Assembly (NCBI RefSeq): GCF_001194135.2
Contig: NC_068981.1
Location: 130,249,249 to 130,313,248 of the forward strand
Reading direction: 5' to 3'
DNA: 64,000 nt
DNA from: Octopus bimaculoides
Lineage: Eukaryota
This document shows, one piece after another, positions 1 through 64,000 of this stretch. A program made the position numbers and the translations under genes. Every line of letters starts with the position of its first letter. The first letter of the stretch is position 1. The notes below the pieces were generated by a model, which saw only the letters and a program-made list of their open reading frames with translations, was not told the DNA's origin and did not search any database.

Positions 1-1
1 T

Positions 2-42
<41 letters not shown>

Positions 43-57
43 GTATATATATATATA
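1..57. repeat. (TA)n microsatellite
   Basis: Directly visible; many similar (TA)n, (CA)n, (AAT)n and (GAT)n runs occur throughout the window. Confidence 0.95.
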
Positions 58-199
58 TTTACAGATGGCTCTACTCATTTGAAACTGAAAACATACTCAA
101 AATAACATCCTATGACAGAAAATCATTAATTTTTTTTCTTTTTCATTTTAGCCATGTCTAGTGAATTATCAACCTAAAGCAGAGCAAAGAAATTCTCAC

Positions 200-365
200 T
201 TGACAGGACATAATAGGAGACAAACTATCCATTTCATCAACCATGACAAGATTCTTCAGTAGACGAGGAGAGAAAAAGAAAGTGTCTCCTTCTTCTAGAG
301 GCATGGCACTGCTGAATTCTGGTTCATCATCATCATCACCAAGATGAGCAATCTGGTAAAGGAAA
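200..365 (-). CDS. SF3B3: SF3B3 coding exon 10 (gene continues beyond left edge)
   Basis: FLYQIAHLGDDDDEPEFSSAMPLEEGDTFFFSPRLLKNLVMVDEMDSLSPIMSCQ; ttttgcag acceptor, CAA|gtgaga donor; 166 nt. Confidence 0.97.
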
Positions 366-1077
366 CTGCAAAAGAAAAAATAAGTTCAAGTGAAATATTA
401 ATAAAAAACAATTTGTAAATAGTAGAATAAACTGTATGCATATTAATTTTTGACCATTCATATCTTTTATATGTTTCAGTTACTGGACTGCAGCCATGCT
501 TGGGGCACTGTTTTGAAGGAAATTAATTGAAAAAAAATCAGCCCCAGTACTTATTTTCAAGCCTGGGACTTATTCCATCAGTCTTTTATAATGAACTGCT
601 AAGTTATGAGGATGTAATCAAACCAACACTGGTTGTCAAATAGTGGTGGCAAACAAACACACACATATACAACAGGTTTCTTTCAGTTTCTGTCTACCAA
701 ATCCACCCACGAGGCTTTGGTTGGTTTGGGGCTATAGTAGAAAACACTTGTACAAGGTGCCATGCAGTATAACCAAACCAGGAACCATATGGTTCAGAAG
801 CAAACTTCTTACCACACAGCCATGCCTGAGCCTATGACAATAAGTAGTCGACAATATTTTTTTTTTTAATTGTCACAGTGGATTCGGCTATTTTGTAAAT
901 TTACACATTGAAGTAGGAACTTTAAATTAAACCTACACAGGCATAATATCTGTTTTCAGATAGCTTGGTTACAATAATAAAAATAGCATGCTATTTTCCA
1001 ATAAAAAAAAACAATTTTATCAATATGAAAGATTGAACAGTGGCAAAATAAAAATAAAATGAATCTAATTTACTTAC

Positions 1078-1181
1078 TGATTGCCAAACTCTGAAGCAAC
1101 AAAAAGAAATCCAGTCTTTAAGACACACATACTGGTTGCTACAGGAACAGTGTCAAAATACTTGAGGCGTATTTCAGTGAC
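1078..1181 (-). CDS. SF3B3: SF3B3 coding exon 9
   Basis: VTEIRLKYFDTVPVATSMCVLKTGFLFVASEFGN(H); ctgtcag acceptor, TCA|gtaagt donor; 104 nt. Confidence 0.97.
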
Positions 1182-1980
1182 CTGACAGAAGTTGGAATGT
1201 AAAAAAGTATTAATGTTACAACTTCAGTTTTATGAAAAGGAGAAAATAGACAGCAAAAGTTAGTTAAAAAGACATTTTTTACATTAGATAAGGAGAGGTA
1301 TTGATAATATTTCATTTTCTTAAGAGGTTATAATGGTTATGGAAGGATGTGTGCGCATGAATGAGTGAAGAAAGAGTGTGAAGGGCAATATGGTAAAGTG
1401 TATAATATAACTACATACAAATGCATAAGAATTGCTGAATGATTCTTAGATTTTGAATTCAAATTTTTTTCTGAAGTGTGGGAATGAATGTGGAAGATCT
1501 CTAGACATGGGGGGAAATGAACTCGTCAAGGCCTAGTTTCAATCCAAGTAACTTAAGCTAGGCATTAGAAATTGGCCAATGTGTGTAAGGAGAGAGAGAG
1601 AGAAACAACTGTATTGGTATGGACATCCTCCTCATCATTTAGCACCCGTTTTCCATGTTAGCATGGTTAAGACGGTTTAACTGGAGCTGGTAAGCTGAAC
1701 TGGGTTCCAGTCTGTTTTGACTTGGTTCCTACAGCTGGATTCCCATTCCTAATGCCTACCACTTTACAGAGTGTACAGGGTGCCTTTTTATGTGTCACCA
1801 GCAGGGACACTTGGCTAGATATGTAATGTAAACAGATTATACTTGAATTGTGTTGATGACATAGTAGGGGCAGATTTAGGACATAGTATTAAGAATTTCT
1901 GTACAGAAATATTAATTCTATTTTTATTTACAATAAGTTTGGCCAAGAATTACAACAGTTCAAATCTGAAATAAACTCAC

Positions 1981-2055
1981 CATATCTTCATCAATTTCTA
2001 GAGTTATTTTAAAAATGTCTCCCTGTTCTGTCTGGGCCAAGAAGAAGAACATTGA
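1981..2055 (-). CDS. SF3B3: SF3B3 coding exon 8
   Basis: SMFFFLAQTEQGDIFKITLEIDEDM; tttttcag acceptor, ATG|gtgagt donor; 75 nt. Confidence 0.97.
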
Positions 2056-3410
2056 CTGAAAAACAACAGAAAAACAAACCAATTGAACATCTGTGTACGT
2101 AAGGAATGAATTTTATAAATGTAGCTGAGCTTTATATAAACTAGTAAGTGAAGATGTATGAAAAAAAAAAAACAAGTTTATAAGGTATTTGCAGAACTCT
2201 CTGACTTTGTTTCTCAACTGTCTTATTGTAAGTTGAATCGCACATCAATAAAATTCTATCAATCTTATTGACATTACCAATCAAATACTGATTCTAATGT
2301 CATCATTACACATGTGTATTTGCTCCAGTCATGTCCTGGTTGTTTGCCTGGCTGAAAATGCCTTTCCTCAGTCCAAACTGGAGTTTTGATATAAGATTTT
2401 TACATTTTTTTTCACTGCATCTTATTTTCTTATTTTATTACTTGGAATTTGCTAGGCTTTTCATTCTTGTGTTGCTTGAACTAATAATAAATCCTTACAA
2501 ATCTTATAAGCAGCATCATTAATGTTTAGGCCTAGGTCAACTCTGACTGAGCAGAAGTATTATCAAAAGCTTTCTAGTCATGACCATCCAATTTAATTTT
2601 CTAAGACTATGTTCCGTATTGAAGATAGTAGGGTATAATAAGGCTGCTATTTCTGGCAAGATGAGTGATGAATTAGAAGCTCCATTATTGGCTCTGAATC
2701 ACTCATCATCATCATTTAACACCCACCTTCCATGCTGTCATGGGTTGGACAATTCAATATTGGTATTTAATTTTTCACTAGTTTGCAGTAATTGAACTGT
2801 GGCCATGCTAGATTAGCATGCTTTCAAGCGTTTAAGTCAATCAAGTCAGCCTCAGGACTTATATTACTGATCTGACATAATACCAATTTTATACCTATAA
2901 ACACACACGCATGGGCACTCACTCATAAATCATCATCCTTTTAACATCCACATTTTCGTGGTTGCAAGGTATAGACAAAATTCATTGAGGCGGGTTTTAT
3001 ACAGCTAGGTGCCCTTCCTGTCACTAACCCTCACCTGTTTACTCCTAGTCCTTCAAACTGTATGACAAAGATGGATGTTTACAATCAATATTCAATGCCA
3101 AGACAACGGGACATGAACACACACACACACACACACAGATACGACGAGCTTCTTTCAGTTTCCATCTACCAAATCTACTCACAAGGCTTTGGTTGCAAAG
3201 CAAACTTGTAACCACATAGCTAAATTTCTATTTAAATTACCTTCTCTTGACAGACAAGGCTTCAAATAAAACAAAATATGGAAAATAAGATTGTGCAACA
3301 ATCATATGTTTCTCTTGATTCATTGATATATTTAAACTATGCTGAATACATAAATAAATCTTATTCCACCAGCTTCCAACTGAAAAAATACAAAAATAAT
3401 TAAACAGTAC

Positions 3411-3473
3411 CTTTGTTTTGTGAGAAGCACTGCATACAAATATCATTCCTCGTTCGGGGTCATCAAGGTCATT
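3411..3473 (-). CDS. SF3B3: SF3B3 coding exon 7
   Basis: NDLDDPERGMIFVCSASHKTK; tttatag acceptor, AAG|gtactg donor; 63 nt. Confidence 0.96.
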
Positions 3474-4150
3474 CTATAAACAGAAATAAGTAGGAAATAC
3501 ATCCAAATATTATATAATGCAAAAATTACAGACATCAGTTACACTTATAGAAAAATCTACATAAAATAATAACAGCTTGGAAAACACATATTAACCAGTT
3601 AAAAATGCACAAAAGCTTAACTTCACACAAACATTTATTATTTGGTGTCAAAATTTTCATCACACCAACTGCAAGCTGGTTACTGACATGGTTCCGCAAA
3701 AACTAGTTTGAGGTGAAGTTATTGGTATGCATGTGTGTGTGTATATGTGTGCATTTCAGGGTTGCAAATATAATTTTTTCGTCTATACAGGTCAGTCGTT
3801 GTCAACATAAAATTACACCATATTATTGAATAATCAACTGCAACCATATTAATCTTACACCAAATAAAGAGCTAACATTTGATTCAAATTTTTCATGTTT
3901 ATTCTCTGTTCAAGACACTTCCAATCCCAGATTTCGTAACTCTTTTACTAGTTTCAGTTATTGGACTGCAGCCAAGATAGGGCACTGCCTTGAAGAGTTA
4001 GGTCAAACAAATTGATCGAAGTACTTATTTTTAAGCCTGGTAATTATTCTACAGGTCTTTTGCCAAACTACTAACTTGTGGGGGAGTAAACAAACCAACA
4101 ACAGCTGACGAATGGTGGGGGAAGAAGACACACACATACACATATATATA

Positions 4151-5386
4151 CAGGGGTTGGACAAAATAATGTAAACACCTAACATCATAGCATCATAATT
4201 TTGAAATATCTATAAAACCATCAGAAGCTTGTTCATTTTTATGTTTTTTGATTTATTATTTGTTGCTTAATATGTTTTGCTAAAATTGCTGTTTCTTTTC
4301 AGATATCATTAGAAAAAGGTAATTAAAATTCATTAAAATGATAGATCTATTAGATGTTCAAAGAGGTCAAATTGTTGGTGATCGTATGGTAATAAAAACA
4401 ACCGATATGTTTGGTGTATCAAGAAGTACTGTCTTGAAAGTAATGACAGCCTTTGAGAAAGAGGGAAAACCTCCTCGTCGAAACAAAACACAAGAAGAAA
4501 ACCAAAACTTTCAGATAGGGACTGTTGGACTCTTACGCAAATTGTTAGAAAAGATCACAAAAGTACAGCTCCCAAAATTACTGTAGAGCTTAATGATCAC
4601 CTCGAGAACCCAGTTTCCACAAAAACTGTTTGCCAGGAGCTGCACAAAGTCAGATTTCACAGGAGGGCTGCAATCAGAAAACCACTACTTTCAAAAGCAA
4701 ACGTTGCAAAGCATTTAGAGTAGAGTAAAAACCTACAGAATTGGTCCCTAGAGCAGTGGAAGAACGTTATTTTCTCGGATGAGTCATCCATTACCTTACT
4801 TCCAACCACGGGTTGAGTATATGTGTGGAGACATATACTTCCAACTTCTTCCAACTAGTAAACATGGAGGAGGATCTGTGATGATCTGGGAGGGCTATGT
4901 CGTGGAAATCCACCAACCTAACGGTTTCCCTTCAGGGCAGAATTAATAGTCAAGACTATTTGAGCATTTTATCTAATCAAATTCATCCTATGGTTGCGGA
5001 ACTGTTTCCGGAAGGAAACGCCATCTTTCAGGATGATAATGTACCAATTCACACAGCTAAAGTTCTTACTGAATAACATGAGGAACATTCTAGTGAAGTT
5101 GAACATCTTGTCTGGCCACCACAGTCCTCAGATCTCAATATTATTGAACATTTATGGTGCATTTTTAGAAAAACAAGTTAGAAGTTAATCTCCTCCACCA
5201 TCATCACCTCAAGAACTGTTTTAGCTGAAAGATGGACAAAAATTCTTTTGGAAACAATTCAAACTTTGTCTAAGTCCATACCTCATAGAATTGAAGCTGT
5301 AATTACTGCCAAAGGCAGTCCTACCCCATATTAAAATAAATTTGTTTGAAATTTTAAGGTGTTTCCATTATTTTGCCCAACCCCTG
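4151..5386 (+). mobile_element. Tc1-family DNA transposon, both ends present, transposase decayed
   Basis: 30-bp TIRs (caggggttggacaaaataatgtaaacacct; 2 mismatches) flanked by TA. Frameshifted transposase motifs VIFSDES, GGGSVMIW, FQDDNVPIHT and WPPQSSDLNIIEHLW (DD34E type). Confidence 0.92.
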
Positions 5387-6648
5387 TATATATATANNNN
5401 NNNNNNNNNNNNNNNNNNNNNNNNNNNNNNNNNNNNNNNNNNNNNNNNNNNNNNNNNNNNNNNNNNNNNNNNNNNNNNNNNNNNNNNNNNNNNNNNNNNN
5501 NNNNNNNNNNNNNNNNNNNNNNNNNNNNNNNNNNNNNNNNNNNNNNNNNNNNNNNNNNNNNNNNNNNNNNNNNNNNNNNNNNNNNNNNNNNNNNNNNNNN
5601 NNNNNNNNNNNNNNNNNNNNNNNNNNNNNNNNNNNNNNNNNNNNNNNNNNNNNNNNNNNNNNNNNNNNNNNNNNNNNNNNNNNNNNNNNNNNNNNNNNNN
5701 NNNNNNNNNNNNNNNNNNNNNNNNNNNNNNNNNNNNNNNNNNNNNNNNNNNNNNNNNNNNNNNNNNNNNNNNNNNNNNNNNNNNNNNNNNNNNNNNNNNN
5801 NNNNNNNNNNNNNNNNNNNNNNNNNNNNNNNNNNNNNNNNNNNNNNNNNNNNNNNNNNNNNNNNNNNNCAGACTGGAGCCTGGTGTTGCCATCTGGTTTC
5901 ACCAGTCCTCAGTCAAATCGTCCAACCCATGCTAGCATGGAAAGCGGACATTAAACGATGATGATGATGCAGTCCATGGAAGCAAGAGAAGTAATGCTTC
6001 CCTTAAAAATTATAGCAAACAAAATTGAAACTATATTACTTATTTTTCATAAGATCATTCCTCTAATGCTCTGTAAAATTAATATAAACTACATGACATC
6101 ATAGGCTTTAGACTTTTGCTGTCGGAATTAGCATTTTTTCCAATAAAAATGCCACAAAGACAATTTTTTTTCCAGTAAGAGCTGATAACATGTAGTTTTA
6201 GATGCTAATAAATACTTATATGCTTAGATTAAGTTTCTGTCAATTTGCAATACCCATGATAGATATAATCTTACGTTGTTATGTAACACTTACATAGGAA
6301 AAGAGAAGCAAGTTGACATTCTGCTTCTATCAGAAAAATGCTGAAAAGATAACACATGCGTAGTTTTCTGCGTTTATTCAACTAATATTTTATACTTTTT
6401 CAAATTACAGAACACCCTTAATATAAAATGTGAATTTCTTTAGTTTAAAAATATAGCTGTATAATATGAACATGTCAATTTGATTCAGATATCCATGTGA
6501 CAGGCAGGTTTCCACAAAGTTTCCATCTATCAAATTCACTCATAAGGCATTGGTCAGTCTGAGGCCATAGCAGAAGACACTTGCCCATTGCTGAAACAGT
6601 ATTTATAGTCATGTTCAAAATATCAGAAAGTATCCAATAGAGATTCAA

Positions 6649-7058
6649 GGCATAGCTGTGTGGTAAGAAGCGTGCTTCCCAACCACATAGTCCCGAGTTC
6701 AGTACCACTGTGTGGCACCTTGGGTAACTGACTTCTACTATAGCCTCAGGCCAACCAAAGCCTTGTGAGTGGATTTGGTAGATGGAAGGTGAAAGAAGCC
6801 CGTCATGTGTGCACGCGTGTGTATATATATATATATATGTTTGTGTGTCTATGTTTGTCCCCCCCATTATCACTTGACAACTGGTGTTGGTATGTTTACA
6901 TCCCCATAACTTAGCAGTTCAGCAAAGAGACGAATAGAAAAAGTACTAGGCTTAAATATAAGTCCTTGGATCGAATTGTTTGACAAAAACACTTCAATAT
7001 TGTGCTCCAGTATGGCCACATCCAAATGACTGAAACAAGTAAAAGAATAAAAGAATAA
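6649..7058 (+). mobile_element. tRNA-derived SINE with internal (TG/TA)n microsatellite (most abundant family)
   Basis: Head gctgtgtggtaagaag...gttcagt(c/a)ccactg, internal microsatellite, tail actgaaacaagtaaaaga. Further copies or fragments at about 462-826, 3940-4150, 12360-12520, 12541-12925, 19185-19466, 19745-20126, 23035-23412, 24205-24420, 29170-29353, 32590-32800, 36311-36605, 37563-37931, 51238-51400, 52968-53130, 55500-55754, 59055-59410 and 61372-61738. Confidence 0.85.
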
Positions 7059-7356
7059 CAAAACAAAATTTAACCTTTTTGTGGCCATATTTCTGATGAA
7101 GTAAAATACACTACTTATGTGTTTCAATTTAGCTTTAAAATAATCCAGAACTTGTAAGGTTTAGTCAAATAACTGTTATTATTTAGCTAATGTTTGAAAG
7201 GACAAAAAATTACCCCCTTAAATTATTATAGAATGTTTTTAATTGATTATAAACATTTTAAAAATGAGATGTTTTCGATCATAGAATCAGGGAAGTTAGG
7301 TTGATTTCAACAAAATTTACACAAAAGTTCATGCTAGAAAAGAAAAATGTTCTTAC

Positions 7357-7469
7357 TCGTCTCCGTGGAATTGGACATCTAATGTCAGGCTGATCTCCAA
7401 AGTTCTTATATGTGATATAGTTTTCAGAACAAATTAAGCAACCACTTGGACCATCACTGCCTCCAGGTA
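7357..7469 (-). CDS. SF3B3: SF3B3 coding exon 6
   Basis: (V)[37 protein letters not shown]; aacaacag acceptor, CGA|gtaaga donor; 113 nt. Confidence 0.96.
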
Positions 7470-10016
7470 CTGTTGTTGTTAATAATAATAATAATGATGA
7501 TGATGATGATAATCATAATAATAATACTAATGATAAATAATAATAATAATAATAATCCTTTCTGCTGTAAGCACAAGGCCTGAATTTGATGGGTGAGGGC
7601 TGGTCAATTACATCGACCCCAGTGTTCGACTGGTACTTATTTTACTGACCTCAAAAGGATGAATGGCAAAGTTGACCTTGGCAGGGTTTGAACTCAGAGT
7701 ATAAAGACAGACAAAATACCACTAAGCATTTTGCCCAGCATGCTAACGATTCTGCCAGCCCACCACCTTAATAATGATAATAATAAAATAATAGTTTCAA
7801 ATTTTGGTACAATGCCAGTAATTTCAAGGGAAAGGTAAGCCAATAACATTGACCCCAGTGTCCAACTCATAATTAATTCATCAACCCAGAAAGGATGAAA
7901 GATGAATTTGAACTCAGAACATAAAGACAGACAAAATGTTAAGCATTTTGCCTGATGTGCTAACGATTCTGCCAGCTTGCCACCTTAATAAAAATAATAA
8001 TAATAATCCTTTCTACTAAAGGCACAAGGCCTGAAATTTGGTGGGAGGGGACTAGTTGATTACATCAACCTCAGTGTTTCACTGGTACTTAATTTATTGA
8101 CCCCGAAAGGATGAAAGGCAAAGTCGACCTCAGTAGAATTTGAACTCAAAATGTAGCAGCAGACGGAATACTGATAAGCATTTCACCCAGCATGCTAACG
8201 ATTCTGCCAACTCACTGCTTTAGTANNNNNNNNNNGATTCTGCCAACTCACTGCTTTAGTAATAATAATAATAATAATAATCATCATCATCATCATCGTC
8301 GTTTAACGTCCACTTTCCATGCTAGCATGGGTTGGACGATTTGACTGAGGACTGACGAACCAGATGGCTGCACCAGGCTCCAAACAATAATAATCCTTTC
8401 TAATATATGCACAAGGCCTGAAATTTGGTGCAGGAAGCCAGTTGAATACATCAACCCTCTCTTTAACTTTTTCTTTATCCTTATTTGTTAATCTACAAAG
8501 GTGAAATACTGACATAAACTTTTAGACAATGCTACCAAGGTCTTTCTTCTCTATAAAGACATCATCCCTGAAGATGTTGCAGTTTCCAATCAACTTTATA
8601 GAGATGAAATTTGAGGTAGGAAAATAGTCAATATTTTGTAAATGTTATATATAATCAAGGATCATCTGAAATTATTCTAACATCAAGACATAAATGATTT
8701 GATCTGATAGTAAAGTTTGATTGTACCAGCCTACTTAAAAAAAAAATCTACATAATAATCTACTTGCTTGTTCACCCGTTATACTTTAGTTAATTAGAGA
8801 AGTAGAGAGAAATTTGAGTAGAGAAGAGTATAACATACTAAGGCCAAATACATCACACGGTTAGTTGAAAGGAGAATTGAAGAGCAAGAAAAAACGACGG
8901 TGAGAGACAAGTGGGAGAGAGAAGTGTTAATGACGGACTGCAGGGCGGGGAGGGAAAGGTGAAGAGAAAGAGAGAAATATTAAAGACATGAAGAGAGGAA
9001 TTACATGGTTAAGAAGTTTGTGGAAGGGATAGAGAGAAAGAGAGAAATGTAAAGTGCTTAGCTGAGGGAAATTTTAAAACCATATAATATATAATTGTGA
9101 TTAGAAATGAAATAACTCAGCAAAATAAAAATCATCCTTTCTTTCTTAAATAACTTCTCTTAATCTTTTTTGTTGTGGAATTATCACAGGTCCTACTAGT
9201 AAAACATAAATTCATCAAAAACCAGCAGCGATATATGACATAGCTACCACTTCTTCATCATCAACAATACAAGCTTTTCTACTTGTAGAGAATAACTTCT
9301 GCATTAATGAATTTTTTTTTTTAGGCCTATCCAACCGACTTATTCTAAGGCTTTGGTTTACTTTTAACTTACATAGCTTCTGAATGGGTGTATCTGCTGG
9401 GTCTCGGTTTAAAATAACACAGTCAGAAAATGGAGGAAATGATGTGAGGAAATATATAAAAATGAAAGCCATATTTGATGGCACAGGCATATTAAATGCA
9501 CTCCAAGTTCAGTAGCACATATTCAGGATTACTCTATCAAATGTAATGATTATTTATATTGCTTTGAATTAATCATGCAATATCTTATAGGTTTGAGATT
9601 TTCCTAATGTGATTGCTAATTTTCAGGACATTGTAGGGTAAGTGTGAAAAGCTGATTCTGGCTGGTTTGAACATAAAATAGGTAGAATATTTAGACCAGA
9701 TATGCCCAGTTTGAATACTAAAGGGTTAAAACGTAATATAGACCCAACTTTGCATATAGGACCTGAGGTGAGGTTTTGAGACACTTTTGTTGGGGAGAAA
9801 AGTACCATCAAATACTGTAAATTAAAGACGCCAAGATTCATGGCAATAAAAAGGAGATCTTGGAGCAGTATTTATTTTTTAAACTGGAAAATGATAATCC
9901 TATATTGATGATTACAATGTAAGAAACAAAAAATGTCAAGTTAGATGTTTATTTTTCAAATCACAGCTAAAAGAAACAGTATAATATACGAATATGAAGG
10001 ACTTTGAAATATTTAC

Positions 10017-10158
10017 CAGCAATCAGAGAATTAGCATGTTCTTCAAGTTGTTCAGAATATTTCCTTACAACATGGTTGAGACCAAGATCCAATTCATAAT
10101 AAGTAAGCATCTGATGAGTCTGGAGTGCAGCTTCCCCTGTTGGGTCATAGTCAGCTTC
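10017..10158 (-). CDS. SF3B3: SF3B3 coding exon 5
   Basis: EADYDPTGEAALQTHQMLTYYELDLGLNHVVRKYSEQLEEHANSLIA(V); ttttag acceptor, CTG|gtaaat donor; 142 nt. Confidence 0.97.
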
Positions 10159-11142
10159 CTAAAATACAATTCACTTCATTAATATTTATTTTGATAAACA
10201 CATTTGTGTTTATCGTTTTGATAAACATGATACATTTTTTTAAAATAAACAAAAAGAAAAAAAAATGACATGAAAAAATATGGAAATTATTATTTTTTTA
10301 ATGTATATAATGCAGTCTGTCCCATCTTAGCACTGGAGGAAGAGCTAACTGTAAAGAGTTCATGCAAATTATATTTAGTTTGAACTCTTGCAGATTAGTG
10401 ATTTGAAGGGAACTCTTAACACAGTTAAGTTCTATTAGTAATGAGAGATAGAAAGATTTCATACAGGAAAAGGAAAAAGACAAGTACATAATTGGGTGTG
10501 TGTGGGGAGTGAGGATGATCTTACACATGCTCATTTGTTTTCCTACATGTGTCTTAAAATATCATAGATCTCTTTCTTACTTCCAAACCTAGATGATACT
10601 CAAAACATAAGACGCCTAATCACTGAAGTCTTATAACCCTTTAGCATGCAGATTATTCTGTCAAATGTAATGTTGTTTTGAATAAACCATGCATTATCTT
10701 GTAGCATCACAATTTCAATGATGTGAATGATAGAAAGAACCATCTAAGATGTGTAGCCTTCCTAGCAAGAGATGATGCTGCATTGGACTGGCAAAAAATA
10801 ATACAGTTGCAATACACAAGTTTGTGATTGATGACATCTGTAACAATGACACACATAGGGAAACAGCTTTGTCGGATAATTCTCAGGTGAGTCAATCTCT
10901 GACTTTACTAATATCAATGATAACAGCTTTATTTTTTTTCAAAGTTTTCAGAGGTAAGAGATTACCAGTTTGTAGAAAAGATAGCTTCCAGTAAATGCAA
11001 TTTCAACAGAAATCATAATGGTGATCACTAGAGAGAGAAATACATTCAAGATAGTACAGATACTTATTGTGTATGATCATCTCCCATAACCTTATTATAA
11101 TAATGCTTTGCCTGTAACAAAAATAAAGAAATATAATCTTAC

Positions 11143-11315
11143 TTCATAATCTATCTCAAGACAAGCAAATGTTGGATTTTCAAATCCTACATCAACTCCA
11201 ACCATGTGGTAGACGAGTGTGCTGGATTTGTGGGCTTCAAGAGGAGAAGAAATTGTTAGTCGAGCTTGAGCATCTCTGTTCAGGATATATACTAACTTCT
11301 GTTTCTCCACAGCAC
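11143..11315 (-). CDS. SF3B3: SF3B3 coding exon 4
   Basis: (G)[57 protein letters not shown]; tacag acceptor, GAA|gtaaga donor; 173 nt. Confidence 0.97.
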
Positions 11316-11810
11316 CTGTAAATGAAATGCGAACAATTATATCAGATTAAATAGTCTTCAAAACATCAACTGCTCAACTTTGAAGTAAAAATGATATCTA
11401 CAGTATCTTTCTTTAGCATCAAAATTTCCAGCATAATAGAAACACAAGCTACTACATCTGAGAAAGGCTTTTGCATACTCTGTTGTAACTTCTTAAAATC
11501 ATTGGTTTCACATTTTGGTACAAGGCCAGTAATTTCAGGGGAGAAGGAAAGTTGATCACATCGACCCCAGTGCTCAACTGGTATTTATTTTATTGACCTC
11601 AAAAGGATGAAAGGCAAAGTTGATCTCAGAACACAAAGACAAATGAAATGCTGCTGAACATTTCACCCGGTGTGCTAAAGATTCTGCTAGCTCACCACCT
11701 TACTCCTTAAAATTATCAGAAATAAAATAAGACTGTGTAAAACAACTAGGAACATTGTATTGATCAATGCAGAGAAAATAAAACAGCAGTTGATAATTTT
11801 CTTTAAATCC

Positions 11811-12060
11811 TTTAACCCTTTTGTTACCAAACCGCCCAAAGCCGCCGAAAAAAATTTTGGTTCATGTGACCAAGCCACCCAAAACTGCCCATAATCACAT
11901 ATTCATATTTAAATGAGAATATCAGAGCAAATCTCGTTAGTACATTCGTGAAAACACGTGATTATACTGCGTAAACAGTTCAGCTACAAAAACAGCCTTT
12001 CCACATCTAACACTTTTTGCTGGTTCACTAAACTGACTGATTAAAGCGTCATAAAGTTAA
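11811..12060. mobile_element. piggyBac-type terminal fragment
   Basis: TTAACCCTTTTGTTACC followed by aaaccgcccaaa/aaactgccc subterminal repeats; the second end was not found. Confidence 0.4.
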
Positions 12061-13338
12061 TCTCTTCTGCCAACTCTCATTACTCTCCGTCTTTGTCACT
12101 CCAGGCAATGTGATAAACATACTTCCATTTTACTTCCACTGTCACTGACTTTCCATTTGTCATTTACATCTCCTACTTCCCTTTGTCATTTACATCTCCT
12201 ACTTCCCTTCCACATTATCTTGTTGGTGTGACAGTAAATATATACACACAACGCTAATTATTATATGTAGATCTTCAAGTAAATAAAATTACATAGCTAT
12301 GGAGTTTTTTTTTTATATTTGCTAATGTCTTAAAAATCTGAACAAGAAAAGTGAAAGAGACATGGGCATGCGGTTAAAAGACTTGCTTAGCAACCACACA
12401 GTTATGGGTTTAGTACTTCTGTGTGGCAGATTGGACAAATGACTTCTACTATAGCCATAGGCCAACTAAAGCCTTGTGAATGGATCTGATAGACGAAAAC
12501 TGTTGTTGTGTGTGTGTTTGTGTAAGTGTGTATATACATTCTTTTATTCTTTTACTTGTTCCAGTCATTAGAATGCAGCCATACCAGGGCACCACGTCGA
12601 CGTTTTAGTTGAATGAATCAACCCCAGTACTTTTTTTTTTAAGCCTGATACTTATTCTACTAGTCTCTTTTAATGAATCGCTAAGTTCTGGGGATGCAAA
12701 CACACCAACACTGGTTGTCAAGTGGAGGTGGGGGGGACAAACACAGACACAAAAATACACACACACATGTAGATATACATACATACATACAACAGGCTTC
12801 TTTCAGTTTCTCACAAGGCTTTGGTTGGTCCAAGGCTATAGAAGATACTTGCCAAAGGTGCCACACAGTGGGACTGAACCTGGAACCATGTGGTTGGGAA
12901 GCAAGCTTCTTACCACACAGTCACACCTATATATTTTATGTATTTTTGTGTGTATATAGTGTGTATGTGTGCACACGCGTCCTTGTATTGGCCTCATGTG
13001 AGTTGTAAATGTCACTGTCATGCAAGCAATGTTCTTCATTTCCAGTCTTCCATGAAAACATGTTTAGTCATGTGGAAATACTACCTTGCATGGAAAAAGG
13101 TGAGGGTTGGTGACAAGAAGGGCATCAGACTGTAGAAAATCTGCCTCAATAAACTCCATCTGACCCATGCAGTGATGGAAAAGTGGATATTAAAACAATG
13201 ATTTAGGCTTGCAGGAGTTGCAAGGAGAAATAATTCATAGGTCATGAATAGTTAATGTTCTGTCTTTTTTTTTAATTTCAACTTTCTCAGAAGAAAAGCA
13301 GACAAAATGGAATCAAAAAGTAAATATTTTTTTGTTAC

Positions 13339-13432
13339 CTGTCATTACTGCACGTCCCTTTGGATCAACAGCCAAGAACTGACCAGGGACAATCCTCCGA
13401 CAACCACTCTTGCCAAATGTCTCTTGGTGGAT
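13339..13432 (-). CDS. SF3B3: SF3B3 coding exon 3
   Basis: [31 protein letters not shown](G); ttttag acceptor, CAG|gtaaca donor; 94 nt. Confidence 0.97.
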
Positions 13433-14258
13433 CTAAAATAAGAAACAATAATCAGTTACTTGTACTGAATAAATATAAGCTTTAAAAATAAAAAATAGAA
13501 GTTGAAGAATAAAATTATGAGAAACAATACACAAGTGTGCAAAACACTAGTATATGTATACTTCAAGAACAAAATTATATATAGATGGAAGAAAAATTAA
13601 ATGCAGACATAAGTTAAATTACTTATATAATAAGTTTAGCTAATTTGTGTATTTATATAAACCCTATTTTATGTTACTAATTGTTGTAGTTATGATTTGT
13701 AATAGTAGAATGTGTATAAATTAGCATGAGATTATAAAGGATATATTACATATTTAGAATAAGATGTTTATAAAATAAATAAATAAATTAATTAATTAAT
13801 GAAAATAGATTAAATTATTGTAATTTAACTTCATTTATATATATTATATATTTTAAGTATTTTAGATTTAAGTTATTTAGACTTTAGAATTTTCAAGTAA
13901 ATGATATACTACAGTTAATTTTTTTCTTATTCTCACATCTAAAATACATTATGTCATCTTAATGGTCTAAATATATATTTCTATCTCATTATTCCATAAT
14001 TTTTTTATTTACACTGTATTTTCACGTGATATATTTCTTATAAACGCTAAGTTCTACGTATTACATTTACAATTTTAGTTTAACAGTAATTCTTCGATAA
14101 GTTATGATTTTATTTTAAGAAATATTGTTAAATGTTTCTCGATTATTTATTTATTTATTGTTAAAACAAGTATTTTTTAAATATATTTATTTGATATTTA
14201 TTATAAGTTACAATACGTACATTGATTTTTTAATTATTATTATTTTTATTTTATTTTA

Positions 14259-14374
14259 GACCTGATGAGTGACTATATTTTTGAACAGATTTAATTGTAG
14301 ATCAATTTGATTATTAATCGAATTGGTTTTATTAGTTATCTGTTTGAAAATATAGCCATGAAACGTGTGTAGTC
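14259..14374 (+). ncRNA. Type I hammerhead ribozyme with very long stem II
   Basis: GAC CTGATGA [91-nt hairpin with 22-bp basal stem gtgactatatttttgaacagat/atctgtttgaaaatatagccat] GAAA CGTGTG TA GTC; GUA triplet; stem I GAC/GTC. Confidence 0.7.
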
Positions 14375-14699
14375 ATTTTTATACCATTTACTAGTTATTC
14401 TTTTATGTACATTATTGATTTTTAGAATAGGGTTTTTACGATATATTTATTTTCTAGAGGGTATGAATTACATTCTTCATTATTGAATTATTTAATAGTG
14501 GTTTTTCTCTAAATTATATACATATTTTATATTGGGAAATTTGATTTAGTATTGCTAAATTNNNNNNNNNNNNNNNNNNNNNNNNNNNNNNNNNNNNNNN
14601 NNNNNNNNNNNNNNNNNNNNNNNNNNNNNNNNNNNNNNNNNNNNNNNNNNNNNNNNNNNNNNNNNNNNNNNNNNNNNNNNNNNNNNNNNNNNNNNNNNN

Positions 14700-14948
14700 C
14701 AGGGATATTCAGCGTGACACAGTGTGACAAGGCTGACCCTTTGAATTACAGGCACAACAGAAACAGGAAGTAAGAGTGAGAGAAAGTTGTGGTGAAAGTA
14801 CAGCAGGGTTCGCCACCATTCCCTGCCGGAGCCTCGTGGAGCTTTAGGTGTTTTCGCTCAATAAACACTCACAACGCCCGGTCTGGGAATCGAAACTGAT
14901 CCTATGACCACGAGTTCGCTGCCCTAACCACTGGGCCATTGCGCCTCC
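14700..14948 (-). mobile_element. Same tRNA-derived SINE, 5' half (remainder in gap)
   Basis: Near-identical to 42350-42600. Confidence 0.8.
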
Positions 14949-14952
14949 ACAC

Positions 14953-14988
<36 letters not shown>

Positions 14989-15359
14989 CTCACTCATTTC
15001 ACATTGCTCCAGTCCACTCAGCAGTAAATGAGCAATCCTGTGATGCGCTGGCGCAATATTCAGTGAGAATATTATGATTTCAGTCACTTATATGCCATGG
15101 AAACTGGGTAACAAACCCAATGAGTCTTAGAAATCAAGATAGCACTTTCCTATAGTATCTTTACTATATATGTGTTTGGTTGCTCCACTTATTAGAATAA
15201 GCAGCCAAGTAACCCTTAAACTATCCTCTTCAGTCTTTAAAAAAAATAAGAGTTCAACTGATCTTATAACAAATAAAATCTAACTTCTTTTTAATGTAAT
15301 TGCATAACTGGATGACAGAAACCAAGAGCAATACATAAGGGTGAAATAACCTCAATTAG

Positions 15360-15742
15360 AATGTTCAAAGCAAATAAGCAATTTCAATAATGGATAGCAA
15401 AAAGGAAGGCACTTGTGCCGTGGCACGTGAAAAGACATTCGAGCAAGGTCGTTGCCAGTGCTGCTGGACTGGCTCCTGTGCAGGTGGCACATAAAATACA
15501 CCATTTTGAGCGTGGCCGTTGCTAGTACTGCCTGACTGGCCATCGTGCCGGTGGCACGTAAAAGCACCCACTACACTCTCGGAGTGGTTGGCGTTAGAAA
15601 GGGCATCCAGTTGTAGAAACTCTGCCAAATCAGATTGGAGCCTGGTGTAGCCATGTGATTCGCCAGTCCTCAGTCAAATCGTCCAACCCATGCTAGCATG
15701 GAAAGCAGACGTTAAACGATGATGATGATGATGATGATGATG
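15360..15742 (+). mobile_element. RTE-tail short element (LINE 3' end or RTE-mobilised SINE)
   Basis: Ends ccaacccatgctagcatggaaagc.gacgttaaacgat(GAT)n, the same 3' end as the RTE LINE at 38350. Other copies at about 5869-5970, 8280-8385, 18545-18865, 28493-29010, 31318-31610, 41575-41880, 49465-49870, 50040-50345, 50761-50945 and 52170-52490. Confidence 0.8.
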
Positions 15743-15750
15743 AATATTAC

Positions 15751-15827
15751 CTTTTCAAATGCATTTTTAGATGGAAGATATTCAAGGATGACAATCCTTC
15801 CAGAATCAGATCCAACAATAATATAAT
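15751..15827 (-). CDS. SF3B3: SF3B3 coding exon 2
   Basis: (D)[25 protein letters not shown]; ttttcag acceptor, AAG|gtaata donor; 77 nt, phase 1 to 0. Confidence 0.97.
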
Positions 15828-16939
15828 CTGAAAAGAAACAGATTTTGAAATTAGAGAGTGGAAAATTTTAGATAAAGAAAAGGTGTACAAATGGAGTGGA
15901 AAATATTAACAGTGAAAAACAATAGTTCTTTCATTTCACACACTATCTATGTCCAAATCACAAATCACACACGATATCAAAACATGCTTTCTCTAAGGGT
16001 TTGTAAATATACATACGGAAATCCTTACAAAAGTTTATAAAAAAAGTGAAATAGAAGACTCATTATTCTGTGGAGAAACTAATATTCTTTTACCAGTTTC
16101 ACCTCTATCAATTATTAAAACTGTTTGTGTTTTATGCACGAGAGAAAGAGAAAAGGAGGCAGTGACCAACAAGAAAAGGAGGCAGGACCTCTATCAGTCC
16201 AAGCTGACTGAATCTACACATATCTGTACAAGCCTGAACTAGATTTTTTTGTAAGAAGACTGACACTTGTCCATGCAGATAAGTCTCTCATCTCCATGAC
16301 ACCAATGTTTATCCAAGGGAAAGGCTGCCAACTTTATCCAATACAGCTTGGCATTGCTTCCAGCACACAAAATGTTGGAACAGCTACTACTAAGTAATTT
16401 GCTAGATCCTCTAACGCCACCAAATCTTATGCTGGATTGGTAATTTTTTAATGACTCAAAAAGGGTGACAAAGATAAGAACTCAGAACACAGACAGTACT
16501 GTGAGGCATAATAACAATTCCAATTCACCACTTTCAAGACGAGGTAATTAACACAAGAGAAGCAAACTCAATTTTTACATCGGGTGATTTACTCTATAGC
16601 AAGCATTCAGATCAGGTTTCTATTCTAAGGATAAATTCTTCCTTAGATGCCCTAAAATGAGGTTATAGATGCTATCCTTCCTCATATGATTAACATTGAG
16701 AAAAATACAAAACAAAGCAAATTATTTTGGGGTCATTACCAACAAGTGTGTATAGAAATCCTATCACACTTGTCAAAAGGAAAATGAAGTTAGTTAAAGC
16801 TATATAAAGGAAAGTAATTGTTCTACCAACAATAAAATGTTATAGTTTCAGGTTCTCAACAGTTGCACTTTAATAAAATCATAATTAGAGTTAGCTATTG
16901 ATAAAAGTCTGAAAAAAAAAAGAAAAAAAATTAACTTAC

Positions 16940-17165
16940 CTTTAGTTCCACCTGTAAGTCGAAAAGGTAACAAAGCTCTTATCACACCAAATATCTCAAC
17001 AGTTAAAATAGTGTAGACTTTCCCTGTGTTAGGGTCAGGGCGCAAAAGCTCTAAGATTTTGCCCCTCGATACAATAACTTCCTGCTGTTTAGTTCCAGAG
17101 AAATTACCATGGACAGCTTGAGTTATTCCTGTTGCTCGTTGTAATGTCAAATTGTACAGAAACAT
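16940..17165 (-). CDS. SF3B3: Splicing factor 3B subunit 3, first coding exon (exon extends to 17173 with 8 nt of UTR)
   Basis: MFLYNLTLQRATGITQAVHGNFSGTKQQEVIVSRGKILELLRPDPNTGKVYTILTVEIFGVIRALLPFRLTGGTK is the SF3B3/SAP130 N-terminus. Acceptor ttcag|GCATCACCATG; donor AAAG|gtaagt; 226 coding nt. Confidence 0.98.
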
Positions 17166-20100
17166 GGTGATGCCTGAAGTAAAATGAAAATGGAAAACAT
17201 GAGTATATAGCAGGAAAAAATTTCAGTGTAGATGAAGCAATGATAGGTTAAGGGTAGGATACATTTCTGGCAATACATGCCTATTAAACCCACCAATTGC
17301 TGCTTCAAGATGTGGGAGGTTTGTGAATTGGATATGGGCTAGAATGCAGACTTTAATATTTACGTGGGATAAAAACATAATAGATGAAGACAAAATGGAT
17401 TAGGACATGATGTTGAATTGTCTTTAACTGACCCCTTTCATCAACACAGGCCAATTCTATTTTAACTGTTTTTCTGAAGTGATTCTGACAGAATAACTTG
17501 CTTTAAAGAACATGTATACCTACAGTACAATAAGGGGCAATTACAAAGGGCTACCTCAAGAAACAAAATTTACTAAGTTGATGGCACATTTTCCAGATGT
17601 AAAAGGGAAACATGCTAACCACCTTATACAAGGACAAATGTATATTTCTGTGAGGCTAGTGCTACTGATCATCAACATCATCATTATTTAACACCTATAT
17701 TCCATGCTGGCATGGGTTGGACAGTTTGACAGGATCCAATCTGTTCAAGGATCATATTGAGCTCCTGGTTTTTGTCATCTCTGTCAGGCTTAGGATCCTG
17801 AGGTCAGCATTCACCAGTTCATACCATGACTATCTGGACTTCACCTCTTCCACAACTTACAGCTACATTAAGCAAATGGCACTTCTTTATACAGCTGTCC
17901 TCATCCATATGCATTTCATGTCCATACCACATGTTGATGCTGAAGGTAAGCAAGCCTACTATAAATATTGCATATAATAAACACATGTTATTGATAATCC
18001 AACCAATATCAAGCTTGTTACCTATTTGGAAAGCCTGGAAAGAAATGGTGGGATACATTTCGTAGCTTTTAGCCAATTTAACTATAGTGAATTCTTTTAT
18101 TGCATGCATGAAAAGTTATATGGTACCACTACCACCAAAAGACTACCATCACATGAAATTTTGTGTTGATTTTGCATCTTAGTTACACAGAGGCTACTCT
18201 TCCCAAATGCAAAGGGCTAGAAAAAAAGTAAAATTGACTGATGTGGATATAAACAGAGAATAATGATTTCTGTAAGATTGAGAAAAAAATGATAGGAATG
18301 AAGTGTGTAGAATGTGTTCATTGTAAAAGAGAAAAACTGCTAAAGACTATCAAGTTGAAACCTCTTTTAGAGATTTGTTTTGTGAAGTGCCAATGTGTAA
18401 AATGGGCTTTGGATTAATTTCATGGCAGAAATACAACATGAAAATATTTTATTAAATCTGTAGTTTGAGAGAAATGCAATTATCATATAATTCTTACATT
18501 TGAACACAATGTATGAAAATGGGAGATCTCTATATGTGCCAATCCCTAACTGTGGAGGGAACCAGTAGAAGAGGTAGAGCCAGGAAGACATGGGACGAGG
18601 TGGTGAAGCATGATCTTCGGGTGTTGGATCTCACAGAGGCGATGACAAGTGATTGAGACTTTTGGCAATTTGCTGTGCTTGAGAAGACTTGTCAAGCCAA
18701 GTGAGATCGTAGTCATGGCCAGTGCCAGTGACATGTAAAAAGGCACTCACTACACTCTTGCAGTAGGAAGGGCGTCCAGCTGTAGAAACCAAGCCAAATC
18801 AGACTGGAGCTTAGTGCAGTTCCAGTCAAACCATCTAACTCATGCCAGCATGGAAAACAGATGCTAATTGATATTAACTTTCATTATGTACACACCTATA
18901 CTAATTCATGTTTCCTGTTAATAAGCTTTTTTATTGGACACAGTTTACTAAGTAAATTATCTGAGTAGACTACCATTAGTATATTGACTAATAAAAGAGT
19001 TTTGTACTTTCTTTTAAATGGAAATGTTTGAATGAAATATAGAGAAAGAATGAAATTTTGTATTGATTATACCTACTCTCAAGATGAGACAAAATTGCTG
19101 GAGGTCAACATTTGGGTCGTTGTTGGGTAATTTTAATAACAAAACGAAACATGTACGAGAGATAAAGATTCAATTTTATTGTTTACTCTTTTACTTGTTT
19201 CAGCCATTTGACTGCGGCCATGCCTTTAGTCGAGCAAATCAACCCCAGGACTTATTCTTTGGAAGCGTAGTACTTATTCTATCGGTCTCTTTTGCTGAAC
19301 CGCTAAGTTACAGGGACGTAAACACACCACCATCGGTTGTCAAGCGATGCTGGGGGGACAAACACAGACACACAAACATACACACTTGCCCAAGGTGCCA
19401 CACAGTGGGAATGAACCCGGAACCATGTGGTTGGTAAGCAAGCTACTTACCACACAGCCACTCCTGTTCGTTCATAAAGTCATTGCTTTTACACCTATTA
19501 ACTAATTTCACCTGTTCATATAAAGCAAATTTAACAAAAAAAAAAACATCAGGTAAAAATACATAACCATAAATCACTGGTATTTAAACACCTACGCACA
19601 AAATATCAAGTCTGTATGTAACAAAATTAACAAGGTTACAAGCAATTATTGTTGATCCCTGTTTTGAGTATGATTAACACAAAATAGTGTGAATAAGCAT
19701 TATGCTTGACAGAGTAAGCTAAATGCTCAAGGGTTAAAAGTATCTTTTATCTTTTACTCATTTCAGTCATTAGACTGTGGCCATGCTGGGGCACCACCTT
19801 AAAGAATTTTAAGTCAAATGTATTGACCCCAGTACTTATCTTTTTCAAGCCTAGTACTTTGATACATATTTTATCAGTCTCTTTCACTAAACAACTAAGT
19901 TATGGGACATAAGCATACCGACACTGGTTGTCAAGTGGTGGCAGTCAGACACACACACATATATATAATACAATGGGATTCTTTCAATTTTTGTCTACCA
20001 TATCCACTCACAAGACTTTGGTTGGCCCAGGGCTGTAGATGACACTTGCCTAAGGTTCCACGCAGTGGGACAGAACCTGGAACCATGTGGCTGGAAATTC

Positions 20101-20238
20101 AAGGCTTCTTACCATACAGCCATGCCTCAATATATAAAGGTTTTTTGATACACATCTAAGTTGCATATTTTTGAGTTAACAGACAATCCTCACTTAAGAA
20201 TACTCTTTAGTCTATCAACTGATGAACAAATAAATGCA

Positions 20239-20464
20239 TTAACCCTTTTCTTACCAACCTGGCTGAAACAGGCTCTGGCTCTATAGTACAAATGCCTTGT
20301 TTTCAAAAGTTCTGAATTAAAACCTGCCAAACCTTAGTCACAATTTATGTTCCTAACACTAGCTTAATGATAACTAAGTCATTTTACTAAATTCTTTGTT
20401 ATATCAAAAATAATTGAAAGAAAAACAGAGCATCTCAAAATAAATACAGTAATGGAAGGGTTAA
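20239..20464. mobile_element. piggyBac-type MITE, complete
   Basis: TTAA CCCTT...AAGGG TTAA; a related partial copy lies at about 28136-28310. Confidence 0.8.
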
Positions 20465-20794
20465 TAACTATGTCAAATGGAACTTCAGCACCAATTTGGC
20501 ATTGATGTAGAAGAAATGAAGAACCACAAGCTAAATTTAAATCTCAGGCAGAAAATAATGTAGCTATGGTTCTTAATGGTGAACACAATAATATGAGCAG
20601 ATCAAACAAAGACACAAGTATTGATAATGAAGAAAATGCAGAATCAGTCCCTCTAGCTTTGGATGATATTCCAGACTCAATAAAGATTGTGATTTGACAA
20701 TACAAGAACAAACATTCCAAACAGTTAGACACAATTCTTGGAATAATGACAGGAATTAAACCAATTCTGTTCTGAGAAATATGTTAACATTACT

Positions 20795-21455
20795 GAAGGT
20801 GGCGAGCTGGCAGAATCGTTAGCATGCTGGGCGAAATGCTTAGCGGTATTTCATCTGCCGCTATATTCTGAGTTCAAATTCTGCTGAGGTCGACTTTGCC
20901 TTTCATCCTTTCGGGGTCGATAAATTAAGTACCAGTTACGCACTGGGGTCGATGTGATCGACTTAATCCCTTTGTTTGTCCTTGTTTGTCCCCTCTATGT
21001 TTAGCCCCTTGTGGGCAATAAAGAAATAAGAAACATTAGCACTCCGGGCAAAATGCTTATTGATATTTCATGTCTTTACGTTCTGAGTTCAAATTCCGCC
21101 AAGATTGACTTTGCCTTTCATCCTTTTGGGGTTGATAAATTAAGTAACAGTTGCATGCTGGGGTCAATCTAATTGACTGCCCCCTCCCCCAAAATTTCGG
21201 GCCTTGTGCCTGGAGTAGAAAAGAACATTACTGTATAAGGCAGTGAGCTGGCAGAATCGTTAGCACACTAGGCAAAATGCTTAACAGCTTTTCATCCATC
21301 TTTACATTCTGAGTTCAAATTTTGCTGAGGTCAACTTTGCCTTTCATCCTTCCAGGGTGAATAAAATAAGTACCAGTTGAGGACTGGGGGTTGATGTAAT
21401 CAACTTATCCCTTTTCCCAAACTCACTGGCCTTGAGCCAAGATTTGAAACCAATA
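20795..21455 (+). mobile_element. Three tandem copies of a tRNA-derived SINE with a Nin-like central domain
   Basis: Head ggcgagctggcagaatcgttagc...gagttcaaattc; central gactttgcctttcatcctttcggggtcgataaa..agtaccag; flanked by attact at both ends. Other copies at about 7555-8225 (three, minus), 11505-11700, 27195-27725, 33225-33430, 38130-38345, 46345-46560, 56385-56600 and 62930-63075. Confidence 0.8.
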
Positions 21456-22208
21456 TTACTGTATGCATTTTACATATCCACATGTGACTGGATTTATCTA
21501 ATGTAGCTAATAGTTTGATATAACAGCTTGGATATTCTGACGAATAAAACTTCTGAATGTAAATAATCACATCTCAATTGTGACTGTATTTAGATAAATG
21601 CTGTATGACATGACAGGTAGGCAGTGATGAACAAATGACTTCAGCTGGTTGCAAGAATGAACCAGAAAATATATATAGCCGACCTAAGCATGTTTTTCAG
21701 TTTGCTGAGTTGAGACAAGGTTGTGCTGAAGTGGATGATTCATCCACTTAATTGGCTTGTAATATTTTGAGAATTATCTTGCAGCTCATACTGGATTCTG
21801 TGATTTGATGCTTTGGTAATGAATTTTGGAAATGCAATTTCATGAGACTAGATAGGCTGCATTATGTAACTACAATCAGAATTTGCATAGCTGATTGCAA
21901 CACACAAGCACAATGGCAAGTCTTTAGCTTCTTATGCATAAAGGAACCTATCTTTTGTGATAAGGGTTTACTTTACAGAAAATGTCAGAAGCAATTCACA
22001 TAGTGTAATGTGGCTTTATCTGAAATAGTGTTAAGTCATGACGGTAAGTGTCTGATAAATGTTACTATAGAAATGAGTTTAGTTACCTTTAAATGTGGAA
22101 TGAATTCCAAACCTTAATATGAGTGTTTGTAGTAGTTAATAGAGCTGCAATACACAAACTAAAAACATTATTTACATTTGACAGATATTTGTCATCATGT
22201 TTGTTGTT

Positions 22209-22254
22209 AACACAACGTTTCGGCTGATGTACTCTCCAGCCTTCATCAGGTATC
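22209..22254 (-). ncRNA. Minimal type I hammerhead ribozyme (intact core)
   Basis: GAUAC CUGAUGA A GGCUG-GAGAGUACAU-CAGCC GAAA CG UU GUGUU. Stem I has 5 bp with G-U pairs, stem II has 5 perfect bp, and stem III is a minimal palindrome (AACGUU). Confidence 0.75.
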
Positions 22255-22651
22255 CTGGGGGAATTTCAAGCCTGGGTTCTCATTCCTAAAGTATTTTCCC
22301 AATGTTCTTATTATTATTCAGGTCACTGCTTGGAATCGAACTTAGAATCTTGGGGTTAGTAGTCCGCGCTCTTAACCACTATGCCATATGGAGTGAATTT
22401 TAGGGCTTATAAATCTAATATTTTCCTATCCTTCCTTAATACCGGTTCCCATATGCTACTCATATCTGCACTAGGTCTGCTTAAGAGGTTATTATGTCCT
22501 AGCATATGTGCTGCCTCTTTTAGTTTTTGTATTTTCCAGTGGTGTTCTCTGTCTATTATTTTAACTTCATCCCACCTGAATAATAATAATAATAAGAATA
22601 ACATTGGGAAAATACCTTAGGAATGAGAACCTAGGTTCGAATGTCCCCCAG

Positions 22652-22694
22652 GACACCTGATGAAGGCTGGAGAATACATCAACCGAAACGTGTT
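22652..22694 (+). ncRNA. Degenerate inverted copy of the same hammerhead
   Basis: GACAC CTGATGA A GGCTG..CAACC GAAACG TGTT: one stem II mismatch and a 3-nt deletion at the cleavage triplet. Confidence 0.5.
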
Positions 22695-23567
22695 AACAAC
22701 AAACAAGATGAGGACAAATATCCATCGAATGTAAATAATGTACATAATTCCTCATCTCTCAAATATAGAATTGTACAAACTAAAAATATTGGTAGAATTG
22801 ATTTACTATGACATTTGCTGCAGAGATGATAATCAGTTATTCTGGTGTCCAACCGAGGAAACCAAGAAGTAAACAGACAATTCAAAATGTCTTTGATTAA
22901 TTATTATTGCTCTGAGTGTACCAAACATTAACACTCGGTTTTAAACATAAACAATGATGAGTGCTCTACAGTGATGCTGGGCAAAGATGAGTGAAACCAG
23001 TAAAAGAACAATATAATTAATAATATTATCCTTTTTCTTTTACTTGTTTCAGTCATTGGACTGTGGCCATGCTGGGCACCGCCTTGAAGAATCTTAAATT
23101 GAATGAATCAACTGTAGAACTCTTTTTTTAAACCTGGTACTTATTCTATTAATCTCTCTTGCCAAACTGTTAAGTTACAGGGAGGTAAACAGGCCAACAC
23201 CGGTTGTCAAGAGGTGACGAGGGAGAGGCAAACAGACACAATGACACACACACATATACAACAGGCTTCTTTCAGTTTCCATCAACCAAATCCACTCACA
23301 AGGCTTTGGTTGGCCCAAGGCTATAGTAGAAAACACTTGCCCAAGGTGCCACACAATGGAACTGAATCTGGAACTACGTGGTTGGGAAGCAATCTTCTTA
23401 CCACACAACCACATTCTTAATATATATATTCTGACAGATCTGAGTGTGAATACGTGATTGCTGTTCTTTATCAAAAAACACACCTTCCTTTAGATAATGT
23501 GTGTTTATAACATTCATATAACAATATAACGAGTGCAAGGACACTGAGACACTGTGATGTTTTGCCC

Positions 23568-23768
23568 TTGTGTGTCTCCTCAGACAAAGCTGCCCTGCTA
23601 TTGTTTGAATTCTTGCTGTTCTGAGTGCACCCCATAAATGATTATCTGTTTGGCAGACAAGAGCACATATCAGTAAATAATTTGTTTGCTGAGTTTTATA
23701 AACAAAAGCTTGTGCTCTTGTTAGATTCATCAATCTGGCAAGATAGATTTGACTGAGGAGACACACAA
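23568..23768. repeat. Nested inverted repeats (fold-back or MITE-like)
   Basis: Outer ttgtgtgtctcctcagacaaa / tttgactgaggagacacacaa; inner acaagagcaca / tgtgctcttgt. Confidence 0.7.
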
Positions 23769-26527
23769 TAAGGTCAAAACACCAGTATCTTTAAGTCCCC
23801 TTAACCCATTAGCCTTTAAACTGGCCACATCCATCCCAAATATTCTACCTGTTATATGTTCAAACTAGCCAGATCTAGCTTCTCACACATATCCTGCAAT
23901 GTCATTCTAAGAATAAGCAATCACATCATCAAATGTCAATGCTACAAGATGATGCAGAACTAATTGAAAATGGTGTGAATAGATAAGCATTACATTTGAC
24001 ACAGTAATCCGGATGATAAAGGGTTGAACCAATGAATTGCTTGTGTTACGAATATGCACCGTCTGAAGGGAGGTGCTTCCTGATCACAAACAACAACAGC
24101 AATCAAGTATTTACATTTGAATCTGCCAGAACATATTAAGAATGAAAAGATACATTACTCTTTGGATTCTCTCTGTTCTGCATGCATCCCAGGAATCATT
24201 AACAAAGCGAAGATATGGCTGTGTGGTTTAAGAAGCTTGTTTGCCAACTGTGTGGTCTTAGGTGAGTCCCACTGCATGGCACCTAGGGCAAGAGTCTTCC
24301 ACTATAGCTTCAAATTGACCAAAGCCTTGTAAGTGGATATGATAGTTAGAAACTGACAGAAGTTCATCATGTGTATATGTGTGTGTATATATGTGCATGT
24401 ATGTGTGTTTCTGTGGTTGGGTACCCTTGTCCAGATATATGATGGTTGTAAACTAGTGTCATTATCATACAAACAAGGTTGTTCATTTCCAGTCTTCTGT
24501 GAAAAGCATGTCTAGCTATGGATATAGATGAAGGTTGGCAACAGGAAGGGCATCCAACCAAAGAAAATCTGCTCCAACAAATTCCATTTGACTCTTGTAA
24601 ACGGGACGTTATGACCCAAAGAGAATGGCAAATGACAATTTAGGCATATCAGCAGGTAATTTTTTCCCTTTTTTCCCCTACGTCAGAGCAGGAAAGGCAA
24701 TCTTTTTCAGGTCTTCTGTGACTGGTGGATGGAAAGAATGTTATCTTCAGATAGGAGACCTTGCTCAAATGTTTGTAATAAAGTGGACTCGACTTAAGGC
24801 ACTCAGTGGCTAAGTGAATGGTGTGTTTTACCACTCAAAAACAGAAACGGTATCGACAGGTATTATAATTTCCATCTACCAAATTTCATTCACAAGACCA
24901 AGGCTTTATTTGACACCAGACTATATTAACTAATCAACACATACACAAGTAGATACAGAAATATAATGCAATGCAACAATAAATGAAAACAGTCAGTAAC
25001 AATGGCAAAAGAAACCCAAAAAACACGGATGATGGTAAATCATCGCCATTTTACGTTTGTTTTACGTACCGGTACGAACCGGACAGTTCGGAGGGCCACG
25101 TTACGCTCGTGCGTTTCATTTTGGGCTGGTTTCTACGGTTGAACGCCCTGCCTAAAACCAACCACTCTGCAACGTTTGCTGGGTGCATTTCATTGTCACC
25201 CAAAGGATCCTTTCGGCCCTACGTTGTCTCCGCTAGTTCGCAAATCACAACATCGGCAGAATGTATTAAACGTTAAGTTCCCAATATCTCAATCACAAAT
25301 CGGTGCACATTGGGATTAGACACTGAGGGAAAATGGCTGTAACTTTTTTTATTACCCACACATCTATTATAGGAAAACAAAAGAATCCCATAGACACAAC
25401 CTGAATATTTTGAACATATTTTCTAGCTAGACCAGAAAATGCAGCAATTCAATCAACATATTCCCGTGCTTTCAGAATGGACAAGGGCACTATTCATCTG
25501 AGTATTGCAGTGCGAAGTGGAATCGTTGAATCAAGTTATGCAACTTCGAATTGCGAAGTGGTGCAATCGATGATGATGAATTATTTTCCCTCGGGGTATA
25601 GCTAATTTTGTAAGGAAAACTTTTAATCGATCCAATCGTCTTCTATATAAAATATGAAATTTAGCCGAATGCCCTTTTGTTGTTACTAATTTTAACGACG
25701 AATTAAGCACATCATGATAAACAATAGAATGCGGTTCGTATTCATATACCGGAAAGGAGTGTTGTGATAATTTCATTTTTACCCTTTACATGGACACTAA
25801 TTTGTTAAAATAACATAGCGAACGATCCATTTAGCAAATTGAGTCGCAACCAATTTAACTGATAAACAAAGAAACAAGCATTTCTCATTACCAAAACAAC
25901 ATATAAGTTGGTCTTTAATATTCACTTATAGAAAATGTTTCAAAAGTTGCAAAAGAAAACCGATCACAATACAAATAATCGGAGATACTGAAGTTACATT
26001 ACAAGAACTATTGATGTAAATAAAAGTGTGTCTGGCCATGTGCTAATAATGTGCTTCACCTTCCTCTATATTTTGTTTGTGTTTAGATGCCGGAATTAAT
26101 GCCTGTGTCATTGTACGTGTATTCTCTATTTATGATTAACATTTGTATACGTGAAATGCATAACTTTGAAAATGAAACAAATAATTAAGCATTAAAACTT
26201 ATTCTATATACAAAAATGAGCTTATTTAACCGAGATTCATCTACTATAGGATGTAACACGTAATCAATGCGATAGTACTGATGCAAAATATTAAGCCCTA
26301 AACAATTATTAATATACGTATCAAGATAATTTTTTTGTTATTCATTAAAAACAATTAAAAGTTGAAGCTGTTACACGGTATTATAATATAGTATATAGTT
26401 GATCAGTTTACGTATCATGCTTTCGACGACCATGTTAGAAAAAAATGGTTGTATGCATATACAACCGGCAATTACAGTTTTAAGACAGACAAAGGATGCA
26501 AAATTAAGACAAAATAAGTCCTCTTAC

Positions 26528-26780
26528 CTTGTTAGATAACAATGCTATTCATGGGGTAAATTAAAATATGATACCATATAAACAATTAGAGGATTTTAAC
26601 AGATTATTTGAAAAATTTTGATACATTGGATTGATATATCCGGGAAAATATGCAATTTTCAAACGATGAAGAGTGACAAGCAGCTTAACTCCCCTTTTTC
26701 ATGGCGCGAATACGGGTTTGATTTCTTTGAGTCTTCAAAAAATAATCATGTATGATCAATGTAATCAGCCAATTGTTATG
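26528..26780 (-). promoter_or_regulatory. Candidate SF3B3 promoter and non-coding first exon
   Basis: The ATG exon starts at an acceptor, so an upstream exon must exist. Strong minus-strand donor AAG|gtaaga at 26528/26527; E2F-like TTCGCGCC (26703-26710); CCAAT (26769-26773); CpG-retaining, mostly repeat-free DNA around 25.0-26.8 kb. The TSS is not demonstrated. Confidence 0.4.
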
Positions 26781-29700
26781 AATGCATCATTCCTTTTGAA
26801 TGCATTTGGATTTCCATGCAAATCCTTATTAAACTAATTTAAGTCGTCGATTTCAATTCAGAAATAACCAGGAACTAATATAAAGTACAACTCCAAATAA
26901 AATTCAATTATAAACTGAAAACTGGAGCTAGTTGTTTAGCTTCCAGTTAGCTTTCTTTGAATAGACCTATATTCTAAGTCGCTCCAGTCATGTCCCGCCT
27001 GTCTTTTCAGATGTAGCTAGCAAAACTTTATTCAGTCTCTTTCCCTTTTCATAATGTGATGAGGGAGATTTGGCTGCTCTTTCTAACAGATCGAGTGACT
27101 TTATAGAGGCTGCGTAAAAAGTTTAAATTTTGATGAAACACAAAACATGGCACTGATATTAGGACATTAATTAAATATTACCCAAAGAAATTATATTGGT
27201 TTCAAATTTTGGCACAATCCCAGCAATTTCGGGGGAGGAGGTAAATCGATTACATTGACCGCCGTGCTCAACTAGTACTTATTTTATCGATCCCGAAGGC
27301 TTGAAAGGCAAAGTCGACCTCAGCGGAATTTGAACTCAGAAAGTAAAGTCGGACGAAATACCGCAAAGCACTTTGCCCAACGTGCTTACGATCCTGTCTG
27401 CTTGCCGCTTTAATCGTAAGAAATTATATTGGCTTCAAATTTCGATACAAAGCCAGCACTTTGCTCAGCGTGTTTACGATCCTGTCTGCTTGCCGCTTTA
27501 ATCGTAAGGAATTATTTTATATTGGCTTCAAATTTCGATACAAAGCCAGCAGTTTCGTGGAAGGGGTATAGTTGCTTACATCGACCTCAGTGTTTCATTG
27601 CTACTTATTTTATCGACCCAAAATAACATGAAAGACAAAGTTGGCCTCGGCGGAATTCGAACTCGGAACGTAAAGTTGGACGAAATGCCGGCGTGCTATC
27701 GATTCTGCCAGCTCGTTGCTTTGTCCCAAGAAATTGTTTTAAAAAACAAAAGCAAATTAATGCAGTCCTCAATGTTATTACAAGAGAATATTGCTAGGAA
27801 TGAGTAAGTTAAATGTTTATTTACACTAGTGTCCAAAGAAGTATTTTGAGTAAAAGGTTTTCTTTGTGACATTGAGTTCTTGCTAGCTCTTTGAAATATC
27901 TCATGCTATCTTCTATAGTATTGTGTGACACAATTCTTGGAAGTGTTATAAGGCAGGACTCAGAGAACAATGTATAGAACCAAAATGTAAACAGTGCATT
28001 TATTCACTTGTATAATATATGTCATTTACTCCCTATTCTTCTGAAGGCTTGATTATGGAAATATTTGAGAATGTTTGACAAAGTTTCCTCAACTTTGAAC
28101 TTGAATGTCATATAAGATGTCTCATAGAATAATTGAACCCTTTTGCTACCATATTTCTCTTGGAATGCACCACCTTTGTTTCAATTAATTTTGAAAATAA
28201 TGAAGAATTTAATAAAATACATTTGTCATTATTAAACTGATTTTTGGAACATGAATTAACATGAAATGTTATGAGAAATTTTAATTTAAATCATTTTTAA
28301 ACAGGAAGTTGCTATCAAGCAGGTGATTTGCTATGGGAAGACTTAAGGTAGTGAGTGATATGTTGCTGGTTGTTTATTAAGCTCTGGCCTTAATATGCCT
28401 GACACTTGCCCAAGGTGCCACACAGTGTGACTAAACTTGCAAACATACTTAGGGAAGCAAACGTCTTAACCACACAGCCTTAAATATCATCATCATCATC
28501 ATCATTTAACTTCTGCTTTATATGCTGGCATGAGTTAGACGGTTTGAATGAAACTGGTAAGCTATGGGGCTACACTAGGTTTCAATCTAATTTGGCATGG
28601 TTTCTATGGCTGGATGCCCTTCCTAACGCCAACCACTCCAAGAATGTAACAAGTGCATTTTACATGACACCGGCATCGGCCATGACTACAATTTCACTTG
28701 GCTTGACGGGTCTTCTCAAGCGCAGCATATTGCCAAAGGTTTGGTCACTTATTGCCTCCATGAGGCCCAATGTTTGAAGGGTGCTTAAAACATCCCAGTT
28801 ACATGACACTGGCATCAGCCATGATTATAATTTCACTTGGGTTGATGGGTCTTCTCAAGCATGGCATATCGCCAAAGGTCTCAGTAACTTGTCATCGCCT
28901 TCATGTGTTTGTGTGGTCTCGGTAACATGTCATCGCCTTCTTGTGTTCAAATGAAGATCATGCGTCACCACTTTGTCCCATGACTTCCTGAGTCTACACC
29001 TTCCACAGGTTCCCTCCATGGTTAGAGATCAGTACTTATGTGAGTGTGTGTAAACTAATACATCTGTTTGTTGTTTACACACTCATCTTCGTCTTTTGTT
29101 TTTTTTTTGTAAATTCTCACTATATATATTGCCATCTAAGAATACACAAGTCAGGAAAAAATGCAAATGTATATACATATACAGTCGGAGGCAAGGATGT
29201 TTAGTAAGAAGTTTGCTTCCCAACCATATAGTTCCAGGTCCAGTTCCATTAGGTGGCACCTTGGACTTCTGCCATAGCCTTAGGCCAACTAAGGCCTTGT
29301 AAGTGTATTTGGTTGATGGAAATATACATCATATGTATGTGTGTGTGTGTATANNNNNNNNNNNNNNNNNNNNNNNNNNNNNNNNNNNNNNNNNNNNNNN
29401 NNNNNNNNNNNNNNNNNNNNNNNNNNNNNNNNNNNNNNNNNNNNNNNNNNNNNNNNNNNNNNNNNNNNNNNNNNNNNNNNNNNNNNNNNNNNNNNNNNNN
29501 NNNNNNNNNNNNNNNNNNNNNNNNNNNNNNNNNNNNNNNNNNNNNNNNNNNNNNNNNNNNNNNNNNNNNNNNNNNNNNNNNNNNNNNNNNNNNNNNNNNN
29601 NNNNNNNNNNNNNNNNNNNNNNNNNNNNNNNNNNNNNNNNNNNNNNNNNNNNNNNNNNNNNNNNNNNNNNNNNNNNNNNNNNNNNNNNNNNNNNNNNNNN

Positions 29701-29814
29701 NNNNNNNNNNNNNNNNNNNNNNNNNNNNNNNNNNNNNNNNNNNNNNNNNNNNNNNNNNNNNNNNNNNNNNNNNNNNNNNNNNNNNNNNNNNNNNNNNNNN
29801 NNNNNNNNNNNNNN

Positions 29815-30757
29815 AGCCAGGCCCTGGAAGACCTGTAGAGCTCAACAAGAATGTCCTGCAAATCCTGGTGGAACAAAATCCCATCGTAACTGTTGAGGAA
29901 CTTGCAAAGAAGCTTGGATTTGGTCATTCAACCATTCATCAACACCTGTGCGCCATCAGAAAAGTCAGCAAATTGGGTCAATGGGTTCTTCACAAACTTT
30001 CTGAGTCTAATCACGTGCAGAGAGTAAATGTGTGCTCTTCTTTGCTGTCACATCTCACAAATGAACCTTTTTGGGACCGAATAGTGACTGGTGATGAGAA
30101 ATGGGTTCTCTATAAAAACGTCAAGTGCCCAAGACAGTGGGTAGGTAAAGGAGAAATACCAGCACCCCAGACCAAAGAAGGTCTTCATCCATGTAAGGTG
30201 TTGTTATCTGTTTTGTGGGATATAAAAGGTTTAGTCCACTTTGAACTTTTAAATCCAAACCAAACGATAACAAAGAAGATCTACTGTGAGCAGCTTAAGT
30301 CAGCGCTAAAAGAAAAACGATCATCTTTTGTTTCAAGACAAAAGGTGTTCTTTCATCAGGATAATGTTCAGCCACATACAGCGAGGATGACATTCCAGAG
30401 GCTGGAGTAGTTTGTATGGGAAATGATATTCCACCCATCATATTCGGTGGACATTGCTCCATCATTTATCCTTTATCATTATCATTTATCACTATCATTT
30501 ATTCCACAGTCTTGAAAATCATTTGGATGAAATAAATATGAATTGTGTAGATGAGGTCAAAACAGTACTGGAAGAGTATTTTTTGTCAAGGATAAGTGAA
30601 TTTTGGAAGAGGGGCCTTGCAAGTCTACCAGATATATGGAAGAGCAGTGTAGAAAATGAAGGAGAGTATATTTTAGATTAAAAAAGAACTTTGTTTATCT
30701 TAATTTTGAAAAATAAAAGAAGTATAACAAAACAGCATTATTTATGGGATGACCCAA
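29815..30757 (+). mobile_element. mariner (DD34D) transposon, 5' end in N-gap
   Basis: GRP..., WV(P)HKL-like GQWVLHKL, IVTGDEKWVLY, FHQDNVQPH and HPSYSVDIAPS motifs, with a stop and a small insertion; 3' TIR ...atttatgggatgacccaa followed by TA. Confidence 0.92.
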
Positions 30758-30792
30758 TATATATATGATGATGAATGTATGTATGTATGTAT

Positions 30793-31285
30793 AACTTGTT
30801 TTAAATCTCTCAGCGAGAGACATACAGTAACAATACCTTATCAGTCATTAGATAAGTGCTTCCCCATGGCTAACAGTTGTCCTGACTCTTATTTCTAGCA
30901 ATGCTGGTACTGACTAAAACCGTTAGTCACCTTGGTGATGTCTATACTTGTGGCTTTTGATTGTAAATTGCAAATAAGCCACACTAATAATTTATTATTT
31001 TCCCTTTTACCATTTATGGAATCAACCTCTGATTGCTACGGTATTCTCTATAAACTGACAAGGTAAGTTAGCGTTAACCCTTGGCAACCAGGTGAGAGTC
31101 ACTGATGAGGATTAATCAAATCTGAAATCATCAATGATTTGGCTCTGTCTCGCTCACTGTAGGGAGCTTGTTTCCTTTGTCAGTCATTAGGTAAGTGTTT
31201 CCCCATTGCTAAGAGTTGTTCTGATTCTTATTTCTAGCAATGCTGGTGATACTAGCACCCTTAGTCACCTTAGTGACGTCTATAC
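30793..31285 (+). mobile_element. Retrozyme-like / pLTR-like element (about 1.3 copies of a 339-bp monomer)
   Basis: About 107-bp direct repeats at 30841-30947 and 31180-31285 (offset 338-339) bracket the hammerhead; flanked by (TATG)n on the left and (TACA)n(TA)n on the right. Confidence 0.6.
31096..31145 (+). ncRNA. Type I hammerhead ribozyme in retrozyme-like unit
   Basis: GAGTCA CTGATGA GGATT-AATCA-AATCT GAAA TCAT-CA-ATGA TT TGGCTC: stem I 6 bp, stem II 5 bp, stem III 4-5 bp, AUU triplet. Confidence 0.8.
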
Positions 31286-33663
31286 ATACATACATACATA
31301 CATATATATATATATATCATCGTCATCGTTTAACGTCCGCCTCCTATGCTAACATGGGTTGGACGATTTGACTGAGGACTGGCAAACCAGAAGGCTGCAC
31401 CAGGCTCCAATCTGATTTGGCAGAGTTTCTACAGCTGGATGCCCTTCCTAACGCCAACCACTCCGAGAGTGTAGTGGGTGCTTTTACATGCCACCGGCTT
31501 GAGGGCCAGTCAGATGGTACTGGCAATGGCCACGCTCAAAATGGTGTTTTTTACGTGCCACCTGCACAGGAGCCAGTCCAGCGGCACTGGCAACGACCTT
31601 GCTCAAATGTNNNNNNNNNNNNNNNNNNNNNNNNNNNNNNNNNNNNNNNNNNNNNNNNNNNNNNNNNNNNNNNNNNNNNNNNNNNNNNNNNNNNNNNNNN
31701 NNNNNNNNNNNNNNNNNNNNNNNNNNNNNNNNNNNNNNNNNNNNNNNNNNNNNNNNNNNNNNNNNNNNNNNNNNNNNNNNNNNNNNNNNNNNNNNNNNNN
31801 NNNNNNNNNNNNNNNNNNNNNNNNNNNNNNNNNNNNNNNNNNNNNNNNNNNNNNNNNNNNNNNNNNNNNNNNNNNNNNNNNNNNNNNNNNNNNNNNNNNN
31901 NNNNNNNNNNNNNNNNNNNNNNNNNNNNNNNNNNNNNNNNNNNNNNNNNNNNNNNNNNNNNNNNNNNNNNNNNNNNNNNNNNNNNNNNNNNNNNNNNNNN
32001 NNNNNNNNNNNNNNNNNNNNNNNNNNNNNNNNNNNNNNNNNNNNNNNNNNNNNNNNNNNNNNNNNNNNNNNNNNNNNNNNNNNNNNNNNNNNNNNNNNNN
32101 NNNNNNNNNNNNNNNNNNNNNNNNNNNNNNNNNNNNNNNNNNNNNNNNNNNNNNNNNNNNNNNNNNNNNNNNNNNNNNNNNNNNNNNNNNNNNNNNNNNN
32201 NNNNNNNNNNNNNNNNNNNNNNNNNNNNNNNNNNNNNNNNNNNNNNNNNNNNNNNNNNNNNNNNNNNNNNNNNNNNNNNNNNNNNNNNNNNNNNNNNNNN
32301 NNNNNNNNNNNNNNNNNNNNNNNNNNNNNNNNNNNNNNNNNNNNNNNNNNNNNNNNNNNNNNNNNNNNNNNNNNNNNNNNNNNNNNNNNNNNNNNNNNNN
32401 NNNNNNNNNNATTGTTACTATACTGTCAGTGATATAACTGTGAATAATATAACTTTAATGTTACTTTAGTTTAAAAGATTTAGCAAAAATAAATTACTCA
32501 CCAATATAAATTTGTCTCAGATCATGTTAAAAAATACTACTGGTTTAACAACATATCTCTGGATTAAAGGATATTTCTATACAATAAAAGATGTCTTCAC
32601 ACTATCCCCCTCTCACTCTCTGGGAGAGAGGCACAAGCACATACACAGACATATGCACACACGGCAGTAACAACTGCCTACCAAATTCAATCACAAAGCT
32701 TCGGTCAGCTCGGGGCTATAGCAGAAGACACTTGCCCAAGGTGCCACGCGGTGGGACTGAACCCGAAACCATATAACTGGGAAGCAAGCTTCCTAACCAC
32801 ACTATGATTTTAATAACACACACACACACACACATTATAAAACAATATATATACATAACTAAAACTATACAAATTTTAACCATACCCCATTTGAATTACA
32901 TTTGTTTCCACACAGAATATCCTTCAATTGAAAACTCATACTATAATTTGGACCAATTCTGTGTCCAAGACATTCAAAATAATTTAGTACTGCTAACATT
33001 TGAAAGAGTGTGTACATGTAATATTCTCATGCTAGAAAGAATAACAAAGCAGAAAAACAAAATACTGTGCTCCAAGTTGCTAAATAACAATTATTTCCAT
33101 GTCAAAGGAAAGGCATGAAAAATTATTTTAGGTTACATGTCAAAGATAAATGAGTTCTAATTTCTCTGGGAGTCAATGTACTGTTATGATATTCCTTCAT
33201 GTTGCCACACACATTTCTTCAGATATTGGTTTCAAATTTTGGTACAAAGCCAGCAATTTTGAGGGAAGGGGTTAGTCAATTACATCATCCCTAGTGTTCA
33301 ACTGGTACTTATTTTATTGAGCCCCAAAATGATGAAAGGCAAAGTTGACCTTGCCAGAATTGAACTCAAAACATAAAGACATGTTGCTAAGTATTTTGCC
33401 CAGCATGCTAATGATCTGCCAGCTTGCTACATTACATATTCTTCAGATATTAGAAACTAATAACATAACTAGACAACTTTTGTTGGTATAACTCTCAATT
33501 AATAATAGATGATACAAAGGAACAATTAAATGAGCAATTTGTTAAACTATGATGCACTTTAGAATGTGGATAAGCCATTCTATAGTGTATAACACTATAC
33601 AATAATGGGACAAGATTCATGATGGACATTTTTCACAAAGTTCCTTTTCAGTACTATTTAGGT

Positions 33664-33922
33664 CAGTGTTTCTCAACCATTTTTTACCTATGGACTCCTT
33701 TTTATTCCTGTTTTACACAAGTGGGCCCTCGTAACCAATCGATATTTTAGAAATCCTATTATATTTTTATTATTGAATATTATTAGGAAGTGGATTAAAA
33801 ATCATTGAAATATTTTGTGTATTGTAGGAGTATAATCAATTTATAGTACATACATTTTAACAACAAAATAGTCTATGGCTCCACCCACTAGGGTCATTAT
33901 AAATCCTAGTTGAGAACGACTG
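33664..33922. mobile_element. hAT (Charlie-type) MITE
   Basis: TIRs CAGTGTTTCTCAAC / GTTGAGAACGACTG; 8-bp flanks atttaggt / atttagac (6 of 8 identical, NTNTAGAN-like TSD). Confidence 0.75.
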
Positions 33923-34914
33923 ATTTAGACTCAAACATAATTATTACTTTGAGACATTCATATTTGCTTTCTTTCATTTCTACAGTGAATATTTCAGCTC
34001 ATTGATTTTATTAAAGGACTGAGAAAGTATACATATTAAAATTGCAGTTTGATTCATTCTTTACTCATCTTGATTTTCTTGTTAATTCATATTTATTTGA
34101 CAATGTACATATATATCTTTTCATTCTGGAGAAAAAATTTTTTCATATCAAATTTTGATTTATTTTAGACTTATGTATAGTGTATATTAATTTATGGCAC
34201 ATTTAGATTTTCAGTTGTCATTAGGAATAAAAATCCTGTCCAACTTAATTTTCAGTCATGCAGATGGAGTGAGCCAATAACTGTCACTGAGAGTTTTGTT
34301 CTTATCTGCCTTTGGCAATCCAATGTAGTTGTGGCAAAGATTTACGCATAACTGAATGAGCCCACCAAGTTTTAATGATGTCCTGCATATTAGTTGTTAG
34401 TAAAAGTAACTATCGCATGCATCAGTCATACTGCAGATTTGATGAGTGATTTCTTCATTTACAAAGTTGAATTCAGTTCCTCTCTAGGACAGAGGTTGGA
34501 CACTAGCTGAAACACTACTTCTCTCCTTTTCTTACTGACAAATTAACATATTCTACTTTGGGAACCATTATACAAATCATTTGCTTAACACTTCAGATAC
34601 CCGATTCGAGTGGTTTGATAATACAGGGAAATCTGTAAAGATACATAAAAGAATTAAAATAAATGTACGAGGAAATTTATTTAGGATCTGTTAATCCCAA
34701 AAATTATACCATTGTTTTAGATTATAACGTTGAAGTTATTCTAGGAATATAAGTTTAAAAGGTTAAAAAGCATTTACCAACAGATTATACCTATTTCCCC
34801 CCTCCCCCAAACTAGGTTAAATTCTCTCGACCATTTCCCTCTACAGGTTAGAGGTGTGTCTTGGAAGGGAGATAACTACTGTTCAAAGTCCCATAAACCT
34901 TAGCATAACTCAAC

Positions 34915-35025
34915 ATGGCGGGTTCGAAAGTTGATGCCACGTCCTCTGATATTTTAGAGGCGGCTGACAAATTAACAGATATAGACAAGATGAAAGAAGC
35001 TTTGGATAGACTTTGTCATGAAGAG
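34915..35025 (+). CDS. COG4: Conserved oligomeric Golgi complex subunit 4, coding exon 1
   Basis: caacATGG; MAGSKVDATSSDILEAADKLTDIDKMKEALDRLCHEE (aligns to COG4 LTELQELEAVYERLCGEE); GAG|gttagt donor; 111 nt. Confidence 0.9.
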
Positions 35026-38000
35026 GTTAGTAAAATAACCCTGTTTGCATCCATATCTATGTTTGCTTTGATATATGCCAGACTACATATAATATATAAG
35101 AACAATTGACAATTAGGTGACTCGATAATTGAATACAGTGCACATGTAAAAATTACCTTAGCAACATATATGACTTACCTGTATTTGTTAGTTGACGAGA
35201 TCGTGAACATTTCTGTCATTAGTATGTAGTGTATGTTTAATATTGGATTAATCGGTTGTCAGTTGACGAGTTGTACATTTAATTTCCACTAGTGTTTTAC
35301 TCGTACACTTGTGTATACATAAACACTGACATAATTTATTGAAAGTCTCGTCACCAGCTATCTTTGCTTTGTTTAAACCAAAATAATACACCTCACGTTA
35401 CTATTTTACACGCCAATGTGTAATGCAACTTACATAAATTCAAATACAAAAGTATTAAAGTTTGAAGAATTGTTTGTTTACATCATTATGACCAGTAATG
35501 ATGTATAGTTACAGTAATAAACCACTCGATTTCAACCAAGACAGAAGTAGTTTTAACCTCAACATACATTTATAGATGATATCTTTATAAATATATAAAC
35601 AAATAGTTTCAGATATTGTTAAAGATTGCACCTATTTCATTAGTTCTATTTATACTTTTAATCATTTTTTTCACGGTCAATTTACCTCTCACCTTTGTCA
35701 AGCTTTTCTTCTTTATTATTATTAATTTTTTTTATTAATGTTTCTTTCCCTATACATAACACCGGATATTACAAACCTCCGATTTATTTTCTGTGCAATA
35801 TAATTAAATGTTTATGATCAATAAATATTTTTTTGCTGAACAGTATCAAAATCTTCCAGAATATGTTTATTAAGAGTAATTATCCCGTGTCATTCCTCGA
35901 TAATCTGTCTTTAACGAAGGATGTTCGGACGTAACACGTTTATCATGGTCAATTTTATCATTTTGTTTTATATACTACTGGTACTTTAATTAACCTGGAA
36001 AGACGAGAAAACTTTAATAGGACTCCATCATAAGAGCCGTTGTCTGTTTTATTCCTACCATGTCTTCAATTAACCCATTAATGCATAGTGTCTCGAAAAC
36101 GGGACAAACAGAACATTAATACGAAGTATTTATTTCAGTTATCTGCTGTTCACACATTAACATTTCACAAATCAAAAATACTGTATAATCATCTTTTTAT
36201 AACTTAAAACAAAAAAAAAAAATTCATATGATTTCCTTGTTACTTATTTGTAATTGTAGAATGAAAATGAAATGTTATGGACTGTTGGGTTATTATCTAT
36301 CATTTATGTTGTACTTGTTTCAGTCGTTGGACAAATCGATCCCGGTACTCATTTTTAAAAAAGTCTGGTACTTATTCTATGTCTTTTATGCCGAACCGCT
36401 AAGTTACGGGGATGTAAACAAACCAAAAATAGGTGTCAAGCAGTGAACACACACACACACACACATATACGATGGGCTTCCACACAATTTTTCCGTTCAC
36501 CAAATTCACTTACAAGGCATTAGTTGGCCCAGGGCTGTAGTAGAAGACACTTGTGCAAGCTGCCCTGCAGTGGGGCTGAATCCGAGCTTCTTAACCACAC
36601 AGCTGTAGCCACACCTATTAGTTAAAACAAGCTGAATTAAAGTCAGTCGTATTGCTATTAAGTTTCTTTACTTACCAAATGTATTTAGTTTGTCTATATA
36701 GATTGTTTTTTCTGTCTGGTTTTAATGATGTTACCATCAGGGAGCGGGGTGGAGGTATTGAACTTTTTAAACCTCCTTCCTAATAGATCTGACTCGTATA
36801 TGATATAAAAATAATTATGTGACTGATGGGCCATAGTTAGTTGGGCAGATCTGCCTATCAAGACAGGCAGACTTGTCTACCACAGAAAATACATCTCTGC
36901 CATCCCAGACAGATCTGACTTCTTTCTGAAGCAGATCTGTCATGCTTGAAAGAACTTATTCAATCGTAATATTGTTGTTACAACAACTATAACTAGCTAT
37001 CTGTGCTCAGTTCAACTGACATTGTGATCTGGCACTCACTCTGTTGCTTGCGACAACAAGGGCTCCAGTTGATCCGATCAATGAAACAGCCTGCTTATGA
37101 AATTAACGTGCAAGTGGCCTTGAACTTCACAGATATGTTTGCTGTTGACATAGTTCTCAGGGAGATTCAGCGTGACACAGTATATAATACAAGTACTACT
37201 CGTATTTGCCAGCTGAGTGGACTACTGGAGCAACATGAAATAAAGCATCTTACTCAAGGACACAATGTGCCACTCAGAATTGAACACATGGCCTTATGAT
37301 TATGAGGTGAATGCCCCTAACCACTAAGGCATGTGCCTTCACAACATTAAGATCAGCAATAGGTAATAGGATAGGTACATCAACATCATGACATTCACAT
37401 GCTAGCATTGCATGTTTCACATAATTTATTTGCTTACCATATCAACCCAATGGTCAAGTTTTCTGTGCTATTTAGCAGAAGATTTTTGGAGGTAAAGGAC
37501 CATTTATAACTATAGCCTTGTTTTAAATAAATACCTGACAGTCAACCTAATGGTTTCAGGATCATTCCATTGTGCAGCATCTTAGACAAATGTCTTCTAC
37601 TCTAGCTCCAGGTTGACCAATACCTTGTAGATGAATTTGGTCGATGGAAACTGTTCGAAGCTCATCATACATACATACAGACAAGTCATTCATACATATA
37701 TAGATATGTTTATATGTATGTTTTGTGTTTGTTCCTCCCACAACCATCACGTGACAACTGCTGTTCATTTGCTTTAGATCTCCCTAACTTAGTGGTTCAA
37801 CAAAAGAGGACAATAGAATGAGTACCAGACTTAAAAAATAATTACTGGGGGTTGATTTGTTTGACTAAACACTTCCAAGACAATGCCCCAGCATGTCCAC
37901 AGTCCAATGACTGAAACGAGTAAAAGATAAAAGATACATTAAATGACTGCAAAGTAGCTTATGCCAGTGCAAAGGACTTACTGTGTCAGTTGGAAAATTT

Positions 38001-38349
38001 CAGGAAATCATTTACAGTTTTTCAAATCTGAACCAAACATGAGTAATGTCACAGTTGATATTCTACTGTATGGCATATGAAAACAGACCTAAACATGACA
38101 CTAAATCAGTGTTTAATGTCCTTGTATAATAATCCTTTCTACTGAAGGCACAAGGCCTGAAATTTGGGGAGAGGGGACTAGTTGATTACATTGACCCAGT
38201 GTTTCACTGGTACTTAATTTATTGATCCTGAAAGGATGAAGGGTAAAGTTGACCTCTGTGGAATTTGAATTCAGAGCATAGCGATAGGCAAAATATCACT
38301 AAGCATTTCATCCAGCTTGCTAACAATTCTGCCAGCTTGCTGCCTTAGA

Positions 38350-40012
38350 CATCATCATCATCATTTAGCATCCTTTGTCCATGTTGGTATGGGTTGGACG
38401 GTTTAACAGGGCTGGAAGGCTGTACCAGACTCCAGTCTGATTTGGCATGGTTTCTACGGTTGGATACCCTTCCTAACACCAACCACTCCGAGAGTGTAAT
38501 GGCATGGGTGTCATTTGCATGACACTGGTATCTGCCATGGCTGTGATTTTACTTGGCTTGATGGGTCTTCTTCTCAAGCACGACATGATGCCAAAGGTCT
38601 TGGTCATTGCCTCCATGAGGACCAACACTTGAAAGGAGCTCAGCCACTTTACATCCATGAGGTCCAACATTCGTGCCAGTTATGTGACACCAGTATCAAC
38701 CATGACAATGATTTCACTTGGCTTGACGGGTCTTCTCAAGCACAGCATATCAGCAAAGGTCTCGGTCACTAGTCATTGCTTCTGTGAGGCCCAAAGTTCA
38801 AAGATCCTGCTTCACCACCTTGTCCCATGTCTTCCTGGATCTACCTCTACCACAGGTTCCCTCCACAGTTAGAGATCAGCACTTCTTTACACAGCTGTCC
38901 TCGTCCATCCACATCACATGACCATACCATTGCATTCGTCTCTCTTACACACTATCTGATGCCTCTTATGCCCAATTTTTCTCTCAAGATGCTTACACTT
39001 TGTCGAACATGTACACTGACATTGCACGTCCAGCGAAGCATACTGGCTTCATTTCTTTCAAGCCTACGCATGTCCTCGGCTGTTACAGCCCAAGTTTCAC
39101 TGCTGTGCATACAGCATAGCTGTTTACATACAGGTATCATACAATCTGCCTTTCACTCTGAGAGAGGGGCCCTTTGTTGCCAGCGGAAGTAGGAGCTCTC
39201 TGAACTTAGCCCAGCCTAATCTTATTCTCACAGCTATGCTCATGGAACATCCACCTCTGCTACAAACTTAGTCATCTAGATGATGGAAGCTATCTACTAC
39301 CTCTAGCTTACTCCACTGGACTCTATTTTCTGTACATTTTCAGTGTTTATTGTACCTGTGCATCTTTCACACACAAAAGCTATCTTCCCTGTTAACCTTG
39401 ATATTGCTACACCTCTTATGTGTCCAAAGCTTAGACCAGGTGCATCTTATGGAGTTTCTACCTATGCCTTTTCTACAGATCGAGCAGGGCCATTGACCTG
39501 AAGGGATTTGTGATTTGTCTGCCTTTCTACTTAGGAAGACTTTGGTTTGTGCTAGGTTAACTCTAAGGCCCTTTGATTCTAGACCTTGTTTCCATACCTG
39601 GAACTTCTTCTCCAGTTCTGGTAGTGGTTCAGCTATAAGAACAAACACATCAGCATAGAGGAGCTCCCAGGAGCAGCCTGTCTTATATTCCACTGTTATT
39701 GCCTGGACAACTATAATGTACAAGAAGGGGCTGAGTACCAATCCTTGGTGAACCCCTACTTGTACCCTGAATTCTTTACTGTACTTGTTGCCAACCCTCA
39801 CCTTACTGGTAGTGTCCCTATACATGGCTTGTACAGCTCTCCAACCACTTGTCTATCCCTAGTTTCCGCATTGACCACTAGATAAGGGATTAGAGGACCC
39901 TGTCAAAAGCTTTCTCCAAGTCAGCAAAAGACAAGTACAGAAGTTTATCTTTGGCTATGTATTTCTCATGCAGCTGCCTTACCAGAAATATAGCACCAGA
40001 GGTGCTTCTCCC
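38350..40012 (-). mobile_element. RTE-clade LINE, 5'-truncated, decayed RT
   Basis: RT motifs FADLEKAFDRV, VGVHQGLVLSPFLY and LLYADV (YADD); C-terminal HSSETWAVTAEDMRRLERNEASMLRW; (GAT)n tail at 38350-38364. Confidence 0.92.
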
Positions 40013-40546
40013 TGAATGCTCTTATATGTGTTGATGCCAGTCCTGTTGGATTGGGTGCCAGAGTTGTAGTTATCTGAAGCTTGAAAAGGTGTATAAGGAT
40101 GATCTTCAATCACCAGTAGCTATTGGCAGGGGTGTAATAGGATTATTTAGTTCCTGGATGCATTGTGAACCTTCACTGTTTGGGTTATCAGAAGGGCAAT
40201 ATCATTTGTTTAAGCTGAGCACACAGATTAATGGTAGAAATATTAAATGTGTTCTATCTTTGCTTTAGACTGTTTCTTTTGTTTTTGACACAATCTATTA
40301 GCCATGAAGTGGTAGTAGATGGCTTATATAGTTAATTTGAATGATAGAATGTGTCTAGATTAGTGGTGTAGTAAGATTTTAATGTCAAGGCATTTTAATT
40401 TCTTAACCATTACTATACTTAATCACATAAAAGACATACAAGCATATTAGATACACCCTATTTTCAATAGTACATATTTAGGAAAAAAATCCTTGTTCTA
40501 TGAAATATGAAATTAATAATGATAAAGTCTTCATTTTTCATTTCAG

Positions 40547-40629
40547 GAAATTGTCAATGAAGAATTGAACAACCTGTTAGAGCATCAGTCTTTATTGGAG
40601 AATAAAATGTTTGCTCTTCATAAAATGCT
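40547..40629 (+). CDS. COG4: COG4 coding exon 2
   Basis: EIVNEELNNLLEHQSLLENKMFALHKM(L); tttcag acceptor, GCT|gtgagt donor; 83 nt. Confidence 0.94.
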
Positions 40630-40659
40630 GTGAGTTAGATTTATATGTTGTTTCTCTTA

Positions 40660-41204
40660 AGACGGAATTCTGGTTTAAGCACCCCATATAAACTTTTTTT
40701 ATATTTTGGAATTTTCAGAAAAGTTTTGCAAATTTGTTCTACATAAGGGAATTCATATGATTATGCAAAAAAAAAAAAAAAAACCCCAATATTTTTTTGT
40801 GTGATTTAAGGATGTTTTAGCTGTTCTTATTAATAACTCTCACAACCACCTGATACGTTCTTCGTTTTTTTGTCACTCTGACATGTATTGATGTTTTTCA
40901 ATATTTTTCTCCCCATAAACACATTTAATAGAATGATGATGCACCCAAGGATGATCCATTGCTGGGATTTAAGCAAAAATTTCAGACTGTCCATATTTTA
41001 AATACTGATTTTTAAAAAAATTGATAAAAAGTGGAACTTTTAGGATTTATGGGGAGAAGGGGGTCAAAAAATTAAAAACAAATTTTTTTTCATAATCATA
41101 TGACTTACCATGTATAGGACATAAATTCCCAAAAATTTTCTAAAAATTCCCTAAAATAAAAGTAAAGAGGAGTTATATAGAGTGCCTAAACCAGAGTTCC
41201 ACCT
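40660..41204. mobile_element. MITE with long (>100 bp) imperfect TIRs, superfamily uncertain
   Basis: gacggaattctggtttaagcaccccatataaact...ttcatatgattatgcaaaaaa is mirrored by ttttttcataatcatatga...agttatatagagtgcctaaaccagagttccacc. Confidence 0.7.
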
Positions 41205-41825
41205 CTTTTAATTCTTTTAAATAGTCTAACCATTTAAACCTGTCAATATGGCTCTATTGTAGTTGCTACTTCTTGACTACTACTACTGCTACTACATAAT
41301 TAGTTAATTCTCAGTGCTGTTAATTTTTTGTCCCATTGAAACTATAAACCTGGTTAGATGCAGTTTTAATAAAATTATACCTTTGAGGCAAAGATATTTT
41401 ATATGTAATTCTGTTTTATGGTTCTCAATTACAGTTGTCTTTGATCATTTGTTTCTTGTAGTATTAATTAAATACATGCTGAATCAGTGTTTCTAGTCGG
41501 TTTATTGGTACAAATTTTTACAAACCTAAGGTTTAATCCTTTTAAGTCCATGCCTGTTCTATTATATCTTCATCATTATGCTTGTTTTCCATGCTGGCAT
41601 GGGTTGGATGATTTGACTGGAGCTGGTAAGGCTGGGGGCTGCACTAGGCCCCATTGTCTGTTCTGGCATGGTTTCTATGGCTGGATACCCTTCCTAATGT
41701 CAACCACTCCACAGAGTGTACTGGGTGCTTTTTATGTTACCAGCACCAATGCTTTTAGCATTGCATCAGCATGAGTGCTTTTTATATGGTACCAGCACTG
41801 ATATCAATTCTTCTTGATGGGTCTC

Positions 41826-41968
41826 CTTGAGTACAGCAATGCACCAGATATCTTGGTCCTTGGTCTTCTCCTTCATAAGGCAGAATGTCTTACGAAGGAA
41901 ATGAGACACTGAGCCTTATAAAGGAGATGACTGAGGACCAAGATATCTGGTGTATTGCTGTACTCAAG
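41826..41968. repeat. About 56-bp imperfect inverted repeat of RTE-tail sequence
   Basis: cttgagtacagcaatgcaccagatatcttggtcct...ataaggc pairs with gccttat...aggaccaagatatctggtgtattgctgtactcaag. Confidence 0.9.
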
Positions 41969-42220
41969 ATATGTATAATATTAAGGATCAGTGAGGGAAC
42001 CTATATGTTATTTGTGAATGAACTACAAATATTAACTAAATCTTTCTCAGATCACACTATCTAGTCAACACTAACTAGTCTTACAAAAGCAAGTATACAC
42101 TGGATAATGTAGCCCTTGATATATTATTTGAAAAAAGAAAAAACAGAGATTGTTCATAACTGGAATACTTTGCTGTTAAGTTGGCTTAAGTAAGGACTGA
42201 TCTAAGACTAAACAACATGT

Positions 42221-42602
42221 TGTTGGCACTCCGTCGCTTACGACGTCGAAGGTTTCAGTTGATCCGATCAATGGAACAGCCTGCTTGTGAAATTAACGTG
42301 CAAGTGGCTGAGCACTCCACAGACACGCGTATCCTTAACGTAGTTCTCGGAGATATTCAGTGTAACACAGTGTGACAAAGCTGACCCTTTGAATTACAGG
42401 CACAACAGAAACAGGAAGTAAGAGTGAGAGAAAGTTGTGGTGAAAGAGTACAGCAGGGTTCGCCACCATCCCCTGCTGGAGCCTTGTGGAGCTTTAGGTA
42501 TTTTCACTCAATAAACTCTCACAACGCCCGGTCTGGGAATCGAAACCACGATCCTATGACTGCGAGTCCGCTGCCCTAACCACTGGGCCATTGCGCCTCC
42601 AC
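42221..42602 (-). mobile_element. tRNA-derived SINE (Octopus OK/OR-like), full length
   Basis: A box TGGCCCAGTGG and B box GTTTCGATTCC on the minus strand, (AAC)n tail, and 11-bp TSD aaacaacatgt (42210-42220 and 42603-42613). Confidence 0.85.
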
Positions 42603-42987
42603 AAACAACATGTAATGCTGTGATAATAAGGTGGTAAGAGAGCTAAGCTTGATACTTTATACTATATTATTTATTGCCTAAGATTCTGAGTTCAAATCTT
42701 TCTATCCATGCTGGACTCACAAAATAAATAGCAGCAAGGCTAAAGAGATTTGATAATTTGACATGACAATAATTTTATTTTTTACAAAATTAATTTTATA
42801 GCTTTAGAAGTCAATATGACTCTATTATAGTTGCTACTTCTTGACTACTACTACTACTACTGCTACTACATAATTAGTTAATTCTCAGTGCTGTTAATTT
42901 TTTGTCCCATTGAAACTATAAAACCTGTGTTAGGTACATAATGATTTGTTTTGTTACAATTTTAAGTATACCTTTGATCTGTTTCAG

Positions 42988-43102
42988 TCCTAACTTACAT
43001 GTTCTCGACTCAGATGCCAAGCAACTTTCTACTATGATATCATTCACATCAACTTTAGCTGAAAATGTAAGCAGCAAAGTAAGACAGCTGGATGTAGCCA
43101 AG
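42988..43102 (+). CDS. COG4: COG4 coding exon 3
   Basis: [38 protein letters not shown], containing the conserved [13 protein letters not shown] motif; 115 nt, AG/GT boundaries. Confidence 0.97.
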
Positions 43103-43233
43103 GTGAGTTGAAGTGATGTTTATTGTAAACTGAAGATTTTGTCAATGTTTATGATGATGATCATCATTATTTAATGTCTGTTTTCCATGCTAGCATAGTT
43201 GGATGATTTGATATATATATATATATATATATA

Positions 43234-44496
43234 CTAGCAGAGGCACCCGGCATTGCCCGGGAATTAAATTTTTCCTTACATATTGGAAGAAAAAAGCAAA
43301 ATATGTTGTATAGAAATTTGTTATTCTAAATTCAAATTATTCTTTAATTGGGAAATCAATTCTGAATTCATAATACAAAATAATAGTAATAAACGAAAAT
43401 ACAAAATTTTCCACTTTTATGAAAGGAGATAAATTCTACTACATATGTTGAAGGAAATTATGTAAGAGCTTCTGGGTAAACAACATTCTTTGTTTACTGG
43501 TTTGGAGCATAGACAAATAAGTCTTGTAAACTACTACTTATCCTGGAACAACCAACATAAAGTCGACAATGAAAAACGCAAGCAAGTAGATTTCAAAGGC
43601 TGACCTTGAGCTTTATTAATAGACATTGCAAAGCAAAGTTGCACTGGGAATTGTGTTTGTTTAAACTCAAATGGCATATCTGTTGGTTTGATTGGAATTC
43701 TTGGAATGAAAACCTCTTCTCCAGAGACACATCCAGTGATGATGGTAGCTTCTGTCACATTAGGTGATTATGTCTTCACAATCAACCTTGTTCTATTGCA
43801 TAATTTAGGAGGATCTAAATTTCTTAGAAGCATTATTGAGACTCCAACTTTCAGAAAAAGTTTATGTGGTGGAATTCCAGGTGGCTCAAGAGAATTAAGG
43901 AACTCTATTGGGTAATGGACAGCTTGATTTTCATTAAGGACTGAATCAACTGATTTGTACTTCTTAATGACTGTTGGAATCTTATTTATTAATTCATAGG
44001 TAATCCTTGCTACTGTCTCATTTTTTGGAGTAAGAACTGCCCTTTTACACAACCATTTATGTGGATTATAATTATTACATAAGTCTGGCAATACCCTGTT
44101 CTTCAATTCAGCTGGGGAATTCATCATGATAGCAATATGAGCCAAACTGATATCACCATTCCCATCAAATGGTACTTCTCTATTTCCTAGTTTATAACAA
44201 ATTAAAAACAGAACACAAAGGATATCTCGGTACACGTGTTTCAAGCTTTATAAACAATCTGTTATTACATCAGCATAGGTATATTATTGATATAAAAGAG
44301 GGTTTAAAGCTCTCCTCAGCTGCAAACATTGTTAGTCCAAAGATTACATCACAAAAGAAAAAGTACACATAGTATTACCCATTATAATAGGTTTATCACA
44401 TCCCTTTGGAAAGGTATATTTGTATAAAGGTTCATTGGATTTCAAAAATCTGCCCATACTGTATCACTATTCAGCATAGAGTGAATGATAGATAGA
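43234..44496 (-). mobile_element. Helitron, internally deleted, with PIF1-helicase C-terminal remnant
   Basis: Minus-strand peptides YPIEFLNSLEPPGIPPHKLFLKVGVSIMLLRNLDPPKLCNRTRL and IPRIPIKPTDMPFEFKQTQFPVQLCFAMSINKAQGQ; 3' end hairpin cccgggcaatgccggg then CTAG|T at 43234; probable A|TC 5' end at 44496 (less certain). Confidence 0.9.
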
Positions 44497-44895
44497 TTGG
44501 ATTGAGTTTATATTTAACTAGCCATGTATAAGATAGAAAGAAAAGATAAAAGATAAAATAAAAAGTAAAAAATAAAATATAGATAATAGAAGTAAAAACA
44601 AGAGTAATAAAAGTAAAAATAAGAATAATAAAGTTAGATACATATATTAATAAGATTTAGCAAAATTGGAATAAAGTAACAAAAGAAATAAAAACATAAA
44701 ATAAAATGAGATAAAGGGATAAAATAATATAGAGCTGAGAACAGGATGTTGGCTTGGATGAGATGTTAGGGGTCATAAATAATTTCCTAGCTTGACCACT
44801 TGGTTGAATTAGAGATTAAGGTTGTAACATGATATCATTGTGATGAATGGTCAGTTTACCCAAATACACCACTAAAAATTACTAGCTTTATAAAC

Positions 44896-45025
44896 TTATC
44901 TATTACATGGGTACATACACATACATAGAAGTCATAGTATATGTATCTGTATGAGTGCGTGTGTATACACACATATACATATACTATGACTTCTATGTAT
45001 GTGTATGTACCCATGTAATAGATAA
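44896..45025. repeat. Perfect 51-bp inverted repeat, 28-nt spacer
   Basis: 44896-44946 is the exact reverse complement of 44975-45025. Confidence 0.95.
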
Positions 45026-45200
45026 ATTATATGGTGCAGCTCTCTTTGGTCTTGGCTAGTTCTGAAACATTTTCATTACATTACAAAATAGATTTCTTTT
45101 GAAATGTTTTTTTTTTTTTTAAGTAGAAGGATATTTGATTGAACTGACCCCAGCATTTTACTGGCACTTTTGATTTCTATTTCATTGTTTTCACTTTCAG

Positions 45201-45302
45201 AGTCATGTAAGTGATTCGATCCAACGTGTTGAAGATGTGCTGGACCTTAAATTTTGCACTGATGGTGTGCAGTCAGCACTGCAGAATGAAGATTATGAAA
45301 AG
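45201..45302 (+). CDS. COG4: COG4 coding exon 4
   Basis: [34 protein letters not shown]; ctttcag acceptor, AAG|gtatga donor; 102 nt. Confidence 0.97.
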
Positions 45303-47538
45303 GTATGACCTCTGATATTTTTCCTATATGTCTGTTTCTTTATGCATACTAGGATAGTCTGTTTCAGTATAGTGTCTTGCCACTTGTTACAGTCTTTTGG
45401 AGTCTAATACACAGAGTAATAGAGAAAACCACCAATCTTTGTGGTTGTTCTTGTCATTTCCCTTTTTGAAATGTTTTTTTCTGATTGGATGCCCTTCCTA
45501 TCGCCAACCCCCTTCAGCATAGGCTTTACCACCAGCAATAGAAAGGTTGTCTACCAAAACTAATATTCTGTCATAACATGACTTCAAACCTTGTTGTGGA
45601 CAATTTCTTGGCTGCTGTGTTAAATGAATGCAATCTTTTCCTCAGCACATCAAGTGTTCATTGTTGATCTATTTGTTTCCATGTATATTTTGGATTCATT
45701 TATATATGAGTGTGGTATCTAAATGTGATAACTATTTTGATTGTGTATGTGTGCCTGTGTGATCACCATCATTATCATTTGCATTTGCTTTTCCATTTCC
45801 ATGCTGGATTTAATTGAAATTTCATCCTGAACTGAGTCAGTTTTTCTTTGGAGCTTCTACTCTCTTAGGCATGAAGAAACTCATATCTCACTCATGTTTT
45901 ATTTTTGCCATGGTTTTTTTACAACTGGATGCCCTTCATGTCTTTAGTCATTCATTCACTGGAATCAGAAAAAGTATCCCATACCTGACATGGCTTTCTC
46001 TGATCTATCTCTATTTGTTCCTTTCCTTTCCACAGAACTGGGTATATAATAATAGAGTTAATTTTTATAAATGTCTCTAGTATCAAATAAATAGCTTGAG
46101 ATGAGGCCATAGAGAGTTCTCTCAATTCTACATGATATTCATTATTACTGATAATAGGTCAACATGTTAGGCTTGTTTAGCTCTCTGGAGTTTCATGGCA
46201 GCAGTAAAGTCTGTTGGGTATAAAGGTCCTCTATTCTAGTCCATAGTAGCAAGCTGATATGATAGTGTGTTTTATAAACAGATAGTCTTGTATCCTCTCT
46301 AATACCATGCCTATGTAATTAGTATGTTGATATTAGGGTCCATAGTAAGGCAGCAAGCTAGCAGAGTTGCTAGCATGCCAGGCAAAGTTCTTAGTGACAT
46401 TTCATCTGTCTTTACATTCTGAGTTCAAATTCTACTGAAGTCAACTTTACCATTCATCCTTTCAGGAGTCAATAAAATAAATACTAATTGAACACTGGAG
46501 TTGATGAACGCTGGAGTTACCCCTTCCCCAAAACTGCTGGCCTTGTGCCAAAAGCTGAAGCTGATGTCAGGGTTCATAGTGTCAGTGAAGGCCAGTAACT
46601 ATAAAAGTTGCCCTAGTTGTTGATATCTCCATGCATAACTTAGTATATCTGTATCATAGGTTATCAAAGGAAAGCCCTTATTGGGATGTAATAGCAAATG
46701 TGCAGATAGTTATCCCAAGTGTTATCTGTCAAAGCGTTAAGGATATATCTCTCTCTACACTACATGAACATTTGTTGTGAGTGTAATGATAAATGGTATA
46801 AAGATGTTAATGACAGACAGGCCGATACTGTCTTCAAAGTACAAGGTAGTTCAAGGAAAGGAGAAAGATGGTGGACTCATCATGTTGGTGCTCAGGCTAA
46901 TAGATCAATAACTGCTAGGCCGACATCATTAGAATTTGTAATGACAATGAAATGGATAGAATGGACTAGCTGTTGGGTGGGGTTTTTAGGTATGCATTGT
47001 TATTTCCTGTCATGTAAGATAGTGGTGGGAGAAAGAGGGAGTTGTAGAAAAGAAGCAGAGTGACAGGAATCAGAGTAAGATGATGATGTAGTAGAGAGTA
47101 ATAAAATAGACCCACTAAGGGGAGTGATGGGAACAGAGAGTGTGAAAGACAGCTACATGATGGTTGTTGGTAAGGAGAATGAATAGAAACAACATGAGTG
47201 GTAATGATTTAAGTATAAATAACAAACACCCAACTTCCCTGGATATGTTTGACAATTGTTTGTTTGACTCAGAATTTGAAAAAATTCTGAATCAAACAGA
47301 CAAGTGGTGTGATAGGGGCAAAGAAAAAGTGGTAGAAAAGAGACTGGGTGAAGGAAGAGAGAGAGTAATAAAAGAAAATGTGGGACAGGAGAGAGAATGA
47401 GGGAGACAGCATTATATCATATGCATGTCACCAACATCATCATCATCATGTGTATATAAATTTATGTGTGTGTTTTACATATTTACTCACAATTATATAT
47501 GTTTGTATAATATACTTTTATATTTAAAACTGTTTTAG

Positions 47539-47611
47539 GCTGCTGGTCATGTCCACCGGTTCCTAAGTCTGGATGAAAATGTTCTCAGAATGGCTGGTGA
47601 TGCCAGTGAAG
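47539..47611 (+). CDS. COG4: COG4 coding exon 5
   Basis: AAGHVHRFLSLDENVLRMAGDASE(G); ttttag acceptor, AAG|gtaagg donor; 73 nt. Confidence 0.95.
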
Positions 47612-47824
47612 GTAAGGGCTTTAACATTTGGCACATCACTCCCTGATGTTTATTCTCATTGTTCAGCTGCTGGTAAAATTTTCATTCATTTTTTCTGAAG
47701 AGTCTGTTCTGCTGGAATTGTTTATTCTTTGTTGCTATCTGGTTTTAAAAAAATTTTTACCTGATATTACCTTAATTTTTTTGTTTTATCTTTTCTTTAG
47801 CTACATGTGATCCTCTGTGGATAA

Positions 47825-48550
47825 TATTGCACTGTCTTTGGAACTTATTCCTGTGGCTTCCCATCACCATCTTCTTTTCAATCATTGCATTTATCCTTCC
47901 AAGATTTCTTTTGAGCTCTTCAACTTGATTTTCATATCTCCATTTTCATCATAGGCCTTTCATCCTTGCCTTTCCTTGACTTACAGCCCCCAAGAATTTC
48001 TATAGCAACAGAAGCTGTGCAGTATATGAGGTCATTTAATTCTGTTATATTTTCAATATAGAAAAGTTAACAAGTTGTCCAGCTTCTTTACTATTTCACA
48101 TAGTTTTTCTGTTTTAATTCCTTTCAACGATAGTAGTCTTTTTCTTTCACTACTCCATGTCTCATTTAGCCATTAAGTAGGCTCCTTTTCTCCTCTGTAG
48201 CATCCTTTCCTTCTAAAATTTGTTTTCATCCTGGCTATTATTTCTCCCCTCAGGATTTCTTGGATTCTTTGTTATTTCTTGTTTAATCTCCTTTTCTTCT
48301 ACATAGCCATGTTCTTTATCTTCAACTATTCTGGAGATCTCTTCCAGCACCAACTCAGGATAGCCACTGTCTTTTCAAAATTAAATTTTTCTAGTCTAAA
48401 AGTCTTTGTTATGTTATTGGAACATGTCATTCTCTAACCATATTTTACCCACCCTTTTCCTGTATCCTATTTTAGCAGGCTCACTTCCAATAACATTTCA
48501 TTACAGTTCTTTTGTCATTCTGAGACCATCTTCTCTTAATCTTTGCAGAA
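47825..48550 (-). mobile_element. R4/Dong-like non-LTR retrotransposon relic (N-terminal part)
   Basis: Frameshifted peptides GYRKRVGKIWLE, QRLLD*KNLILKRQWL, ELVLEEISR and ENITELNDLIYCTASVAIE match the N-terminal motifs I recognise from R4/Dong-clade ORFs. Confidence 0.6.
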
Positions 48551-49151
48551 GAAGTTAAATAATAACCAGGCTCATTCTGCTGTGTAGTGGAACATTTGCT
48601 GTGTGAGAGTCCTATACTTGGGATCTGGTCACATTAATTCAGTTGTGATAATATTCAGTTGTTATTGGGATAGGATAGTAGTGTTAAAGTGTCACAACCA
48701 TCTGTACTTTTAATTGAGATGTCATTTTTAGAGGGTTGCCAGCCAAAGCTAAAGAAACTCTCTGCCCTTTGCGGTAGACCTAGCTCTGAAAAGATGACTG
48801 TCATTTTTTTTTATCTGAGGGTACATTATTGCTACTATCACGAGCTAATAGTACAGTGTACAGAGGTTAATCATGATAATAAAACAGGGTTCATCAGCAA
48901 CAATACTAATTGCTTGCGCCAAAATTTGAAACCATTAGGTGCATTGTTAGCACACTGGGCAAATGGCTTTGGCATTTTGTCTGTCTTCGCATTCTGAGTT
49001 CAAATTTCACTGAGGTTGACTACCTTTCATCCTTTTTTTTTAAATATTGCTATTCAGATGCTGTAATTTATCTGTGTAGGACTGCAAAATATTTCCATAT
49101 AAAAACTGTTGTTGACATATATACCAGAGACATCTTGCATTATATTTTCAG

Positions 49152-49345
49152 GTAGTCCATTGGATACGTCATTTAAAATGTTACACGAGGCTGAAGAAAA
49201 ATTGAAGACCATTGTGCGCAATAAATTTGATGCTTCTGTTCATTCAGGTGATGTTGCATCTGTTGAACGATTCTTCAAAATTTTCCCTCTTCTACGTTTA
49301 CATGAAGAAGGTTTAACCAAATTTGGAAAATACTTAGCTGCCCAG
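49152..49345 (+). CDS. COG4: COG4 coding exon 6
   Basis: SPLDTSFKMLHEAEEKLKTIVRNKFDASVHSGDVASVERFFKIFPLLRLHEEGLTKFGKYLAAQ, containing the VERFFKIFPLL hallmark; 194 nt. Confidence 0.98.
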
Positions 49346-51012
49346 GTGAGTGATTACTGTTATTATTTAGCACAAAACGAAGTTTCATGTTAAATGTGAA
49401 CAGCTGAAGAATATATGACTGCTGGAATATGTATAAATTCTTCCATAGACTATTTCAGTATGTCATTATCATCATCATTTAATGTCTGCTTTCCATGCTG
49501 GCTTGAGTTAGATGGTTTGAATGGAACTGGTAAGCTGGAGAGCTGCACCATGTTCTAGTCTGATTTGGCATGGTTTCTACAGCCAGATGCCCTTCCTAAC
49601 ACCAACCAGTCCAAGAGTGTAATGGGTACTTTTTATGTGCCACAGTCATGGGTGCCATTTACATGATACCAGCAATGCCACAACTATGATTTCACAGGTG
49701 CCATTTACATGACACTGCCATTTACATGACACTGCCATTTACATGACACTGCCATTACTAGGGTTTCTCTTGGCTTGACGAGACTTCTCAAGCGCAGCAT
49801 ATCGCCAAGGTTTCAGTTACTTGTCATCACCTCCATGAAGCTCAGCATTCGAAGATCATGTTCCTGGCAACTTCCATGATTACAATTTCATGGGTGCCAT
49901 TCACATGACACCAGTAATGGTCATGGTACCTGTTTAACCCTTTAGCATTCTGGTTACTCAACCAAAAGTAATGCTTATTTATTCACATTGTTTTGAATTA
50001 ATCATACATTATCTTGTAGCTTTACAATTTTGATGATGTGATCTTTGGATGTTGAGTCTCATTGAGGCAATGATAAATGATTGAAACTTTGGGCAATTTG
50101 CTGTGTTTGAGAAGACACGCCAAGCTAAGTAAAATTGTAGTCATGGTCAGTGCTGGTGACACGCAAAAGGCACCCATGCCAGTGACATGTAAAAGGCACC
50201 TGTGCCAGTGACACATAAAGGGTACTTGTACTGGTGGCATGTAAAAGGCACCCAGTATACTCTGTGGTGTGGATGGTGTTAGGAAAGGCATCCAGCTATA
50301 GAAACCTAACCAGAACAGACTGGAGCCTTCACTGCTCCTGAATGAATAGCCAGAGGAGCAGCCAACAAACAAAATTTATGGGAGAGTATATGACTTTAGC
50401 ACAAAATCATTCCAACTATAATGGAAGTATCAGGTTATTAAAAATAAACACTAACACTAAATCACAGTAAGTCACTAGTAAATAATTGATATAGGTGATC
50501 AGAAGAGGATGGTAGATGTCATTTTGATTCACACTGTTATTTTCCTTATTTTTCTGGGTGTAAATTTTAACTCTTTAGTATTTAAACTGGCCATACCTGA
50601 CCAGTTTTGTGCTCAAACCAGTCAGATTTGGTTTTACACACCTACCCTACAATGTCATTCTAAAAATGAACTATCAGATCATGAAAATCCCAAAGCGATC
50701 AGATGATGCATATTTATTTCAAAACAATGTGAATAAATAAGCATTACATTTGACAGAGTAAAAAGCACCCACTACACTCTCTGAGTGGTTGGTGTTAGGA
50801 AGGGCATCCAGCTGTAGAAACTCTGCCAAATCAGATTGGAGCCTGGTGTAGCCATCTGGTTTCACCAGTCCTCAGTCAAATCGTCCAACCCATGCTAGCA
50901 TGGAAAGCGGACGTTAAACGACGATGATGATGATGATGATTATTATTATTATTTTTTTTTTTTTCAAGAAAATNNNNNNNNNNATTTTTTTTTTTTTTTT
51001 TGTATATTCCAG

Positions 51013-51169
51013 TTTTCAGAACCAGTTGGTAAAACTTTGTCTGAAAATCTAAAAATTACTGATGATGATAAGAGATCAAATATCCTGTTTGCTGATGTTA
51101 TAACTACCATGTTTGAAAGAATTGCTCGTATTGTTGAAACACACCAGCCTCTAGTTGAAACTTTCTATG
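51013..51169 (+). CDS. COG4: COG4 coding exon 7
   Basis: FSEPVGKTLSENLKITDDDKRSNILFADVITTMFERIARIVETHQPLVETFY(G). ttccag at 51012 is the only in-frame acceptor nearby; donor ATG|gtcagt; 157 nt. The 5' boundary lies close to an N-gap. Confidence 0.88.
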
Positions 51170-51403
51170 GTCAGTACACAATTTACACTATCATTATCAT
51201 CATCACTGTTCTATTTATGTCTCCTTTTCCATTCTAGCATAGCTGTGTAGTTAAGAAGTTTGCTTTGCAACTCTGTAGTTCTGGATTGAATCAAACTGGG
51301 AGGCACATTGGGTAAATGTCTTTCACAGTAGCTTTGGGTTGGTCAGTGTCTTTCGAGTGAAATTTGGTAGACAAAAACTATGTGGAAACCTATATGATAC
51401 ATG

Positions 51404-51652
51404 TATTGAATAATACAGTTATGGGACTCACATACAGGACTTCAAGTTTCTGCATCAATGACACAATGATCACTACACCTCTTTAGCTGTTGTAAGTCCA
51501 GTGTCTGTAGCATCATAAATTACAAACATCTGTAATTAATGGTGCTATGGGCACCAGACTAACAACAGCTGAAGAGGCGCAAGGATCATAATATCATTGA
51601 CACAGAAATTTCATGTCCTGTATGTTAGTCTCCATAATTGTATCATTCAATA
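51404..51652. repeat. About 120-bp-arm fold-back palindrome
   Basis: tattgaataatacagttatgggact...cataaattaca [aacatc] tgtaattaatggtgct...tccataattgtatcattcaata. Confidence 0.85.
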
Positions 51653-52797
51653 AATATAGTCTTCTGTTTCCAATTATATTGATGTCTACTTCTTTTGTCA
51701 TCACACACGATTTGTCAATATATATATATATATATATATATATCTATATATATATATATATTTATTTATTTATTTATTTATGTGTTTCAACCAAGTGGCT
51801 GCGGTCATGCTGGTGCAATATAATAAATCTGTAATTGTGTGATGGTGCTATCTTTTTTGACATTAACTCTTGTTACATTATGCAGAATATCTTTCATTTT
51901 TTTAAAGATAGAAGAGTCTGATTCGAGAGAAATTTAGCTGCTATTTCTCTAAGTTGAGTGTCCATGTAGTGGTTCCCTCCATTAGTAATGTTTGTTTTGC
52001 TCTCCTGGTATGGGTTTGATAGGTCAGCATGTTTTTGTGGATCTTGATGCTATATCATCTCATCAAAGAAGAGTAGAAGCTCCATACTACTACACTCTTC
52101 CTACCTTTTGTTTCAGTGACCTTGGCAACCTGGCAGAAATGTTTAGCAGCATTTTTTTGGGGTTGTCATCATCATTGTTTAACGTCTGCTTTCCATGCTA
52201 GCATGGGTTGGACGATTTGACTGAGGACTGGCAAACCAGATGGCTACGCCAGGCTCCAATCTGATTTGGCAGAGTTTCTACAGCCCTTCCTAACGCCAAC
52301 CACTCTGAGAGTGTAGTGGGTGCTTTTACGTGCCACCGGCACGAAGGCCAGTCAGGCGGTACTGGCAACGGCCACACTCAAAATGGTGTATTTTATGTGC
52401 CACCTGCACAGGAGCCAGTCCGGCGGCACTAGCAACGACCTCGCTCGAATGTCTTTTCACGTGCCACCAGCACAAGTGCCGGTGAACATTCTAAATTCAG
52501 ATTCTGTTAAAGTCACTCAACTTCAACTTTCATCCTTTTGGAATTGATAAAATAAAGTACCAGTCAAGTACTGGATTAATGTAATTGATTACTCTCTCTC
52601 TCCTATAAACTGCTTGCCTTGTGCCGCAGTTAGAAAGACTTCTTATCTCATGATTCACTATATGGAAATGCTCACGTTTTGGTTATGTAAACATTATTTC
52701 AGATTTTTATTTTGAAGTAGCAACAGGTAGTTTCTAATCATTACTGGTATATTCAGTAAGTTTTATGTTGCATTATTTCCACTCATATTTCCTACAG

Positions 52798-52904
52798 GAC
52801 CCGGGAAACTTGATATCATACTGATGCTGTTACAAAAAGAATGTGATCGACAAGCAAGAACGACCATCAAAGAATTCAAAAAGCGGCGGGATTTTGACTA
52901 TAAG
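52798..52904 (+). CDS. COG4: COG4 coding exon 8
   Basis: (G)PGKLDIILMLLQKECDRQARTTIKEFKKRRDFDYK; cctacag acceptor, AAG|gttaat donor; 107 nt. Confidence 0.95.
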
Positions 52905-53113
52905 GTTAATTCAGTTTAAATCAATCAATGTGTTGCATCTAAATGACTGTTATTTTATTATAGGTACAGATGTGTCTGTGTGGTTAAGAAGCTTGCTTCT
53001 CAGCCACAAGGGCTTGGGTTTGGTCTCACTGTGCAACATCTTGTGCAAATATTTTCTACTGCTGCTCCAGGCTGGCCAAGGCCTTGTGAGTGGATTTGAT
53101 TGATGGAAACTGA

Positions 53114-53234
53114 AAAGAGCCTGTCATATATCCATCAAATATGTGTATGTATGTATATATATGTATATATTTATATATATATACACACATATACACACAT
53201 ATATATGTGATGGATATATGATGACAGGCTCTTT
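53114..53234. repeat. Inverted repeat around a (TA/TG) microsatellite
   Basis: aaagagcctgtcatatatccatca / tgatggatatatgatgacaggctcttt. Confidence 0.85.
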
Positions 53235-53264
53235 AAATATATTGTGAAGGTACATGGCTCAGTG

Positions 53265-53560
53265 GTTAGAACTTCAGGCTCACAGTCATGAGGTAGTTTG
53301 TTCGATTCCTGGACTGGGTTGTGTGTTGTGTTCCTGTGCGAGATACTTTATTTCATGTTGCTCCAGTTCACTCAGCTGTAGAAATGAGTTGTGATGTCAC
53401 TGGTGCCAAGCTGTATTGGACTTTACCTTTTCCTTGGATAACATCAGTGGTATGGAGAGGGAAGGCTGGTATGCATAGGCAACTGCTGGTCTTCCATAAA
53501 TGACCTTGCCCAGACTTGTACAATCCCATGGCCATTCATGACCAAAGGGGTTCTTTACCC
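53265..53560 (+). mobile_element. Additional tRNA-derived SINE family
   Basis: A box TGGCTCAGTGG, B box GTTCGATTCC, and body gttgctccagttcactcagctgtagaaatgag. Confidence 0.65.
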
Positions 53561-53639
53561 TTTATTTATATATAATTCATTTTCACTTTATCAGCAGATA
53601 CTTGCTGAAATATTATATAATCACAACATTGACAAGGCC

Positions 53640-54132
53640 ATCAATTGCTGTTATACACTGCTGGTCACAATGCACTTCTAGTTCTTTCTTGATTGATCGA
53701 TTCTTTTCCACCTTGACCCATATTGCTTGACTAAATTGGCCTTCTCATCATCATGGAGATTATAGAGGCCTTTTCTGATCTCTTGAATGCAACATAGCAA
53801 CTGCATGGGTTCACCTGTTGTCTGAACCCTTTGACATGTCTGACCCAGCAGAATTTATGCTTTTGGTACTCTGTGCTCACAGTGTTTACTCCACTCCATT
53901 CTTGAATTATCTCATTTCGAATGTGCTCTGACAGCTTTGAAATCACGTGACCTAGCACTTCTGGCACCAATGTCAGATAGTTCTTATCTGCTAACAGTAT
54001 ATCTGTACTCTTAGCACTGTATGTCTATATGAGAAGATCTCTCAAGGCAAACTCTGCTGTAAAAGCTAATATTAATATTTCTGATAATACATTCACGTTA
54101 AGTTGCTCTGCAATCATTTCATCATCTGACAT
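53640..54132 (-). pseudogene. Decayed intronless Myb-repeat (DMTF1/TTF1/Reb1-like) coding fragment, antisense in COG4 intron 8
   Basis: 134 codons from ATG 54132 to 53731 with a single internal TAG, then a frameshift into RKGLYNLHDDEKANLVKQYGSRWKRIDQ, which fits a Myb repeat (G.Y...D...LV..YG..W..I). Confidence 0.55.
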
Positions 54133-54593
54133 GTGGCACGTTGTGCACCTGCACAGGTAATGTCGATTTGATGGAGGGAGTGAGCTTATGTGAACACAGA
54201 CATTTGATCACTATAAACAAACCGTCTGTGTGTTTGTTCGGCAAGAAATTGCAGAATCCTTATACGTCATCTAACAACAGGAGACTCTATGATATACATT
54301 TATATGTGTATGTGTGATTACGGGGGTGAATACAAAATTTGCATACCAAACAAAATATACTTTGTAGTATTTAGTTTGGATCAAATTATTTTTCTTAATG
54401 TCAAGAGCGTCTTGCTTTTTGTTTCTTATGAGATTCATAAAGTCAGTACTACAAACAAGTATGAATATGAATAGCTAAGACTCCAGAAAGTTGGTGCTCC
54501 AGCACACTTAAAAGAAGATAAAAATTTAATTTAACGAAAGCAGTGATAAGTATTTTATTTTATTTTTTAACTTCTGTCTTATTTCTTCTTCAG

Positions 54594-54643
54594 GTCCAAC
54601 AAGTTCAACAAAGCATGTTGTTCTCTAAAAGTTCCAATGAGAA
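54594..54643 (+). CDS. COG4: COG4 coding exon 9
   Basis: VQQVQQSMLFSKSSNE(K); long pyrimidine tract plus cag, GAA|gtaagt donor; 50 nt; phases fit both neighbours. Confidence 0.88.
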
Positions 54644-56057
54644 GTAAGTATCTGTTGTTGATTCCTTGTTTTCTTTTACCATATTTCCTTCTATACCACC
54701 TCCTAACGTCATCATAAAATAGATTTCTTATATTTTGTGGGGATGGTGTTTATTAGTTAGAATAAAGGAAACAGTTGCAAATGACCTTTGTATGCCATTC
54801 CAGATTGGTGAAATCAATGTATTTTATAGTCATATATGCTCTTGCTTTTCATAAATTACATGTTCAGTTACCGTCAAGTACTTAGACATCTTAAAAACAC
54901 CTCAAAAGTACTACAACAGCATTTTACATTCATTGTCTCCCTCATCAGATGTTTGAAAATTCAGGGTATACTCAATGAAATAGCTGCTTCATCGATTTCT
55001 TTTCTATGCAGAATTAGAAGCTCCTTTAAATATATCTTGAGGTATATGCTGAAACCAGCTTATTTGTCACCGATACATATTCCCAAGTTTTCTGAATTTA
55101 TAAAAAAAGTAATCAAGCAAATTAAGTTTATTCTTTCAGTTTGAAGGTTATTTAATGTAACAATGAATCTATATTGATAAGTCCATTGATTGTCTGTGTT
55201 GTCAATCTACTCATCAAAGTGTCTATGATATTTATAATAAACAAATCCTTTCCTCATTGTTCTAAATCTTTGAGCATCATGTCCTCAGTAAGGTTGAGAT
55301 GGTTGTAGCTAGATATTCTGATTAATTAGTTTGGCATATTCAGCTGCCTCCATACAATTTCATAATATTTCATGATGAAATGAGTGATTGGCCAACTATT
55401 TCTACGCTGTCAATTTGCTGAAGCCATTCAACAAAAATAACTTTAGTATTTGTTTCTTGTAAGTAGCTTGCTTACCAACCACATGGTCCCAGGTTCAGTC
55501 CATAGGCGTAGGAGTGGCTGTGTGGTAAGTAGCTTGCTTACCAACCACATGGTCCCGGGTTCAGTCCCACTGCGTGGCATCTTGGGCAAGTGTCTTCTAC
55601 TATAGCCTCGGGCCGACCAAAGCCTTGTGAGTGGATTTGGTAGACGGAAGCTGAAAGAAGCCTGTCGTATATATGTATATATATATATGTATGTGTTTGT
55701 ATGTCTGTGTTTGTCCCCCCCAACATCACTTGACAACCGATGCTGGTGTGTTTANNNNNNNNNNNNNNNNNNNNNNNNNNNNNNNNNNNNNNNNNNNNNN
55801 NNNNNNNNNNNNNNNNNNNNNNNNNNNNNNNNNNNNNNNNNNNNNNNNNNNNNNNNNNNNNNNNNNNNNNNNNNNNNNNNNNNNNNNNNNNNNNNNNNNN
55901 NNNNNNNNNNNNNNNNNNNNNNNNNNNNNNNNNNNNNNNNNNNNNNNNNNNNNNNNNNNNNNNNNNATTGGTTATGTATGTCTTGAATGTTTTACATTAC
56001 TATACTACAAAATAAACAAGGTTAAACTGAACTGTTTTTACTGGATTATTTTTTTAG

Positions 56058-56154
56058 GCTGGATTTCAAACAGTTAGATGTGTTATTATCAGAACTGGTC
56101 TTACTGAACACCCGTGCTGAACTTTATATTCGCTTTATGAAGAAGAGATCATTG
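56058..56154 (+). CDS. COG4: COG4 coding exon 10
   Basis: LDFKQLDVLLSELVLLNTRAELYIRFMKKRSL; tttttag acceptor, TTG|gtgagt donor; 97 nt. Confidence 0.95.
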
Positions 56155-56272
56155 GTGAGTTGTACCTTATTCTCAGCAAGCTTCTTGACTACGCAATGTT
56201 GCCTGCATCTATGCTGTGAATAATGTGATTCAGAAATAATAACAAAAGAAAAACATATTATTTTCATTTCAG

Positions 56273-56315
56273 AATGACATTGATGTTGGCATCCAGGATG
56301 CAGAGCTAAAAAAAG
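56273..56315 (+). CDS. COG4: COG4 coding exon 11
   Basis: NDIDVGIQDAELKK(E); catttcag acceptor, AAG|gtgaga donor; 43 nt, after a 118-nt intron. Confidence 0.88.
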
Positions 56316-57724
56316 GTGAGAGTACATTTATACTGAATGAAATTAGTTTATTATTCATAAAAGGAATGATTTCTGTTTTATATATTGGTTTTAGATTTTG
56401 GCACAGGACCAGCAATTTCGGGGGAGGGGGTAAGTCGATTACATCAACCCCAGTGCTCAACTGGTACCTATTTTATCTGCCTCAAAAGGATGAAGGGCAA
56501 AGCTAACTTCAGTGGAATTTGAAGTCAGAATGTGAAGATGAACGAAATGCTACTAAGCATTTTGCTTGACATGCTGATGGTTCTGCCAGCTCATCACCTT
56601 TTCTGTCTCATATATTAAACACTAACATTCTTTTTGCTAAAAAAAAAAAAATTGAATTTACATGGGATTGCAATGCATGCAGACAGCTCCATACCATGTC
56701 ATCATCATCATCATCATTTCACCATCCACTTTCCCATGCTTGCATGGACTGGATGACCTTTGTAGAGGTGGATTTTCTATGGCTGGATGTTCTTGTTGCC
56801 AATGCTCACCTTTTTCCAAATAAGGTAATATTCCCCCTATGGCCAGACATGTTTTCGTGGAAGTTTGGAAACAAAGAACACTGTTTGTATGATGATGGCA
56901 CTTGTTTATAGCTGTCACACAAAATCAAGGCAAAGTGGTAGTAACACACACACACACACATATACACATCATATACAACTACAACAGAGTTCTTTAGTTT
57001 CCTTCTACCTGGGGTTGTAGTGGAAAACATTTGCCCAATGTTAACATTCTTTTTTGTTAAAAATATTGAGCCTGGCAGAAATTTACTTGGGATTGCAATG
57101 CATACTGACAGCTCCAAACCATGTATTTAAAGAAATTGCTCAACCCATAGTAACAGTCCTAAAAGGATAAATATTTACAAGGAATATGCAAAATGTAAAC
57201 TGAATGAAGAAAAAAAAAAAGTGGAAGCAAACAAACTAGAACTAATATAATTGAGATACATTTGATTGATGGTAAAACATCATCATAGCAATCTGAACTT
57301 GTTAACTTGCTCTCGGTAGTTTATAACTTGCCAACAGTAGTTCAGAACTTTTCCAAGATTCTCAATCAACAATGCATTCCATATTATCTTTGTTGTAGAA
57401 TTAGAGGATGAGTATTTTACAATTATAGTAATTTTGAGTAGTATTTTTTTTAATATCAAATTGATTACATTAAATATTTTTATACACTTAATGTATCTAC
57501 TCGTGTATAAGGTGTATCCTAATTTAGTTAAATCTTGGTACAAAATATTTTTCTGTTCATAGTTTTAGCTTTGCCTCATATATAAGTCACACTTCAGTTT
57601 TTTTCATTTAAAATCAAGTATAGAATAGTATAACTGTACATGAGCAAATACAATAAATCAGAAAGCTTATAATCATAAATTTCACCATCATCATCATGTT
57701 TTCCATACTGGTATGGGTTAGATG

Positions 57725-58270
57725 GGAGGCGCAATGGCCCAGTGGTTAGGGCAGCGGACTCGCGGTCATAGGATCACGGTTTCGATTCCCAGACCGGACG
57801 TTGTGAGTGTTTATTGAGCGAAAACACCTAAAGCTCCACGAAGCTCCGGCAGGGAATGGTGGCGAACCCTGCTGTACTCTTCCACCACAACTTTCTCTCA
57901 CTCTTACTTCCTATTTCTGTTGTGCCTGTAATTCAAAGGGTCAGCCTTGTCACACTGTGTCACGCTGAATATCCCCGAGAACTACGTTAAGGGTACACGT
58001 ATCTGNNNNNNNNNNATGGTGGCGAACCCTGTTGTACTCTTCCACCACAACTTTCTCTCACTCTTACTTCCTATTTCTGTTGTGCCTGTAATTCAAAGGG
58101 TCAGCCTTGTCACACTGTGTCACGCTGAATATCCCCGAGAACTACGTTAAGGGTACACGTATCTGTGGAGTACTCAGCCACTTGCACGTTAATTTCACGA
58201 ACAGGCTGTTCCGTTGATCAGATCAACTGGAACCCTCGACGTCGTAAGCGATGGAGTGCCAACAACAACA
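57725..58270 (+). mobile_element. Same tRNA-derived SINE, inserted into an RTE-tail element
   Basis: A/B boxes, (CAA)n tail, 12-bp TSD atgggttagatg (57713-57724 and 58271-58282). The internal 150-bp duplication across the N-gap is probably an assembly artefact. Confidence 0.85.
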
Positions 58271-58462
58271 ATGGGTTAGATGGTTTGATTGAAACTGGTA
58301 AGCTGGAGAGCTGCACCAAGCTACTGTTTGTTTTGGCTTGGTTTCTATGGCTGGATGCCCTTCCTAACATCAACCACTCCACAGAATGGAAAAAAACCCT
58401 GGCTAAACCAAAATTGAAATTCACTAAAACTGTTTAGCTTTTTAAAGAATTATGATTCTAGT

Positions 58463-58686
58463 TTAACCCTTTAGTATTCAGATTACTCTGTCAAATGTAA
58501 GGCTTATTTATTCACATTGTTCTGTATTAATCATGTATTATATCATAACTTTGAGATTTTGATATGATTGTTTATTTCTAGAATTATATTGTAGGGCAAG
58601 TGTGAGAGGTTGGATCTATCCAGTTTGAACATAAAACAGAAATAATATTTTGGCCAGATATGGCCCATTTAAATGCTAAGGGTTAA
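58463..58686. mobile_element. piggyBac-type MITE, second family, complete
   Basis: TTAA CCCTTTAG...CTAAGGG TTAA. Related copies or fragments at 23801-24027, 9504-9728, 10635-10706, 19683-19737, 49934-50040 and 50565-50760. Confidence 0.8.
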
Positions 58687-58843
58687 AATGATTTCTAGAT
58701 CACCATTCTTGATTTTTATTTTGAAAAACTTCTTAGTTTTATTGATTTGAAATTGAAAAAGAAAACTTGAATTGAAACTTCTATTCATAGTTTTTGTGCC
58801 AAATGCTGTTATTAGCTAATTTTGTGTTATGCAATTTCAATAG

Positions 58844-58962
58844 AAAAACATGCCATTGTTGAAAGGAACTTTAATAACTGTGATCTTAGTCGCCTAATGC
58901 AAGACTTAATTGGTAATTATATACTAATGGAAGAATATTTCATGCGAGAAATGGTCTTGAAG
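58844..58962 (+). CDS. COG4: COG4 coding exon 12
   Basis: (E)KHAIVERNFNNCDLSRLMQDLIGNYILMEEYFMREMVLK, containing the conserved MQxLIGxYxxMEEYFMRE motif; 119 nt. Confidence 0.97.
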
Positions 58963-59229
58963 GTAAGTCAAGTCATATGTTCTTTTTATTTCTCTCCTTA
59001 CATATGTTCAGGAATGCTGATGAATTTTTGGTTTTTCTTCTGTTAACTATTTTTATCTTTTACTTGTTTCAGTCATTAGATTGAGTCCATGCTGGGACAC
59101 TTATTTTTTAAAGCCTCATGCTTATTCTATCGGTCTCTTTTACCGAACCACTAATTTATGGAGATACAAACACATCAGCAGTAGTTGGGGGACAAATACA
59201 GACATAAAGACACACGCACATAGATACAT

Positions 59230-59275
<46 letters not shown>

Positions 59276-61278
59276 CGGGCTTCTTTCAAATCCACTCACA
59301 AAGCTTTGGTCAGCTCAAGGCTATAATAAAAGGCACTTGCCCAAAATGCTACACAGTGGGACTGAGCCCGGAACTTTGTTGGGATGCAAGCTTCTTACCA
59401 CACAACCACGCGGATATTAAGAGTTGTACTTGTTACCATTTAGACTAAACTAATGAAAGCAGAGTAATGTACCTTGACTTGTGACTAATTATGTCTGAAA
59501 TTAAAGTAGTTGTAGTCCAGCTACTGAATTTCATCATTTTTGCATATCTTGTATGTTTTTGTACCATGAGGTGGAGATGGTAACAATTAGAAAGTTTGAA
59601 TTTATGTCAAAGTAGTATTGCTATGTGTAGATGAGTGTATCATCAGCATAGCTTTGACCCAGGTCAACCTTCATCTAGCAGGCCTATGATCAGACATATT
59701 CCAGTCATGACTATCTCATCTTTATTCCCAAACATAGTGTATCTAGGACTATTTACCTAATGAGTTTTTCCAATTTTATGACTATGGTAGCATTTCTCAA
59801 ATTGATAAATCTCAGCACTCCACCCTTTCCTCAAAAAGGAAAACACTAGTGAAAAAAGTGTTGCTCTCTTGTTATTACTGAGATAATAAATAGATTTTGC
59901 ATCTGTATATTTCATACTTCACTGTGGTATTGACAAATTTAAAACATTTAAAACCATCTTAATTCTGTTAAGCATGTCTGTTTTCTCACTCATTTTTTCT
60001 ATTCCTTCCCTATGACAAACACTGCTGTAAGGTATGATTTGAGAGAAATTTGGTTGCTATTTCTTGCAGGCTGTAGAAATTCCCTGTTGGCTTTGGTAGA
60101 ATATTAGTGTAGAAATGTCTGGGGGAATTATGGAAAAGTCATTGACGATGGGTTGATTTAAGAGGAACACTGGAATTGTTGAAGTGGGAAACTTAGAGGA
60201 CACTAATGAATTCTACAAAGTTACAAAGCCAGGTGTTAAATTCCAAATAGGGGCTGTTTGGTTATGAGCTTTGCATATTACACTGTCAAATAACTTTGCA
60301 AATAATACTGAGTGCAGCATTTTTAGTTTCACCATGAATTTATAAAGCAAAAGTAGATATTAGCATTCTTATCCTCTGTGATTATGTTTATATTTTTCTT
60401 GATGATTTTGCCAGCAGAAAGGCAGTGCCTATGACTTTTTTCAAAGACATTGAAGAGAGGAAATGGTTAGGTATAATGACAGTAGATGTGAGTTGCATGT
60501 CTCTTGTAGTACTTAATTTTGCATATCACTGTCATCACAAATGAGACTCAGTTTATGCCACTTCACCACATATCTTCCTGGATCTTCTTCCACAAGCTTC
60601 ATCTACCTTAAGTGATCGTTACTTCTTTATACAGCTGTTCTCTCTTCTCATCCATATACATCACATGAACATACCAGCAGAGTCTTCTCTCTTGGACACT
60701 CCATCTGATTTCTCTTGTGTCCAGTTTTTTCTCTCAACACATTAGCACTTTGTTGATCAGGCACACTGACTCCACATATCTGATGGAGCATGTTAACTTC
60801 ATTTCTTTCTTTCTACATATGCATATATATATATATATATTATATGACAAGCTTGTTACAGTTTCCATCTACTGAATCCACTAACAAGGTACTGATTGCT
60901 TTGGGATGGTTGTTGAAGATTCAAAGTAGAAGACTTTGGAGAAGACACAGATATGCCTTGCGATTGAACCTGAAACCATGTTTTTTAATCACACAACTAT
61001 GTGACCTCCCCTCTCTCTTTGTCTCTCTTTCTCTCTCTCTAGGTTGGGCCAAAAGTCACGCACCAAAACATTTGCCATTTTATTTATGTTATATTATTAT
61101 TTGTTTTGTTCATATACAAGAATGTGTGCATTCATTTTATTTTATTTTATTTATTCTATTCAGTTTTAGGAAAATTGAAGCATGTCTTTGACAACTCCAT
61201 AGCAATATATATATTAAATGAATTTTAATCTTGGTGCGTAACTTTTAGTTATTATGGAATGAAATATCTCTGTTTCAG

Positions 61279-61364
61279 GCTGTCAGTATGGATTTGGCTG
61301 AAGAGAATTCCCTTTATTCAAGTATGGTTGATGATTCCTTTTTCATTGTAAAAAAGTCTGTGAG
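61279..61364 (+). CDS. COG4: COG4 coding exon 13
   Basis: AVSMDLAEENSLYSSMVDDSFFIVKKSV(R), containing the SSMVDDxFxIVKK motif; 86 nt. Confidence 0.96.
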
Positions 61365-62287
61365 GTAATTCTTTTATCTTTTACTTGTTTCAGTCATTTG
61401 ACTGTGGCCATGCTGGGGGGCACGTTTTGAAGGGTTTTAGTTGAACAAATTGACCCCAGGACTTATTTTTTTAAGTTCTGTTTTGCTGAACTGCTAAGTT
61501 ACGGGGTTGTAAATACACCAATACCAGTTGTCGAACAGTGGTGGGAGACAAAACAGACACAAAGACACACACACACATATATACAAACATGATGAGCTTT
61601 TCCCAGTTTAGTTTACTAAATCCACTCACAAGGCTTTGGTTGGCTTGAGGCTATAGTAGAAGACACTTGCCCAAGGTGCTACACAGTGTGACAAAACTTG
61701 GAACTAATTGATTGGGAAGCAAACTCCTTACTACACAGCTAATTAGAAAAATATATTTAATCAATGAAAAGTGCTTTAACTTAGCACATCCACACCAACA
61801 CAAACAAAGGGGACAGCAGACATGACGGGCTGAATGAAAGTTTGTGAATTGGTGGTGAAAGATAGACAAAGTAGGGGTGAATATTTGAACTGGTGTTGTA
61901 TCAAGAATCATAGGTATTGTGTGCAGAGATGGTGATGTTGGTGATCCTAGTTTGTGTAACTAAGAACAACCAGGTAGAGTGAACTAAGAAAGTGATTACA
62001 TTTTCAATAAATTCATTAGCTGAAGAGATGAATATAATGACATGGGCAAGAGATGTGCACTGATATTTGCAGATAATAGATGGCAGACAGAAGGAGGTTG
62101 ATATTGGTTGAGTTAGGAGGGAGTTATTATATTAGGTGTTCATGTGTTAGGTCTTATAAATGGAAGTTTAAAAACAGAAAAAGAATCTGATGTAAAAATT
62201 ATATAAGGAAGTTTTTATGAGTTAGTCATAGGAAGAGGATCAGTGCTCTTGACTTTTTTTTAGTTGCTGCTATAGGGGAAAGAGCAT

Positions 62288-62700
62288 GAAAATATCAAAT
62301 TATCCTCAAAAAATAACATCCAAGAACAATGCCAGCAGCAGCTGACCATTGAAGAGCAAGTCTGGCAGCACTAGCTACAGTAGTTTGACCACATCTGCAG
62401 GATGAGTACCAAAAGACTACCACATCAGCATTTGTGGTAGCAGCGACCAGCATACTGGCGAATCCAGTGCAGCACACCAAAGAAGATATGGGTGAAAGAA
62501 ATTGAGGAAGACCTAAAGTTACAGTGCTCCAACCTTGAGCGTGCTAAGGCCACTGCCATGGATCAGAAAGTGTGGAATAACATTCTCACCAGACTGTGTC
62601 ATTTAGTGCTACCTACAGCAGCATATTGGTTGAGAGGACAGCCTCCCACTCTGGGTTACCAGCTTGGACTCCACTTAAGAAAAATGAGTGGCAATTGGTG
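62288..62700 (+). mobile_element. RTE/RTE-X-like LINE 3' fragment
   Basis: FDHICRMSTKRLPHQ...PKKIWVKEIEEDLK...AMDQKVW resembles the W(F)GHV.RM...R.P C-terminal region of RTE ORFs. Confidence 0.6.
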
Positions 62701-63438
62701 ATATTAAATTGGAGAATCGAGTTAGTTGACCAATCAAAAACATTCATTTCATCCAGCAGGCTTCTGCATCATTTCCATCTACGTAATTTCACTCACAAGA
62801 TTTTTGCTGACCAGAGTCATTGCAGATGATTCGGTGCCATGCGGGGGGATTAAAAGTGGATTCCTCTGATTGCAAACAAACTGCTTAACCATGTAGCCAC
62901 ATGAACATGCCTGCAGTATTTTGATGTTGTTCTGAGTTCAAATTCCGCCAAGGTTGACTTTGCCTTTCATCCTTTTGGGGTCAATAAATTAAGTACCAGT
63001 TGCATAGTGGGGTCGATCTAATCGACTGGCCCCCTCCCCAAAAATTTCGGGCCTTGTGCCTAGAGTAGAAAAGAATATTTTGTTGATGTATCCAGCCTGT
63101 GGCAGCTGGTAAAACAGATGTTAAACTGGTGGTGATGAAGGGAAGAAAGGATGTGATAAAAAAAGGTGTTAACATCAAGAGTGACAGACTATAAGTTTGT
63201 ATGCTATAGATTGTACTATTTTACCTTTTGGCAATATGCTGAACTATTCTTGCTTCAGATGACTCTAGGGTTGATAAGGAAAAATTCTAGTGTAACAGTC
63301 TAACTAGAAATTGAGTTTATAATAGGGCTGAGAATATCCAGTTGCCTATCTGAAAGAATGATAGAAAGGGCATTGTTGGGACTGGTCTCCTTCTTTTGAT
63401 TGGAATGATCAGAGGAGTTTCTGTATGTAGTGACTGTA

Positions 63439-63625
63439 TGAGGGGGTGCTGAAAAGTTCTTGGCTTTGGGTAAAAAAAAAAATACAGGAGGATCAGTTAA
63501 TTATGATTTTATTCAACATATTCCCCTCCCAGTTTCACACACTTATTGCAGCAGTCTTTCAGTTTTTCTAAGCCTTGTAAAAGAACTCAGAAGGTTGGGC
63601 CTCCAACCAGGCCTTTCGTGATACC
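63439..63625. mobile_element. mariner terminal fragment
   Basis: TA + (t/c)gagggggtgctgaaaagttc..ggc terminus typical of a mariner TIR; no transposase ORF follows. Confidence 0.55.
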
Positions 63626-63978
63626 TTTTAGCAGTAAGACATGGTGATTGGGAGTTTAAGAAGATTTTTTTTTGAGAGCATATAACATAGATCTGGAGGC
63701 AAGGTAAACAACAAATGTACATGCTTTTCCAACAAGCATGCTGCTAACTAAAGCTGTCTTGCTGTCTAATCTGAAAGAGTTTTGTCTATCATTTCTAAGA
63801 CCATAGATAAACCTTTTCATTAATGACAGTTATAGTTTAACAAAGAATTTAGTTTTAATCAAAATAACCATTTCATCTCAGCATTCTGACATTGCTGTGC
63901 TGTCTTAATCACTTTGATCGGTTATTTACAAGATTTTTTTCTTTCATTGCAATTAAGTTATTTTCTCCTTTATTGCAG

Positions 63979-64000
63979 ACGAGCTATTTCTAGTTCTAGT
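63979..64000 (+). CDS. COG4: COG4 coding exon 14 (truncated by window edge)
   Basis: Pyrimidine tract plus ttgcag, then A CGA GCT ATT TCT AGT TCT AGT = (R)RAISSSS, matching COG4 RALSSSS in phase 2. Confidence 0.88.

Follow-up and report, generated by a model that had tools for sequence, protein, structure and literature searches.

A candidate retrozyme-like element with a type I hammerhead motif in an Octopus-like genome

A partly repeated unit between two microsatellites

Within the 64-kb window, the whole stretch of DNA that was analysed, we found two direct repeats of about 112 nt each, X1 and X2, whose starts lie 338–339 nt apart (Table 1). Across 111 aligned columns they share 87.4% identity, with 9 transitions, 5 transversions and 2 gap columns, corresponding to a K2P distance of 0.14. 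The original prediction had put the repeats at the right place and spacing, with a length of about 107 bp. X1 opens a complete unit that continues through a unique part, Y, and X2 is a partial second unit, such that the tandem part amounts to about 1.33 units with a single hammerhead. The period of 339 bp was not called by TRF because fewer than two copies are present. Short-range direct repeats are frequent in the window, which holds ten families of them.

The unit of 338–339 nt has a GC content of 38.8%; the window as a whole is at 34.6%, so low GC is not discriminating here. As had been predicted, the element is non-coding: it contains no ORF of more than 50 codons, and its pseudo-ORFs have no Pfam match. 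It also contains no tRNA-like sequence, and a tRNA-derived SINE head was not found.

Both ends of the element adjoin microsatellites, as anticipated and as confirmed by TRF, with the correction that the left and right tracts are mutually inverted (37 nt, 86% complementarity). Since they are inverted and not direct, no target-site duplication can be read from them. On the right, the terminal TATAC of X2 merges directly into the (ATAC)n microsatellite, forming a junction microhomology. On the left, the repeat is preceded by a 42-nt leader, and here the earlier proposal of a tandem spanning all of 30793–31285 fails. The leader shows no homology to the sequence before X2, with a global alignment score not above that of shuffles, and the tandem part is therefore confined to 30836–31285. 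The best inverted match of the leader, at 31032–31049, is marginal, being reached by 27 of 1000 shuffles. Reading the leader as an inverted truncated copy, or as a continuation of the unit, was rejected as unsupported by alignment against shuffles. Unlike what would be expected of a simple rolling-circle product, the leader does not continue the unit, and it may derive from flanking DNA, a junction 'tail' or template switching.

Table 1. Features of the element and its flanks, with positions counted from the first nucleotide of the window.
Feature	Position	Strand	Remarks
Left flank, compound microsatellite (TA)n-GATGATGA-(ATGT)n	30757..30793	.	TRF 30760-30792, period 4, (TATG)n
Leader, 42 nt, outside the repeat unit	30794..30835	+	global alignment to 31132-31173 at shuffle level
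X1, direct repeat copy, opens the complete 338-nt unit	30836..30947	+	87.4% identity to X2
Y, unique part of the unit, 226 nt, non-coding	30948..31173	+	hammerhead close to its 3' end
Type I hammerhead	31095..31146	+	sole descriptor-scan match; covariance-model score 24.9 bits
Helix I, 7 bp with one U.G	31095-31101 / 31140-31146	+	
Core CUGAUGA	31102-31108	+	
Helix II, 5 bp, G10.1.U11.1	31109-31113 / 31119-31123	+	loop 2 AAUCA, 31114-31118
GAA	31124-31126	+	GAAA, 31124-31127
Helix III, 4 bp	31127-31130 / 31135-31138	+	loop 3 UCAA, 31131-31134
Predicted self-cleavage site, 3' of U17 (H17 = U31139), triplet AUU	31139..31140	+	hammerhead numbering
X2, direct repeat copy, partial second unit	31174..31285	+	87.4% identity to X1
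Right flank, microsatellite (ATAC)n(AT)n	31282..31317	.	TRF

The hammerhead motif and its statistical support

The invariant core of a type I hammerhead is complete in the motif, comprising C3 U4 G5 A6 N7 G8 A9, G12 A13 A14 A15.1, U16.1 (U31138) and H17 (U31139). The topology is likewise that of type I, with an open helix I, a 5-nt loop closing helix II and a 4-nt loop closing helix III. The exact CUGAUGA and GAAA core and the AUU triplet were found as predicted, as were three stems, although the descriptor scan assigns 7 bp to helix I where 6 bp had been proposed. Beyond these 7 bp, helix I extends as a 2x2 internal loop and two weak pairs. A U at H17 and an AUU triplet are uncommon in natural hammerheads. 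Contacts between loop 1 and loop 2 are not recognisable, and the ribozymes of mussel retrozymes do without the archetypal ones. The sequence AUCA of loop 2 is also present in two candidates from Octopus sinensis.

How often would such a motif arise by chance? First-order Markov sequence (20 Mb, both strands scanned) yielded a single hammerhead with helices of 5/4/3 bp or longer, equivalent to 0.003 per 64-kb window, and none with helices of 7/5/4 bp across its 312 window-equivalents. The descriptor scan found no second hammerhead in the window, even at relaxed helix minima of 3/2/1. We also built a covariance model, R1, solely from four experimentally validated animal retrozyme hammerheads (one coral, one mussel and two axolotl sequences, taken from Suppl. 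Table 2 of PMC7229834). R1 ranked the motif first in the window, at full length and with no non-standard pair (24.9 bits, E 4.7e-5), and its runner-up scored 11.8 bits, some 13 bits lower. The Rfam hammerhead families reported nothing at the gathering score across the whole window, nor at E<=10 on 701 nt and 72 nt; the only sub-threshold hits were look-alikes from C/D snoRNA and miRNA families. We conclude that the motif is not a chance match at the scale of the window. At genome scale (about 40,000 windows), an E of 5e-5 per window still permits, by extrapolation, a few chance matches.

At minimum energy, the ribozyme region adopts an extended hairpin that competes with the hammerhead by pairing CUGAUGA to UCAUCA (-17.3 vs -8.6 kcal/mol). 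The hammerhead fold makes up 1.3e-5 of the nearest-neighbour ensemble, a fraction inside the span of validated ribozymes (5e-6 for mussel, 1e-3 for coral). We rejected the competing hairpin as a disqualifier because validated coral, mussel and axolotl ribozymes behave alike in the nearest-neighbour model. The G.U at pair 10.1/11.1 is a lesser defect than the U.U mismatch that the active axolotl ribozyme HHR_Amex2 has at this position. The suggestion that U11.1 is a product of CpG decay is plausible: the observed/expected ratio of CpG in the window is 0.32, TpG and CpA are in excess, and U11.1-G12 reads TG. Folded as a circular RNA, the unit has predicted minimum free energies of -77.9 and -81.8 kcal/mol with about 60% of the nucleotides paired, which is mildly more stable than dinucleotide shuffles (z of -1.6 and -2.45).

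An active retrozyme locus requires at least two consecutive complete ribozymes. The locus has neither these nor a head-to-tail array of hammerhead units, and in those terms it is a 'monomer' derivative. With cleavage as predicted, it could be cut once yet could not release a unit-length RNA, because 1.33 units hold a single ribozyme.

Further copies and the neighbourhood of the locus

The original prediction had supposed a family of retrozymes, and the searches described here returned no other member. There is no second copy of the element in the window; a 64% match at 36177–36267 was discarded as weak, AT-rich noise. Copies were likewise not found in 218 kb of O. sinensis DNA, although so small a sample could easily miss a family of up to a few thousand copies. 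Exact-pattern scans with the ribozyme and a conserved repeat block gave zero matches in two metagenome collections and in viral and prokaryote-genome collections, the expected outcome given that all of them are cephalopod-free. The concatenated stop-free segments of the element in six frames, searched against 5.8 billion proteins, returned nothing at E<=10, a result that is not informative about family members.

Type I hammerhead-like motifs in general proved common in Octopus DNA. The 218 kb of O. sinensis contain six R1 matches of at least 15 bits, compared with about 0.2 expected, and motifs with a short helix III predominate among the Octopus sample. One O. sinensis locus, L004, is a Penelope-type insertion made up of an inverted, 5'-truncated pair with (TA)n on its flanks, and it carries a clean hammerhead; this hammerhead lies about 110 nt from a 3' end that adjoins (TA)n, and that of our element lies 146 nt from the end that adjoins (ATAC)n. 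A published count for the giant squid gives 235 Rfam Hammerhead_1 loci, and Penelope-like elements are reported from Octopus and squids. The Penelope-like elements that retrozymes are expected to have beside them in the same genome are thus represented by L004 and by this literature on Octopus and squids.

Around the locus itself, no ORF for a reverse transcriptase (RT) or GIY-YIG domain lies within about 5 kb. The ORFs in that range comprise what is left of a mariner transposase and frames derived from repeats, and the only RVT_1 match is a LINE-like fragment 8 kb off on the opposite strand. A neighbouring Pif1-like ORF has its best protein matches in O. sinensis and O. bimaculoides, at 72–84% identity, which supports an octopus origin of the window. 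Homologues of the mariner ORF reach at most 55% identity. The mariner, RT and Pif1 ORFs have no exact-sequence record. Seeking the orthologous locus through Pif1 homologues led to nine O. sinensis loci, all of them paralogous and none collinear with the window.

Proposed origin, rival readings and relation to known systems

With slightly more confidence than doubt, we take the locus to be an old, inactive copy of a small non-coding, hammerhead-bearing element mobilised by Penelope, similar to the metazoan non-LTR 'retrozymes', in an Octopus-like genome. The element is best read as non-autonomous. This reading builds on what the DNA directly displays, namely a hammerhead motif inside a non-coding element, the arrangement of its repeats, its junctions with microsatellites, and the presence in O. 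sinensis of Penelope-type insertions that carry hammerheads; transcription, cleavage, circularisation and mobilisation of the element would be as in its better-known relatives. The retrozyme-like reading put forward in the original prediction is partly supported: the type I hammerhead (24.9 bits with R1), the non-coding unit of 338 nt, the length of more than one unit and the microsatellites at the ends speak for it, and there being a single hammerhead weakens it.

In the published model for such elements, tandem source copies would be transcribed from the + strand, and a type I hammerhead would cut each unit after the U equivalent to 31139. Cleavage would yield linear RNAs of about 338 nt with 5'-OH and 2',3'-cyclic phosphate ends, which an RtcB-type tRNA ligase might close into circles. 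A Penelope-like reverse transcriptase/GIY-YIG endonuclease could then use this RNA, circular or multimeric, as the template for synthesis at a nicked microsatellite, leaving more than one unit length behind. At this locus, reverse transcription may have started where RNA ending in ...GUCUAUAC annealed to an (ATAC)n target and proceeded leftwards for 1.33 units, and the two halves of the repeat would since have diverged by about 7% each.

The locus could instead be the 3'-terminal, hammerhead-bearing pseudo-LTR region of an autonomous Penelope-like element that is heavily 5'-truncated and inserted as a partial tandem, and not an independent retrozyme. We regard this as possible, if on the unlikely side. 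The literature describes most hammerheads in animal genomes as solitary and regards them as truncated copies of Penelope. The hammerhead lies 146 nt from the end at (ATAC)n here and about 110 nt from the end at (TA)n in L004, and the leader could be the 'tail' of such an insertion. Nevertheless, no RT or GIY-YIG coding remnant is present within about 5 kb, the period of 338 bp is far below a Penelope unit of about 3 kb, and helices of 7/5/4 bp do not follow the minimal Penelope architecture. The original prediction had named the end of a coding Penelope element as an outcome that would refute it; separating an independent retrozyme from a truncated Penelope end takes a consensus of the family. 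The distinction is in part semantic, as animal retrozymes have been argued in the literature to derive from Penelope pseudo-LTRs. A miniature LTR-type element (a TRIM, or one similar to LTR retrozymes) would account for the X-Y-X geometry and the short interior by taking the 112-bp repeats as LTRs around a 226-bp internal domain, and a possible 4-bp ATAC stands on either side (30833–30836 and 31282–31285). The right ATAC, however, is merely part of the microsatellite, and by eye there are no obvious TG...CA ends, primer binding site or polypurine tract, nor is there a tRNA-like sequence. LTR retrozymes, moreover, are known from plants and have type III hammerheads inside their LTRs, whereas the ribozyme here is type I, internal and single, and we consider an LTR-type origin highly improbable.

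Two further readings deny the motif any ribozyme ancestry or function. It might be a hammerhead-like match that arose by chance in AT-rich DNA within a local duplication, in keeping with the silence of the Rfam hammerhead models, a minimum-energy fold that is a simple extended hairpin, the ten families of short-range direct repeats in the window and the few such scores that extrapolation allows at genome scale. Against this stand an expectation of at most 0.003 per window even for much weaker motifs, with 7/5/4-bp helices seen 0 times in 312 window-equivalents, and a score 13 bits above the window background with R1, which is an independent model. Helix I, moreover, shares its sequence and the position of its U.G with mussel and axolotl ribozymes, the host unit has the size and composition of a retrozyme, and Octopus DNA frequently contains type I hammerhead-like motifs, which have been reported in the giant squid as well. 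A chance origin thus appears quite improbable to us. To the idea of a gene similar to C/D-box snoRNAs, in which the UGAUGA and CUGA boxes and a terminal stem would make a K-turn RNA, we give almost no credence. The region 31095–31146 does draw weak Rfam matches to many C/D families, because the hammerhead core overlaps the box C/D consensus, but the best of these (18.8 bits) is far under gathering thresholds of 39 or more. The 52-nt span is also too short, and CUGA does not adjoin the terminal stem.

Returning to the retrozyme-like reading, one extension of it would be an octopus-specific family that is active elsewhere as tandem arrays and gives rise to abundant ribozyme-processed circRNAs of about 338 nt, with a hammerhead that acts as a monomer by virtue of a 4-bp helix III. 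We think this unlikely. If such a family is real, small circular RNAs processed by ribozymes would have hosts among cephalopods in addition to cnidarians, bivalves, insects and amphibians, and another mollusc lineage, one whose genome is large and rich in repeats, would strengthen the case that these elements ride on Penelope-like retrotransposons. The locus itself is one decayed copy that has a single ribozyme, and no function is evident for it; it adds a host group and no new biology. Retrozymes are already known in molluscs. For annotation, well-formed type I motifs in Octopus are missed by the Rfam hammerhead models and recovered by a small model of validated retrozyme ribozymes.

Metazoan non-LTR retrozymes have non-coding units of 170–400 nt with a GC content below 50% (PMC7229834; Cervera & de la Pena 2020), and those of Mytilus galloprovincialis measure 350–390 bp (PMC7229834). 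Our element resembles the mussel retrozymes in its mollusc host, in a short AT-rich unit of 338 nt that encodes no protein and contains one type I hammerhead, and in a helix I of GUCA/UGGC with a U.G wobble, which here reads GUCA-CUGAUGA ... U-UGGC with the wobble at the third pair. More generally, it shares with metazoan retrozymes a stable helix III that would permit action as a monomer and a genomic copy longer than one unit. In contrast to the mussel elements, it consists of 1.33 units with one ribozyme, and beyond the ribozyme its sequence does not resemble that of the mussel retrozyme. It further departs from metazoan retrozymes in the G.U at 10.1/11.1, in having AUU and not GUC, and in a predicted circular fold that is weakly structured.

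Penelope-type insertions exceed unit length and have microsatellite junctions (PMC8557442; Craig et al. 2021). The element is similar to Penelope pseudo-LTRs in its partial tandem, its insertion at a microsatellite, the position of the ribozyme near the 3' end and the extra end sequence that is not part of the unit (PMC4209133, PMC8557442). It differs in having no nearby RT/GIY-YIG ORF, in a unit ten times shorter and in that an inverted truncated partner was not detected. The ribozymes differ as well: minimal Penelope hammerheads have a helix II of 7–8 bp, a helix I of 4–5 bp, a helix III that is absent or 1–2 bp long and a palindromic loop, the long helix II being typical of the minimal form (PMC4209133), whereas the element has helices of 7/5/4 bp and a non-palindromic loop 3, UCAA. 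With amphibian satellite 2 and the axolotl retrozymes, the element has in common a unit of about 330–350 bp, a helix I of UCA-CUGAnGA ... -UGG with a U.G wobble and an imperfect base of helix II (U.U in HHR_Amex2, G.U here). Amphibian hammerheads, however, have a helix III of 1–2 bp, act as dimers and form arrays that can reach hundreds of units; the element has 4 bp and no array. This stable helix III of 4 bp places the element closer to the ribozymes of invertebrate retrozymes than to the minimal Penelope hammerheads.

A type I hammerhead within the element

The original prediction placed a hammerhead with a full core inside the element, and the motif proved complete, with helices of 7, 5 and 4 bp. 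We scanned both strands of the window with a hand-written descriptor in which CUGANGA is followed by the helix II hairpin, then by GAAA and by a helix III hairpin with U as its last base, with helix I present and any base but G at position 17. The candidate was the sole match, even at helix minima of 3/2/1 bp. As a chance control, we drew 20 Mb from a first-order Markov model that reproduces the dinucleotide content of the window. Its two strands together yielded one motif whose helices reached 5/4/3 bp or more, equivalent to 0.003 per window, and none with helices of 7/5/4 bp. A chance origin of the hammerhead is unlikely, if less so at genome scale.

Rfam returned no hammerhead match at its gathering score, nor at E ≤ 10 on 701 nt and on 72 nt, where the only matches were faint resemblances to C/D snoRNAs, caused by the likeness of UGAUGA and CUGA to boxes C and D. 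A snoRNA reading of the region lacks its defining features, the matches being box mimicry. We also built a covariance model from four retrozyme constructs (coral, mussel and two axolotl; Suppl. Table 2 of PMC7229834) for which self-cleavage has been demonstrated experimentally (PMC7229834), and searched the window with filters off. The candidate came out on top, matching over the full length of the model with no non-standard pair (24.9 bits, E 4.7e-5), and the second-best match, the background maximum of this model in the window, reached 11.8 bits. Extrapolating an exponential fit to the background matches gave a roughly equal E-value.

The minimum-energy fold of the candidate region is a competing hairpin (-17.3 vs -8.6 kcal/mol), and all three helices are present in 1.3e-5 of the nearest-neighbour ensemble. 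The same fraction is 5e-6 for the validated mussel ribozyme, 1e-3 for coral and 3e-3 for axolotl; because validated ribozymes can be equally low in this model, the competing fold is no evidence against activity. The G.U at pair 10.1/11.1 could be the product of CpG decay, as U11.1-G12 forms a TG dinucleotide. CpG is strongly depleted in the window (observed/expected 0.32, with TpG and CpA in excess at 1.28 and 1.31; GC 34.6%), and the element retains 6 CpGs where 18 are expected. A natural axolotl ribozyme is active in spite of having U.U at this pair.

Features of the element, a neighbouring repeat and hammerhead-like motifs in loci fetched from O. sinensis (L handles; positions within each locus)
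Feature	Position	Strand	Description
Type I hammerhead, complete	31095-31146	+	three helices and core
Helix I	31095-31101 / 31140-31146	+	7 bp, one U.G
CUGAUGA core	31102-31108	+	
Helix II		+	GGAUU/AAUCU, 5 bp with G10.1.U11.1; loop AAUCA
GAA, then helix III		+	AUCA/UGAU, 4 bp; loop UCAA
U17	31139	+	predicted cleavage between 31139 and 31140
Direct repeat X1	30836-30947		paired with X2
Direct repeat X2	31174-31285		paired with X1
SINE-like repeat, further copies	2704, 5966, 8291, 15727, 28494, 50929, 52167 and elsewhere		
L004 (CM016859.1)	6851-6893	-	clean type I hammerhead, helices 4/5/2 bp, palindromic loop 3
L005	16979-17016	-	CUGAAGA, perfect 5-bp helix II, GAAA-UGCA-U-C; without helix I
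L005	20142-20184	+	GAAACGCGUC; inverted partner 19891-19977
L007	2957-3002	+	helix I with distal stem
L001	12320-12362	-	hammerhead-like, core broken

Architecture and surroundings of the element

The direct repeats predicted at a spacing of 338–339 bp are present as X1 and X2, which share 87.4% identity in a gapped alignment (9 transitions, 5 transversions and 2 gap columns; K2P 0.14). Between them lies a unique stretch of 226 nt, with the hammerhead near its 3' end. The predicted absence of coding sequence was likewise confirmed, with no ORF above 50 codons in the element and no Pfam match to its stop-free segments, as were the microsatellites at both ends, (TA)n-GATGATGA-(ATGT)n on the left and (ATAC)n(AT)n on the right. 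The predicted interval of 30793-31285 has to be narrowed: its first 42 nt (30794-30835) do not align to the sequence upstream of X2, scoring at the shuffle mean, so the tandem part comprises 30836-31285, or 1.33 units. This 42-nt leader could represent flanking sequence, a 'tail' of the Penelope type or the product of template switching. At the right junction there is microhomology, in that the unit's ...GUCUAUAC continues into (ATAC)n and the same bases in X1 continue into unit sequence. The flanks at 30757-30793 and 31281-31317 are mutually inverted, (ATGT)n vs (ACAT)n, with 86% complementarity over 37 nt, a puzzling arrangement given that insertion into a single microsatellite would give direct flanks.

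To the left, a mariner/Tc1-type transposase remnant (29900-30757, +; Pfam Transposase_1, E 3e-20) terminates beside the (TA)n tract; its nearest database proteins are just 55% identical. To the right, from 31318 to 32470, is a very abundant SINE-like repeat, of which 19 copies or fragments lie in the window; it ends in (CAT)n/(AAT)n and then GTTTAACGTCCGCTTTCCATGCTAGCATGGGTTGG. Because of 67-bp tandem repeats inside it, several frames show long ORFs that are spurious (31417-32469, 29249-29927 and 5342-5961). SINE-like units also form older tandem clusters, at 20796-21404 and 7583-8225, and two tandem 150-nt copies at 57856-58165 (spacing 160 bp) are 99% identical, which indicates that a local duplication took place here very recently. 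The Pif1 helicase fragment at 43211-44244 (-) is Helitron-like and includes a Pif1_2B domain; it has paralogues of 85-91% DNA identity in eight of nine O. sinensis loci. Within it, the ORF at 43768-44244 (-) best matches O. sinensis and O. bimaculoides proteins at 72-84% identity, in keeping with an octopus source for the window. A LINE-like fragment (39367-39825, -), after which comes a cysteine-rich motif, gives the sole RVT_1 match in the window; O. sinensis locus L002 has a 79% identical copy. Assembly gaps account for 2,113 N in the window.

Search for a family and related motifs in Octopus

There is no second copy of the element within the 64-kb window, and a protein search with its concatenated pseudo-ORFs gave zero matches. 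Exact-pattern scans of metagenome, viral and prokaryote collections also gave none, as expected because cephalopods are absent there. We then sampled O. sinensis through nine loci of GCA_006345805.1 reached via Pif1 homologues (217,836 bp in total, none orthologous to the window). The element is absent from all nine, a sample that excludes only very high copy numbers.

In these 218 kb the retrozyme-hammerhead model gave six matches of 15–21 bits where its E-values predict ~0.2, and on this count type I hammerhead-like motifs seem to be frequent in the DNA of Octopus. In most of them helix III is short and palindromic, the kind associated with Penelope-like elements. The L004 hammerhead (CCAC CUGAAGA UUGUC-GAUCAA-GACAA GAAA C-AAUU-G U A GUGG) lies ~110 nt from the (TA)n-abutting end of an element copy (6745-6893, -). 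An inverted partner ~700 bp off (7549-7663, +) shares 93% identity, has lost its 5' part up to a point within the ribozyme and likewise ends in (TA)n; such inverted, truncated, (TA)n-ended pairs are how Penelope-like insertions are classically arranged. Loop 2 AUCA is common to the window candidate, L007 and L004. Compared with the O. sinensis motifs, the candidate has the best score and is alone in its stable 4-bp helix III and its direct partial tandem. A giant-squid genome paper gives 235 Rfam Hammerhead_1 loci; our literature search found no description of retrozymes or hammerheads in Octopus itself.

Origin of the element and comparison with known retrozymes

On balance, we favor reading the locus as a non-autonomous hammerhead-bearing element that inserted long ago and is now dead, was mobilised in Penelope fashion and resembles non-LTR retrozymes. 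The right-junction microhomology is what one would expect if reverse transcription of a circular or multimeric template had been primed at a nick in the microsatellite. With its single ribozyme, the locus is unable to release a unit. The original prediction of a retrozyme is partly supported: it holds for size, lack of coding capacity, type I hammerhead and junctions, but sits less well with one ribozyme and with no copy in 217,836 bp of O. sinensis. An LTR-type reading fails on its defining features. The main alternative, which we consider less likely, is that the locus is what remains of the end of a Penelope-like element truncated at its 5' side; the ~5 kb around it contain no coding remnant of a reverse transcriptase or GIY-YIG endonuclease. 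A recent proposal that animal retrozymes descend from Penelope pseudo-LTRs leaves a thin border between the two readings.

Read as a Penelope-mobilised insertion, the locus would represent a hammerhead-bearing, Penelope-associated small retroelement in a cephalopod host, here as a decayed single-ribozyme copy. The analysis also yields evidence that Octopus DNA is rich in type I hammerhead motifs missed by Rfam, along with a query that can be used to search whole genomes for a family. Unlike published non-LTR retrozymes, the element has a single ribozyme, inverted rather than direct flanks and a 42-nt leader. The predicted circular fold of its unit is only mildly stable (z -1.6 to -2.45). Like published retrozymes, the element has a non-coding, low-GC unit (338 nt), a type I hammerhead with a helix III predicted to be monomer-competent, a copy exceeding one unit, and microsatellite junctions. 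Its helix I, GUCA/CUGAUGA...U/UGGC, is that of the mussel retrozyme ribozyme, and its third-pair U.G wobble is found in both the mussel and axolotl ribozymes.
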